Positions 1-64,000 of a DNA stretch of 64,000 nucleotides are shown here, one piece after another. Under the pieces are notes generated by a model that made no database searches, was not told where the DNA came from, and saw nothing but the letters and a program-made list of their open reading frames with translations. Each line of letters opens with the position of its first letter. Position 1 is the stretch's first letter. The stretch is from Paragordius varius. Its lineage: Eukaryota; Animalia; Nematomorpha. Location: the NCBI GenBank assembly GCA_964247055.1, contig OZ176052.1, positions 9,920,001-9,984,000 of the forward strand, in the 5' to 3' direction. The position numbers were made by a program, and so were the translations under genes.

Positions 1-2291
1 AATAATACATTCATCATAAGTCTGCTCCTAGTAGACTTATTAAAATTTCAAAGTGGCATAACTTCAAAAATATTGTGAATTTTTGAATTCTGTAAATTGG
101 AGGAGAGAAAGTAAAGTATATTTAACAAATAATTTATAGGTTTTATTAATGTTGCTTCAATCATTTGGCATTAAAAGGGGTTTACACAACCCCTGTTAAA
201 AAAATAGAAAAACCCTAAAACATGCATGCAAAATCAAAAGTTTTTTAGAAGAAATAGGTATGCATTTTATTCAACTATATTTTTTAGATTTTTTTGAGTT
301 ATCAAAATTGAAATATTTGCATACTTTGTGAAATAAAAAAATCATATCCAGTTTTTCAAATTCTTTAAATTGGAGGATAAAAATGATGTATATATAACAA
401 ATTATTTATAGGTTTTAGAAATTGAATGATCGCATACACATGTTAGTGACTAAGCTTCTTAAAAAAAATATATCTGGAACATACATGTAAAACCCAAAGT
501 TTTTTAGAAGGTGTGCAATTGATTTAACCATATTTTTTAGATTTAGATGTCATGGCGATCGAATTATCTGAACACTTTTTGCATTTTGAGGATGAAGCAT
601 TGAAGAATCTACTTATTTTATTGGATTTCATAAAAATTTTACTATTTGATATATAAAATTATATATTTATGTTTATTGTCAATAAATATATGATAAATTT
701 ACTTAAGTTTCAAGCGTCTAAAAATCATTTTAATCCACAGTGCACAAAATCGGAGGCTATAAAAAATATTATGATCAATCATATATATTGCATATTAGGA
801 ATATCATGGTGCTTGGTTTTAGGTCTAACGAATAATTTAGAGCTATATCCAATTTTGTGGTAATTGTTCCTTGAAAAGTTACAAATTAGGCAAATTTATA
901 ATTTTTTTTATGAAAGCTAAATGCTTCCCTTTAAAAATACCATTATATTTTGATATGAACTATATTCGAAAACAAAAATGAAATTTAAAATTTTAAGCGT
1001 AGGTTCCAAAACAACTTTTTGGACTTCTCTAAAATGGGCCAGTTTTTTTAAAAAAGCCGATGCGCGATATTACTTTAAAATTAATATTTGACAATATAAT
1101 ATATTTTTTAAAAAAATTTGGCAATCGTATTTTATGGTGCTTTAAGATATCACAAAAACACTTTTGTTTAACATTTCTATCATCTCAAAATTTTGATTAG
1201 CTTTTGCTTTAAATTTGGGGAAATATTTAGGGGTCTTTTTGGTCAAACTTTAATTTCCTTTAATAATATCATTAAATTATAAACTATATTTGAAAACCAA
1301 AATGAAGTTTGTTTAGAATTTTAAGCGTAGACTCCAAATAAGTTTGCCAAATTTGCAACCTTTCGATAAGGAACAATTACCACAAAATATTCCTAATATG
1401 CAATATATATGATTGATCATAATATTTTTTATAGCCTCCGATTTTGTGCACTGTGGATTAAAATGATTTTTAGACGCTTGAAACTTAAGTAAATTTATCA
1501 TATATTTATTGACAATAAACATAAATATATAATTTTATATATCAAATAGTAAAAATTTTATGAAATCCAATAAAATAAGTAGATTGTCCAATGCCCTCAA
1601 AATGCAAAAAGTGTGCAGATAATTCGATCGCCATGACATCTAAATCTAAAAAATATGGTTAAATCAATTGCACACCTTCTAAAAAACTTTGGGTTTTACA
1701 TATATGTTCCAGATATATTTTTTTCAAGAAGCTTAGTCACTAACATGTGTATGCGATCATTCAATTTCTAAAACCTATAAATAATTTGTTATATATACAT
1801 CATTTTTATCCTCCAATTTAAAGAATTTGAAAAACTGGATAGATTTTTTTATTTCACAAAGTATGCAAATATTTCAATTTTGATAACTCAAAAAAATCTA
1901 AAAAATATAGTTGAAATGCATACCTATTTCTTCTAAAAAACTTTTGATTTTGAATGCATGTTTTAGGGTTTTTCTATTTTTTTAACAGGGGTTGTGTAAA
2001 CCCCTTTTAATGCCAAATGATTGAAGCAACATTAATCAAACCTATAAATTATTTGTTAAATATATTTTACTTTCTCTCCTCCAATTTACAGAATTCAAAA
2101 ATTCACAATATTTTTGAAGTTATGCCACTTTGAAATTTTAATAAGTCTACTAGGAGCAGACTTATGATGAATGTATTATTTTTATTCAAAAATGTAAGCA
2201 TAAGGATTTAAGCATAAGGATGTAAGCATAAAGACGTAAGCATAAGGATTTAAGCATAAGGACGCAAGTAATACTTACCCGAACATGGGTC
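1..2291. mobile_element. Foldback-type (long inverted repeat) non-autonomous DNA element in a spectraplakin intron; left end lies outside the window
   Basis: Base 1 onward (aataatacattcatcataagtctgctcctagtag...) is the near-exact reverse complement of sequence ending at 2180. Arms are about 1-890 and 1340-2180, with an ~50-bp indel near 800-850. The right end continues into 5 copies of a 14-bp repeat (TAAGCATAAGGAYK at 2195, 2209, 2223, 2237, 2251). Confidence 0.85.
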
Positions 2292-2588
2292 TAACTCTTT
2301 TTTTATAAATAAGTTAGATACAAAATTAACATTCATTATTTTTTACATTTAAAAACATTAAAATAATGATCAACTTATAACTTCTTATTATTTATGTTCT
2401 TTATAATAGCTTTATATCTATATTTACGGAAAGTGCCGTAATAATTAACGTGAATTTAATATTGTTGGCTTATTTATCTGGAAAAATTGTTATTAAAGTG
2501 GATCTTTATCAGAGGGGTCGGTCATAATGATGTTATTCATGATAGAAATGGTTAAAATTACAATATTATATATATATAATATCCTTAG

Positions 2589-5500
2589 AAATTCGTCAAG
2601 GAAATGGATACGAGGACACACACGATTGAAAAATTAAATAATTCCCTAAAACAAGCTGAAAGCAATAAATCCACAAATGCTAAAGAATCTTCAAATAATA
2701 ATGGAAATTATGATTCCAACATATCTAATGTAGAAGAAGAAAAATCACTTTTACTTAAACTCGATACAGTTTGGAACGAATTGAAACAAGGTAAATATGT
2801 TACATGTAATAATAATTTTGCAATTTTCTCGTAAAATTTATTTAATACACAAAATCCAAATTTGCAATATACATGCTAGTATCTTTTTTTATGGATAAAA
2901 AAGAAAATTTAATAAAATTTTAAGATTTATTTATGGTTAATACTTGGAGTTAATATATTATTACTCACATATAATCATAAATTTCATTTTTTGGTAAAAG
3001 AATCAAGCGCCACAGTAAACGCCCTTAATGAAAGCAAAGAACGCGCAGAACTTTTTGAATCTAACGTTCGCGTTTTAGTCGATTGGATTGATAATGTGGC
3101 TCGTAATACGCTGGATAAAATATCTGATGGTATTGAACCATACCTAAAAAGTATAAATACATTTTAGAATATACGAAACCTTGAAAAGCCAAAGATAAAT
3201 ATTTTTAAACAAAAGATAACAAGCCTAATTTGATATAAACTATCATTTAAGTAAAGAATTTATGCATTTTGGTCATATACTTAGAATGGATTCTAAAGTA
3301 TGGCTGTCTTTTAAAAATATTGTATTATAATTATACGTTTTTTATTTATATTTTATTTTTTAACCGTTAGGTGTGCGTAGATATTTAGAATTAGTTAAAT
3401 ATTTTATGATATATAATGATTTATAGCATAACGATTACGATTTAACCCTGGTTTACTTTAAAAAATTACCTGTCAAAAACTATCGAACATATATTTATCA
3501 TCATATAATAATGATATAGGATTACAATTAAATTAAAATTGTTTATGTAGAAAATTAAAAATGTATATTTTTTTGGTATAATTAACATCTTTACATAACT
3601 ATTGCTTATGACCATAATAGACTGCATTAAGCAGTCGAACAGACGTTTATTTTTTAATAGGTCAAAATCCATCCTTAAATGTTTATACCAAAAAATATTA
3701 TCATATAGATAACTCCGATCCGCTAGTTTTAACCTATTTGATGAACACTCAAGATTTGGGATTAAAATCATTTACAGGTAAACTGGATGCTTGCACAAAC
3801 TTTGCCCAGGAACTCGAACAAAAAGTATGTTTTACTCTATAATCTTCTATATTATCGGCGAATTTACAAATTCAATTACTAATTAATAAAATTCCGTAAT
3901 AAAAGTAAAAGAAAAAAAACTGGAGTGGCATATTTAAATTGACAAAAAATTTAAATTGACAGGTGACACCATTCGTCAAAAGTAATCGTAGAATAGCGTG
4001 ATTATTGATAGCACCATATAGTGCGACAAACTTTTGATTTTGGGGTGTAATTTTGAAAAAGGTTCATTTATTTAATAAAAATAGTTGTAGTTGCAAACAC
4101 AAATTTAAATTAATTAACCTAATGTAATCTACAATAAAACAAATGAATTTTCAGTTTAACAATTTAATTCTAGTATAATTTTCGTTTATATCCTATATTC
4201 CGGAGTTTATCAGTTGTTTATAGTATATATTAATTATCCATTCCGACAAATACAAATTCATTGATTATTATTGTTTGGTTGCCTTAGAAACCCATCCACA
4301 CCAAGATTGGTGAAATTGGCGCCCAAATTTTGGCAAAACCGGCAATCAAAGCCGTCCCTATCATTTGTGATTGGCAATCGCTGGTTGACCAAATGTACAA
4401 TGTTTTGGAGGCGAGACTCATAACATTACAGGAGGCATTGCAAAACCTTGTCACAGAATGTAAAAACCGGACTTCACAACTCGATACCTTATTAACATGG
4501 CTTACGGCTGGGGAAGCTACTATCATTGCTGCTAATCAAAGATTACCCTTGCCAGAAACGATAGAATTGGTTGAACAAGCTCTCATGGAACATAGGGTAA
4601 AAGTTTTGACTATGTAATTGCTTACAATATTTGCGTGATATAATTAGTGGAGCAAAAGGAAGCAATTTTAGCGTAATAATTGGAAAAACTGTTGATGAAA
4701 ATTCGATTTCATATTTAATTTGATTTTATATTGGGTTTAAAAGGTTTAGATTGGTTATTTCTATAAGCGGTCACACTTATGGTTAAGAATTATTTTATCG
4801 GTCAGACCAACCTAATAATTATTAACAAAATGAACAATTATTTTGTTGCCGTTACATATATGAGCATACTTTAGATTTCATAAAGGTTTTATTAATTAAT
4901 TAATGTTTTAGTTTCATTAATATAAGTGCCCAAAATACAATGTATGTTTAATTCATTTGCATATTCAAATTATAATATTCATTGCTACATATATTATCCA
5001 TAATTCCTCTTCAATGTACAAAAAAAGCTTATATCTTTAAATTTTATTTTGTTTAGGAATTTATGGAAGACTTGAACAAAAAGCAGTCCGACGTCAATAA
5101 GCTTACCATGTTGCCAAATAATTCAAACTATGTGGAATTAAAATCAACCAAAAATAAAACACCTCAAAAGAATGCAATCAGCCTGAGAAAATCACAAACA
5201 GAGTAAAACTTTTATATAATTTTTAAACATCAATTTGCAAAAGTACTAATTTAAACCTTTGTAATTATAACTTTATTCAATAATTTAGTTTGAGTCAATC
5301 GATAACCGACCTAACTGGCCACAATAATGATGGGACACAAAACCACAAAAATGTCAAAATTCGTAATTTGACCCAAAAATGGAAAGGTGTTTGGCTCCTG
5401 GCCGCTGATCGTCAATCAAAGTTGACTGATCGATTGAATTATTTAAAGGAAGTTGATAGGCTAAAAGATTTTCAGTTTGAAGAATGGAAAAAACGAGTAC

Positions 5501-8500
5501 ACTATATTACACAAAATGCATAAAATATATTTATCTAAATTTCAAAACATATATACGTTCATCTCTTTTTGTAAATTACCACTTTTTGTGAAAAATATAA
5601 AATTGCGGTCTTATATTTGCAGAATCATTTATATGCATAAATTAACATAAAAAACTTTTTTAGCTGCCATTTGTAGATTGGCATTTGAATATCGTCAATT
5701 GTTGATCGTTTACCTAAATTAAATATTTATATACCGTTTGGTATAAATTTTGGTCAATTTCGCATTTTTTACTATAATTAAATGACTTAAATCATAGTAC
5801 ATGGATTGGGTTAGCCATAAAAAGAGCCGTGTTATGGATTTCTTCCGCAAAAACGATAAAGACAGTGATGGAAAGTTAACGTTGGATGAATTCATAAATG
5901 GTGTTTTAGCCACCAATTTCTCCACTTCGAAACCAGAGTTGGAAAAAGTAGCAAAGGTATATATAATACACTCTAGTTTTTAAAAGTTAATATATTTGAA
6001 TATTTTTATTGCATAACAATTGCTGAATTTTGCAGATAATTGACACAAACTCTGACGGCTACATCGATTACAAAGAGTATATGAAAGCGTTAAGACCTAC
6101 ACAATTAAATCAGGTATGGATGATATATAAAATATTTTTTGATAAATGCACGCACGCTCTTACCTAAATAAATATATTAACCTTTTTTTATGTGATTATT
6201 AAAAAAAATTCCCTTTTATACATGTTGCAAATATTTTTGTTTTGAAATAATCTTTTATTTCGAAATCGGGAAGTTTACCAATTTTCTAAATAAATATAAG
6301 AAGTTTTATAAAAAAAATTTAATAAAATTCATTTAAATCCAAAATATATATGTATTAAAATAATAATTACTGCTGTTTTGACCTTAACTTCTAAATGTTT
6401 TTAAACATATTTTTGTTTTTCGTCCCTGTATATTTTTTAGGCACCCTTGACTGATGTAGAAAAGGTCAAAGATGAGGTACAAAGGCAAGCTAATCTCTGC
6501 GAATGCATTCGTAAATTTAAGGTTGATCATTTAGGTGAAGGAAAATATATGGTAAGTAAAACTAAAAAAATTGGATTAATTTATTAAATATTTTTTTAAA
6601 TTTTAGTTTTGAGAAAAAATGGAAAAATTTCCCTCCCATGCTCAACGTAATCTTGCAAACATTAAAAAATATTAAATATATGGTTGAAAAAAAAATTTAT
6701 TGCGTCATTCATTAAATTGCTGTAAATCTTGTGTTTTTCTAACCTTTTCTTTCACTACGCAATTTTTTAAGTATAGGATTATTACTTTATTGTATTTGTA
6801 TTAATATATCATGGCAAAAAATAAATTGTTGGTTTTTTAATAATTAAAAAAAAATTGTAGTTTGGAGACTCACAAAAATTACGGTTAGTCCGAATTTTGC
6901 GAAGTACAGTTATGGTTCGTGTAGGCGGAGGCTGGGTCGCCCTAGAAGAATTTTTGCTCAAAAATGATCCCTGTCGAGGTATTTTTTGGAATAATAAGTC
7001 ATTTTTTCGAAATCTAGATGCATAAATTTTTATAAAAATAAATTTAAGTAAATGAAGCATTCTACATGCATAATATATCCATTTTTGTTTTGTGCCAAAA
7101 ACATTGGTTTTTTACCGATAATTTTGGCAAAAGAGATAGATTCAAAAGTTCAGATTGTTTAATATCTCAATAATTTTTGAATATGAACATTAGATGTAAT
7201 TAATACTATTTTCTATAAAAAGTAAAATATATTTTGATAAATGATCATGGTAATATATAGCTAAGGGAAGGACCAATATAGAACTCCGTGAACCATTTAT
7301 CCTTGCTTCCGGTGTAAGTCAAACGATGGCGCCTTTCAAAGCTAAATCGCCGCATTCCACACCCGTGAGTCCAGCTTCATTTTTATCTTCCTTGGGTTTC
7401 AATACACCTGGACCGATTACAAAAGTTTGTGTTTTGTTATGTTTTATAAAATGATAATATTTTATAATTATTAAATTATAGAATTTTAGAGGATGTTACT
7501 TGATTCATTACAAAAGAAATTGAGCAAATGTAGTATGGAAGATTATATTCAAAACTTTTTATCATTAGCTCAGATTTTTATGAACAGGAAACGAATTTCT
7601 GTTGCTCTTAGCTGCTTAATAACTCTCCCTCTCATATTACATTTAGTTTTAATATCTTTTTCCTATAAATTATTCATTCTTCTACCATTTGCTCTTTCAG
7701 TAGTTTTTCTTAATGCAATTTACATTGCAAAATGACAAATTCAAAATGCAGATTAATCGTATATCATCTTTAAAAAATTATTTATTCTAGATTCGTGAAA
7801 AAACTCCGCGGTCTACCCCATGGCGCATCAATTCAACCAGAAATAGTGGGCCCACATATCAACAAAGCAATTTTCTAACAGGAAATACTACCCCTTCAAC
7901 AGCGACATCTATATTATCATCACCAAATCCTTCAAATTTATCATCTGTTTTTAGTTCTGTTAGCCACTCTAATAATGGTCTTTTACAAAAAAACGCAAAT
8001 GCTAAAAAGAGTAAGCATTTATCTTTTATATCTTTTTTATTGTCTAATGTATAGTATAAATATGTTAATCTTCATTATTAAATGATAAAAGGCCGCCCTT
8101 TGAATTTCATTCCAATATCCATTAATAGTATTATTGGTGTATTGCACCGGAAATATGTAAAGAGTTTCTTATGAAACATAAGGCGATAATTTCTTTGTAT
8201 ACACCTTGACATAATCTCTAGATTTTTTAAAACCAACATAAAAGGTTTAAACTCAATAATTGTTTATAATAATATTAGCAAAAATTTATACAAAATATTA
8301 TTAAATAATGGCTTTTTGCTAAATATACAGTTTTGTTTAATTATAACATATTTGTACAAATATTTTATGAAATGTTTAAAACCTATTTTAAATATAGGTA
8401 TTGGCAGTAAACCAAGTAGTAGATCGAATTCTCGAGTTTCTTCCAGACTTCCAAGTCGGGCACCTTCTCCATTATCTTACAATCCAGCGACAACTTTTCA

Positions 8501-9261
8501 GACCAATTCTATTCTAAGGTAAGTAATTTTTATGGTTTAATTTTGCGAATAACATAGGATGTGTTATAAAATGGAGTTAAATATATTGATCCAATATTTG
8601 ATTTTTTCATAGTTTTTTGGCCGTTTTATTTGTTTCTTATAGACATTCACTATTTTTTTTATAAAATATTTTCGCTCTAAAATTGGGGCCTGACTAAATT
8701 TAATCGATAAATTGCCCACGAAATCTCGCAAATCATTTTTCCTAAGAAATTTAATTAAGCTATTTGAGTTGATTATATGTTAGACGTTTATTTTTAAATT
8801 TTATATTAAAACTGCAAAATAGCCCTTACAATTATCTAAAAAATCAATATTTAATTATATTAATTACACCATTGATGATTTCCCATTTCTTTTAATTAAC
8901 GAAGTTTGGTAAGTGGTTTCTAGGGTTTTTTAATACATTTCTAAAAGGTGGAATTTTTTAAAAAGGAAACAGTATATATTTGGTGACTAAAATTGTGGTT
9001 TTTCGCCTTTAGTATCATAGATGTAACCAATATTAACTAATTAATATTAATAAATATTATACCACTTTTCTACTTTAATATTTTGATTATTAAAAACTAA
9101 CTTTGTTTAGTAATAATATTGTGGCCCAAGAAACATTTGTACAAACTTCTGCATCCAGTGACACAAAAAGCCGTGCTGGACAAAACATGACAACTGTCAC
9201 CTTTAAAACTAAAGTCAGCAAAATCAAAACTGTCCGTGAAATGAAACCTATTGCAAAATGA
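2589..9261 (+). CDS. shot: Spectraplakin (short stop/MACF1/dystonin/VAB-10 type), 3' part: last spectrin repeats, two EF hands, GAS2 (GAR) domain, Ser/Arg-rich tail
   Basis: Frame-consistent exons 2589-2790, 3001-3150, 3778-3824, 4288-4596, 5057-5202, 5289-5496, 5798-5956, 6036-6113, 6441-6551, 6861-6978, 7261-7424, 7791-8010, 8398-8518, 9111-9261 (TGA); 2184 nt = 727 aa plus stop. Motifs: FEEWKKR|[108 protein letters not shown]. The 5' exons are upstream of the window. Confidence 0.95.
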
Positions 9262-10357
9262 ATTTTGATTCTTTTAAACAATTCATTTTTGATAAATTTT
9301 TGATTGTTATCCATCCAGTTATTTGAAACCAGTTGACAATATTTGTATGTGATAAAGTACTACCATGAAAAAAACACATCCCTTTTCAATCCATCCAAAA
9401 CGTAGAAAAAAATTCCTTCTGATCAATACTAATTAGCAATGTGTGTAAATTTTAGCATATTGTCGCAAAACAATTATATTTATTACTTTACATACATATA
9501 TATGCCTTCCTTATATTTATAATTTTTTGCTTGGCACAGACATACACATACATTATATCATAATTATAATTATTTTATACATGATATATTTTTAATTAAT
9601 ATATAATACATATTTTGTATGCAAATAATATTACTATTAATTGGCTATTATACCCATAATTTTTGTAATAAAATTATATAATATTCTTAGACATACAACA
9701 ACATTAGAATGTCATCATTCCGTTTATTATGTATGAGAGATTCTCATTTAATAAAATAAAATAAATTTTTATAATTATTTGTATAGTGAGAAATTCCGCT
9801 TATTATTTACCTTTCCAATCGTTTTTTTGAGAATTAATTAGCTAGTCTCGTTTGTCTTAACCATGTTACTTAATATGAACTCTGCAAAAATGAAGAAAAA
9901 AAATAATTAAATTTTTTTGTATATAAATTTTTGAAAGCTTAACTGCCTGTAAATAAATGATAAATGAAATGAATGTAATCATAGGGTTTCTATTGAACGA
10001 TACAATGATATATCTATATTATCATACAATTAAAGATAATTGAATTATGGCGTACGTTGGATTTTATCGTTTTATATACGACTATATAACCCTTTCTAAG
10101 ACGTGAAATTTAATTCACTTGTTATTATTATTATTATTATTTTTCATATTTATTATGTTATTTAAACACAATATATTAAGGGGAATTATTTTTATCAGTG
10201 GGATGAAATAACACAAAATCTAATAAAAAGATAAGGGGAAAGAAAAGATCATATTAATAAAAACATTACCATTCCTAATCTAATGTATTCGAAAATGACC
10301 TTCTATAATCTGTAATTAACATTTTTTGGGACGCTCAGTAGTGATATATATAAAATT

Positions 10358-11701
10358 ATGCAAAATGTTACATCGATTGAATGTATTCCATTGAAAAATA
10401 TCTCATTATTAACCGATACACCATTAAATCGTTTTAACCGATTGAGCTCTTGGTTCCTCATGATAACTGGTCTGTTTGGAAATTTTTTGGGTGCATTGTG
10501 CCAAACGACGTTTCAACGCAAACACCTTCATGTCAAAAATCACCCGTTTCAAAAACGGGCCACTTCTTCGAGTTCTATGCTACAATACTTGTTACGCATT
10601 TTTTTTCTGGTGAATTTGTTAAATTCCATTTTACTTATCGTATCACCCATCATGAAGTATGAGGGAAACGGGTTCCGGAACCCTGTATGGTTTCGTAAAC
10701 CCTGGAATATTTATGCCGCTAACATACATTACCCCCTGTCAAAACCATTGATTGCATTTGGTTTCCTTGTGTACATTACATACTTTTTGGTACAAACATT
10801 GGCTTACATAAGGCCAATATATTATCACAAATATATGACAAAAAAGAATGTACATTGGATACTCATATCAACCTTGACTTATTCCATACTTTGGTATATA
10901 CCGACTTATAGTTGGTTCAAGGTTCGTAGGATAAACGTTGATTTATTGTGCGAAAAATCGGAGATTTTACGACGTCGACACATGGCTTACATTTATACGT
11001 ATGATTGGAATCCAATCAATGATGAAACATCCGCTCTATATAAAGTTTGGGTATCCTACCAAATTTTACGGGAACTAAGCCTTTTCGTCCTACCATTTTC
11101 TCTCGTGTTGGCATGTAAAATTTTGTTGGTTCGTAAATCACGATTAATATTTCACGTCCCTAATAGATCGATTGTAATATCGTCAGTATTTTCAGGCAAC
11201 AACTCTATAGGTGGGGGAGAAGGGGATCGCATGGGCTCCGAACAACTAGAGGTTAGTTCCATCTTCACAAAAAATAATACCCATACTAATACAAATACAA
11301 ATAATCCTACAAACCTTATTAGTAATGGTCGGTATCGAAAACAAGATGGTTCCAACGTATCCATGAGCAGAGCCGTGAGAGATTTAAAACGTTCTCAACG
11401 CCAACAACACAAAAAAACGTTGGCTGTTTTAACGGGGGAGTTTATTCTTTGCCTTTTACCCGTTGCTATCATACAAATGTTGATGAGTAGCTTGAGAGAT
11501 TCTTTGGGTGGAAATAATTTATCTTCGTATTACATGACACTAACTTTGCTCCAATTCATATATGTTAGCGAAACATTTTACATAAACTTGTTGTTTAATA
11601 GTGAATACAGGAAAAGTACAAAAACTGCGTTACAATCTTACATTGCCCATTTAAGAAGTTGGGCAAAACATGTTTTAAATCTCTCAAAAATATGTCATTG
11701 A
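10358..11701 (+). CDS. Intronless divergent rhodopsin-like (class A) GPCR, most similar in pattern to FMRFamide/peptide receptor-like groups
   Basis: 447-aa ORF with seven hydrophobic segments. TM1 GLFGN, ECL2 Cys (LLCEK), TM5 FVLPF, TM6 FILCLLP, TM7/helix 8 FYINLLFNSEYRK, and a long Asn/Thr/Gly-rich third intracellular loop. Confidence 0.75.
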   Translation: MQNVTSIECIPLKNISLLTDTPLNRFNRLSSWFLMITGLFGNFLGALCQTTFQRKHLHVKNHPFQKRATSSSSMLQYLLRIFFLVNLLNSILLIVSPIMKYEGNGFRNPVWFRKPWNIYAANIHYPLSKPLIAFGFLVYITYFLVQTLAYIRPIYYHKYMTKKNVHWILISTLTYSILWYIPTYSWFKVRRINVDLLCEKSEILRRRHMAYIYTYDWNPINDETSALYKVWVSYQILRELSLFVLPFSLVLACKILLVRKSRLIFHVPNRSIVISSVFSGNNSIGGGEGDRMGSEQLEVSSIFTKNNTHTNTNTNNPTNLISNGRYRKQDGSNVSMSRAVRDLKRSQRQQHKKTLAVLTGEFILCLLPVAIIQMLMSSLRDSLGGNNLSSYYMTLTLLQFIYVSETFYINLLFNSEYRKSTKTALQSYIAHLRSWAKHVLNLSKICH

Positions 11702-12740
11702 TTGAGAAATGATAATAAGAAGACTAGGTGATATATATTTTTATGCCATTTATTGTGATTTAGATTAAAATAAATCAAAAAATATAACCAGAAATGGAAG
11801 TTAAAACTATCATTATATTAAAGCTAGGATAAGTTGTAAAAATTTTAAATGGTAAATTGCATATTAATTCCGGCATTTTGGTATTAGGAATTTTAAAATT
11901 CCAATACCTCTAATAAAATGTTTCCCATGCAGTAAGCAACTTATAATGTCGAGAGTTTAAATTAAGGATTCATGTCGGAACTATTTCCAGAAAATAACGG
12001 TCCTTGACCAACTGACACCCGTAATTTTTAAAAATCATGGTTCCAGTTTCATTTTCGATCTAATGGTTATTATAACTTTATTTTTCAATTTATGGATATC
12101 TTTTAGTTTATAAAGAATGTGAGTTAAAGCAAATATATAAACATTTTAACTAGGAAAAATTTGTTGCCAGCTACTTTATCCTGAAAAAATATAATTAAAT
12201 GCTTTCATGATACAAAGAAATAAAATAACGGTTTACGTTGTAATTTTCAAAATATAAAGAGTTTTAAAACCTTTTTTTATCAGAACTATTCCGGTTTGGA
12301 ATTTTTTTGGTTCAAGTTGGTTCAAAAAAATACTAACATTTTGGAACGATTCCTGGTTTGATTTAACGTTTAGATGCATTCGAAATGATGGAATTAATTA
12401 AAAAATCAATAAAAAATGAGAATTGACGTGAAAGATCTATGAAATAGCGACGAATCGATATGTAACTCAAAGAAAACTAGAGTATGTGACTCAATAATAA
12501 ATTATTAAGGTAAATAAATGGTCTATCCTAAAATAAATTTAACTAACATAATTTTTACCATTCAGTTATATTTTTAACTGTAATGCCTTTCATAAATTTG
12601 TAACAATCACTTATTAAGTTCATGTAAAAATTAGTTTAGTTACCTTTGAAAGACAAAATATTTAATATGATAGAACGACCAACAATTAATTTTAATTTAC
12701 ATTCTTACAAAAACTTATTAAACATTACAAAAAATTAAAA

Positions 12741-15700
12741 ATGTCAAATAATTATTTTAAATTCAATTTTGCGAAAAAATTCAAACACTGCCCAGAAAAA
12801 ACATCAGAAATGAATAATTTCGTTAATTACTTTACTAAAATTGGAAAAAGTGTCAATATTATAAATATTGTTGGATGAAAAGGTTTCAATTTAAATAACA
12901 AACTCAAGTCACAGAATGCTAAACCCCAGGGAAGAGTCTGTTAGATAATGAATACAACGATTCGATAAAGGTGCCCATACAAATTTCGATCATAACCAAC
13001 TTTTATTGAGTGATATCCAAAAAGATTTCCATAAATAGAGAAAGCAAAAAGAATATCGGAAGATATTCTCGTATCATTTGGGGGTCAGTTGAACTCAAAC
13101 TCAATAGATAGTGAAAGGGAAAATGTTGATATCCTTAAAACCAATACGGATATAAGAGACGCAACTATTTTTCAAGACACTGATGCACCAAATTTAGAAA
13201 AGGAAGGCCACTCCTCAAATAACGAAACTAAAGCATATGTCACCAAATCATTTAATAAGGGTGATCTGAGTGAACGAATAAATGATACTTCAGAAATGCA
13301 AAGGCGTACAACATTAAAAAACAAATTTGTCCGAATGTTCCATAAAACTCCAAAAGATGATATCAAAAATATATCAACTAATGCAGCGGAAATTAAAAAT
13401 ACTTTTGCATATATGGGCAGGGTGACCAGACGTCCCGCTTTTTCACACTTTGTCCCGCGTCCCGCTACGTTTTTGAGTCCTGCTTTTTCACGATTATATT
13501 AATATTTTTTTTTAAATACATTTAAATTTTTTATAAAAAATTTATTTTTTTATCCAATTTTTTATCATTAGTTTTGTTTAAAATTTATATCAATTTTAAA
13601 ATGAAAATTTATTATTTTTAAATTTAAAATATTTATTTTTTTTGAATTTATATCAACATTATAAAAAAGACAAATTAATACCAAAATCGGTAGCACATAG
13701 CCGCAAGCATGATATTACAAAGCATATAGAAAGACAGAAACATAAAAAATGTTTAGATATGGCGGCATCATCTTACAAAATGATCGATTTTTATCTAAAA
13801 ACCGCTTTTGGAGAGGAAGAAGAGATTCGGCACTAGTAGAAGGCGTTTTATCTTCTCACGCCGTTAATCACAATCATTCTTATAGATCTATGGATTGTAC
13901 CTCACAGGTTATTCGTACCTTATTCAATAAAAAAATTTTATGTGCCCCATTGTATTCAATGTCCTTTCGCCACATGCATTTTCTGAAATAAAAAAGATTT
14001 GCTAAAAATTAATTTCATATCGCTATACTTTGATGCATCAAATCACAAGGAAACAAAATTATTTCCCACTTTAATAAGATATTTTGATCCAACCGGAGTA
14101 AAAATTAAAATTTTAGATTTCATATCTCTAAAAACAAAATCATCGCATATTGCGCTGACAACACCAATACGAACTTCGGTGGAAAATCAAGGAGGGGAAC
14201 AATAAAAATTTTCATAAATTAGCAGGTAATCATAATCAAACATTTATGGCGTTGGGTGTGCAGTGCATATAATACACAACGCTATTCAAACAGCTGCTGA
14301 TTTATTACCCCTAGATGTTGAAATGTAGTTCTTAAAATATATTCCTTTTTTATATAAACACGGTACGCTTTGAAACGCTCAAGGAATTTTGTGAAAATGC
14401 ACAAGTTCAATATCAAAAAATGCTTGGATATTGTAAAACTCGTTGGTTAGCTCTTCTGCCAACTGAAAGAATTTTAAAAATGAATGATCCTTTAAAATTC
14501 TATTTTTTATCACAGCACAAATGTTTTACAACTTTGTAAAAGTTTTTTAAAAGTGATTCTTCAAAAATATAATTAGAGTTTTTACATAATCAAGCTTCTC
14601 TCAAAATGTTATAAATTGTTAGAAGGTGACAAAATATTGGCAATCGAAGTAGCCAAGGAAGTTAGTAACCTAAACTTCCAATTTCAAGAAAGGTTAAATT
14701 TTAATTAACCATCCGCAATATTATAAATAATTTAGAAAAACAAGGCTTCATAAATCGTCAAGATATCCTGTACCATATAAAAATGTTTTATACAAACTGT
14801 ACAGATGATTTGGAAGACTGGACGATGCAATTCAATAAAATTGATCATTTTCATTGGATAACATTAAAACCAGAATATAATTGGTGCGATGTTCAAAAAT
14901 CATTTGATCTGCATCTCCTAAAAATTCCCAAAAAGTAATCTTTTAGAAAATGATCTTTTTTTGAAGTATAGTTCAAAAATATATTAATAATGAAAAACTT
15001 AAATTATGGCAACAGAAAAAAATACAGTAGAAAAGAAATGGTTATAAATATTTCATCATTTTGAAACAAACTATGTTCTAAACAATAATTTTAAAAATTT
15101 TAGAATTAGCACTATCTTTGTTTGGAACTAACGCTGCTATTGAGCGCGTTTTTTTCCACAGTAAATCAGGTGTGGACATCGGAAAAATCAAATTTAAATG
15201 TTGAAACTTTAAAGGTTATTTATCTGTCAAATATAATTTGCAAATTCTGAAGACTCTACAACATTTTAAAAAATTATGACAATCTGCTAAAACGCATTCA
15301 CTCAAATTAAAATATTTTCTTATATTTTTAAGTATTTGTATTAAAAATAAATACTACAATAAATTTTTTGAAACATTTTTGGTTGCCCCCGCCCCCCTAT
15401 TTCAGATTTGTCCCGCTTTTTCCTTCAAAAAATCTGGTCTCCTTACTTATATGGGGAAAGTAAAAGTTAAACAACTTCTTGGCATATCCAACAATAAGGA
15501 GAATTTAGGCGGAAAAAATTCTTGCGAACTTTCAGATAATGTTAACAATAAATTTTTCAGCCCAGTTCTGATTCAACCTTTAGCAGGTGATATCAAAAAC
15601 AAATTAAAAGCAGATATTGTCGAAATCGGAAATACAATGAAAATTCAGAACCGTAAAACACTCATGCATAAAAACTTTTAAAAAGGCAATCCAAAATGAT

Positions 15701-16121
15701 TCAAAGAGAAATGATATACAAAATCAAAACAGAAACAATATGGGCAACTTAAAGTAAAAAAATTTTCGGTAACATTTTGAAAAATAAGGATAGTATATTA
15801 TTGGGAGAAATAACCGAAGTTTTAGATAATGGCATAAAAAATAAAACACTTGAAAAAATTTAACCATTAGAAGATGACTTCGAAGAGCTAAAGCGAGTGT
15901 TTAAATCAAATAAAGCAGATATCGTTGATATGAAAAAAAGATATTTTCCCAACACGAAAGAAGTTAGTTCACCAGAAAGTCTCGAAACTATTGATGATAA
16001 GGCTCAAACGGTAGAAATTAAAGCATCTATAGTTGCGAATCCTGATGCGAAAGGATCAACAAAAACTAATGGATTTAATCGAGTATAAAAACAATTAGGA
16101 AGAAAGAATCTTTCGTAGAAC
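12741..16121 (+). pseudogene. Pseudogene paralog of the 653-aa repeat protein at 32258-34219, split by a hAT element
   Basis: ATG at 12741 gives MSNNYFKFNFAKK (paralog MSINYFKFNFTKN) with an in-frame TGA where the paralog has Trp. Later matches: FDHNQLLLSDIQ, RMFHKTPK, YMGKVKVKQLLG, FKSNKADIVDMKKRYFPN, KTNGFNRV followed by a stop. There are frameshifts. The upstream motif gatagaacgaccaacaat is shared with the paralog. Confidence 0.85.
13418..15447 (+). mobile_element. Decayed hAT DNA transposon (Blackjack-like termini) with transposase remnants
   Basis: Left terminus CAGGGTGACCAGA with gtcccg subterminal motifs; degenerate right terminus tctggtctcctta. Perfect 8-bp duplication tatatggg at 13410-13417 and 15448-15455. 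Interrupted ORFs carry SVAHSRKHDITKH, EGVLSSHAVNHNHSYRSMDCTS, FDASNHKETKLFP, GCAVHIIHNAIQTA and GTNAAIERVF (hAT C-terminal dimerisation motif). Confidence 0.9.
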
Positions 16122-17389
16122 AGCGTTGCTGTGTTTATTTAATCAAAATTCGGTGAAACTACTTAACATAAAATATTATCAATTTTGTATATTTATCATT
16201 TATTTGATATCTTCATAAGCTGCCAAAAATTGCTTTTAGTTTTAGTATTTAAAAAGTGTCTCCACCAACGTCATATTTACTGTAAATAGGTTGGAAAATT
16301 ATTTAAAATAGATTATAATATATGACCTTTAAAGATCAACAATAAACAGAATTATGGTATTTACTAGTTATCTATCCAATAATGTTATATTAGTCATTTT
16401 TAGCAAAAAAAACATTTATTGTGACACAATATAATAATCTAGGAAGCATTTACAGGATAACAGCTAGGTCAAATCAGAAAATCTATCAAATCTTGATTGG
16501 CTTCTATGCCTAAATATCGTAATAGTTTGAGTCAGTTATGAAGTATACTAACTTATTGAATAAATCCGCTAATTACGATTCTTTTAAAGTTTAATGTGTT
16601 TGGTATAAAATACTTTTTTTAATCATTTTCATGTTACAATAAACAATATATTTTTTGAATCTTCCGATAAAACGTTTTTAAAAACTCCCAACACAGAATA
16701 GGGATACATATATATTCCCGAAACGGCTCTCTCTAGATCAACCAAATATTTATTATCTATTTAGGATGGACAGGTTATAATTTTAAATATTGGCATATTG
16801 GATTGGGACCCGGTTAATTTTATTTTTGACGATATATACTTATTCACCGAGTAAATTTTTTTTTAACAATTTTTTTATCAAAACCTTTTTAACATTGTAA
16901 CACGATAGTAATTCAAATAGTTTCTGAAATTTTGGTAAAACGGGTATATAAAGAGTAATTATGAAGATTTGATGCAAAATTTTGTTTGAAGACAATTAAT
17001 AATTATAGTAAAATTTATATTTTTAAAATCCTTCAAACTCGTCAACTACCATTACCTTACAAAAAAATTATATGAAATAATTCTAGCCAAATATGAATGA
17101 GATTAAAATTAAAAATATCTTGAAAACCATGGAAACGATTTTCAAATATTTAGAATGTTGTCTCTTTATTCAAAAGTTAATTGATCCCAATCTTATCGTT
17201 AAACCCAAGACAAATTACACAATGACCCTGCACCTATAGTGCCTCGATGTCTTTCAAATGGATTGATTAAGATGGGCGCAAAATAACGGTTTTAATGCCA
17301 CAATAAAACTATAAAGAATTTTCTAAACACTTAAAATAATGGAATATTTAAAGTTTTTTAATTATGTTGTATATTATATAATTTATTTA

Positions 17390-17852
17390 TTAAACATTCG
17401 CAGAAGCTTCTTGAGAACGTAGGCGAGCATGTTCATTTGTAACTTTTATAGCAAGTTGCTGAGCACGTTCAACAATTTGTTTGCGTTTAAGGGCAGAGAC
17501 GGCATGCGCTATTTCAGCACAGTAAGTTTTGTTGTGCATCATAAGCACTTCCAATTCCTGAAATAAAAATTGCAAATTTTACTTTAACATTATTCACTAA
17601 AACTTTTCTGAATCCTGAAGGTAACATATGCTTGGTTCTTTTATGGCTCCCATAACCAACATTTGGCATCAACTTTTGTCCTTTAAAGCGTCTGCGGACA
17701 GGATTATCAATACCTTTTGGTTTTCTCCAATTAGGCTAATATTATATATTTATAAATACTTTCAATCTTTTGTACCGATCACAATGATGACGGGTAAACT
17801 TATTTTTCTTCTTCTTGACAATGTTGTATTTTTTTGACGGATGGAGAGCCAT
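17390..17852 (-). CDS. RPL32: 60S ribosomal protein L32 (eL32), 137 aa
   Basis: Exons 17852-17760, 17735-17583, 17557-17390 give [31 protein letters not shown]|[51 protein letters not shown]|[55 protein letters not shown]. Introns are 24 and 25 nt. Confidence 0.97.
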
Positions 17853-17881
17853 AATTAAATAAGTGAACTCAGCTGTTTTAA

Positions 17882-18384
17882 ATGCCTAAAATACGATTCA
17901 AAAATCCGCCGCCAGAAGGGTGGGATCTGATTGAACCAACGTTGGATGAATTAGAATGTAAAATGCGTGAAGGTACTAATATTTATAAAATTTTAGCGGA
18001 AACTGAATCCCATGAAGGTAAAAGAATAGTGGAATCATTATGGCCCATCTTCAAAATTCACCATCAAAAATCTCGTTATATTTACGACCTTTACTATAAA
18101 CGCAAGGCTATATCTAAAGGTTTTTTATCATTATATATTAAAGAATTGTATGATTTTTGTATTAATGAGAACATTGCAGATAAAAATTTGATTGCAAAAT
18201 GGAAAAAGCCCGGGTACGAAAATTTATGCTGTCTAAGATGCATTCAAACAAGGGACACAATTTATGGAACAAATTGTTTATGCCGAGTTCCCAAAGACAA
18301 ATTAGAATTAGTAATCATATTGTTTATTATTAGGGTAAAATTGTCGAATGCGTTCAATGTGGCTGCCGTGGCTGTTCTGGATAA
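17882..18384 (+). CDS. BUD31: BUD31/G10 splicing factor, 143 aa
   Basis: Exons 17882-17972, 17997-18119, 18144-18310, 18334-18384. Removing 24, 24 and 23 nt GT-AG introns restores the canonical MREAETE, KAISKELY and [20 protein letters not shown]-stop. Contains [14 protein letters not shown]. Confidence 0.97.
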
Positions 18385-19932
18385 TATGATTTTATTTATG
18401 TAAATAAATTTTAATAATTTAACTTTCTTATTCTCTTATAATAAAATCTATTATTTTAACATGCAAAAATCAAATATTTTATTTTAAACTATAAGTAAAA
18501 TTAATAACCATAGCTCGCGATGGCTTTTCATCCATTGTTTTCTTATTATTTAAATGTAATAATTGATGGTATAGGGTAAATGTATTCAAAATGTGGTTTA
18601 GTTGGGACCATTCATATATAATTATATGTATTTAAAACAGTAGTTTTTTTAAAAAAATATTTGTTCAAGTGAATATCATAAATTATATACATGACACATG
18701 AACACTTGAAGAAAAGCTTATAATAATTTTAAATTCTCTTTAAATAGCGATTAACATTTAATTCTGGCTGAATAATAATATATTTTTGACGATATATTTG
18801 ATTTTTATGCCTTTATATAAATTTTTGTTTAAAAGTTGTTTTTTGATAGTCACAACCGGGGGCATCAACCCTAGTTTGCATGAGTTTATTAACAATGCAT
18901 TATGTTAACCCATTTGTGAATGCATGATCTTAGATGTGGAGTTAACTTTTAATTTTTTGGTTTTTCATTAGCTTTGTATCAAGGGTTCGTTTTACAAAAA
19001 ATCTAAATGTCATAAATGATTGTAACTTGTATTGCAATTATTTTTAATATAACGGAATATATGGATCATTATCCGCATCATGATTTTTTCAAAAAAAACC
19101 TTAAAATAATTTTAATTTATTAAATATATAATTAGTAATATTCTAGAAAAATCAATAAAGATTATCTAAATCTATTTTTGTTTAATATTTTGTTCATTTT
19201 GAGAATCGCCTACAACCCACAAATCAATAATTTTATGATGAGGTATTCTCAACTTTAAACAATCATAATTTAATAATTAGAGCTTTATTTGAAAATCGGT
19301 AAGGGCATGATGGCAAGCATAAGCCAATATTTCATAGCCGACGTTTAGTGAAAGCTTATCATGAGGTAAATCCCATGTAGGCCATATCGCGTTTTACCTG
19401 TATCTAGGAAGGGCTTGGGTTAAAATGCATATATTGATAACTGACCTGCGTTTATGTCATTTTTTAAAACATAATACTTTCCGAAATATATAATAATTTA
19501 AATGTAATATGTAAAATTTTTTATCATTTTCTTCTTATTATTATAAACAAACTTAATTAGTAAATTTTGCTTTTTTATAGGCATGCCCCTTTTCGAATTA
19601 GAGCTTAAAAAAATATTTTTTGCAAAATCTAACCTGTGAATTAATTTGTGGGAATTATTTTTTTAACAAATTATTACAAATAAGTATAATAACATATCTT
19701 ATAAGTAAGTAGGAAAAAATAAGTATAATCTGTCGTATATGAATCTAAACGAAATTAAATAGTATATAGCGATTCTAATGGTCAAATAAAAACATCTTCA
19801 TTTATTTAAAATTCGTCCATATAAAAACAATGTATAATAATAATTAATATATGTGATATTAAAATCCAATTTGTTAAAATAGAATGTTGTTGTAATCCAT
19901 ATAGTTTCTCAAATAGAATAGGTTTCATTGGT

Positions 19933-22900
19933 TTATTTCTTTTTCTTGACATTTTTACGCTTCGGAATTTTAGTCTAAATCAATATAATATAAATTAAAA
20001 TAGGCTGCGTTCAATTTATAAAAATAAATTAAAAAATTAATTATCTCTTTGGGTTGTTGACGCTCCTCAACAACAGTAAAAATTATAAAAACGAGTTTTA
20101 ATATATAAACGGTTGATTTGCTGATCATTTGCATAGGCACTTTTAAAAATATTATTTACAATGCTTAAATACATCTTAAACAACAAGAATAAAGATGTTA
20201 CATTGGTTATCTATCATTTAAGAATATTTGATTGCTTGTAATTATTGATAGTACCCTATGAAAATGCTATAAATTGTATGATGAATCACTCATAAATTTT
20301 TTGTTGTCCGAACAAAAAAAATATACCCAAGTGTTATCAGTTGAAGCATTAATTGGATTTTCGGATAATTTATCCATAATTGCATCATTTTCATTGTCAT
20401 AAACCGGAATTGACTGATCTGTGTTTTGACTAGCTTTATCCTATAGCAAAAATAATAAAATTATAACATATAATATAATCTTATCCATACAATAATATCG
20501 AATTTCGAAAATATAAATAAATCAACGAGAAGGTAGAAAACAATATTACTCCAAATCGGAAATTTTATAAGGCTAATACTTTCTCATTTCCGTGCTTTTA
20601 TTATTGTGTAATTGGGTTTCAAATGTTAAAGTATTTTTATTTAAGGCATTAATAAACTGTAAAAAAAGACATTCCAATATATAAATTTAAGAGGTAGGAA
20701 TCTTATAATATACAAATAATTTTTTAGTTAATGCATGATACTATTATTCGTTCAGAAATGAAAAGCTCCAAATTACAAAATTCATACTTAAAACTATCTT
20801 ATAGTGAGTGACTAAATTACATTAACGTATTTTATCTTTGCATTCGTATGTTGTTAATAAATATTTTATTAGAGATATCCCTTACTCCCTAAAATTGAGA
20901 GTATAAACCAGTTAAAAAAACAATTAATGCAAAATAATCTTAGAAAAAAATAAACGTATTAATTTTATAAGGGATTAAGTAGGTGTAATCTGTTTTTGTT
21001 AGCTACAATAACAAGTAGGAAAAAGCAGCGATATTAATATTTTTAATTCAATATTTAATATAACATAAAAAACTCATGCACAAAGGAATCTATATATTTA
21101 TAATGACTAGTAGAAATAACCAAACTTGAGCAAATAGTAACTAATTTATAATTATAAGCAAGATGATTGATTCAAATGGCTTTAACATCTAAAAGAACAA
21201 AAATAAATGACAGTAAAACTATCACATTATAAATATGCGTAGGATCGTGTTAGAAGACACACACCCAAAAATATGAATATATTATCTTTTTAAGAAAATA
21301 ATAAAATAATTTTCGTTAAATATTCAAATTAAAAGATTAAATATTACATAATCTAAAAATATTTTTTTATTAGCCCTTAATTACATTTGGGATTTCCTAG
21401 CCCAGGCAATTTTATATATAACACCGATGATATGGGCATCTAAAAATATCATGGCCTTTATAGAAAAAACATCTCAAACTATTCCCCCAAATATTTGTCA
21501 TTGTTTTATTTATTGGTAAAAAAAACTAAAAAACAAAAGTAAACTAGAAAATTTGAAATACCCTAACTATTATGCAATTTGACTGCAAATATTGGCAAAT
21601 TATTAATATTAAAATCGACTATTTGTTTCGGATTCAATAGTAATCAAGTAGGATTCAAGTTACAAAAATGTAATAAATAATGCATTTTTGTTCAAAATAT
21701 TTATAATTATACAAAATGAGTTTTAGAAAAAAAATTTTATAGCACTGAGTAGCCCCAATATATATGTAAAATTTTATATAAATTTATACTTTTGCTTTTT
21801 TCTTTTCCGAAACAGTTTGGGTACCTTTTGAATGTTTGTTGATCACAGATTCAATATCTTGACTATTCTAAACAATTATAAATACATATTAGTAAATCGA
21901 AACATTATCAAGTGCATAATTGTCAATTTTTTCTAATTATATTACTATTTAAATGAAATATTTACAAATGAAATTATTATATAGTTTTAACCACTAATTT
22001 CTTTATTCCTAATTTAATAATTTTAAATAAATTTAAAAATGTCAACACATGAAAGGAAGCGAAATAAGGAGGAAACCGATTTAGGGGTATTTGGTAGACC
22101 AGATTTCGCAATTGCACATTTTGTTGCTTTTGAACTAGATGTAGTTTTCACATTATCACTAATTATGGATGAAGTTTCACTCGGGGTCGTAATAAAATCA
22201 TTGATATCTGTCCCATCCAAAACAATAAGGTTCTCATTGTTTTTGTTTAATGCAGTTCCTTTGTTTTTCTTTTTCTTCTTTTTACTGACTTCTTTGATGG
22301 CAGGCGAAGCTATAACCTTTTTTACCGGCAACGAATGTTCTGGAAAGATTTTGATTAATTCTTCATGCAATTGATTAAATAGTTCCGTAATATGTGTTTT
22401 GGGTTGGTTTGCCAAAACATTTTGTTTTGTATCCTCAAGTGGTATATTCTTAAACGAGCAAATTAAAATGTTAGATAACCTTAAACTATTAGCCTTATTA
22501 TTCTCATCACCGGAAATACCTGAAACTGTTTGAGCCAAATTTTTTCCATCCAACGAAATTAGAGGACAATCAACATTTATTGCACCATTAAACAGTAAAT
22601 ACACCAACTCTAACAGCGTAAATTGAGGACTGAAATCCAGGTTTTCCGCATTATCACGCAATAATTGATTTAAATGTTCGATATAAAAGGTGGTTACTGG
22701 ATCATGTGAGTGTTTTATATCTTGGCGCTCTTTTAAATATTTTACTATGGACTCAAAATCAAACGGTGGCGGTGTAATTTTTTTCTCTATGTTTGGCAGT
22801 GAAGCGGTCAAAGCCGGTTTAAATATATCAGTCAAGGAAAGTTTATGTAAATCTACTGGAACGTTTTCCGTCAAATTTCCAAACTGTATTTGATGAACAT

Positions 22901-23671
22901 CAGTTAAAGATTTGGTGTTATCAGTTTTATTAACATTTTCATTTGGCAATAAGACAGGAGATCCTGAGAGACCATATTGATGATTTATAGTCTGATCTTT
23001 ACTGGTTGTGTCCCTATTCAACTGGCCATGTGGCTTTGAAGAAAAATTATTTGGCACATAATTCTTGTATTTATCTCGGTTATAATTGGGATCGTATGGA
23101 TGACGATACGGTATATTCTTAGTTTCATTGTTAAAAGAAGGTTTTCGTCTGGGCTTATTTAAATTATCCACAAATTTAATTTTGTTTTTATGATGTAGAG
23201 ATGAAATTGCGTGCTGATGTCTCTCATATGCAGAACTATTTTCATCCAATAATTCTTTATCCAAAAAATCAGATGGTCCAAATACATTATCAGCATTGTA
23301 ATCGTAATTTTCTGATATATTCCGTCGCCGGGCATTATTTTGATGATGATAATATGGTTTAGATTCTGATTGATACTTGGGAGATGTCAAAACATTGTCA
23401 TAAAAATGCGCATTAGACAAATCTTTATTAATATCGTCTACGTTTGCCCAATGATTATTGTCAGTATGATATTTCGGATGGGATTGTGAAAAGGGGTGAA
23501 CCTATTAATTAATATATTCATAACTTTGTGTGGATAGTAAGGAGATCTTGGAGCACCCTTTCGTATTAACGCCGGTATTTTGTTAACGATAGGGTTTTGC
23601 TGTGCAAAGGATATTTTATCAATGTGAAATAATTGTTGCTTTGTATAAAAATACTGGTTATTAGGCTTCAT
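19933..23671 (-). CDS. Uncharacterised ~600-aa protein, candidate divergent GIGYF (PERQ)-like translational repressor
   Basis: Exon 23671-23525, a 23-nt intron at 23502-23524, then the long open exon 23501-22077 (well supported). Lower-confidence phase-0 exons 21867-21790, 20440-20327 and 19974-19933 (stop). N-terminal YFYTKQQLF, a GYF-like segment PQFTLLELVYLLFNGAINVDCPLISLDG, and a KKKKKNK tract. Family assignment is inference. Confidence 0.6.
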
Positions 23672-23845
23672 CAATTACTGTAATCTGATATTATGAATGA
23701 AATCTAATTAAATTAAAATTTAAAACACTGTAAAAATTTTAAAAATACGTTAACTGATTTAAAGTTTTAAAGCAAATATGTCTTAGAATTATCAATAAAC
23801 GCGATTTAACATGTGTTATATCTTGGATACACATTCATTTCAATC

Positions 23846-25502
23846 CTTCTATTCAAATTGGGGTAGTTGGATACCCCAGGCTTAAATATTAAATATTTCA
23901 ATAAAATAAATTAAAACCATGGCAAAAGTTTGCACCTATATAACATTAATGAACCGAAATATAAAAAAAATTTATTCAAAAATACTTGATATTACTTATT
24001 ATAGGGTAAAACTTAACGGTATTTTAGCCAACTTATCATGTTTGCATAAGCTAATTGCAAAAATATTACAAAATATCCCACTTTTTCTGTTTATATCAAT
24101 GAATGTGATTTTAATAAAAATGTAAACTTAATTTTACGCTTAGAATCAACTAAATACGATATTTGGCAAAAATGTTGTAAAATAAAAATAACGTCGAAGT
24201 AGTTTGATACGGAATTTTTTAAAACTAAATTTTAGATAATTTATTTTATTATATAATATCATTGGATAGAAGCATAAATTTAAATTTGGACCGTTTTTTT
24301 CAGTAGTTTAAATATATCAATATAAATATGGTCTGGGGTATTTAGATATCCCAATTTGAATCGAAATGTTAACACCTGGATACAATACATTTATTTGAGT
24401 CCTTGGCAAATTGGGGTCGTTTATATCCCAGGCCTGATTAAAATGAAATACTTCAAAAAATATGGAAGGAATTGAAACAATGGCAAAATTTTCACTTATT
24501 ATATAAAATAATGGACAGAAATATATAAAAAAATTATTCAAAAATACTTGATTTATTTTATATTGTAAAACCCGTAGGCATTTGATATGGATTCTTTATT
24601 AAACTGAATTTTATTTAGCTTTTTCAGCTTATTTGTATATTTTTATTAATACTGAAGCAAAAAATTATATTAGGACCGTTTCTTTCAGTTTTAATTATAT
24701 CAATAGTCCGGGGTATTTAGATGCCCCATTATTATAAACAGTTTAATAATACAGTCAAAAGAGTAATTAGAAGTTAATTTAACACTTTGGATATTACGCA
24801 TATATTTCAATACCGAATTGAGGTCGTTGGTAGACCCTATTTAAACTCATATATTAAAAATATGATATAAATATAAAATTATTGCAAAAGTCTGCACTTA
24901 TAAACATTGATTCGCCGAAATATAATAAAGGATTTGATTTAATAAAAATAATTTCTTGTAATTACTTATTAACACTTGGAAACAACACATTTATTTCAGT
25001 AGTTCGATTCAAATTGGGGTAGTTGGATACCCCAGGCCTGTTTATAATTAAATTCCTAATAAAATATGGAAGGAATTGAAATCATGTCAAAAGTTTGCAC
25101 TTATATAACACCAATATATAAAAAAATCGATTCAAAAATACTTGATTACATTTATTTAAAGGTAAAACTCAAAAGTTAAAATTTAACCAACTTGACATGT
25201 GTGCATTACCAAAATTTAAATATAATATAAATAAACCACTTTTTCTGTTTCCATCAATATTAGATATGATTAATAAATTTGATTTATTAGCTTTAAAATT
25301 AAATAAACAGATATTTTGCAATAATGTAGAATAAAAATGGCGTCGAATAAGTATATGAAACTTTTTCTTCACAAAATAGATATTTCGAATTATTTATATT
25401 TATATTGGGATAGAAGTATATACTTAAATTAGGACCATTTTTTTGGTAGTTGTAATAAATAACTATAGTCTGAGGTATTTAGATGCCCAATTTAAATCGA
25501 AC
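23846..25502. mobile_element. Cluster of 3-4 related ~350-520 bp MITE copies in tandem
   Basis: Imperfect ~30-bp TIRs (gttcgattcaaattggggtagttggatacccc ... gaggtatttagatgcccaatttaaatcgaac). Best copy 25002-25502, another at about 23846-24365, degenerate copies between. Shared internal motifs aaaagtttgcac, aaaaatacttgat and taggacc. Confidence 0.7.
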
Positions 25503-26884
25503 TGTAAATATATAACCTAAAGGTAATAATCTAACATGACATATTTGCATTGGCTAAATATAAAAATATGAACAAATCTTTTTTATGTTTATATAATATA
25601 TTTTAAATTAACTTAAATTCTAGCGTTTTACAGTATCCCCAAAAAACCTGGTGAAATATATAATCTTCTGCTAGGAAATATTAGGATGGTGCTTTTTGTT
25701 TTATCCCTTATGAGTGAAAGTTTTCTCACTTTTGTGGTAAGAACTCCATATCAGAAAATGAATAAATTACGCCTATTTTTTGAAAAGTTTTGCTGAAAGC
25801 TAAATGCTTTTAGATGTGGCTCCGAATGTCCCATAATTTCTCGCTCTTCTAAAATAGGCCACTTCTGTTTAAATAAAAGCAATGCAGAGATTGCGAAATT
25901 ATCAATATATCCTAAATTGATATTAACTAAAAAAAAATAAAAATGCATATATTTTTCAAATATTTAATTTTGAGCAAAAATTTTTTAAAGAGTACTTCAT
26001 ACTACATTGAGGCACCATGGAAATAATAAAAATGCTTTAAGACATTAGAAAAAAGCTTTCTACACAGAATATTGATTTAAAAATTCGTTCATCTTTAAAA
26101 TTATAGTAGATAGATATAATTTTTTTGACAAGAATCTCCAATAAAGCAAACAAACATTTTTAAAATTTTGAAGCGAAATGTTCTGCCTTATCAAATTATA
26201 TAGAAAAAGTTTTTTAATATTAAGCATTTTTAAACTGTTTCTATGATACCAAATATTTTAAAGTGCGTTTAAAAATTTTGGTAACAATTAAATTTTTAAA
26301 AAAGTATGCATTTAGAAAATATTTTTAGTTGATGCCAAAACTTAGCTTATTTTTAACCTTTTTATCTCGCAATATCGGACTTTTTGCGTTTATTTAAGAC
26401 TCCCTTACCATTTGTGCTAGTTTCATATTCCAGAGAGATTAGAAATTTAAATATCTTAAAAAATATAAAGGTATTAAGCCAAATTTGCATTATACACAAA
26501 AATTAAAATGTAAAATTGTAAAATCCAAATCTCAAACTTTTTTGCTGTCCGCACACACCTAATATACCATCACGCCTCCATAAAACAACTGAAAAAATAT
26601 TTGAAATATTATTTGGAAACATATAATATTTAATTTAAATTTTGCCTCTTTATTAACAACTTGGGATTGAAATAAATATTTCGACATTTGGCTATAATAT
26701 TCTTTTTTTGGCAATCACTATCTAAGTATAGTATATTGTCCATTTTTTCTATTTTATTAAGTATATTTGGATCTGTCAAAAGTGGATTTGACCCAAATCT
26801 GGATGGACAACCTTATCGGGTCGCATTTTTTCTTCCGTTAGACTCCTTACCTCGTCTCTGATAGAGATTTTTTGTATACAAATA

Positions 26885-26927
<43 letters not shown>

Positions 26928-27194
26928 TATAATATTGTAATAGTTAGAATTCATAAGATTTACAGTATGAGTAAGTATATATTGCTAGTTTTTCATTATT
27001 TATTACCAAATAGCATATGCAGTAAAGGGCAGTATTATTGGCATATTTTTCACTTTTTACTATTATTAGCCAATAATAATTCTTTTTGCTGCATATGCTT
27101 TTTGGCAATAATTAATGAAAAACTAACAGTGAATTACTTACTCATACTGTATATAGCGCTTTATGTATGCAATATATATATATATATATATATA

Positions 27195-28400
27195 TACTGT
27201 ATGCGAAAAAGAGGGTAATTTTTTTAACAAAAAATTTTTTTATGAGAATGCTAATGACCAGCGAATTCGTTTGCCGTAAAATTTTTTATATGTTTACGAT
27301 AGTTTTTGAAATATTGAGATAAAGTCAAAATTGGATAAAAAGTTAAATAAGCATAACTGCGGATAATTTAAATAATAATGATAAAACTTGATTTATGATT
27401 TATTATCATTTTAGCAGATATTTACTATATAAATAGCCTTAAATCATATAGTTAGGGCTTGTAAAAAAACTCAGCTCAAAAAATAAAATTTTTATGAAGC
27501 TATATTAAAAAATTTTTTAAATTATTTACTTGCTAAACTCATTAAAATCTTAAATTTATTCATTAAAAAAACATATTTATCAAAATAAAACTAAAAAATA
27601 TTGTTTTTTATTTTTTCATTTTTTTCCCTCTGGTTTATCAGTGCAAAATATATCGTTTGTTTTATTTTGGAATCTTACATGAGCAAGAATATTGAAGTAT
27701 ATAAAATTAATACATAATAGGATTTACAAGTACGAAAATCAGCCAAAAATCCATACATAGCCCAGTGAAAATATTAATTTTGTTATAACAAACCTGTTAC
27801 AGGGATTTTTACGGATTGTTGGTTGATATTCTATTACTTTTAAATCCTATTTTGCATAAATTTATATACTTAGAATTTCTACTCATATAAGATTCCAACA
27901 TAAAGCAAAATAATTTATACACTCATAAACCAGATGAAAAAATGAGAAAATAAAAATACAATATTTTTTTAGTTTTATTTTGATATATGAGTTTTTTTAC
28001 TGAATAAAATATGAATAACTAGATTTTAATAGTGAGTTTAGCTACTAAATAATTAAGAAAAATTATTTTAATATAGTTTCATGAAATTTTTTTATCTTTT
28101 AAGTATGTTAATAGAAAAACGCTTTTTGATCTGAGTTTTAATTAAAACCCCAACTATATGATTTTAATCTATTTATTTATTGAAAATATCTCCTAGAATG
28201 ATAATTAAATTTCAAGTTTTATCATTATTTTTTGAATTATCCTTAATTTTCACCTTTCCCAATTTTGATTTTCATTTAATATTTTAAAAGCTAGGTCGTT
28301 AACAAATAAATTTTTTTGCGGCAAATGAATTCGCTGATCTTAGCTATCCTATGAAAAAAAACTTTTTGTTAAAAAAATTAACCCTTTTTTGCACACAGTG
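27195..28400. mobile_element. Almost fully palindromic ~1.2-kb non-autonomous element with Tc1/mariner-like ends, inserted at TA
   Basis: Ends (t)actgtatgcgaaaaagaggg and cccttttttgcacacagtg followed by TA. The two halves are reverse complements meeting near 27790. A second copy lies at 51120-52283. Confidence 0.8.
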
Positions 28401-28599
28401 TATATAGTTATAGACGTTAATTATGTAAGTAAAATAAAGAGCATCCAAAATATTTATACTTTCATTATTATAATGTGCGAATTGTTATAATGTTTGGATG
28501 TATACGCAAATGTGTTTCAACATACAAGTTATATAAACACCCATAACGGCACAAGATTTATTATGTTTTAGTTGGTTAATGAATTCACTTTATCCTTTG

Positions 28600-30900
28600 A
28601 TATTTTAACACGATCGATATGGAAAAATTACTTTGATGCATTATGTGGAAGGAGAAAGAAAATTTGCAGCATAAGAAACGGGTTTTGCTGGCCAAATAAT
28701 TGTCGATAAATGATATAAATTGTAAATATTGTTATTCCTGGCCTATTCCGATATGTCTACTCCAAACAAGCTGGAACAATATTTGTATCCCACGGCGTTA
28801 GACGATTGTAATTGGGCCACAATATTGGATGCTAAAACAAATATTTTTGATTAAAAAATAAGCTTCAAAGTTTGGTTCGATTTTGCTAAGTTTACGATAA
28901 ATCCTCTACCAAGTATCTGCTACGTAAGCCGCTGCTAAGTGTGGTGACGGTATTGATATCGGTGGGATACATTCATAAACGGATTGCAACTGCAGAAGCT
29001 TGAATTAGAACTCCTAACACGTTTTCCTGACGCAACAATCGATTGTCAACCGGTAAGTTTGAATACCATATTCGATATCGCCATGAATTATGAAAAAGCG
29101 GATAAATGTTTTGCTGTGATTGAACAATCGCCGCAATAACAAATATGTGTACCGACTCGCAATCAACCAATGTCCCGCGCTAGGGAATATATGTTTTAAT
29201 GCAAACGATGGGGGCATTTTCAATCAAAATGCACAACCTCGACCGATAGTTTTGGATCACAACAGCCGTCAAAATAGAAGCAAGGCTTAACGAGTTATCG
29301 GGAGGAATGCAGTACGACACGGGTCGTCTGTATCAATCATCGATCGTGAGACGTGTAAATTTAGCAGTCCAAAACTGAGGGCGCTAAGTGTTGATGTGGT
29401 GAGCGACACAAGATACGGACGTTGGACAAAGTGGAGCTTTAGGTCGGAGTTGAAAATCGGGAAAAATGGTTGGAAAGGGTTGAGTTTGAGGAAGACCACC
29501 TTTGATCTTTGGCTGGGATTGGATTAAAGTTATAATAATATGCAGTGCAATCATATCTGCAAATTTTTTATATAAATTTAACCAACTTTTCTGCGAAGAG
29601 AAATTAGGGTATTTGAAAGGCTCCGCAGTTAAGTTGTTTGTAAAGACGGAGGATATCCAAAAAAAATAAGTGTGGAAGGGTCCTTGCGGCTGCCAAAATT
29701 AGGGAAGAGATATACACGTTTAGTAAAAGCCGGTATATAAAAACCATTAGACCCAACTAAAGAAAAACTGGCATGAGCTACCCCCATTCTAAAATAATCA
29801 AGCCATAAAAGGAATCTTTGACTGTGTGCCGATTTTAGGTTAATTCAAATCCTCAGTTAGATGACGATAGCCATACAATTCCCTCGTTCAAAGAACTGAT
29901 TTCTAAAGTAGGGTTGGGTGAAACTTTTTCAACTTGGACTTGAAAGACGCGTATTATCGAATCTCAAAGACAGCTTATATAGGTAATAAATAGGTTCTGT
30001 TATCAGAAAATATTAGACTTATCCGTTGCTAAAAATATATAGTAACATTTTGCTACCAAAAATGGCAAAACTTTGAAAAGGGTAAAAAACGCTTTATCAA
30101 TAAAGGATTGGTCACATGACGAATTAAAACCCTTTAGAAATATTAGAAACGAAATAGAAAATTCTAATGGCTATCAGGAATGATAGGCTAATTCCAAATG
30201 TAGAACTTGCAAATATATTAAATCTATTACATGTAGGTGACATAGGTTGTAATGGCATGAGGGAAAAGAAAAAATATATATTTACCGATATAAATACCGA
30301 CATTGACGAAAATCTTGCGAAAATAGTCAGCTCAACCGCCCCAATATTAAACCAAACCCCTCATATCAATGGAACAAAAATACAAACATTTGGGAACAAC
30401 TGCATTGAGACGCAGCAGGGCCCGTCGTTGGCTTGTATTGGATTGTTTTGATAGAAAGCTATTCCCGATGGGTTGAGTTAAAACTAATAAAAAAGGTAAC
30501 TTCTACAATAATTCACAATTTTTTAGAAAGTGCTTCGCACAATTCAGATTTTCAAGAATAATAATAATAGCTAATGCTTCTTTTTTTGTGTCTTCAGAGC
30601 TTAAAACAATTTTAAATAATATTGATGGCAAAACATCACTTCATAGCCGTACCATCCCAAATCAAATGGGATGGTTGAGAGAGTCATATATACTTTAAAG
30701 TCGCAAGAGCCGATAATAGTAATAAAGCGCAAACCAAAATAAAATACGTCATATGGGGTTATAGAACAAGTATTCAAACTTCGAGAAAATGCAGTCTGGC
30801 GACACTCTTTCTTAGCCTGCCCCGTCGGGTCCAATAGCATGGTTAAAGAGTAGACCCGCGGATTATATCAATAACATTACACCGAATACCGAGTTTAATG
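28600..30900 (+). mobile_element. Heavily decayed Ty3/Gypsy LTR retrotransposon internal region (gag-PR-RT-IN remnants)
   Basis: Frameshifted remnants in Gypsy order: CF*CKRWGHFQSKC zinc knuckle (~29190), DTG-SSVSII protease (~29320), RT CADFR...PQLDDDSHTIPSFKELISKVG...LDLKDAYY (~29825-29960), integrase AGPVVGLYWIVLIESYSRWVE (~30420) and PYHPKSNGMVER (~30650). LTRs not recognised. Confidence 0.85.
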
Positions 30901-30948
30901 ATTAGGTTTCCTTTAAAAATTTATTGAGTCATAGTTGGTGTGAAGGCA

Positions 30949-30987
<39 letters not shown>

Positions 30988-31253
30988 TCATGTCTCGTAA
31001 AGCTTTTTTTAAAGTGAGTTTATTGTATTGAGTTCTTTTAATCTAATATCAATGTTTGTAATATTGACACCGTTTCCTGACTCGCCCAGGCATTACACAA
31101 TTTTTGCCAGAATATTATAACATTTGTAAATTTGATTTTAAAAAATGATTAACAATTAGCTGTATAAATGATTTCGTTAATATTGTCAACGACAACGAAT
31201 ATTTTATGTTAAAATTATAATTTGTATTCTCGTAAAATTTATTAAATTCAAAT

Positions 31254-31593
31254 TCCAAAATTTTCGATACATGAGAGTATCTTTTTCAATGGATTAACTA
31301 AAACAAAAGAAAATAATAATAAGATTAATTAAAACAAAATTGAAAAATATAATTATAAATTATGATAACAAAAAAAAACATCAGAAATCGTAACCATATT
31401 ACTTGATCAAGGTTATAAAAAACATTGGATAACAGATTCAATAAACAATATATTAAACCCAAGAGAAAAGCAAAATCCGCCCGAAAGATGTATTTGCCTG
31501 ACTTATAACAATACATCCAAAAAAGTTAACTTATTTTCTTTTGTTTTAGTTAATCCATTGAAAAAGATACTCTCATGTATCGAAAATTTTGGA
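31254..31593. repeat. Perfect 63-bp inverted repeat with a 214-bp spacer (MITE-like or hairpin)
   Basis: 31254-31316 is the exact reverse complement of 31531-31593. Confidence 0.9.
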
Positions 31594-32257
31594 TATAATT
31601 TGAATGTATAAATGATTGTTGGTTAACGTTTCAAACAAATATTATTTGTCGTATGAAATATTACTATTTTAAGATAGATATCGCTAGTTATTATATAAAG
31701 AATATTGTATAAAGTTTATAAATATTAAAAATGGAAATTTAGTGAGTAACAAAATTTCAATATTTTAAGAACATTTTGCTTTATTTTCGGATAAAAACCG
31801 TTTTGTTTATGAAAAAGGGAGACCAAGTGATTCACCAGATTATTTATATGTGATGATGTTGAAATCTTCCTAAAATGTTTAGAACCTTACAAAACATTAT
31901 TTTACCAATTAACTAATATCTCAAAAATATAATTGCCTCCTAATTTAGGGTATAGAATATTGCGTCATTAAACAATAAATGCCTTTTTGTTTGCTCAAGT
32001 TTAAAATTTGTATATAAACCATTGGAAAACCATAGTTCCTTAGTTGTACTTTAGTGCAATCATTTATATTTTAATAAATTTTTTAATTAATTTTAAACTT
32101 ATTTACGGTTAACATAATGTTCACTTTTCGAAATACTACGACTAAAGAAAACGTTATTTGGCTTTTAAAGATATGATATAAAAGATGATTACATAAATTT
32201 ATTTATTATGTGAATTATCAATGGTTGCGTCTTGCGATTGACTAAAGACCAGCCACC

Positions 32258-34219
32258 CTACTCTACTGAAGAATCATTTTTCCTAAATCGTTTCCATACA
32301 CGATTAAATCCATTAGTTTTTATCGACGGTTTAGGATCAGGATTTAGTATTACAGGTGACTTAATTTCTGGCGTTTTGGGTTTCTCATCAATAATTTCGA
32401 GGCTTTCTGGTGATATTGTTTTCGCGTTGGGAAAATATCTTTTTTTCATATCAACAATATCTAATTTATTTGTTTTAAACATTCGCTTAAGCTCTTCGAA
32501 ATCATCCTCCAAAGGTGGGACTATTTCAAATTTTATAGTTATATCATTATCTAAAACTTGGGTTAAATTTTCCTCACATATTGTACTTTTATTTTTTAGG
32601 AGACTTCCAAAAAATTGTTTTACTTTTGCATTTTCGGTAGTGTTTGTATTTTTTATTTCTTTGCTATTTGAAACATTTTGAATGTCCTTTTTAAATGTTT
32701 TTTGAAACACTTGCATAAGTGTACGGTTTTCAATTTTTGAGGTATCTCCTCTTTCAACATCATCCGCTTGCACTTGGTTTTTCATATCATCTGCTAAAGA
32801 TTGAACTAGAATTGGATTAATAATTTTGTTTTCAATATTCTTTGAGAGTTGGCCAGAATTTCCTTTCAATATATTCACATCCTTGTTGTTTGATATTCCA
32901 AAAAGGTGTTTAACTTTTACTTTTTCCATATAATTTGTAATAGGATTTTTATCCACGTTGTTATCACTTGAAACCTTTTGGTTCTCATTGTTTGGAGTTT
33001 TTTGGAACATTTGGATAAGTATTCCACGATTTACACTTTTTGAGGTATCCCCAATATCCACATCATCAGCTTTCACTTGGTTTTTCATATCATTTGGTAA
33101 AGGAATTGGATTAATAATCTTTTCAACATTATTTGAGAGTTGGCCAGAATTTCCTTTCAATACATTCTCCTTGTTGTTTGGTATCCCAAAAAGGTGTTTA
33201 ACTTTTACTTTTTCCATATAATTTGTGAAAGGATTTTTAATTTCCACGTTATTATCATTTGAAACTTTTTGGTTCTCATTATTTGGAGTTTTTTGGAACA
33301 TTTGGATAAGTGTTGCACGATTTCCAATTTTTGAGGTATCCCCAATTTCAACATCATCAGCTTTCACTTGGTTTTTCATATCGTTTGCTAAAGGAATCGG
33401 ATTAATATTCTTGTTTTCAACATTATTTGAGAGTTGGCTAGAATTTCTTTTAAATACATTCGCATCCTTGGTGTTTGATAGCCCAAAAAGTTGTTTAACT
33501 TTTACTTTTTCCATATAATTTGTAAAAGGATTTTTAATTTCCACGTTATTATCATTTGAAACTTTTTGGGTCTCATTATTTGGAGTTTTATGGAACATTT
33601 GGGCAAGTTTTGTAAATGTTGAACGGCTTTGACCTTCTGACGTATAATTTATTTTTTCATTAGGCTCCTCCTCATTACTCTCGAATGTTTTGGAAACAAA
33701 ACCTCCACCTTCGTTTATTGCTAACTGGCCTCCATTTACCATATTTTGTATATCTGATGTTTCATGAATTTGATTTGCATCTCTCTGTGTTATTATCCCC
33801 GTATACATAGATTTAATGAATTCAAATTTTTCGCGACCACCATCTAATGAATTTGAAATAGAGTGACACCCAACAGACACCAGAATACTCTCCAACATCA
33901 TTTTTGTCTTTTCTATTTTATCAAAATAAGTTTGGACATCACTCATTAAAAGTTGGTTATGATCGAAATTTGGTTGGACATCTTTATCGAATTGTGGCAG
34001 TTCATTATCTAACAGACTCCTTTTCCCTCCGTCTTGGACTTCAGCTTTCTGTAAATTGGGTTTGTTGTTTTGATTGAAATGTTCTTTCCATCTACCAATG
34101 TTTGTGATATTGGAACTTTTCCCAATTTTAAAGTAATCAACCACTTTATTTTCTAACGTATTTTTCTCAACGATATTTGGATTTTTTGTAAAGTTAAATT
34201 TAAAATAATTAATTGACAT
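32258..34219 (-). CDS. Intronless orphan 653-aa Asn/Lys-rich protein with ~3.5 internal repeats of 97-100 aa
   Basis: Uninterrupted 1962-nt ORF in very AT-rich DNA. Repeat anchors (QMFxKTPNNE...YMEKVKVKxLFG...MKNQVKADDVxIGDTSK) are spaced 297, 291 and 300 nt apart. A paralogous pseudogene lies at 12741-16121. Confidence 0.8.
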   Translation of the reverse strand: MSINYFKFNFTKNPNIVEKNTLENKVVDYFKIGKSSNITNIGRWKEHFNQNNKPNLQKAEVQDGGKRSLLDNELPQFDKDVQPNFDHNQLLMSDVQTYFDKIEKTKMMLESILVSVGCHSISNSLDGGREKFEFIKSMYTGIITQRDANQIHETSDIQNMVNGGQLAINEGGGFVSKTFESNEEEPNEKINYTSEGQSRSTFTKLAQMFHKTPNNETQKVSNDNNVEIKNPFTNYMEKVKVKQLFGLSNTKDANVFKRNSSQLSNNVENKNINPIPLANDMKNQVKADDVEIGDTSKIGNRATLIQMFQKTPNNENQKVSNDNNVEIKNPFTNYMEKVKVKHLFGIPNNKENVLKGNSGQLSNNVEKIINPIPLPNDMKNQVKADDVDIGDTSKSVNRGILIQMFQKTPNNENQKVSSDNNVDKNPITNYMEKVKVKHLFGISNNKDVNILKGNSGQLSKNIENKIINPILVQSLADDMKNQVQADDVERGDTSKIENRTLMQVFQKTFKKDIQNVSNSKEIKNTNTTENAKVKQFFGSLLKNKSTICEENLTQVLDNDITIKFEIVPPLEDDFEELKRMFKTNKLDIVDMKKRYFPNAKTISPESLEIIDEKPKTPEIKSPVILNPDPKPSIKTNGFNRVWKRFRKNDSSVE

Positions 34220-37200
34220 TTGTGGTTTTTTGATGTTGTATAAGCGTTTATAAGAATGTTGTATATTAAAAATTGATTGTTGGTCGTTCTATCATCTTAA
34301 GTAATATTTTATGGTTTCATTTAAATTATTATAACAAGCAAGCTATCTTAATCTTAACATATTTATGAGTAAAAAGTGATTGTTAGTTAATGCAAACAAA
34401 TAAACGGTTTAATATAAATGAAGCCGATCAAATATTACTAGCATTTTTTTCACATAAAATTTTATTAATTATTCTCGCTTTGGTTTTTATCGCTGTTTAA
34501 ATCAGGGATTGGAACCATCACCGTTTTTAAACGATTCAATATTTTATTTTTTATCTTTAAAATAATGCTGTTAAAACTACGATTAAAATAGTTTTTAATA
34601 TTTAATATATACAACTACATTTTGTAGATTTTTTGAGAAAATTAGCATCCAATAATTGCTCTTTATTTGCTATATTTTTGGCTATTGCACATTATAACTA
34701 TCATTTAAAAATATTAAAACCAATATGTTTTTTGCAAATTGATAACCATTTAATATGTTATAACGGAATTGGATCCCAATTGATTGCAACCGCTCATATT
34801 CAAGAATATTTGGCTTTTTGACTAAATAATTTTGCAATGGCATTTATTGATATATGGGGAAAATTATAAATATTATTAACAAGTTAATCCTATTATTATA
34901 ATTACTTATCCTATAACAAACTAATTATATAATCTCAATCATTGGTCTCAATATTTTATATGAATTGGATAATAAAGATAATAATTTTTTTCACACCACA
35001 CCGTATTAAAGTGATGAATTATTTTATAAAAAACCAATCAACATATATTTGATTTTACTTTCAATTGTTACTCGGCTCCTATGTTGCAAATTACCCATAT
35101 GAGGCATTTCCCTCGGAATATAAACGTCGATAATAATGGATATTAATTGATCTTAGCTTATCCAAATGTTGCTTTAAGACTACGTTAATTTTATATGGTG
35201 GCGATGGCATTTACCGAGGGTGGGGTTCTGCCAAAGGTTAATATAAAAAGCGCTTACTAACATTTATGCGTTTATACAGAAAACAAAAATTACTATTGGT
35301 TGTAATGGTCTCAATAGTTGGTTGAAAAATTGTTTCAAAATTGTGTTTGGGGACTTAGAATTTTGTGAAGAATGGCATTATACGGAAAGAGCGTCTAACA
35401 CGAGCTCAAAAAGTTGGCCGACAGCGTTTATCCCATTGGTGAAAATTGGAAAAAATGTTTTTTGATTTTAAAGGGGGCTACACGATTTTTGGAATATTGT
35501 ATTAAAATCAGCATTCTACATTTTTATGAAATTAATATATATATATATATATTAATATAACGAACACAGTAAATTGATTTGCGTCATGATAAATAAAATT
35601 TTATTCATTTAGAACACTCAATTTATTTTTTCAATATCATTTATAGAAGACATATAATTTAAGTTAGGGTTTGAAAATAAACGAAACTAGTTTGTGAGTT
35701 TAAGATGAATCCCAGGGTATTTAAAAATCGTAAAGATGAGGATCAGCAAAAGCTGATTAATTTAAAGGCGCCCTTTAGTTATTATTACGAGAGATTAATG
35801 GATATTTAATGAGGAAAATTAAGATTTTAAATAAAAATATATTTTTTAATTAAAAAATAAATTTTTAGAAAAATTACAATTACTTGATAATAAATTATTT
35901 TAACAACTACCTTTTGGGGTAGTTTTATATACCAGAGCCATTTGAAATTTGAATATCTTAAAAAATATTTTTGGTATTAAGCCGAATTTAAAAATATGCT
36001 TTTAGTCGTTTAGGCACATTACTCGAAAAATATTTCTTTTAAAAAATTAAAATTGTAAATAAATCGTTATCTCTTTGCCGGCATTTTTATTTCTATACAT
36101 TTTTTAAATCGCTATTGCAACAGGCATATATGTATATTATGAATATAAAATGTAAATAATTACCTTTAATAAACTTTCAGGCTACATTATACTAGTAAAA
36201 ACTGATATATTTTGGTTTTAATATCAGCTGCTCGTTTCAATCGTGTTTTTGAGCTGTCCCAATTTTAGAGTGTAGAAGTTACAAAAACTGTTTAAAATTT
36301 AAGCTTTTTATTTAATGCATAGGAACATTGTTTGATGATTAAATTTTAACTAAAATAACTTTTAAATCAGTAGTTTTTCTACAAAATTGAACCCAAGATA
36401 TGAAACTCCCCCAATAAACTAGGACAAAAAAATTAAAGGTAATGAAGTGTTAATAATATTGTGGGCCGCATAAAATTGCATGTTATTACTAATAAATAAT
36501 TGCGTATGTTATTATAACAATATGAACGATAAATGACATATCATTTACGTTTATTTATTCATAAAAATATAAAATTGACTAAACAATATTAAAATCATAG
36601 TTGTTTGTTATAACAACAAATTTAAATTGAACCTTCTTTTAGTTAACTGTAAATTGGAAAAGAAATTATTGTAAATACGCTAATTATTAATAAGATGGCC
36701 TTTTATAAAAGAAGTAGGCATAATGTTATATAGTTTTAGGTTAGAAATAATAATTTTGTACGCATTTTAACATCGTTTTTAAAAATAATAATTGAATTTC
36801 AATAATAAATTTAATCATTACAAATCATAAAACGAAATATGAGATTTAAAATGTGTACAAAACAGATCATTATAAGGTTTTAAAATGTTTAATTGTTAAC
36901 AATATGCATATATCTATAAGAGTTTTCAACGAGCTAACAAACAAGTGTCTATTCGATGAGAATATATTAGCACATCCTTATTTTTTAGGGTAGTCTTTTA
37001 TAAAGCGATTAAAATAAAATAACTCTCAATCTATGATAATGGTCTAAATCTAAAAACTATGCACTCTATAGCCCTGTCTAGCAATTTATCTTTTATGACA
37101 TCTCATTATTTAAAATATTAGGAATTTGTAATTCAAAGCAAGCATTTTATGTTATGTGTCTTTTGTAGGTTAATGTTTTAAATTAACACTATATCTGAGT

Positions 37201-39770
37201 ATATAAAATAAATTATCCCTAGGAAAAACGAAACAATGTATTTTCTGAATATCAATTTTCTACTAAGGTTAAAATAGATTTAATACCAATATAAAATTAT
37301 GAAGAGTTATCACGTAAAACTTTTACGGCTAAATATTTTTATAAATTGCTAATAAAAACTTGATTATATATTATGAAATAGATTAGCTGCAAATGCCTTT
37401 GACTATATTTTGACGGAAATCGATAAAAAAATTAGCTGCTTGTCCTAATTGAAAGAGGGGCTTTTTAAAAATATAAAATAAAAAATTCAAGCTTTTAATG
37501 TATGTATTATGTTTGATAATATTTTAGCAAACCATTTCCATAAAAATGGGTTTTTAAAAAAACATCAAAGATAAATTAATAGCAAAATCTTTGCTACAAT
37601 TATTTCTAAATATTGGGACATTTTTTTTAAAGTTTGCAAAATATGTTACACAAAAATTAAATTTAATCATTTATTACAAGTTTGATATTTTAGCGTTTGA
37701 TGAAGAAAAACCTATAGCTGATTCCAAATAAAATATTGGGATAAAAATATTTTTTCATATCACAAGTATTGTTAAGCTTACTTTCATGATACGAAAAATC
37801 TCATGAAAATGTGAATATACCATTTCTAGCGCACCATTTCCGTCCAAACGGAACTAAATATGTTGCGTTTGCCTGAAAAACTGTTCTCTGGGTTTAAAAA
37901 ATGTTGCGTTTGCTTGAAAAAAATATTGAGTTCGCTAAAAATAATTATTGCGTTTTGATGAAAAAACGTTGAGTTTTCTTGAAAAAGTGTTTAAAAATGG
38001 TTTATTGATTGGTATTATTTTATCAATATCCATATTTGATTCAGCTATAATGAGAAGGGGCTGTTTAGTTTCAGGTGTGAAATGCAATTATAATATGATT
38101 AGCTGATAGCCAGAAAAAAATTATGAAAAAGTGTTTCAATGTTAATATAATATCCGAATGTTAGGTTTTTGGCAAAGATCACTATCGACTTTAAAATTTG
38201 CCAAATATTTATAATAGATTTAGCTGAACAATATGGCAACTTGAAAAAATAATTAATTTTTTTTATAAAACTTAAATTTTAATAAAAATTATTATATCGG
38301 AATGATTTATCAGTGATTTTTTACTCACGTTAGTGATGTTAATCAGTTAATGGCGCAGTCCATTTCGCAAATTCTAGAAATATAAATAGTAGCATAGTGG
38401 AAAGCTGACTTTGGTACCTAATGTTATTATATCTTAACCTTAATGTTTTAAATAAATTTTTAAATTTGTGCTTAATTAATAAATTTTTTGGTAGACTAAT
38501 CTAAATTGTGATGTGTATAATAATAGGTGGCTGCTGTTAGTGCCAATAACAAAACTTTCATATAAATGTTAGCTTCGCTAATTTAATATATTTGAGTATT
38601 TTCTATCCACACATATCCTACTAATATCAGTTTTTTATTAATTATTTTATCACTTCATTACCATGTTTGTATCGCAAAACCATCTTAAATTTGAATATTA
38701 TAAGTAGAGATATTGGGCCAAGTTGGCTATGCATTAATAGTCTTTTAGGGAAATGATTTAAAAAATTATAAAAATGTGAATTGTTAAAATCATCATTTCA
38801 AACTTGTTCACCGTCATTTTTTTCTTAAGTTTTTTTTGAAACACCAACATATAGTGGCAAAAACGGATATTATGATTTAAAAATGTAATCATTAACTTGG
38901 AAAGCTTCCATATGGCATACAATTTTAATATTCATTGATTTTTAAGGACAGCTGTTTGTTTCAATCAAGTTTTGGATCATACCAATGGATTGTAAATAAT
39001 TTTAACAATATAACTTCGTTCTGTGGTACAAAATTAGCCAAAATGTCTTCGACTATTAAATAGGAAAAGGGTGATAGAGGGATAATAATGGATTACAATT
39101 CCATATTTTGATATTAATCCCATAAATTATTTCCTTACCCGAAATTTATGGCATATATTTTTGAAAATAATATGAATTGATTGTTAACGTGCGCTAGTGT
39201 GCTCTTAACAAAGGCCAATTTTTTTAATGAAACAGGTTTTTTTATATGTCCAAGCCAGGGATGTCCAACACGCTTTTGTGCGCAAAGGCTCAGAAAATGA
39301 TAAAAAATGGATTTTAATTCGAATTTTACAATTATTTTGGAGATATATTATCCAAAATTAAGCTCAAATAAATAAAATAAAGCAGCGAAAAACGCTTAAT
39401 TGTTTTCATACATATTATTTTAGATTGTTTAGTAATAAAATTAACAGAACCACTTTTCTAACCCCTGACCTAATAAGGCACTCATCACATTGGAAAAATT
39501 TAGAAATTATGTTTGGGTATAGACGTAGAGTTAAGAAATACAGTTTTACAAATTTATTAACTAATATTACACGATCAACATATGAAACAGAGATACTTTA
39601 TAAAACTATAATTTAATTGCTTTTGCTAAATATATTTGTATAAATAAATATAAATACGTCCCTGACAAAATATAAATAAAAAGGTGTGTTTGTTTGCATA
39701 TATAAATGTTAAATATATTTCTGCATTTTTGATGAGTTTTTTTGTCTAAGAGGTAATCCGCGAAAGAAAT

Positions 39771-40281
39771 TTATTTTTTGGCTGCTTTCTTCTTGCGGTG
39801 AACGACCTTCTTAGCTTTTGGTGCTCGTGGGGATTTTGCTATAGAAATAAAATAATTATATTATAGTAAGCAGACATATCATTTGCTACATTCATTGCAA
39901 TAAACGCTTATTAAATAACAACATACCAGTCTTCTTTTTATGGTGAGTCTTGGGTTTTTTAGCTTTTTTGGGACCGGCTTTCCTTTTCTTTTTGTGATGA
40001 TGAGAGGCAGCTGGAGCAGCAACCGTACCGGCAGCAGCGGCATGATGATGGTGATGAGTTGCGTGATGAACGTGATGTTTGGCTGGGGACTTTCGCTTCT
40101 TGTGATGCGCGGCGCCAGCTGCTTTCTTCTTGGGGTGAGCGGCCCGTTTCCTTTTCGCCGGGGCACGTTTGGCCGGGGTCGCAGCAATTTGATGTGATAA
40201 CAACTATAATTATGTGGTTATAGATAAAGATACATAAAAAAGAATATATTAATTTGTTATTACTTGTTCTATATCTGACAT
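39771..40281 (-). CDS. 120-aa Lys/His/Ala-rich basic protein (linker-histone-tail-like or protamine-like), no globular H1 domain
   Basis: Exons 40281-40264 (MSDIEQ), 40203-39927 and 39838-39771 (AKSPRAPKAKKVVHRKKKAAKK-stop). Introns of 60 and 88 nt with canonical GT-AG and consistent phase; 363 nt total; locally GC-rich. Confidence 0.8.
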
Positions 40282-43200
40282 CGGTGAAGTTCTAGGACTC
40301 GGTGGTAATTGTTGAAGAACGTAAGAGTTTGGAGGATAACTTAATATCTTATAAATGAATTCAAAAATTTTTCCGTACCAAAAATTAACGTATTCTCCAA
40401 TGTTGTTGTAAAATGTTAAAAATAAATTTTAGTTGTTGGAAAAATTAAAAGATAAAAAATATTATATTTTGATTGTGTGTTTAATGTAAAAAAAGATATC
40501 GTATATTTAATATATTTTTTGTGGTTTTAAAATAAAGCTTATATGAACTCTTTACTTCTCCTCCCTTTTCACTCTTTTTTCTTTCGTTATACAATTATAA
40601 TATTATGTGCGTACCGTTCCGAAACCCCCTTTGTTCTCTTCATAATTTTGCGAAACAGAAAAAATAAGAAAAATTTTGTGTTTGTTATGGCACTTTCAAA
40701 GCCTCATATCTCGGACCACAAACGTGTTCTGGACACAAAAACATCACGAGTCTATAGAAAACAGGTGATATTTTTGGACAGTCAGAAAATTTTGGCAGTT
40801 TTATCCGTTTAAACGGTTTAAAAAGAGGTTTTATAAGCGCTACATTGAGGTTACGCAAAAAAAGTTTGGTTATTTTAGGCCAAAATAGCCCGTTGAAAAC
40901 AACTTTTTTCTATCAAAATTAATACCTTTTGATAGTCTGTATATCACTTAATCAAAGCTCGAAATTTTGGTAGCCATAAATATTAAGATTTTTGAGTTAT
41001 TTATCTTTAAAGTTGGATATTCAAAAACAAAATTTGGTGTTTTTTTGTATTTTATATACAACATATTTCGCATCATAGTGTGCATCGTTAATGCACCCTC
41101 CTGCCTTTCTTTGATGAAAAGATGGAAGAAATATTTTTAATATGTTGTTTCATTAGTCTAATGTCAATTTTTTAACCCAATAATTAATTTTCACAAGTTT
41201 ATCAAATTTGGCAAGCAAAGTCCCTTCTTTAATTAATATGGCAAATATGATTTATGTAACTTTTTATTACAAATTTAATATAAAATGATTCTTGTAAAAT
41301 TAAAATTTATTTGGGCGCTAATCACGCAACCGATTTTTTGGATAAGATTTTAATTAATTAATGGCAAATTCATATCGGAAATTTTTAGTGATTTAAATTT
41401 TTCATTTTCAGTTTATTTTTTGTTTTCATTTTTTATTATTATTCTTTTGTTAGCCGACAAAACAAAATACGTTGAACAATCAAATATTTTTGCATCATCC
41501 ACTTAAAAAAATTATGATTTTAATCCCACGATTTTTATTAATTTAATTATGTGGCTTTGGGAGAGTGCTTCGATTAGGATCCTTAGTAATCAACATTGAT
41601 TGTAAAAAAATTAGTGCATTATAATATTTGAGATGGTATCCCTTAAAGTTCAACCCGGCAGACTTATCCAATACAATACATAAGATTATATACCAGGGGT
41701 GTCCAACAAGCAGCACGCGAAAAATTTGGAATCCATAATTTGCAAAATATGTTTCTAAAATCTTTGTAAAATGGATATTTCTTAAACAAATTTTCTTGCC
41801 CTTTTAGTTTTATCCTGTTTGAATACCCATATATATAATTAGATTCACCAGATGGAGTTAAAAATATGGCCCGCGAAGCCATTTTTATTTGACATTTCTG
41901 GTATACATTTTTTAAGCTCAATTCTTAATATGTAGCATAAATGATATTTGGATGTTATGGATTATAGATATGATCTCTTTTTTCTCATTAGGTTAATAAG
42001 ATATTACTTTTGATTGATTTCAAGTGTTTGGAAGCATATATTATATTAATGTTATTTTTAATATTTTTATCATAGCGCGCATGCAAAACGAGTCAATATT
42101 AATAACAGATAAATAATACATATTGGAATTTAATTTTTTATCGTTCTATAAAAGACCAGAAATATATTGTATGGTGTTAAATTAAAATATCCTATTAAGT
42201 ATAAGATTCAGTATAATGTTTGCGAAGCCTGAGTTATGTTTTCTTCTTAGTTCTATCTTTATAAAACATTTAATGTCAACGTTATTAAAAACATCAACAC
42301 TTATATAGTTTTTGAGATTAACCGTAATACTACATAATTTTTACTAATTTCTAGGAGCGTATGGTAAAACTATGATCGTCGTAATTCGACATATTTTAAA
42401 ATCTTCTTTTATAGTTTATTGAAAACTAAATTCCACACAATATACTAATTTGCTATGCACCAAAAATTATCATAGGAAAAATTATAAAAGAAATCTCATT
42501 CTAAACAATATCTCTATATTAAGAAACAATGGGGGCTTGCAAATTCTTTTGTGTAGGCTTATTTAATTACATTTATAATAATTGCGAGTTTAACAGTTTA
42601 TCGAAAATTCAAATCTTTGGCAAGCCATGCGGACTGTTAATGATCCAAGGTGTGATTTGTAATCATATTACTACCTATGTGAAAAATATGATGGTAATTC
42701 AAATATTTGAATAACAATCGATAATGTTTGAGATTAATAAATTAAAATTTTCAAGTGCATGTTTTTAGGGTAATGACCGTTGTCGCCATTTTTGTGTTAT
42801 ATGGTATGTAAAAAATAGCGTGTGGATAAAAAATTATATTTGCCCACGGCCGACAGTGATAATGAAAAAATTAAGTACAAAATTTAAACCTTACACAAAG
42901 CGTGAGTTAGAGCCATAATCATACTACTTGTTTAATAAATCTTATAAAACTTAGGTCTAATTAATATTAAATAGAAATTGTGTAAAACAACTGATATTTA
43001 GGAAAATTTGATAAAATTTTCGAAATTAGTAACACTTAATATTGTATCCGATTTTAATTACAGGTTTCATCCATTCATGAGTAAAAATTGCTTGCCGAAA
43101 AAATTAGAGTTATATCTAGAGATCCAACCAATATAAATTAAATAAACATAACCCGGTACACATATACTTTCAAATTAAATTTCGATAAGCGATTAATACG

Positions 43201-45408
43201 GACACATATCCAAATGATATAATAAACCATACGCGTGCTAGGAAACAATTCTGAGACAACCTTTTGTTAAATTAAGGATTTGAATAACAAATAGTAAATT
43301 ATAGACGTACATTCCTCAAAAGAGTTTAGAAATTTCACCTTATATGGACTTTTTTGCACAAAAAGACAGACTTTATTATTGAGGGAGGAATACTCTTTCT
43401 CTGATGAAATAATCATAAGTAATCAAATTTCGATCATAGACATTAATAATTTGATTTTACCCTAATCTCGATCAACAAAGTGCAAAAGACCGGTTATGCA
43501 TCTCGATGTTAAAAATTCCTCTTCAATAGGTATTTTTACTAAACTATCATAAAATAATATTAATGCTGTATAAATATCTGTGGTTTTCTATAAAATAAAT
43601 AGACCCCATAGAGGTACATAATAAACAAAAAACAAATGGGTTCTCATTCTAGATTTTTTATTTATATCGTCAGTGATGCTCAAACCGCGGGAAACAGGCC
43701 ACATTCGGCCCTAAATATATTATAGCGCTAAATTATATATTAATTTTTTTGATTACTTATTTGGAGTATAAATTTGCATATTTGTCTAGCTATGTAATCA
43801 TTTATCGGTATTATATGGTACACGGCCTAAAATAACTATATTTGCTCTGTAAAATTTATTGGTGAGTACCTCGAATGTGTACCATTCACTCAAATTCACC
43901 CTTGAACAATTCAATTTCACCATAAAAATAAATCATGTGTTTTTGGGCTATTATAACTCATTATTAATATGAAATGTATCTTTATAGCATACTTTATTAT
44001 TTTTTCAGTAATATTTTAATTTAAACAAAATTTTATTTTTAAAAATATTAAAAAAATAGATAATTTTTAATCTGAAAAAACACATAATTTTATGGTAAAT
44101 ATGAATTGTATGAGGGTGAATTTGAATTATTCAAGGTGAATTTGAAGTATATATTAACAGCATATACAGAATATAATATAATGATTATCAATCCATTCGA
44201 GTAATGTAGGTTTATAATGGGATTTCTTTGAAAACATAACTATGTTCCAGCATCTTAGGCTTAACTTTTACAATATAGTCATTACTGTGCAATTGGTTGG
44301 GGAAGCGATGGAAACTTTAATGGCTATATTATAATGTGGCCAGATAGGCTGTTTTTCGCAGTACAGTACTGGGTTTTCAGAAAAAAATGCGCCTGTTCTG
44401 AGCCTTTTTATATTGCTTTTCAAAATAAAAAAATTAATTAATAAATATATATTAATTACCATTTATATATTCAAAAAATTATTTTTGAATTCGATATAGT
44501 ACCCTCTGTAAAAATAACCCCGTAATTTATAAAGAAATGGTTCATTTTGCGGTATAAGATTGGCCTATATTTAATTGGTTAATATTTTATTTTCTGCTCA
44601 AATTATACATAAAACTTAGGATTGCAGCCTTTCGAGTGGAGAAACTAGAAATTCGGACTCCACACCGTAAGATTAAGGCTAATGGCTCTTTCACTCAGGG
44701 CTTCCGAAAAAAGAGGTGTCTCAAAATTTAAAAAAAATAATTTTTGATATTTAAATAAATGTTTGATCAAGTTTAGAAAGTTCATTTTTTGTTATAATTA
44801 TCAAACAGAAAATTATATAGAAAATCGTTATTTCATTAACTATAATTTAATATGTATTATATATGGCATATGATTTCGAAATAATTTTTTTTTTCGTAGA
44901 AATTAAGAATTTTTACGTTTTCTATACTCATTAGGTGGGAGGTATGATATTACTTAATTTTTTATAATTTCTTATTTTTTTGCATAAAAAAATTTGATAT
45001 TTTGTTGAAGCGTACTTCTAACGATTTCGAAGCATGATGGAAACGGTATAACGCTTTAAGATATTATAAAACCTTATTTCAAAATAATTCGATGGTGTTG
45101 AACATTCAGAATATAATTTAAAGGTTTGTTTGCTTGCAAATTTTGGTGAATTTTCGTAAAAAACACAATTTTTATTTAACATAAATTTGAAAAAGAACGA
45201 TAATTTAATCAAAGTTCTGAAATATATGACATCTTATTAATGGTAGCGTTTAATTTTTTTTCTGATTTATTGATATCTAGAAGAAAAATTAATTTAAATT
45301 TGTGGTTATTTCAAACAACTATGATTTTAATATTGTTTAGTCAATTTTATATTTTTATGAATAAACGCAAATGATATGTCATTAATCAATTAGTCATAAC
45401 ATACGCAA

Positions 45409-48400
45409 TCTATAAATTTATAAAAATGGAAAATTCTGGCTTTGTGATCTGTTTCCAGAAAACCGGTAGACCCATTTAAATCCAAATGTCGAAAAAATAT
45501 AATCATTCATGAATCCGACAATAGCTTCGCCCTTTTTTAAATTAGGCCCCAGGTTCGGGCCCAACCCATGTAAAAAACGGTTTTTTTTTGAAAACAGAAG
45601 TCCACAAAAATCGTGTCTTTGAGACAATTTTCCGGAGAACGTGTTGGACCATTCAATTTCAAATATGATTTTATTTTCCATTGCGCCGAACATAGTCGTC
45701 TCGCTTTTTTAATTTAGGCACTCTCTTTACCCGCTCCCCTCGTAAAATGCCATTTTTTCAAAAAAATTAAGTCCACAAAAATAATTTTTTGAATCTATTT
45801 TTGGTCCAAGGTATGAGACCGTAAAAATTCATTAAGGATTCCAAATATTCCCTATTAAAAGGCAAAAATTTAAGTCAAGCGTTTCTTTGATGATAGCTGC
45901 TGAGTAAGGAGCTACCCGCGAAAAACTGACCCGTCATATCGAAATAGCGTGCTTTTGGGGCTAAATTCAGAAAACCTATCAGGCCATAAGAATTCAATAG
46001 CTGCTTAAAGTATTACCCTAAAAAGTCAAAAATTTTAGTCGATTTTTAAATTAAATAGGCCCTTTACGTCCTAAAAAATGCGCTATCATTGAACTATTAT
46101 TTAGTTTTGAAGCCATTCATCCATAAACAATAGTAAAGGCAAATTTTTATATCTAACTACATTTAATTGGCCTCTGGGTAGGAGGTTACCGGAGTAGAGC
46201 CTGCGCCATCATATCGATACAGCATGACTTTGGAGCCAAATTTCAGAAAACCTATGAGACTATGTGAATTATTTCAACATTGTGCCGCATAATAAAATTG
46301 CTTATAAAATCAAAAATATATTATGCTCATCTATATATTTATAAAAATGGAAAATGCTGGCTTTGTGATCTGGTACAGGAAAACCGGTAGACCCAATCAA
46401 ATCCAAATATCGAAAAAATATAATCATTAATAAATGTCCCGACAATAGCTTCGCCCTTTTTTTGAAATAGGCCCCCAGTTCGGGCCCACCCCGTATGAAA
46501 AACGGGTTTTTTTTGAAAACAGAAGTCCACAAAATCGTGTTTTTGAGACAATTTTCCGGAGAACGTGTTGGACCATTCAATTTCAAATATGATTTTTGTT
46601 TACTTATTTTCGATTGCGCCGAACATAGTCGAGCCACTTTTTTGATTTAGGCCCTCTTTTTACCCGCTCCCCCCGTAAAATGCCATTTTTTTCAAAAAAC
46701 AAAGTCCACAAAAATAATTTTTTAAATCGATTTTTCGTCCACGGTATGAGACCTTAAAAATTCTATAAAGATTCCACGTATTCCCTGTTAAAAGGCAAAA
46801 ATTTTAGTCCACCGTTTATTTGTTGATAGCTGCTGGGTAAGGAGCTACCCGCTAAAAACTGATTTTTCATATAACTTTGGGAACTGTTTCCGGAAAACCG
46901 GTGATCCCAATCAAATCCAAATATCGAAAAAATATAATCATTAATGAATGGCCCGACAATAGCTTCGCCCTTTTTTGGAATTAGGTCCCCAGTTCGGGCC
47001 CACCCCGTGTGAAAAATGGGTTAAGTCAATTTTTTGGAGAACGTGTTGGAGCATTCAATTTCAAACATGAATTTTGTTTACTTATTTTTGATCGCGCTGA
47101 ACATAGTCGAGTCACTTTTTTGATTTAGGCCCTCTTTTTACCCGCTCCCCCCGTAAAATGCCATTTTTTTTTTGATTGTATTTTTTTGTCCACGGTATGA
47201 GACTGTAAAAATTCGAGAAAGATTTTTCGTATTGCCTGTAAAAGGCAAAAATTTTAGTCAAGCGTTTTTTTGATGATAGCTGCTGAGTAAGGAGTATCTA
47301 TCATATGTATAGCATGTTAAAAGATATATGGATATTAAAACATTATTTATGGTAATCTATATATTTATAAAAATGGAAAATGCTGGCTTTGTGTTCTACA
47401 GGAAAAACGGTAGACCCATTCAAATCCAAACTTCGAACCCCCCCCCCAGACGTCCGAAGGACTTTCTCGGGCTGCGTAGCAGCACGAGATTCACGCTAGT
47501 TTCAAATAAAATTGTCTGTCTCAATATTCAAACGAGACAATCATCACAAATAACATTGTAATATCCTGCTTTTTCAATCTCAAATCTTGTTTTAAGTTAT
47601 AGACAGTTATAATCAGATTGATATCATATAAAAGAGTTAGAATAGCAATAGCGAAATAAGAAAAAGTTTCATAATTTAAAAATTATACGCCTTTAACCGA
47701 GATTTTCTAAGGATTTTTTTTGCAATGAATCAGACTTTAATGATTTTAAATATAAAATCGTATTAGTTTATTGTTTTATTATTTTTTATTTATCTATCAT
47801 ATGTATAGGATATCAAAAAATATATGGATAATAAAAAAACATTATTTATGGTCATCTATATATTTATAATTGAAAGTGGTGGCTTTGTGATCAGTTTCCG
47901 GAAAACCGGTAGATCCATTCAAATGCAACTGTCAAAAAAATATAATCATTAATGAATGCCCCGACAATAGCTTCGCCCTTTTTTAAATTAGGCCTGCAGT
48001 TCGGGCCCACCGCATGTAAAAAGCGGGTTTTTTGAAAACATGTCCACAAAAATCGTGTCTTTGAGGCAATTTTCCCAAAAACGAGTTGCATTCGATTTTA
48101 AACAGGATTTTTTTTACTTATTTTCGATTGCGCCGAACATAGTCGGCTCGCTTTTTTAATTTAGGCCCTCTTTTTACCCGCTCCCCCCATAAAATGCCAT
48201 TTTTTTAAAAAAAAAATTACGTCCACAAAAATAATTTTTAAATCTATTTTTCGCCCAAGGTATGAGACCGTAAAAATTCAATAAGGATTCCAGGTAATCC
48301 CTGTTAAAAGGCAAACTTTAGTCGTGCATTTCTTTTATAATGGCTGCCGGGTAAGGAGCTACCCGCTAAAAATTGATCCGTCATATCTGTGCCTTTGGGG

Positions 48401-49660
48401 CTAAATTTCAAAAAACCTATCAAACCATTTGAGTTCAATCCGTGCTTAAAATATTACCCGTAAAAAGTCCAAAATTTAAGTCGAGCGGATTTTTTAAATT
48501 AGCGGTTAATTAGGCCTTTTACGCCCTGAAACATGGGCCACCATAGAATGATTTTTTAATTTTGAGCAATTTTTTTCAGAAACTAATGAGAGCATATGGA
48601 ATCAATCATGATTCCAGGTATTCTCCGTAAAAAGGCAAAAATTTTAATCAAGTTTTTTTGTATCAGACTCTGGGTAGGAAGCCACCAGCCTAGAACTGCG
48701 CCATATCAAAATTGCGTTGTTTAGGAGTTAATTTTCCGAAAACTTATCAAACCATATAAGTTTTATAAGAGCCTGAAATATTACCCCGTAAAAAGGCAAA
48801 AATTTTAGTCGAGCGGTTTTTTATATTAGAGGTTAAATAGCCTCTTAGTAGGGGGCTACCCGCCGAAAAATGCGTCACTATATTAATACAGCATGCCTTT
48901 AGACCCAAATTTCAAAAAACTTATGAGACTATGTGAGTTCAATAAGGCTTAAAATATTTATTACCCCTTAAAAAACAAAATGTTTTAGTATAGGGTGTTA
49001 TTTCAATGAGTCGCTAAGAAAAGTTTTGCGCCCTGAAAAATTCGCCGTCATAGAAAAATTTTTTAGTGTTGAAGCAATATTTCAAGAACTTTAGGAATAA
49101 TGGAATTATAATTCCAGATATTCCCCATATAAAGACAAAAATTTTGCCCAACGCTTTTTTATACCTGCCTCTGGGTAAGAAGCTACCCGCCAAAAACTCC
49201 ACTATATAAAAATTGCGTTGTTTTGGAACTAATTTAAAGAAAACTTATGGTATATGAGCTCATTTAAAGTTTGAAATATTACCCATAACTAGGTAAAAAT
49301 TAAGGTCAGGACTTTTTTTATTAGACGTTAATTTGGGGCCTTTATGCCCTAAAAATACGCCATCATATAACGATTATTTAGTGTTGAGGTATTTTTTCGA
49401 AAAACCCATTAGACGATAGTCTCAAAGATGATTCCAAATATTTTCCCTATAAAGGCAAAAAATTTAACTTAGCGCTTTTACTATATAGGCCTATGGGTAG
49501 GAGTCTACCGGTTTAAAACTGAGACGCCATACAAAAATAGCGTGGCTTTGGAGCTAATTTTCAAAAGACTTAAGAAGCCATACGAGTTCAATAAAGGCTT
49601 TAAATATTATCCAAAAAAAGGAAAAATTATAGCATAGCGGTTTTTTCCGTTAGCCGTAAT
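45409..49660 (+). mobile_element. Tandem array of Helitron-derived units grading into a ~163-bp satellite
   Basis: Helitron-like 5' ends A|TCTATATATTTATAA at 45409 (variant), 46330, 47356 and 47855. Long shared internal blocks (ccgacaatagcttcgccc, cagttcgggccca, tacccgctcccc, gtaaggagctacccgc). About 9 diverged ~155-180 bp repeats at ~48250-49660. Confidence 0.75.
47356..47499 (+). mobile_element. Complete 144-bp mini-Helitron
   Basis: Starts TC after an A (47355) and ends CTAG before a T (47500). GC-rich hairpin ctcgggctgc-gta-gcagcacgag at 47466-47488, 7 nt before the CTAG. Confidence 0.8.
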
Positions 49661-50587
49661 CGCCTAAACACGGGACGTGTTCAATAATATTTTGACTTTT
49701 TAACACTATTTCGTTAGCACGTGTTATAAATTAACATTGTATGTAAATATTGGTTAGAATAAATCTGCGCCTTTATCTCATAAGGTAGAATGAAATTTAT
49801 TTTATATAATCTTTATATAAAAGAAGTTAGCTAAATTAAATATGAGAGGTAGTAGATAATACAAAGTAATGTATGGATAATAAAAAATAATCAATGTATA
49901 TATAGAAGGGGATTAATTGATTGTGTCACTGGTGTTACATTCATCATTAGTTATATGCAGTATTCATATATAAATATACAATATATATTAATAAAGCACA
50001 TTTTTACTTATATTAAAGCTAAAGCTAACTATCATCTCCAATTATAAATGAGTATTAATTACACTTTTTTACCTTTCGACTTTTTAATCAGATTATTACA
50101 TTTTGGTTTCAAGAACAATATTTAAATTTTTGGTAAAGCTTATAATAATCTGTCGTATATTTTTGGTATTTTCTTTTGTTTTTATATAAATCATAAATAT
50201 GCTACCTGAGTACATTGATTAACAAATGCAAAATCATATAAAAATATGCATATCCCCAATATAAAAAAGTAATTATCCATATACTAATTAATAAAATTAA
50301 AATACTTGAACTAATAGCGTTGTGTTGCATAGATAAATTTCATATTTATATTCCCTGAATCATATATAATAATTGCATTATAAATTGATGTGCATGATTG
50401 GTTAATAATATTATTATTAAATCCCTAAAAAGATACCCGTATGTTTGAACAATTTATGTTAAATTTATGTTTATAATAAACAAATTTTTATATGTCTAGA
50501 CTGCTAGAATCCAATAAAAATGATATATAGATATGTAGTGAATTTCTATATAAAGTCGCATGTATCATCATTACCATCTTGGATATG

Positions 50588-51075
50588 TTAGGTCTCATTT
50601 GAAAAAAGTTCCTTGTGCAAGGCTGGCAAACTGAGTTTCGAATTTTTTTGTCGAAAAGTGTTGACTAATTGAATATGAAAATGGGAAATAGTCCTAAGCC
50701 TATCGAGTATATGTAGCAATTTCCCCAACGTCGATTCGAAATCCAGAGAGTGGTTATAACGAATTTCGTGTGCCAATGTCTTGAATAATTTATCGTTCAT
50801 ACTTCGGATCGTATGCTTTTCCCGTAAATCATCGCCAACATCTGTGGTATATACAGCAAAAATTCGCTTGTCATAAAAATAAGCCATTAAAATTGCATAG
50901 CTAAATCTAAAAAGTAATCCCTATCGTTTATTTAATCCTATTTATATATGTTAAGCTTCAGACAAGGGTAATCACATAAAAATCAGAACTATCACAAGCA
51001 TATCCCCTCTTAAGATTTTAATATACAGCTTGACTTTATGTAATTCATAGTTTCATAATGCATGGGTCTAACGTT

Positions 51076-51122
<47 letters not shown>

Positions 51123-54100
51123 TGTGTGCAATTATTTTAACAATATATTTTTTTTCATGATATAGCTTATGACCAGCGTATTTATTTGCCATTAAAGTTT
51201 TTATTTGTTTACGACCTATTTTTTAAATATTGAAGGAAAATCAAAAGCGGGCAAAAATGAAAATTAAGGATAATTCAAAAAATAAAAATAAAATTTGAAT
51301 ATTATGGTTTATTATCATTTAATGAGATATTCCAATATATAAATAGACTAAAATCCTATAGTTGGGGTTTCTATAAAATCTCAGCTCAAAAGATGGCGTT
51401 CTTTTAACACACAAATTTTTCTATAAAACTGGATTAAAATATTTTTTTTTTAATTATCTAGCTAATTTAACATTCAAATTTTATTCAGTAAAAATACGTA
51501 TAAAAAAACTAAAAATATTGTTTTTTATTTTTTCATTTTTTTTTCATCTGGTTTTGAATGTAAAAAAATTTATAATGATTTATTTTGGAATCTCAAAATG
51601 AACAGGGAGTTATAAAGTATATAATTTGTGCAAAATAGGATTTAAAAGTAGTAGAATATCAACCAAAAATCCTTACGAATCCCTGTAACAAGTCTGTTTA
51701 AGACAAATTAATATTTTTATTAGGATTCGTACGGATTTTTGGTTGATTTTCTACTAATTTTAAATTTTATTTTGAATGAAATATATACTTTATAATTCCC
51801 ACTCATGTAAGATTCCAAAATAAAACACTATGAAATTTTTATTAACTTATAAACCAGATGACAAAAAAATGAAAAAATAAAAAATAATATTTTTTGGTTT
51901 TATTTTGATATATAAGTTTTTTTTACTGAATAAAATATGAATATTAAGATTTTAATAGTGAGTTTAGCTAGCAAATAATTAAAAAAAATATTTTAATGTA
52001 GTTTCATAAAAAATTTTTGTCTTTTAAGTGTGAAAGAAAAACGCCATCTTTACCTGATATTTTATAGAAACTCAAAATATATGATCAAAATGATAATAAA
52101 CCATATATCCTTAATTATCCTTAATTTAGTTTTTAGCCGATTTCGATTTTCTCACAATATTTCAAAAACTAAGTTGTCAACAAATAAAAAATTTTGCGGC
52201 AAATGAATTCGCTGATCGTAAGCAATTTCATGAAATAAAAATTTTTTTGTTAAAAAAATTAACCCTCTTTTTTGCACACCGTATATATATAAGGGGTGAC
52301 CAAACGGTCGACCGCGGTCGACTTCGTGATCTCGAGATTTTAAAACGTAACCGCCTGAAATTTTTTTAAAAAAAATGTAAAATATATTTTTGTATATTTT
52401 GTAAAATTATAATTTATTCTTTGTGTTTAAAAAATTCACTTGTTAAAATATATTAAACTTATTTAATATTAATAATATTTATTTAATCATAAGTATTTTA
52501 ATTGAACTTTAAATTATTCGTAATTTCCTTATAAATTTTGATTTAGCAAAAAAACACCCTTTATATTTTAATATAATTAAAGCCCGGAACAGGGTTGGTA
52601 TTTGGAAGTTTAATTGGAGGCCTGGTTCTTTGAAATTCAAAAATGAAACGGGGGTAAAATTTTGAGACCGGAACAGGGGTTTCCTTAAAGAAGTTACGGT
52701 TTCCGAAACCGAGTCATTTGGAATCGGTTCCATTTTGCTTCCCGACTCTTCATCAAATGATTATTCAGAAAGTTTATTTCATTAATATCGAAATAAGTTC
52801 TTTATCAGTAGATCAAAAAATCTGCCTAAAAAATATGACTGTGGTCGTCTTCAAGTGTTAAAAGGAGATCAGAAAATGTCAGCATGGTAATTCCGTTTTA
52901 TTTGGATGCGAGAAAAATGTCATATGATCAATCATTTAAAAAAAATTCAACAACAAATTTTAGTCTTGTGATGGGAAAGCCGAAAAAATGTTATTATTCA
53001 ATCATATTTAAATAATAATAATATAAACATTTTGGCGGTAGAACCGGAACCGGGCTGTTCCCGCAACAATGAAATAGGGCCCTGCTATGTGTTTTCGGTT
53101 CCGGTTCGTAAGCCAGGTCAATGGATAAGCAGTTCAACTGTTATACATATTAATTAGTTTTACCCATTTTTCCGAATCGAAACGAGGAAAAATGGAAGAA
53201 ATTTTTATAATTTTTTTGATATAATTTATACATATTAAAACTATTTTTTATAACAAAATAATTTAATTTTAAACACAATTTTTATGATTTAGCTAATAAC
53301 CTATTGTAATAGTATAAAACAAGTTACTTTTAGCTCCTAGGACAATACAAGCAGTAAATAAAGCGTATTCCGAAAATGTTAGTCTTAACTCCATAAGCTC
53401 TGAAACCACTTCCGATATATCATCAATAAATTGAGCTTCTTCATTTTTAATACTGATATGTTTGAAAGATTTAAACGGAAGCCAATGATAACTCGAGTTA
53501 GGGATATTAGAATTATGGATTTGAGAATTTACTTTGAAAGTCAATGGATACAATACATGGCATTCCGTGCTATCAGAACTAAAAGTAAAACGATTCGGTA
53601 ATTAAAAAACCCTGTTAAAAGTTATGAGTGATAAAATATCGATTGTGTAACGCTATCAAAAACACGGTCTCTGTCTAATAAGATATTTATAATACCCTAC
53701 TAAATAGTAATTAAGTTTAACTCATAACATTATTTATTCCATTAAATTTGAATAGATTTTGTAAAAATTACAAATCAAATGAAAAATAACTTAATTTACT
53801 TTAATGTCCAAAATTATTGTCGTGAATATTTTTATTTTGAAAAAAATTAATTTAATATTCACACCACCTTAGAAAATTTAATCTAACTTATATTTGTCCA
53901 TTATCAGTCTAAATATTATTAATTTATATTACTTTTTTAATGATTCTTGATGTTCGAATTCGGTTGCGGTTGTATCAGCCGTCGGCTCTCTCTTCATATG
54001 TAATGCCAGCCAAACTAATACCATCTCGAAATTGCTAGATTTTAACAGAACAATTTGATCATCTTGGGGTAGTATCATGAACCCTGGCACCATTTTAACA

Positions 54101-57100
54101 AATTCTATAATGTTTTGAATGAGCATAGTCAATTTATCTGCACAATCTACCCATCGTTCTTCGTATGACATATTTAACCATTTTAACATTACTGTCTGGG
54201 GGACTCTATTTGTAATGGTTTCTTCATTACAATTTGAGTCACTGTATCTGTCATCTAAATTTGGCGCGTGATTTCGACTATTATCACCATTATTGTTTTT
54301 GTTTGAATCTACCCGTATAATTATACGAGAATATGCAGCACTGAGCGTTTCAATCAATAATTCATCTACAAAACAATTAAAAGAAATAATTAACCATTGA
54401 AATTATTTTTATTTGAACTTGATTTTTTTTGAATATTTATCACGTATATATTAATGTTTGTCCGGAATAGAATCGGAATTTTTTGGGAGCTACATACGCT
54501 CTAGTCATTAATATAATAAATTTAATAAAGTATTTAACTCTAAATTTACGCAAAACTAAATTCAATGTTGAAAACAAGGATACCAGGCTTATTATTGTGT
54601 TTTTAGTATTGGATTTGTAATTCTTTCAAAAAAAATTTATATTATCACTAAAAATTTAAGCGAATTTCAGGCACAAGCTCTGAACAAAAAATAAAATGCT
54701 TTTAATCAAATCATAATTTTATGTAAATTATATTAAAATTTTGTTGGAACAATTGGGATAAAAATTGCTTAAAATCTGCATGTGTTTAATAGCAAAAAGC
54801 CGTTAATGATTTTAATATTAAACAAAATAATTAAATTTATTTAAAATGTTCCATCTATTACATTTTTATAATTAGCACCTGTTTAGGTATTTTGCACCTA
54901 ATTATATAACAAGTTTTACTATTTTAACACTACATGCTCCATTTTATAAAATCACATCTTCATTATTCGTTAAAGACATCTTTTTGATAATTTGGTTCAT
55001 TCATATCTTCAGCGGCAACATATAGGTGGAAACATGATCATCACGCATAACAAAAAATAAAAGTTTGTCATATAAAATTTAACCAAAACCTCTCTACCTT
55101 AGATTTATGCGTCTATATTTAATAAACAATTTACTAAACTTTAGTGAATATTAAAAATGTTTGTTAAACAATCGCGGCTTTTTTGCGATTTATGAGCACG
55201 CACAAGAGAGACTTAATTAAAAATGCGGTACCAAATGCATAAATCAACGATGACACTCTTTTTTCTGCCATCACCAAAAACCAACATATAAAAAATGCCT
55301 ATTTATCGCCCCCTATTATGGCAAGCGGGACATGTTCCCCTCACTACGTCATTGTGCAACGATAGACTTTATACAAGATGTGTCAAAGGTACACAAAGCA
55401 TTTGATAACATATTTGTTTGATTAAATTTTATAAACATATTAATAAAATCAAAAAGTTTGATTTTAGGCTTTTAATCTTTGTAAAAGATTAATTATGAAA
55501 GTAAAATTTCATTTAATTACATATGGAAAAGATAAAACGATTTAGATATCATCATGTCCAAATCTTAGGTTATCCTAAAGGATGAACAATGTTTGTTACC
55601 TATAGGTAAAAGTGGAGATGGATTTGTAAAAAGGTTTAAATAGGTTGGCATATGATTTGAAAATGGCAGAAGCCTTATCTCTTCCTTATCATCATGAAAA
55701 ACAGAGGTTGTACTATCAGGTTGATATTCACCATTAGAACTGCTAATTGATACGTTACGATCTAGAAAATCAAAACAAGTACCAATTTAAATAATTCTGT
55801 TTGTTTAAATTATAAAAATTTGGTTATTCAATTAGAAAGTTTTGTTATATTGTGGAAACAAAAATATATATTACCTTTTATGCGAGATTCGCAATTCTTA
55901 TATAAAGGTAGAACGGTTTGGTTTGGAGAATCGGGTAATAAACCATGGCAACTGAGCCCACTTGTGCGCCTTGGAAACTCATCTTCGTGAGAGAGTGAGA
56001 TACCACTATCACCTATAGGACCTATGACCAAATCATTGTTTATTGTACCGTTCACCGAATGTTGGTGATTACCGTTAAAATCAGAAACGGAGATTTCACT
56101 TCCTTCGTTAGATAGGGATTGAGTTGTATCTCGGTATGAATTTTTGTTTTTCACGTCGTCATTTATGGGTTGTTGAGAAGTTTTGGCTGAAGGTAAGGAC
56201 AAATGTCGATTAGGTGATTTCCCATCTCCCAAAGAACCGTCTGCCGATGATGACCCACATGATGAAAATTGTTGATGCCTTCCAGAATATTGTAATTCAC
56301 TTTGCTGTATGTCTGGCGTTGGAATTAATGAAGAGGTTCCACTTACCTGTTCTTTTTCATCATATAAATGGCCATTTTTCATTTCGAAAGCATTTCCCCC
56401 ATTACGTAAAGGGTAATATTTTGGAGCGTTATTATGTCCTTGCATAGATTGGTGTGGATATAAAAATTCATGATCTTCACCGTTTATGTTTTTGGATAAC
56501 TGATTATTGGTACTTTGCAAATATTGATCCAATATTTCGTATTGTTCCCTGCGATAACATGATTTAAAAATTATTACATTGGTAAAAGTATTTTTTTAGC
56601 CCAGAAAATTTCTATTTTAAAGGGGTTATTTAAAACATACTTTTTTATTAAGACTTCGATATGAGTAAATAATATAGAAGTTCAATAAATTAAATAAATC
56701 GTTCGAGATCTTTTATTGGCGAGATGTAATTGATTAAAAATGACCAAATTAAATTTAATTTTTTCAAAAAGATCATATCATGCCATTGAGCTTCACCAAA
56801 AATAACCAATCTGACTCACGCTGCAGTATTTTACAACCAAAAGCAAATGCATATGTACTGTATGTATGAATAAGGTTATTATATACACAGGGCACAAAAT
56901 GGGTATTATAAAAACATCCTTATAATATATATTCTAGATAAATGTATCAGGATTATTATGGTGCTTGTGGTTTTGGGCCCTACGAGTGATTTAATAAGTT
57001 CATTTCGACTTTTATGGTAAGTACTCTATATCGATCGCAAAATTTGCGCACACCACCTAAATAAAATCGTTTGGCAAAAGCTAAATGTCTCATTCCAAAA

Positions 57101-60100
57101 ATAACATTAAAATGTATCTATCATATTAAAAAAGTAAAAATATTTTTTTACAAAATTTAATTAGATATGGGCTCTGATACCCATCAAAAATGGGCAAGTT
57201 TTCCAAAATAAGAGTTTTTAATATATGATTGGGTCATCAAAAAAATTATTTTACAATGCATAATTAGTTTAAAATTTATATTTATGCAAATTTTGTTGGA
57301 GCATACATCACACTGTTTTGAGGCATGGTGGAAACGGTCGGTATAAAAAAATTATAAGATATGATAAAAACATTTTTTCTATATAATTCGAGGATCCTGA
57401 ACTCTTCGCGTCAAAATTTTGTTTAAAATATTCCCACGCCTTTAAATTTATGTTGATTTCAAATTGTCTTTTTAAGAAAATTCACCAAAATTTAAGAAAA
57501 CGCAGATTTAACACAGAGGCGTAGCTTGCCTTTCTGGCGCACTATACATGAATCTGTGATAGCGCCCCTCCCCATCCATGCAACCCCTCTCTTATTTAAA
57601 AATAATCAAATTCACTAAATGGGTGATTTTCTATGTTTTTTTATAAAATATGAACTTTAATACCTATTTTTCTGATATAAAATTAATTTTTTTATAAAAT
57701 CCGGTGCCCGGTGAGCCAGTCCCCCTCCCACTAACTACGCCAATGATTTCGCATAAAATTCAAGGGTGATAAAAATCGGCATAGAATTTTAGTAAACTGT
57801 TTTTGTACATTAAGGCGTTTGCCGTTTCCATCATGCTTCAAAATATTACAAGGTAGGCTTCAACGAGCTGTTAAGCAAAACCATTTTTTGAAGTCAAAAA
57901 GCATATATTAAATTTTTTTATTGCGCAATCTCGGCATGTTTGTCTTTTTTTAAGATTTGTCATTTTAGTAAGAAAAAAATTGGAACTTTGCGAGTCCACA
58001 TCTAAAAATTAAAATTTTATAAAATATTATTTTGTTTTTTCAGGGCTTCGAACCCGTTTAAAAAAAGTGGAACCCGAACCGAACTGGTTGATGAACAGTT
58101 AGAATCGGAACCAGTCTTCTTTCTAAGAATTTCAAAATGAAACCAGAGTGATTTTTGAAATTTATGAACCGCTACCGGGGTGGCTCCTAAGAAGATGAAA
58201 GCAGCCTATGTATATAATTTTAATATAATAATATGGTTTTACTTTTTAAATATATTTTATAATATATTTTAAGGATGGCTTTTGGTATGAAGCATTTGGC
58301 TTTCATTAAAATTTTTTTTATTTTTAGATATGGACAAGCTACCAAGGTACGAATACCTTTTTTATATCATTCGGGTACATACAAAAGCATCATCATAATC
58401 CTAATATATTTTCCATGAGAAATATAATTCATCAGGATTTTATTATATTCCTAGATTTTGTGCGCTTTGTAATCAAATCCAAAAATGATATTAAACACAC
58501 ATTCAAATTGCAAATCGAATATTTATTATAGAAAAAAAATATTGTCTAATAGTCTATCTGCTTCAATAGAAATTTGCTTTTATAGAATTTGACTCTTTCA
58601 ATTAATGTTTATTATAATAATCCAAGGTCGCTCGATGGTTTAAGCCAAGGGTGTTCAACACGCGGCGCTCCAACATATTTTAGCCGCGAGAAATTTAAAA
58701 AAAAACGATTAAGTAAAATTGAATTTCTTTTACAAATTTTCAGAATAATTCTTTCTAATTCTGGCAATTAAATATCAAATGTTAAAATAAATAGTAGTTT
58801 TTACAGTCTTATGTTTGAAATTTAATAAAATGCCCCAATATTTTGCCAATGTTGGATTTTTAGATTCTAAATTGTTGCCTGCAAAGCCATCTATGCTCAC
58901 CCGTGGTTTACACATATGGATTGCATATGTTGCATTAATCAAACAGTATTTTTTGAGGTTCAATTAACAAGTAAGGGCTTTATTTTATATTTTTCACATC
59001 GAGTCTACTGTTTGATCGGTGCATCTACAACTTTGAACTGCACCGAAATAAACCACGGATGAAATTAACACCTCTCTTCCTCACATAATAGCCCTAATCG
59101 TTAATAATGAATTATTTAAATTTGTTAAAATAAAAGCCTACTCTAATAGTAATCAGGTTTAAAACTGTTTCTAATGTCAAATCAAATAATTATTTCTATA
59201 ATCCGATTAAAGTCGATATATAAATAAATTTGAATATAAATACCCATTATTATAATCTTTTCCATTCGCATTATGCAGATGGGAACCGTTGTGTTTTGAT
59301 GTTGTGCCATTGTTCTTTAAAGTATTTTCTGGCTTTGATCTATGAGAATCTGAATTAGTAGTTGTGCCATTATCTTTCTTATTGCCATTGATATAGGGTG
59401 GCGTAAAGGCGTTTTCTTTTGCATGATAATCGGCAAAATACGAATTTCCATTCTCCATATTATTGTTGTTATTCGCATTAACATTATTTTGGTGTTGCAG
59501 GAAATTTGTTCCGTTTTGTTTAGGGGGCGGCACACTATTGGTAGTATTTAGATTAGTAGGGGTCATATTACCTACACCGAGATAATTTGTAAAACCGGCA
59601 AGTTGCATGAGTGGATTTCCACTCCCGCCAGGGAAATGTGTTGATGTTGGATCATCGTGGCTACTATGAAAGCCATTTAAATAGGATGCATCACTTAAAC
59701 CCCTTGAAAGCACGGGTGGTGTGCTATTATTATGCAGCAAATTACCATAACCGTTTCCTATAAAAAAAATTATTGGAGTTATTATTTGTTTATATTTAAT
59801 TTACAATAAAAATTGAAATCATAGAGACAAAACGTAAAAACTTAACCTTTTTTTCATATATAAAATCAAATTACAATTAAATATCCAATTTATAGTGTTT
59901 CCAATTTACATCTCTATTTCATACTTTGTAATTTGAAACAATGCGTTATATTCAAAAAAGTATAAAAAAGTAGAGCGTTTTGAAAAAAATTGCCTTTATG
60001 TTTTTACGTTTTGTCTCTATAATTTTAAATTTTTACGGTAATTCTTTTATTAGTGTAATTATTGGCGATTCTCTTGACAAATCTCGCAAATATTTACATA

Positions 60101-61838
60101 ATTCTTCTAACCAAAAAATTGGAATCACCCAATTTTCACATATTAACATCTTATGCATATGATATAACTCGAACGTTTACCAATTTCAAATTTTAAAACA
60201 TTTTTACTTCAAATAAAACAATTTATAGTATATGTGAATACCATTGTAAAAATTATTTGATAGGGGGTGATTCATGGGTAGAGAATGACGATGTCCCAAA
60301 TGGTTACCATTTTGATGGTTATGAGATGAGGCCAGCCCATTGCCATTGATGGCGTGTAAAGAGGAACCATGATGTCCATATGCGTGATAATTGTTTGAGG
60401 ATGCGGAACCAAATTGTTGTTGAATTTGTTTGATTTTTTCTTGATGATAACGTGCCTCATCTTCTACCACTTCACGTTGTTTTTTAGACATGCGACCAAA
60501 TTTTACGGCTTTTTTATAAGAATTTATATAGGTTATAATTCACTAAATTATGGTAAAAGAAAACGGTTATAACATGCTATAAAATCAACTATCTTATAGT
60601 ATAAATATAACAACAGTTTTTAGGGTAAAAATATCTTCATTATCCTTATGTAATACTGTGTTTTGGCTATGCAGCGAGGTAAGAGATATACATATTTTTT
60701 CTTCATTATTCTGTGGTTTATTTTTTTTAATAGTTTTGTTGATAGCCAATATAAATTCAGCCATTAGAAAAGCAACATATGTACCTAAAATATATGCTTT
60801 ACAACCAATTTGTTGGCTGCAATTTCGGAGATATAACCCCTGATAAGCTTCTTTGAAAAACAGAGTCTATAAACTAATTGGATCATGCTGATCATCATGC
60901 ACTTAAGCAATTTTTAAACAAGGGCTTAATTTTTGAGTTATAATCGTTTGAGATTCAGAATTTTTTTCATAAACGTAGATTATAATTAATTATAATGTAT
61001 TATCAAGTAAAATTTAAAATTAATGAAATTTTAATTAAAATAATTAAATTTAAAAATTCTGTAAAAAGAGATCGGTATGCGGATAAATGACTTATGATTT
61101 TTTCCAAAATCGTGTTCAAGATGGGGGTTCACTGTAAATGTATGACACATATATGCTTTTGAATTTTACATAAAAATTTATATAGTTATTGTGGAGAATG
61201 TTTTACCATCACGAGACATTCCCAGTGCGATGCATTTTTGTAGCCTGCAATATTGACATCGATTTCGATTAACGCGGTCTATCATACAAGTCTTTTGTCT
61301 TGGACATTGATAACTCACAACACTAGATTGACTCCGTCTGAAAAAACCCTGTATAGCGCATAACAAATTTTAATATACATTATTCAAATGCGTAAATTTC
61401 ACCGACCTAATATTATGGTACTATTGTTTATACACAGAATTTTTAAATTTATACATTTTACTGAATCCAATTTTCTAATAATATAATTGTTTAATATATT
61501 ATATGGTTGTTTTTTTATTAAAATGTGCATACACTTGAACATTAAGGTAGTTATGCGTTAGCAATTTAAATTCAACAATTCTAAGAGCCATATTAAAGCC
61601 GGCAAAAAGTTTAAATGCCATTCATTAACTTTAGAAAGCTCGATTTGGCTTGAGCTTTATCAATGAAGTTTGTCGCTCTTTATCATAATATTAACCATGT
61701 ATTAATTTTGACATATATTTATTAATTAAAAATAAATATTTTGCAATGTTACCTTACACCCCTCACAGGTTATGACTCCGTAATGGACCCCAGAAGATTT
61801 GTCACCACACACTTTGCATGGTATTATCTCAATTTGAG
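50588..61838 (-). CDS. HR3: Nuclear hormone receptor HR3/NHR-23/ROR (NR1F); first (A/B) exon not found in the window
   Basis: Frame-consistent exons 61838-61753, 61348-61207, 60508-60242, 59757-59244, 56548-55875, 55761-55600, 54365-53933, (53908-53888), 53578-53328, 50841-50588; ~934 aa. [32 protein letters not shown]|[19 protein letters not shown]...GMSRD|[46 protein letters not shown]-2 LPALHKELF. Confidence 0.95.
51079..51121. repeat. (TA)n microsatellite; others at ~26899-26923, 27174-27196, 30953-30982 and 63438-63470
   Basis: Directly visible dinucleotide runs; two of them flank the palindromic elements. Confidence 0.9.
51120..52283. mobile_element. Second copy of the palindromic Tc1-like element, in the last HR3 intron
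   Basis: Begins tactgtgtgca directly after a long (TA)n and ends aaccctcttttttgcacaccgta before (TA)n. Internal arms are homologous to 27195-28400. Confidence 0.8.
57514..57745. mobile_element. ~230-bp hAT-like MITE in an HR3 intron
   Basis: Imperfect TIRs cagaggcgtag / ctacgccaatg. Flanking 8-mers atttaaca and atttcgca match at 6 of 8 positions, consistent with an aged 8-bp TSD. Confidence 0.55.
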
Positions 61839-63435
61839 CTAAAAATATATAAATGTATCAGCACAATATCTTTTGTAGTAATTAAAATATACGATTTCCT
61901 TAACATAATATGTATGATTTCCAAAGGATATAACTACAGTTTTAGTAATTCTAAAGCAGGTTTATATTTTGTTAATTTAAAATTATCTGCATATTAATGT
62001 ATGACCTGGCAATAAATTCGTGTTACGTGAATCAAGTTAGGGATTAGGTAAAAATTTGATCTGTTTGTTTAAAAGAGCTGTAACGGTTGTTGTGCCATTT
62101 TTAATCTTAAAATAAAATTTGTTTAACGAATATTTAACTGGAATCTGAACACGGGAAAATGGAACCATTTGAAATGTTTCAGGGACAGTTACAACCGAAA
62201 CAAACAGGGGTTCAAAATTAAAATGCCGTGGTGGTGCGCAAGAAAATTGAAACAGATCAGGGATAGTCTCTAAAGGATTTAAGTAGTTTTGAATATTTCT
62301 ACAAAGAATCTCCTATAACTATCTATGACGTAAAGTGTCTTTTTCAATTTAATAATAAACCGTAATGTGATTATTCGCGAAACAACAGATATTTTAACCA
62401 ATTTTATTTTTAAAAGGTATAAAAGCCCAATGAATTATGATCATAATTTTGAACACATTTTAATACAACTTTAATTATGGAAACCACCTGTTTGGATGGA
62501 ACCGGGGTTGCTCCTCAAGGGTTGGAGCTGAGGTGAAAAAATGGAAAAAATTTGGTTGAAAGCCCTGATTTATTATAAGTTATGATCTGCCGAAAATTAT
62601 CTTGAAAACATCGGTAAAACATATTTATGACTTTAATACAAATCATACACATCATGCCTTTCAATACAAATTTGCATGACTACCCCAGACTCATTTAAAA
62701 TTGCAGATATTCGAATGAGATGGAGACTATGCGGAAAAATCAATTAAACGTAAATTAGTTAAATTAAAATCTAATTATTGCATTTCGATCGGATAAATTT
62801 CGCTTAATTTATCAGGTACCTCTTGTTTACGATGAATATTATAGTACGAATTCTAATTTATTTTTTCTTTTTTGACCCCTATTCTGTGTCCAAATTAACT
62901 TTAGCGCATTTAAGTCTAATATTTGTTCAATGCTGATGGTGTATTGCAAAACTATACACTTAAACTAAATGGGAAAGAAAATTTCTATTTTAAAAATTTT
63001 TAAATCTGTTCTTTGCCTGCTTCAATGACAATCCTGCTATAATAATATATATAACGACACAACACGTCTTTATTATGTTTTATTTTTTTTCAAATAAATT
63101 TAATTTATTAAATAAAATAATAATACATTGTATGATTAAAATTTTTAGTGGTAGTAATAATAAAAACATAAAATAGGACAATAAAAATGCGTGTTATCCA
63201 TGTAAAGAAAATCAAATAGCTTAAAGGTCACATATTACCTATAAAAAATAACAAAATAATATAATAATATTACCTTTATGTTTATCAAGGTAGTTTAATC
63301 ATCGAAGTAAATTTTTTGCAAAAACCGAAAAATTATATTACATATATTATTGTTTATGGAATTTAAATTTAACCTTTACTAATTGTTCACCAATAAAACA
63401 ATGCACAAAATCGGGGAGTATAATAAATATGCTGA

Positions 63436-63474
<39 letters not shown>

Positions 63475-64000
63475 TATATACACAAACGTATCAGGATTCT
63501 TATTTTTGATTTTGGGCCTTACGAAAAATTTAATAAGTACCACTTTTATGGTGTTTTCTTCCAACCGAAAAATCCCAAAATTTGAGCATTTTATGCTTAA
63601 ATTTTTTTGGTTTAAGTTAAAAATTCTTATTAAAATGGATCATTATAATATATCTACTCTACATAGTGTTTATAAAAATTATCCTGCTGATATAAATGTG
63701 CTGTTAGGAAATTGTATCATAATGATCGTGGTGATTTTGGCCCCCACGAGTCATTTAACAAAGTTATTTACACTTTTGTGGAAAGTGCCTTAGAAAATGA
63801 CAATTGAGCTCAATTTTTAAAAAATATTTTGCTCATTTAAGGCATCATTCCAAAAAATATCACTAAAATATATCATAAACTACATATAAAAAGCAAAACA
63901 AAAAATTTTAATACTTAGATTGGGCTCCGAAAATTTCTAAAAAAATTTGCTCTTTAAAATTGGCTATTTTTAACAAAAACACATAAACGATTGCGTGATA

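Follow-up and report, generated by a model that had tools for sequence, protein, structure and literature searches.

Five 23-25 nt GT-AG segments at ancestral intron positions in the head-to-head RPL32 and BUD31 genes of a probable nematomorph

Gene layout and spliced products

We analyzed a 64-kb stretch of DNA, referred to here as the window. Two conserved animal genes lie head to head within positions 17390-18384 of this window, with RPL32 on the minus strand and BUD31 on the plus strand. Direct reading of the sequence places only a 29-bp spacer (17853-17881) between the divergent start codons, so the promoters and 5' untranslated regions of the two genes must overlap or be extremely short. 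Both coding sequences are interrupted by very short segments that start with GT and end with AG. TAA terminates both genes, indicating that the standard genetic code is used.

RPL32 consists of three exons and two putative introns, all on the minus strand. Exon 1 (17760-17852) begins with an ATG at 17852-17850 and contains 31 codons, as assigned by translation and gapless alignment to eL32 chains. The first putative intron (17736-17759) is 24 nt long, reads GTATTT...ATTAG, and lies in phase 0 after codon 31. Translation and eL32 alignment identify 51 codons in exon 2 (17583-17735), which is followed by a 25-nt segment (17558-17582, GTAAAA...TTCAG) in phase 0 after codon 82. Exon 3 (17390-17557) was assigned by eL32 alignment and ends with the stop codon at 17390-17392.

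Four exons of BUD31 were identified on the plus strand by translation and alignment. Exon 1 (17882-17972) holds 30 codons plus 1 nt. It is followed by a 24-nt segment (17973-17996, GTACTA...TTTAG) in phase 1 after the residues KMRE (residue 30). The second putative intron (18120-18143, GTTTTT...TAAAG) is also 24 nt long and lies between exon 2 (17997-18119) and exon 3 (18144-18310), in phase 1 after AISK (residue 71). The third (18311-18333, GTAATC...ATTAG) is 23 nt long and lies in phase 0 after KLEL (residue 127). Exon 4 (18334-18384) ends with the stop codon at 18382-18384.

Splicing out the five segments produces a 137-aa eL32 and a 143-aa BUD31, each with an intact frame and with start and stop codons. 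Both products align end to end and without internal gaps to solved human or vertebrate chains (E 6e-58 for eL32 and 1.7e-79 for BUD31), and the BUD31 product is ~77% identical to the human protein. The original prediction held that five GT-AG segments, nearly pure in A and T, must be removed from RPL32 and BUD31 to obtain canonical proteins. The coordinates, the lengths (24, 25, 24, 24, and 23 nt), and the terminal dinucleotides are all as it described; the interiors of the segments are 93% A+T compared with 63% in the exons; and the gapless alignments to human eL32 and BUD31 bear out the need for removal.

The consequences of reading through a segment differ among the five. The 23-nt segment in BUD31 and the 25-nt segment in RPL32 shift the reading frame, and the 24-nt segment in RPL32 contains an in-frame TAA. 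The 24-nt segments in BUD31 (17973-17996 and 18120-18143) are multiples of three and stop-free, and each would add 8 extra residues if retained. An mRNA that kept either of them would therefore escape nonsense-mediated decay, and partial retention of these two segments may occur. This departs from the pattern selected in Paramecium.

Intron positions and lineage of the locus

We compared the positions of the five segments with the introns of orthologous genes, using exon structures that were solved exactly from the genomic loci. All three BUD31 segments match introns in the mollusc Biomphalaria (4362, 2595, and 89 nt), the nematode Trichuris (48, 54, and 58 nt), and the fish Cyclopterus (785, 336, and 160 nt) in both position and phase. 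The beetle Tenebrio has introns 1 and 3 at the same sites and phases (51 and 53 nt) and has lost intron 2. Both RPL32 segments match introns in the brachiopod Lingula (507 and 170 nt), the mayfly Neocloeon (59 and 141 nt), and the nematomorph Gordionus (44 and 41 nt), again in position and phase, and the first is shared with the shark Chiloscyllium, where it is 740 nt long. The segments in the window are the shortest at every site: 23-25 nt, where Gordionus has 41-44 nt and the other comparators range from 48 to 4362 nt. It had been proposed that the introns occupy ancestral positions in both genes and that they are old introns compacted to a narrow, tiny size. The match of position and phase at all five sites confirms the first proposal, and together with the lengths in Gordionus and the other animals it supports the second.

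The closest relative of the RPL32 product among 5.8 billion proteins is that of the horsehair worm Gordionus montsenyensis, with 80-81% identity; all other matches are at most 76% identical. In a maximum-likelihood tree of RPL32, a tree of one gene with one nematomorph reference, the window protein groups with that of Gordionus at 100/99 support. This grouping agrees with the ecdysozoan setting that had been assumed for the tiny introns. Base composition is also similar, with a GC content of 26.9% in the Gordionus genome and ~27% in the window (24-34% in 2-kb steps). No protein in the collection, and hence no transcriptome product of the same species, is more than 81% identical to the window products, a statement that for BUD31 covers the best 120 of 529 matches. 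We conclude that the RPL32/BUD31 locus most likely comes from a nematomorph or a very close relative, other than G. montsenyensis.

The arrangement of the two genes was also examined in Gordionus. BUD31 is not adjacent to RPL32 in the stretch of the Gordionus RPL32 locus that we inspected, and the stretch of the neighboring gene that we examined is mostly one long intron. No nematomorph BUD31 is present among the best 120 of the 529 protein matches, yet the equivalent search with RPL32 ranked the Gordionus protein first. It may be that the BUD31 gene model of Gordionus is absent or broken.

We considered the possibility that the two in-frame BUD31 segments stay in the mRNA, constantly or frequently, and are translated into 8-residue insertions, with only the other three segments being spliced. 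Their lengths, multiples of three, and their lack of stop codons fit this explanation. Both segments nevertheless have GT...AG ends that coincide with ancestral phase 1 introns, and their A+T content, above 85% in each, sets them apart from the exons and places them with the other tiny introns. The correctly spliced orthologues in our alignment, which range from fungi-like sequences to human, have no insertion at either site (0 of 10). Three further rows of the alignment do contain an insertion at the first site; these are products of Logan contigs from other animals in which an intron has been kept at exactly that position. Constitutive or frequent translation of the two segments is thus highly unlikely.

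Natural variants and alternatives to splicing

The locus was recovered in DNA contigs from four sets, representing three samples and two studies. These contigs are colinear through the exons, the introns, and the spacer at flat, full depth. No excised form or joint was found at any of the five segments in the four contig sets. A single 759-nt contig (17374-18132) covers both RPL32 introns, the spacer, and BUD31 intron 1. A second, intronless copy of nearly the same sequence would break such a contig, and its continuity speaks against one. These results demonstrate that the five segments are real DNA.

The contigs also revealed natural variation across ~1.1 kb, with 28 single-base variants among the three samples. 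Every exonic variant is synonymous in the spliced reading frames (17 of 17), an outcome expected with a chance of ~0.2 per site and thus with P about 1e-12. These include three variants in RPL32 exon 2, three in RPL32 exon 3, six in BUD31 exon 3, and two in BUD31 exon 4, the last two being synonymous only after removal of the 23-nt intron. Five variants fall within two of the introns (two substitutions in RPL32 intron 2 and three in BUD31 intron 3), and intron length is unchanged in every haplotype. The only indel among the contig variants lies in a 3' untranslated region. These results demonstrate that the spliced frames of RPL32 and BUD31 are under selection.

In the interval 18220-18442, one sample contains two haplotypes with 15 differences over 223 positions (~6.7%). 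Such divergence reflects either very high natural diversity, mixed samples, or cryptic species.

The variants bear on the idea that the window holds silent, decaying copies of RPL32 and BUD31 with small insertions, while the working genes lie elsewhere in the genome. No RNA run on record matches the locus, as would be expected of silent copies. Decaying copies are difficult to reconcile, however, with exonic variants that are without exception synonymous in the spliced frames, with two intact frames that retain start and stop codons, or with GT-AG ends located exactly at five ancestral intron positions. The contigs that run unbroken over the exon-intron borders also oppose a near-identical intronless copy. 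The colinearity of the contigs and the restriction of exonic variants to synonymous changes argue strongly against both pseudogenes and assembly error, and we regard silent copies as extremely unlikely.

The shortest internal eliminated sequences (IESs) of Paramecium are similar in size to the 23-25 nt segments, and DNA elimination occurs in some nematodes; even so, the likelihood of excision from the DNA, or of an assembly artefact, in place of RNA splicing is close to negligible, given the full depth of the segments in four DNA contig sets from three samples with no excised form, their GT...AG rather than TA...TA ends, and their location at sites where other animals have spliceosomal introns.

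Taken together, the evidence indicates that the five segments are very probably genuine U2-type GT-AG spliceosomal introns of bilaterian-ancestral origin, shrunk to 23-25 nt in a nematomorph or a very close relative. From the genomic sequence we infer that they are removed from the mRNA.

Splice signals and other introns in the window

We searched the rest of the window for additional introns. A sixth tiny GT-AG segment of 23 nt (23502-23524, minus strand, GTTATG...AATAG) links a 48-codon exon starting with ATG to an open frame of 492 codons in an orphan gene. No homologue of this gene was found, so the segment is a candidate intron only. A 27-nt GT-AG candidate in the ligand-binding domain (LBD) region of a nuclear receptor gene was rejected because it leads directly into a stop codon. 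The window contains 482 open segments of at least 40 codons, most of them non-coding, and two scans that bridged open reading frames, one of which included control dinucleotide pairs, gave no intron-length signal above noise in the window.

Introns of ordinary size are present in neighboring genes. A MACF1/shot-like EF-hand-GAR gene on the plus strand has introns of 79 nt (5957-6035), 327 nt (6114-6440), and 309 nt (6552-6860), with GTAAGT-like donors and T-rich YAG acceptors, and its spliced product aligns without gaps to the MACF1 chains 5x57 and 5ve9. The nuclear receptor gene (53296-61857, minus strand) has introns of 404 nt (61349-61752, between two zinc-finger zf-C4 exons) and ~350 nt; its LBD exons lie 8 kb from the zf-C4 exons, and the gene spans ~8 kb. 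It appears to span kilobase-scale introns, in contrast to the genes with tiny introns. Tiny introns and ordinary introns of 79-404 nt thus coexist in the window, with the tiny ones clustered within genes. The canonical introns of ordinary size in neighboring genes indicate that the tiny introns form a second size class and are not the product of whole-genome compaction.

Repetitive features are also present in the window. A large, near-perfect palindrome occupies positions 1-2180, with arms at 1-804 and 1387-2180 that are 98-99% complementary in three blocks and are separated by a spacer of ~580 nt; the left arm may extend beyond the window. A tandem or dispersed repeat family is located at 45400-49700, where GC content is above that of the surroundings, and an open-frame fragment recurs in it ('...WARTGGLF.KKGEAIVG.FINDYIFS.FGF.W.YRFSG').

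We compared the splice signals of the five introns and the sixth candidate. Their lengths are 23, 23, 24, 24, 24, and 25 nt (n=6), all below 30 nt and with a narrow spread, and all have GT...AG ends (5/5 introns and the candidate). In this small sample, donors begin with GTA in four cases and GTT in two, positions +4 to +6 are not conserved, and AG is the only conserved part of the acceptor. None of the donors of the five introns (GTACTA, GTTTTT, GTAATC, GTATTT, and GTAAAA) matches the U12-type 5' consensus (A/G)TATCCTT. An A is found at -8 in four of the six sequences and at -7 in two, which at n=6 is inseparable from the 40% A background. A T at -6 is present in all six, and this too is inseparable from base composition at n=6. 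Two motifs that we examined by eye, T-R-A-Y at -9 to -6 and YTAA with the A at -8, were rejected; each fits only one of the six. No snRNA genes were identified within the 64-kb window using Rfam.

These introns are most economically explained by a model of intron definition and conventional U2-type splicing, the branch point lying only a few bases before the AG. In this model, a conventional spliceosome would remove the segments from the pre-mRNA using a 5' site cut down to GT(A/T) and a 3' site cut down to AG. The branch adenosine would lie ~7-9 nt upstream of the AG, inside a T/A-rich stretch that would double as a substitute for the pyrimidine tract. The narrow length range may correspond to the minimum spacing that the catalytic core needs between the 5' site, the branch point, and the 3' site. 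The same splicing model has been proposed for myxobolids and Dicyema, with conserved U2 snRNA and U2AF (PMC13644364). A modified spliceosome, which the original prediction raised alongside length-based intron definition, is not called for by these data and is not required, because U2 snRNA and U2AF are conventional in these two published animal cases and in Stentor (PMC13644364).

Comparison with known ultra-short introns and implications

We compared the locus with other systems that have ultra-short introns. Among the 51 animal genomes surveyed in a paper of September 2026, introns below 30 bp occur only in myxobolid myxozoans and Dicyema (PMC13644364). Intron length in Henneguya salminicola has a median of 27 bp, and the value is 22 bp in Thelohanellus kitauei and Myxobolus rasmusseni (PMC13644364). 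In myxobolids and Dicyema the short introns occupy conserved positions, and their 5' and 3' splice sites are cut down to 'GTa' and 'AG', respectively (PMC13644364). The original prediction cited ciliates and dicyemids as precedents. Both are valid, but the list was incomplete, as it omitted the myxobolids (PMC13644364). The window shares the features of this animal class: lengths below 30 nt, a narrow length range, and motifs reduced to GTa...AG (n=6).

The myxobolid introns resemble those described here in several respects. Both are animal GT-AG introns that measure less than 30 bp and occupy conserved sites in housekeeping genes, among them genes for ribosomal proteins. Both are A/T-rich, with GTa/AG-reduced sites and weak A residues upstream of the AG, and in both cases the short introns tend to fall together in the same genes and coexist with longer ones. 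Myxobolids, however, are cnidarian parasites with fast-evolving, gene-poor genomes, whereas the locus described here belongs to an ecdysozoan with well-conserved proteins. Splicing in myxobolids is also backed by Iso-Seq, while the introns reported here are known from DNA.

Dicyema japonicum is likewise an animal with introns below 30 bp at conserved positions and with reduced splice motifs (PMC13644364, citing Lu et al. 2019 and Zverkov et al. 2019). Dicyemids differ from the organism studied here in being spiralian-affiliated parasites, and the window contains introns of 79-404 nt and large intergenic spaces. Dicyemids have a compact genome in which nearly every intron is tiny.

Outside animals, tiny introns are removed by a conventional spliceosome in Paramecium (~25 nt) and Stentor (15-16 nt) (PMC13644364, PMC5014332). 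Ciliates and nucleomorphs resemble the locus in having GT-AG introns with narrow lengths near the physical minimum; unlike the locus, which uses the standard code and belongs to an animal, they are unicellular systems in which essentially all introns are tiny. Chlorarachniophyte nucleomorph introns are 18-21 nt long.

The nearest comparison is with RPL32 from G. montsenyensis, which encodes a protein 80% identical to ours in an AT-rich genome (26.9% GC) and has introns at the same two positions and phases. Its introns are 44 and 41 nt long where those in the window are 24 and 25 nt, and the extreme shortening is not shared, at least at these sites.

We found no report of tiny introns in Nematomorpha in the literature searched, which did not extend to the genome paper of Cunha et al. 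(2023, Current Biology) or to the species list of the 51-genome survey. The nematomorph genome papers within that literature make no mention of intron size. The introns described here are of a kind already known from dicyemids and myxobolids; if they are indeed unreported, they represent a third animal lineage, and one with a non-compact genome.

This comparison raises the possibility that spliceosomal introns below 30 nt arose independently a third time among animals, in Nematomorpha or one of its branches, which would be their first occurrence in Ecdysozoa. We put this forward tentatively, with a confidence slightly short of even. If it is true, a large genome with sparse genes holds a tiny intron class of ~23-25 nt beside canonical introns, which are 79-404 nt long in the window, so that one nucleus would handle two very different intron geometries. 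The shrinkage would also postdate the split from the lineage of Gordionus, whose RPL32 introns are 41-44 nt long. The difference between 24-25 nt and 41-44 nt at the same RPL32 sites offers a comparison for studying the minimal spliceable intron and the geometry of the branch point.

A further corollary concerns gene annotation. Gene finders and BUSCO rarely model introns this short, and many nematomorph gene models may have been broken as a result. The 'rampant loss of universal metazoan genes' reported for Nematomorpha, along with later absence calls, could then be in part an annotation artefact. Nematomorpha show a BUSCO deficit and a reported absence of PIWI, GTSF-1, and RdRP (PMC13650160). 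Because standard annotation and mapping settings reject introns of this length, claims of gene loss in nematomorphs, including these, may need to be re-checked.

A third origin would also differ from the first two in its host. The two known hosts are tiny parasites with reduced genomes, whereas the host here would be a large-bodied ecdysozoan that keeps long introns and wide intergenic regions. If true, a third origin of this kind would decouple intron miniaturisation from genome compaction.

Follow-up and report, generated by a model that had tools for sequence, protein, structure and literature searches.

The window analyzed here, a stretch of 64,000 nt from the hairworm Paragordius varius, harbors the ribosomal-protein gene RPL32 and the splicing-factor gene BUD31 in a head-to-head, divergent arrangement, RPL32 on the minus strand with its ATG at 17852-17850 and BUD31 on the plus strand with its ATG at 17882-17884. 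The two start codons are separated by only 29 nt (17853-17881), a spacing that had already been noted in the first-pass annotation of this DNA and that holds upon reading of the sequence and construction of the gene models (Table 1). RPL32 comprises three exons and encodes 137 amino acids, BUD31 comprises four exons and encodes 143 amino acids, the spliced frames of both are open over their full length, and all five introns measure 23-25 nt. Exons 2 and 3 of RPL32 match the eL32 family (PF01655) at 80 and 55 bits, respectively, above the gathering score, and the N-terminus is conserved, as residues 2-31 encoded by exon 1 align to residues 2-32 of eL32 chains in solved structures. Similarly, exons 1-3 of BUD31 span positions 1-128 of the BUD31/G10 profile (PF01125), and exon 4 encodes the Cys-rich C-terminal end CGCRGCSG. 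Since the alignments of both first exons set in at the N-terminus, the two ATGs correspond to the conserved N-termini of the proteins. Upstream of either start codon, no in-frame ATG, GTG or TTG occurs before a stop codon is reached.

Table 1. Position of genes, introns and candidate promoter elements around the RPL32-BUD31 spacer (numbering of the window).
Feature	Position	Strand	Basis
RPL32 exon 1, 31 codons from ATG	17760..17852	-	Aligned to eL32 residues 2-32 of solved ribosomes
RPL32 intron 1, 24 nt, GT..AG	17736..17759	-	Gene model
RPL32 exon 2	17583..17735	-	PF01655, E 1.9e-22
RPL32 intron 2, 25 nt	17558..17582	-	Gene model
RPL32 exon 3 including stop codon	17390..17557	-	PF01655, E 1e-14
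Spacer between the two start codons	17853..17881		Sequence, gene models, bridging DNA contigs of two samples
TTCACT, candidate RPL32 initiator, A(+1) at 17864, 12-nt leader	17862..17867	-	Motif enrichment; initiator role predicted
TCAGCT, initiator-like, candidate BUD31 start, A(+1) at 17871, 11-nt leader	17869..17874	+	SF3B6 TCAGTT in matching position; role predicted
CAGCTG palindrome	17870..17875		Sequence
Candidate 22-nt GT..AG micro-intron in RPL32 leader	17873..17894	-	Sequence; chance ~0.1-0.25 (estimate)
TATTTTA, weak TATA-like, ~30 nt upstream of candidate RPL32 start	17887..17893	-	Sequence; spacing predicted
CCCACCCTTCT, best TOP-like tract upstream of RPL32, then GGCGGCGG	17914..17924	-	Score 14 vs control median 3
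BUD31 exon 1 from ATG	17882..17972	+	PF01125 profile positions 1-32; 81% identity to Gordionus BUD31 exon 1
BUD31 intron 1, 24 nt	17973..17996	+	Gene model
BUD31 exon 2	17997..18119	+	PF01125, E 6e-14
BUD31 intron 2, 24 nt	18120..18143	+	Gene model
BUD31 exon 3	18144..18310	+	PF01125, E 3.4e-25
BUD31 intron 3, 23 nt	18311..18333	+	Gene model
BUD31 exon 4 including stop codon	18334..18384	+	Sequence and gene model

Pfam searches of the 110.6-Mb assembly revealed that each of the two families matches this locus only. Since both genes are intact, single-copy and possess conserved N-termini, we infer that both have to be expressed from here. Of five sequencing runs that contain this stretch, the three aligned to it proved to be DNA, with even coverage of the non-coding flanks and without joints across any intron. 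The spacer is crossed by contigs from two DNA samples, X1 (17632-17898) with no difference and X3 (17374-18132) with 4 differences to the window. This excludes an assembly collapse, which the first-pass annotation had considered as one way in which the close spacing might turn out to be spurious. A further concern raised there, that either protein might in fact initiate at a downstream ATG, is not borne out either, as initiation at the following methionine would cost BUD31 27 and RPL32 52 conserved residues. Given the conserved N-termini, the open, full-length spliced frames, the single copy of each family in the assembly and the bridging contigs, it is extremely improbable that the arrangement is an artefact of a misplaced start codon, a defunct gene copy or an assembly error. 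A low-depth contig carrying a second organism label (X5) joins position 17394 to 18793 and omits nearly exactly the RPL32-BUD31 island. The shorter side of this join consists of only 21 letters, and a chance join in AT-rich DNA is possible; if real, the join would mean that the island is absent from this site in a relative.

The tight packing is local. Together, RPL32 and BUD31 fill 1 kb (17390-18384), and no open reading frame of at least 90 amino acids occurs within about 1.7 kb to the left and about 3.6 kb to the right of the two genes, while Pfam searches with the neighboring long open reading frames identified only a GPCR and a fragment of a nuclear receptor, neither of them of relevance here. 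The genome as a whole is very AT-rich. At 15401-15452, the window contains a short stretch with runs of C residues in which the word depth reaches about 160,000-230,000 in two DNA runs, compared to about 400-1000 in the flanks, and at which many contigs break; it looks like the end of a repeat of very high copy number. At the other end of both genes, an AATAAA is located 2 nt past the stop codon of RPL32 (17382-17387) and 18 nt past that of BUD31 (18403-18408). Thus, the 3' untranslated parts are probably very short as well, and the predicted transcripts of both genes appear to be minimal at both ends.

The arrangement of RPL32 and BUD31 is real and unusual, and for the underlying mechanism we put forward a proposal below. 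Being divergent and having only 29 nt between their ATGs, well below the 1 kb between 5' ends that delimits bidirectional-promoter pairs, the genes have the layout of such a pair, and both would be transcribed from the shared region. As had been argued before, 29 bp are too small to hold two conventional core promoters together with two ordinary leaders, and wherever the start sites fall, the DNA up to about 35 bp from them lies in the first coding exon of the partner gene. It is therefore quite probable that promoter DNA of each gene resides within the coding exon of the other, a feature shared by the two readings weighed most closely below, start sites within the spacer and overlapping start sites. 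The center of the spacer is occupied by the palindrome CAGCTG, which, as described in the first-pass annotation, provides an AG on both strands, at a distance of 9 nt from the start codon of BUD31 and of 20 nt from that of RPL32. At the density observed in the window, about 0.001-0.002 occurrences of CAGCTG are expected in a given interval of 29 nt; its enrichment in the 64-kb window is not significant (6 sites versus 2.8 expected), and the adjoining 200 kb show no enrichment either. Together with its flanks, the palindrome matches 9 of 10 positions of AWCAGCTGWT, Ohler motif 5, the E-box of Drosophila housekeeping core promoters, and a factor may bind this site symmetrically.

For comparison, 14 ribosomal-protein genes were identified by Pfam searches of the assembly, and their ATGs were set by the conserved N-termini. 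In most of them, a C-rich pyrimidine tract is present within 30 nt of the ATG, the median score of the best 10-nt tract being 9.5 compared to 3.0 in 350 control windows (p 1.4e-5). The tract often directly abuts the start codon (RPS26, RPL37A, RPL19, RPL21, RPL34 and RPL37), and C-rich tracts 0-12 nt before the ATG were found for RPS26, RPL37A, RPL19, RPL37, RPL34, RPS24 and RPS8; examples are TTTCCTCACCTC (RPS26), CTTCCTATCCTC (RPL37A), TTTCCCTT (RPL19) and TTTCCTC (RPL21). The position of these tracts suggests that leaders are generally very short. As ribosomal-protein genes without a close neighbor also keep the tract near the ATG, short 5' regions appear to be a habit of this genome rather than a consequence of crowding. 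A purine occupies position -3 in only 8 of 16 starts, as would be expected if the context of the start codon matters little. In RPS26, RPL37A, RPS24 and RPL37, an intron of 24-25 nt immediately follows the ATG, and RPS6 and RPL19 possess an intron of about 22-23 nt after one or two codons. In these six genes, the first coding exon thus extends little beyond the start codon.

The spacer of RPL32 lacks such a C-rich tract. The only pyrimidine tract there is TTCACTTATTT, and the tract score is 6. The earlier statement that the spacer contains no TOP tract therefore stands with respect to C-rich tracts, but has to be qualified, as the spacer does contain TTCACT, a word that is enriched upstream of the ribosomal-protein genes. 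TTCACT is the most enriched 6-mer at positions -60 to -1, occurring in 5 of the 14 genes against 0.14 expected (p 3.7e-7), and the enrichment persists if RPL32 is not counted (4 of 13 genes, p 1e-5). The word starts at -32 in RPL21, -32 in RPL19, -29 in RPL13, -53 in RPS17 and -15 in RPL32. The probability of its occurring by chance in a 29-nt spacer in the direction of RPL32 is 0.004, and it is located one base from TCAGCT, which faces BUD31.

Similar spacing in other housekeeping pairs had been named as a point worth checking, and a second pair of this kind was found. On contig C6, near 7929139, RPL21 on the minus strand (start codon at 1854) and SF3B6/p14 on the plus strand (start codon at 1911) are likewise placed head to head, with 56 nt between the ATGs (L040:1855-1910); the identity of SF3B6 is based on Pfam and on a match to solved p14/SF3B6. 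This spacer contains TATAAAA, TTCACT and, on the opposite strand, TCAGTT. The order of elements is the same in both spacers, the reverse complement of TCAGYT being followed by 1 nt (RPL32) or 2 nt (RPL21) and then by TTCACT, so that the A residues which are candidates for +1 are 6 nt apart in the RPL32-BUD31 pair and 7 nt apart in the RPL21-SF3B6 pair. For the latter, the candidate leaders would measure 29 and 20 nt. By a hand estimate from the frequency of TCAGYT, the probability that this placement matches by chance in the second pair is about 7e-4. In both tight pairs, the partner of the ribosomal-protein gene encodes a small protein of the spliceosome, BUD31 or SF3B6. A de novo scan for tight divergent pairs of open reading frames in 264 kb returned similar counts for the real and the reversed sequence; the scan was noisy and missed the true pair.

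Our best, albeit tentative, reading of these findings is that RPL32 and BUD31 share a minimal bidirectional promoter whose core, the 29-nt spacer, contains two initiators arranged back to back. The usual initiator of animals has TCA at its core. Transcription of RPL32 would start leftward from the A of TTCACT at about 17864, and that of BUD31 rightward from the A of TCAGCT at about 17871, with 6 bp between the two starts. The mRNA leaders would be only about 12 nt (RPL32) and about 11 nt (BUD31) in length, and translation would commence at the cap-proximal AUG with little or no scanning. The upstream promoter DNA of each gene would be written in the first codons of its partner; one candidate is the word TATTTTA, which is the opposite strand of BUD31 codons 2-4 and belongs to a type of word common in AT-rich DNA. 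We infer from the sequence that these words act as start sites, and likewise how long the leaders are and how translation would proceed. Upstream ATGs are present at -33 and beyond in SF3B6 and at -41 in BUD31; both lie outside the candidate leaders and limit an ATG-free leader to no more than this length.

Several findings weigh against this assignment or narrow it. A genome-wide search for CTGA-N(1-2)-TTCACT gave 153 matches compared to 123 in the reversed control and hence no enrichment, and support for the composite element thus rests on two loci. As a side observation, the listed sites of CTGA-N-TTCACT carried G at the free position (14) about as often as A or T and much more often than C (3), in spite of the scarcity of G in this genome. 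Since TTCACT is positioned at -29 to -32 in three other genes compared to -15 in RPL32, it may represent an upstream element and not an initiator. In addition, the spacer of RPL32 is devoid of the C-rich tract typical of most other ribosomal-protein genes. In the animals studied, leaders of 11-12 nt are poorly translated unless they provide a TISU-type context (PMC2518114), and neither start codon has such a context beyond the ATGGC of RPL32. It might further be speculated, with considerable doubt, that in this hairworm lineage housekeeping genes including those for ribosomal proteins are run from minimal modules of back-to-back initiators with starts 6-7 bp apart, that mRNAs by default have leaders of about 10-30 nt and are translated from a cap-proximal AUG irrespective of its context, and that upstream promoter words reside in the first codons and the first micro-intron of the partner gene. 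A regime of this kind is known in some protists, and we know of no description from an animal.

As the main alternative, which we consider somewhat less likely, each message might start within the first coding exon of the partner gene, so that the 5' ends of the two transcripts overlap on opposite strands. RPL32 would then be transcribed from the TOP-like tract CCCACCCTTCT, which is located inside BUD31 exon 1, 62-73 nt before the RPL32 ATG, and its leader may lose the 22-nt micro-intron, while the start of BUD31, located within codons 1-4 of RPL32, would be at most 40 nt upstream of the BUD31 ATG. The score of the tract (14) is at the level of the best tracts of ribosomal-protein genes, it resembles the RPS24 tract CCCACCATCTTCC, and no ATG is present on the RPL32 strand over 161 nt upstream of the RPL32 ATG. 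Within BUD31, the corresponding stretch consists of rare GC-rich codons where Gordionus uses AT-ending ones, codons 9-16 (17906-17929) forming a cluster CCG CCG .. GGG .. CTG; however, the tract follows in part from the conserved PEGW of BUD31, whose codons are rich in purines on the sense strand, and in other ribosomal-protein genes the tract resides within 30 nt of the ATG and not at a distance of 62-73 nt. At position 17927, two read sets of organism A have a T, which changes CTG to the common TTG. The candidate micro-intron, which comes after the tract, runs across the start codon of BUD31 on the other strand and terminates at the palindromic CAG, so that RPL32 could have a short non-coding first exon overlying codons of BUD31 and a leader intron 20 nt from its own ATG. 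It has GTA..CAG ends, and its length is within the range of 22-29 nt of the micro-introns of this genome, but a GT..AG pair 22-27 nt apart has, as an estimate, a chance of roughly 0.1-0.25 to occur in this DNA. In vertebrates, the first exon of RPL32 is non-coding, and an intron is located about 19 nt ahead of the start codon. Overlapping starts would leave both the pairing of TTCACT with TCAGCT and its recurrence at RPL21-SF3B6 unexplained.

Two further layouts would bring the 5' ends to the spacer by splicing. One of the genes, most plausibly RPL32, might possess a distant non-coding first exon beyond its partner and a long intron in the 5' untranslated region that contains the whole partner gene and ends at CAG. 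An A/T-rich stretch does precede the CAG on both strands, but the minus strand at 18385-20500 has no C-rich tract with a score of at least 11, the TTTCCT/TTCACT words at 19716, 19352 and 18673 are not followed by a GT within 30 nt, and the plus strand offers no candidate for BUD31, which makes such a nested layout improbable. Nematodes, the usual sister group of the hairworms, trans-splice nearly all mRNAs for ribosomal proteins, and transcription starting anywhere upstream followed by joining of a common capped leader at the AG of CAGCTG would similarly account for the spacing, as both strands offer this AG, at 9 and 20 nt from the respective ATG. The 14 ribosomal-protein genes, however, have no fixed position of an acceptor or AG before the ATG; as read by eye from the sequences, RPL21, RPS26 and RPL37A have no AG within the last 25 nt, and Gordionus BUD31 has none within the last 40 nt or so. 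The Rfam model for SL1 gave no match in the genome, which is uninformative since control genomes were equally empty, and the 5S genes are dispersed and have no linked leader-like gene in common. A role of CAGCTG as a shared splice or spliced-leader acceptor, as the first-pass annotation had suggested, is therefore not supported, and we regard trans-splicing at this site as quite improbable. For RPL32 alone, the CAG may serve as the acceptor of the candidate 22-nt GT..AG micro-intron. The 5S rRNA matches numbered 20 on contigs C3, C4, C5, C6 and C8 and did not form one head-to-tail tandem array; six of them reside within about 25 kb on C4 in both orientations. A literature search retrieved no paper linking Nematomorpha with spliced leaders, trans-splicing or gene spacing.

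The closest named relative in the comparison, Gordionus sp. m RMFG-2023, has an RPL15 that is 83% identical and BUD31 exons that are 81-85% identical. Its BUD31 is a gene of 4.7 kb, the divergent neighbor of which, 392 bp upstream, encodes an RRM protein, and no RPL32 was found within 8 kb. Thus, the adjacency of RPL32 and BUD31 is not conserved between the two hairworms. Protein searches with BUD31 and RPL15 identified no transcript-derived protein of P. varius or a close species and no hairworm transcript contig. In the protein collection, the top BUD31 matches were at most 76% identical; one of the entries, P0033, was rejected as a relevant BUD31 transcript protein, as it is the intronless BUD31 of another AT-rich organism.

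If the start sites are in fact located in or beside the 29-nt spacer, abundant animal mRNAs would carry leaders far below the length with which the scanning model is comfortable, and promoter elements would be written into conserved coding exons. This raises the questions of how small a two-way RNA polymerase II promoter can be and whether cap-proximal initiation can be a default in a metazoan. For such questions the locus is well suited, as both genes are tiny and essential and RPL32 RNA is expected to be very abundant.

Several known systems resemble parts of this arrangement. Like animal housekeeping genes with bidirectional promoters, RPL32 and BUD31 are divergent and have a single short upstream region in common. 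Published head-to-head pairs are defined by a distance of less than 1 kb between start sites, and their spacers usually comprise hundreds of bp (PMC1796892, PMC2713978, PMC3091781). In RPL32-BUD31, in contrast, it is the start codons, and not just the start sites, that are 29 bp apart, and kilobases of non-coding DNA surround the pair. Genes with a TISU element are housekeeping genes whose leaders have a median length of 12 nt and whose AUG is cap-proximal, the element acting in both transcription and translation; they amount to about 4% of human genes and depend on a defined context around the ATG (PMC2518114). Compared with the TISU consensus, RPL32 has only ATGGC in common with this context and BUD31 nothing, and while TISU is restricted to this small fraction of human genes, short 5' regions appear to be widespread in the hairworm genome. 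Most ribosomal-protein genes of this genome recall the TOP/TCT-initiator promoters of their animal counterparts in having a C-rich pyrimidine tract shortly before the ATG, but here the tract is located 0-12 nt from the ATG and not 30-50 nt upstream, and the RPL32 spacer lacks it. With the outrons and SL1 of nematodes, the locus shares an AG within a few bases of the ATG, and this would spare the gene a leader of its own; here, however, neither a leader gene nor a consistent acceptor was found. The Drosophila E-box, Ohler motif 5, is paralleled by the CAGCTG palindrome at the center of a housekeeping promoter, and differs in that CAGCTG is not enriched in the window. In Giardia and microsporidia, initiator-like words are located near the ATG, leaders range from a few to about 15 nt, and transcription proceeds in two directions from a short A/T-rich region. 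The genomes of these organisms are compact throughout, whereas RPL32 and BUD31 belong to an animal genome of at least 110 Mb with non-coding flanks on the kilobase scale, in which tight packing is confined to the starts of genes.

Follow-up and report, generated by a model that had tools for sequence, protein, structure and literature searches.

Bimodal intron lengths have been described in neodermatan flatworms, where tapeworms and the monogenean Gyrodactylus salaris show modes at ~32 and ~58 nt, the short mode dominating in G. salaris at intron positions 1 and 2 (PMC4040987). Peaks at a minimal intron length in other eukaryotes are discussed in the same paper (PMC4040987), and in the dicyemid mesozoan Dicyema japonicum the mean intron is 38 bp in a genome with 49% repeats (PMC6736024). 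For horsehair worms, one genome paper reports a GC content of 26.9% in Gordionus montsenyensis; intron sizes are not discussed in the horsehair-worm genome literature, as far as it is searchable.

Here we describe a stretch of 64,000 nt of Paragordius varius DNA (the whole of it is called the window below), along which GC runs from 24 to 34%, close to the value for G. montsenyensis. The explanation that we judge probable, as a whole, is that one gene of the window (the focal gene) contains a real 23-nt intron and that this would be a member of a genome-wide class of AT-rich introns of ~22-32 nt with ordinary splice signals.

Materials and Methods

Introns were compiled in an exact and an estimated set. 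The exact tiny introns come from the focal gene (one), BUD31 (three), RPL32 (two), RPLP0 (two), annexin A (two) and annexin B (two), and the exact ordinary introns are 22 annexin introns together with the 404-nt zinc-finger intron of HR3. Boundaries of the 11 tiny introns outside the focal gene were set by homology or by paralogue comparison. RPLP0 and three annexin paralogues lie in a second sample, 200 kb of another contig (G000:C1:3000001-3200000). The annexin exon frames were anchored one by one with the Pfam Annexin model, after which GT..AG pairs were picked by coordinates, and the choice among pairs was aided by translating 9-15 codons on each side of the junction.

Estimated lengths were computed by hand, genome-wide, as the nucleotide gap minus three times the profile-position gap between neighbouring exon matches of one Pfam family, for eight families (Cpn60_TCP1, Ras, UQ_con, Pkinase, Proteasome, AAA, DEAD and Arf). 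This estimator is exact modulo 3 and tolerates matches extending into the intron; at protein indels it is wrong by multiples of 3. Introns with a length divisible by 3 are absorbed into a single match and go unseen, so the tiny class is under-counted; in several Pfam matches there are in fact 7-11 surplus codons, stops among them, as expected from such introns. GT..AG joins were also counted ab initio against control dinucleotides in the window plus the 200-kb sample (264 kb), with and without a GC-contrast filter; this underpowered method gave no excess at any length.

Table 1. Positions, sizes and supporting evidence of the genes and introns discussed in the text.
Feature	Position	Strand	Size and composition	Evidence
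Focal gene, exon 1	23525-23671	minus	ATG (23669-23671) plus 48 codons, 35% GC	
Focal gene, putative intron	23502-23524	minus	23 nt, GT..AG, phase 0, 13% GC	sequence
Focal gene, exon 2	22023-23501	minus	492 codons (23501-22026), no ATG, stop 22023-22025	
BUD31 gene	17882-18384	plus		aligns with human BUD31 from spliceosome structures
BUD31, intron 1	17973-17996	plus	24 nt, in frame, no stop	8-residue insertion exactly there relative to human and other BUD31 chains
BUD31, intron 2	18120-18143	plus	24 nt, in frame, no stop	second 8-residue insertion, exact position
BUD31, intron 3	18311-18333	plus	23 nt	BUD31 similarity in frame ends here
RPL32, intron 1	17736-17759	minus	24 nt	exon positions in chain 7obr_e
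RPL32, intron 2	17558-17582	minus	25 nt	Pfam Ribosomal_L32e, exon frames at 18-67 and 67-108
HR3/ROR-type receptor, ordinary intron inside zinc-finger domain	61349-61752	minus	404 nt	zf-C4
HR3, probable candidate of the preliminary description	53909-53932	minus	24 nt, GT..AG, 8% GC	unsupported
Three annexin paralogues (G000:C1:3099407-3196819)	L011:9407-L012:1736; L012:3735-7893; L021:944-6819	minus; plus; plus		
Annexin A, introns 1-9			72, 97, 58, 150, 287, 134, 508, 32 (or 26), 26 nt	
Annexin B, introns 1-9			406, 117, 88, 77, 1203, 569, 687, 25, 27 nt	
Annexin C, introns 1-9			3474, 149, 119, 291, 67, 448, 165, none, 86 nt	
Gene with both size classes	C2:14215845-14219084		28, 1968, 731 nt	estimated
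Gene with both size classes	C5:1290517-1292804		23, 502, 1253 nt	estimated
Gene with both size classes	C2:5988594-5989160		84, 25, 59 nt	estimated
Gene with both size classes	C3:8847802-8849755		46, 1388, 31 nt	estimated
Gene with both size classes	C4:4446798-4448615		26, 1417 nt	estimated

Results

A candidate 23-nt intron in the focal gene

A preliminary description of the window had proposed a frame-keeping intron of 23 nt at 23502-23524. The GT and AG are exactly there on the minus strand, and excision makes a 49-codon frame that has an ATG continuous with a 492-codon frame that has none. Left unspliced, the 49-codon frame runs past the donor and stops after 29 further codons. Since the 492-codon ORF lacks any ATG, an upstream exon is required for its translation. 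When all GT..AG pairs that join the two ORFs were listed, the 23-nt join was the sole one below 80 nt.

By arithmetic from dinucleotide frequencies, chance would give ~0.8 valid joins of the GT-AG type, 20-35 nt long, at this junction, so that a GT-AG join by itself is little proof; the case for the intron comes from the coincidence of the join with a sharply bounded AT island. GC is 13% inside the 23 nt vs ~44% in the flanks, and the inner 19 nt hold one G or C in total, whereas windows of 19 nt that are equally AT-rich account for 0.35% in ORFs of at least 200 codons and 5.4% in all DNA sampled. At the acceptor, the TAG doubles as the stop codon after which the long ORF begins. The candidate has the GT and AG ends of a U2-type intron and its removal mends an otherwise broken frame; like the other members of the tiny class it falls within ~22-32 nt and forms an AT island, in the 8-28% GC range of the class, between GC-richer exon flanks. 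On these features we hold the stretch to be probably a genuine intron.

The resulting model of the focal gene has two exons and 541 codons in total. An interspersed repeat with copies on another contig begins upstream at 23822, 150 nt beyond the start codon, and no convincing exon was found beyond the stop codon; with repeats from 23822 upward and no exon past the stop, the further introns of 200-1350 nt that the preliminary description had given this gene could not be reproduced. The predicted protein had no relatives in Pfam, in a word search, in PDB, in ESM Atlas or in an HMMER search over 1.84 billion representative proteins, and its ORF received low recognition in ESM Atlas. The searches turned up no transcript-derived protein of this species. 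We read the focal gene as probably lineage-specific, with the 23 nt as its only supportable intron.

Two further observations concern the protein. Its initiator would be the sole methionine of the 541 codons. Residues 7-15, encoded by exon 1, fit the pattern Y-x-Y-x4-L-hydrophobic, which we take to resemble eIF4E/4EHP-binding motifs; assignment of the gene to the 4E-T or GIGYF type was considered and dropped, there being no EIF4E-T/GYF domain and no Pfam, PDB or HMMER match.

Tiny introns in conserved genes

Homology across the junction is available for the tiny class in BUD31, in RPL32 and in annexin C, which lacks intron 8. The first two introns of BUD31 appear as insertions relative to known chains (Table 1), and at the third the conserved C-terminus resumes in the frame reached by dropping 23 nt, as read from the sequence. 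Aligned with chain 7obr_e, RPL32 reaches residue 54 at the close of exon 1, and the second residue of the exon 2 frame corresponds to residue 56 and its first to residue 55. Because residues 54 and 55 are consecutive, the exons abut across intron 1 with no gap or overlap. For the second RPL32 intron, the estimate from Pfam positions (25 nt) equals the exact GT..AG length. Two introns, of 25 and 23 nt, were placed in RPLP0.

If retained, BUD31 introns 1 and 2 would each add 8 residues without triggering nonsense-mediated decay; four exact tiny introns have a length that is a multiple of 3, and these two are the ones without an in-frame stop. The RPL32 and BUD31 genes lie 29 nt apart. This spacing is echoed by a cytohesin-like gene (L017:4842-5315, minus strand), other exon frames of which resemble Sec7 and PH regions by eye, and a gene similar to that of dynein light intermediate chain (P-loop; L017:5365-5574, plus strand), which are apparently head to head with ~50 nt between their first open frames.

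The three annexin paralogues are clustered within 100 kb, with nine intron positions in common. At position 8 the intron is precisely absent from annexin C, whose frame reads through, and this fixes the boundaries of intron 8 in annexins A and B. Position 9 has an intron of 26 nt in annexin A, 27 nt in annexin B and 86 nt in annexin C. The predicted introns of annexins A and B provide an exact demonstration of what the preliminary description had claimed, namely that both size classes occur within single genes, and estimated lengths place both classes in at least five further genes (Table 1). As homologous annexin introns span 25 nt to 3.5 kb, they form a natural series for intron length change.

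Intron size distribution

The exact set comprises 12 tiny introns of 23-32 nt (23, 23, 23, 24, 24, 24, 25, 25, 25, 26, 27 and 32 nt), 23 ordinary introns of 58-3474 nt and none at 33-57 nt. The 146 estimated introns are distributed with 22 at 19-31 nt (mostly 22-26 nt), two at 32-52 nt (43 and 46 nt), 17 at 53-100 nt and 105 above 100 nt. When exact and estimated introns of at most 100 nt are pooled, 3 of 60 lie at 33-57 nt vs ~18-20 expected from an even or log-even spread, a trough with P ~1e-6 to 1e-7. These results support the existence of two size modes below 100 nt, which on the predicted gene models would consist of a cluster at ~22-32 nt and a population from ~53-58 nt.

The preliminary description had stated the sizes as either 23-25 nt or at least 60 nt. 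Its two classes are borne out, but the limits were too narrow and really lie at ~22-32 nt and at ~53-58 nt and up. The range between is poorly populated, as it had said, with rare cases inside it. The continuum over 20-100 nt that it had named as the contrary outcome was not seen among ~180 introns, the trough at 33-57 nt having P ~1e-6.

Across these ~180 sampled introns, ~70% exceed 100 nt and the tiny class is a minority of ~15-30%. The estimated tiny introns amount to 22 of 67 introns in Ras, Arf and UQ_con and 0 of 79 in the other five families (P = 4e-9), and as they are all confined to these three small-protein families the sample is not neutral. The tiny class is therefore unevenly spread over genes and may favour small proteins or early coding positions. 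Tiny introns stand at early intron positions in the focal gene and in RPLP0; the reverse holds for annexins A and B, where they are the last two (8 and 9) of nine.

A 38-nt candidate in a WD-repeat gene was left out of the sets, as it has alternative joins and no Pfam anchor. Two observations were made in passing on the small GTPases. A tandem Arf-family array (G000:C5:1125946-1317278) includes two adjacent exon matches that overlap, giving negative intron estimates, and some copies in it may be frameshifted pseudogenes. Intronless small-GTPase matches of the same length, score and E-value occur at G000:C10:1742354-1742872 and G000:C11:1307069-1307587, and the pair may have come from duplication in the recent past or from a haplotype left uncollapsed.

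Splice signals and repeats

No class-specific splice-site signals emerged. The donor is GTA in 10 of 12 exact tiny introns and in 22 of 22 ordinary annexin introns, a difference that is not significant (P = 0.12); the GTT donors are those of the focal intron and BUD31 intron 2. Acceptors are T-rich followed by AG in tiny and ordinary introns alike, and the exon sides are similar too. The preliminary description had gone on from bimodal sizes to suggest two splicing modes. The sizes are bimodal as it had said, in 35 exact and 146 estimated introns, but donors and acceptors do not set the classes apart, so that the notion of two modes derives from the length void and from nothing else.

Matches to the unlinked 200-kb sample cover 14.5% of the window and include pieces beside the focal gene as well as within one of the HR3 introns. 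Such repeat-rich DNA argues that the tiny introns do not come from general compaction, in agreement with the preliminary description, which had called the DNA TE-rich and not globally compacted. Interspersed repeats at 43880-49657, 23822-25522 and 13413-15451 have up to 11 copies in the 200-kb sample, many of them with decayed open frames and a recurring peptide pattern.

Other genes of the window

In HR3, two frames ~400 nt apart match zf-C4 at positions 2-25 and 23-70, on either side of the ordinary intron listed in Table 1. The preliminary description had also given HR3 a 24-nt intron, probably the one at 53909-53932. Only 9 open codons follow this candidate, so that a micro-exon no longer than 9 codons would have to be assumed, and no Pfam or PDB anchor for such a micro-exon was found; the claim is therefore not sustained, and the donor could equally well belong to an ordinary intron. 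Of the spectraplakin gene, to which the preliminary description had given 13 introns of 79-627 nt, only one exon with an EF-hand and a weak match of spectrin type came to light. A galactosyltransferase matched nothing but an ostracod protein, at 29% identity, and BUD31 was too conserved to place the animal. A short frame at 39882-40291 on the minus strand is GC-rich for this genome and encodes a Lys/Ala/His-rich basic peptide, recalling linker histone or protamine.

Discussion

In the explanation that we favour, tiny introns would be removed by the standard spliceosome, each being recognised from end to end as a single AT island flanked by GC-richer exons, and their length would be near the shortest span that the machinery permits. 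Ordinary introns would need ~55 nt or more to keep 5' site, branch point and 3' site at their usual distances. A length of 23-27 nt is below the space normally thought to be needed for the factors that recognise splice sites and branch point. The void at 33-57 nt would fit two assembly geometries, and would also fit one machinery with a sharp minimal-length optimum. That a single animal has two physical modes of spliceosome assembly, with a "ruler" acting on units of ~23-30 nt beside a conventional mode for introns of at least ~55 nt, is an idea that we entertain but consider doubtful; under it, intron positions could switch between modes in evolution, as annexin position 9 may have done.

At the focal junction itself, the intron could be dispensed with if the frame had been shifted within 23441-23501, either by a single wrong base in the assembly (an insertion or deletion) or by a real mutation in a gene undergoing decay. 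Both frames are open over these 60 nt, where short runs of C and of T closely follow the acceptor, chance alone would supply ~0.8 joins of 20-35 nt, and the protein is without relatives that might arbitrate. A frameshift would, however, have to coincide with an AT island bounded exactly by GT and AG, like those of the 11 verified tiny introns, and with an acceptor TAG that is the very stop opening the long ORF. The assembly has only 44 contigs, and the conserved genes read here show no frameshifts; we regard a frameshift as very unlikely. Another gene model, in which the intron is the 86-nt one, the upstream exon is a different one or the ORF is not expressed, is likewise improbable, though less so. 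The 86-nt GT-AG join, the next longer after that of 23 nt (donor at 23587, acceptor shared), is also in frame, but it drops 21 open codons of 40-50% GC and has 34% GC overall, vs 11-24% in the short introns seen here. The lack of relatives, the low ESM Atlas recognition and the additional introns in the gene model of the preliminary description speak for such another model; against it stand the interspersed repeat upstream of 23822 and the fact that a 492-codon open frame in DNA of ~30% GC cannot arise by chance.

The wider size pattern has its own alternatives to a real tiny class with ordinary signals. If the gap were an artefact of sampling, the true distribution would be a continuum over ~20-100 nt with a peak near 25 nt, and estimates of 43, 46 and 53 nt, the unverified 38-nt candidate and a total of only ~180 introns from few families and one 200-kb region leave some room for this. 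Yet the count of 3 in 60 falls far below the ~18-20 expected, and the same void appears independently in the exact and the estimated sets, and we find such a continuum unlikely. Tiny introns may instead be spliced by a distinct route, for example without U2AF and with 5' site and branch site recognised as one unit, in which case the 33-57 nt void would be a forbidden zone between two geometries. The nearly empty range, the tight clustering at 23-27 nt and, on general knowledge, the absence of room in 23 nt for the usual spacing of factors point that way, and a distinct route is compatible with our preferred explanation. Donor and acceptor signals shared by both classes, and an annexin position at which two paralogues have a tiny intron but the remaining one has 86 nt, point the other way, and on balance we think a distinct route fairly unlikely.

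If RNA confirms these introns, natural matched pairs will be available, one paralogue having a tiny intron where another has an ordinary one, and with such pairs and a nearly forbidden size range the minimal intron length and the number of assembly routes would become directly testable. Gene predictors and read mappers with a default minimum intron of 20-60 nt would mis-annotate many genes here, the expected errors being frameshifts, split genes and small insertions, and these could add to reported "gene losses".

The distribution described here shares with the minimal-intron peaks of other eukaryotes a sharp, species-specific minimal length, ordinary GT-AG ends and a broad long tail, but differs in that the peak is followed by a void and not by a gradual decay. 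In model animals, minimal-intron peaks lie far above the peak seen here. Like the genome studied here, that of Dicyema belongs to an animal parasite and combines very short introns with abundant repeats (PMC6736024); nearly all Dicyema introns are short, however, whereas ~70% of those sampled here exceed 100 nt. With neodermatan flatworms there are several likenesses: two modes below 100 nt with a tail to many kb, size classes that share genomes and genes, and a parasitic life with repeat-containing genomes (PMC4040987). The differences are that the short mode lies at ~23-27 nt instead of ~32 nt, that the next population begins at ~55-60 nt with the range between almost empty, that the tiny introns of the annexins are the last two and not those at positions 1 and 2 as in G. 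salaris, and that a different animal group is concerned, the window bearing an HR3/ROR-type receptor. The pattern predicted from these gene models is a more extreme variant of the bimodality of flatworms.
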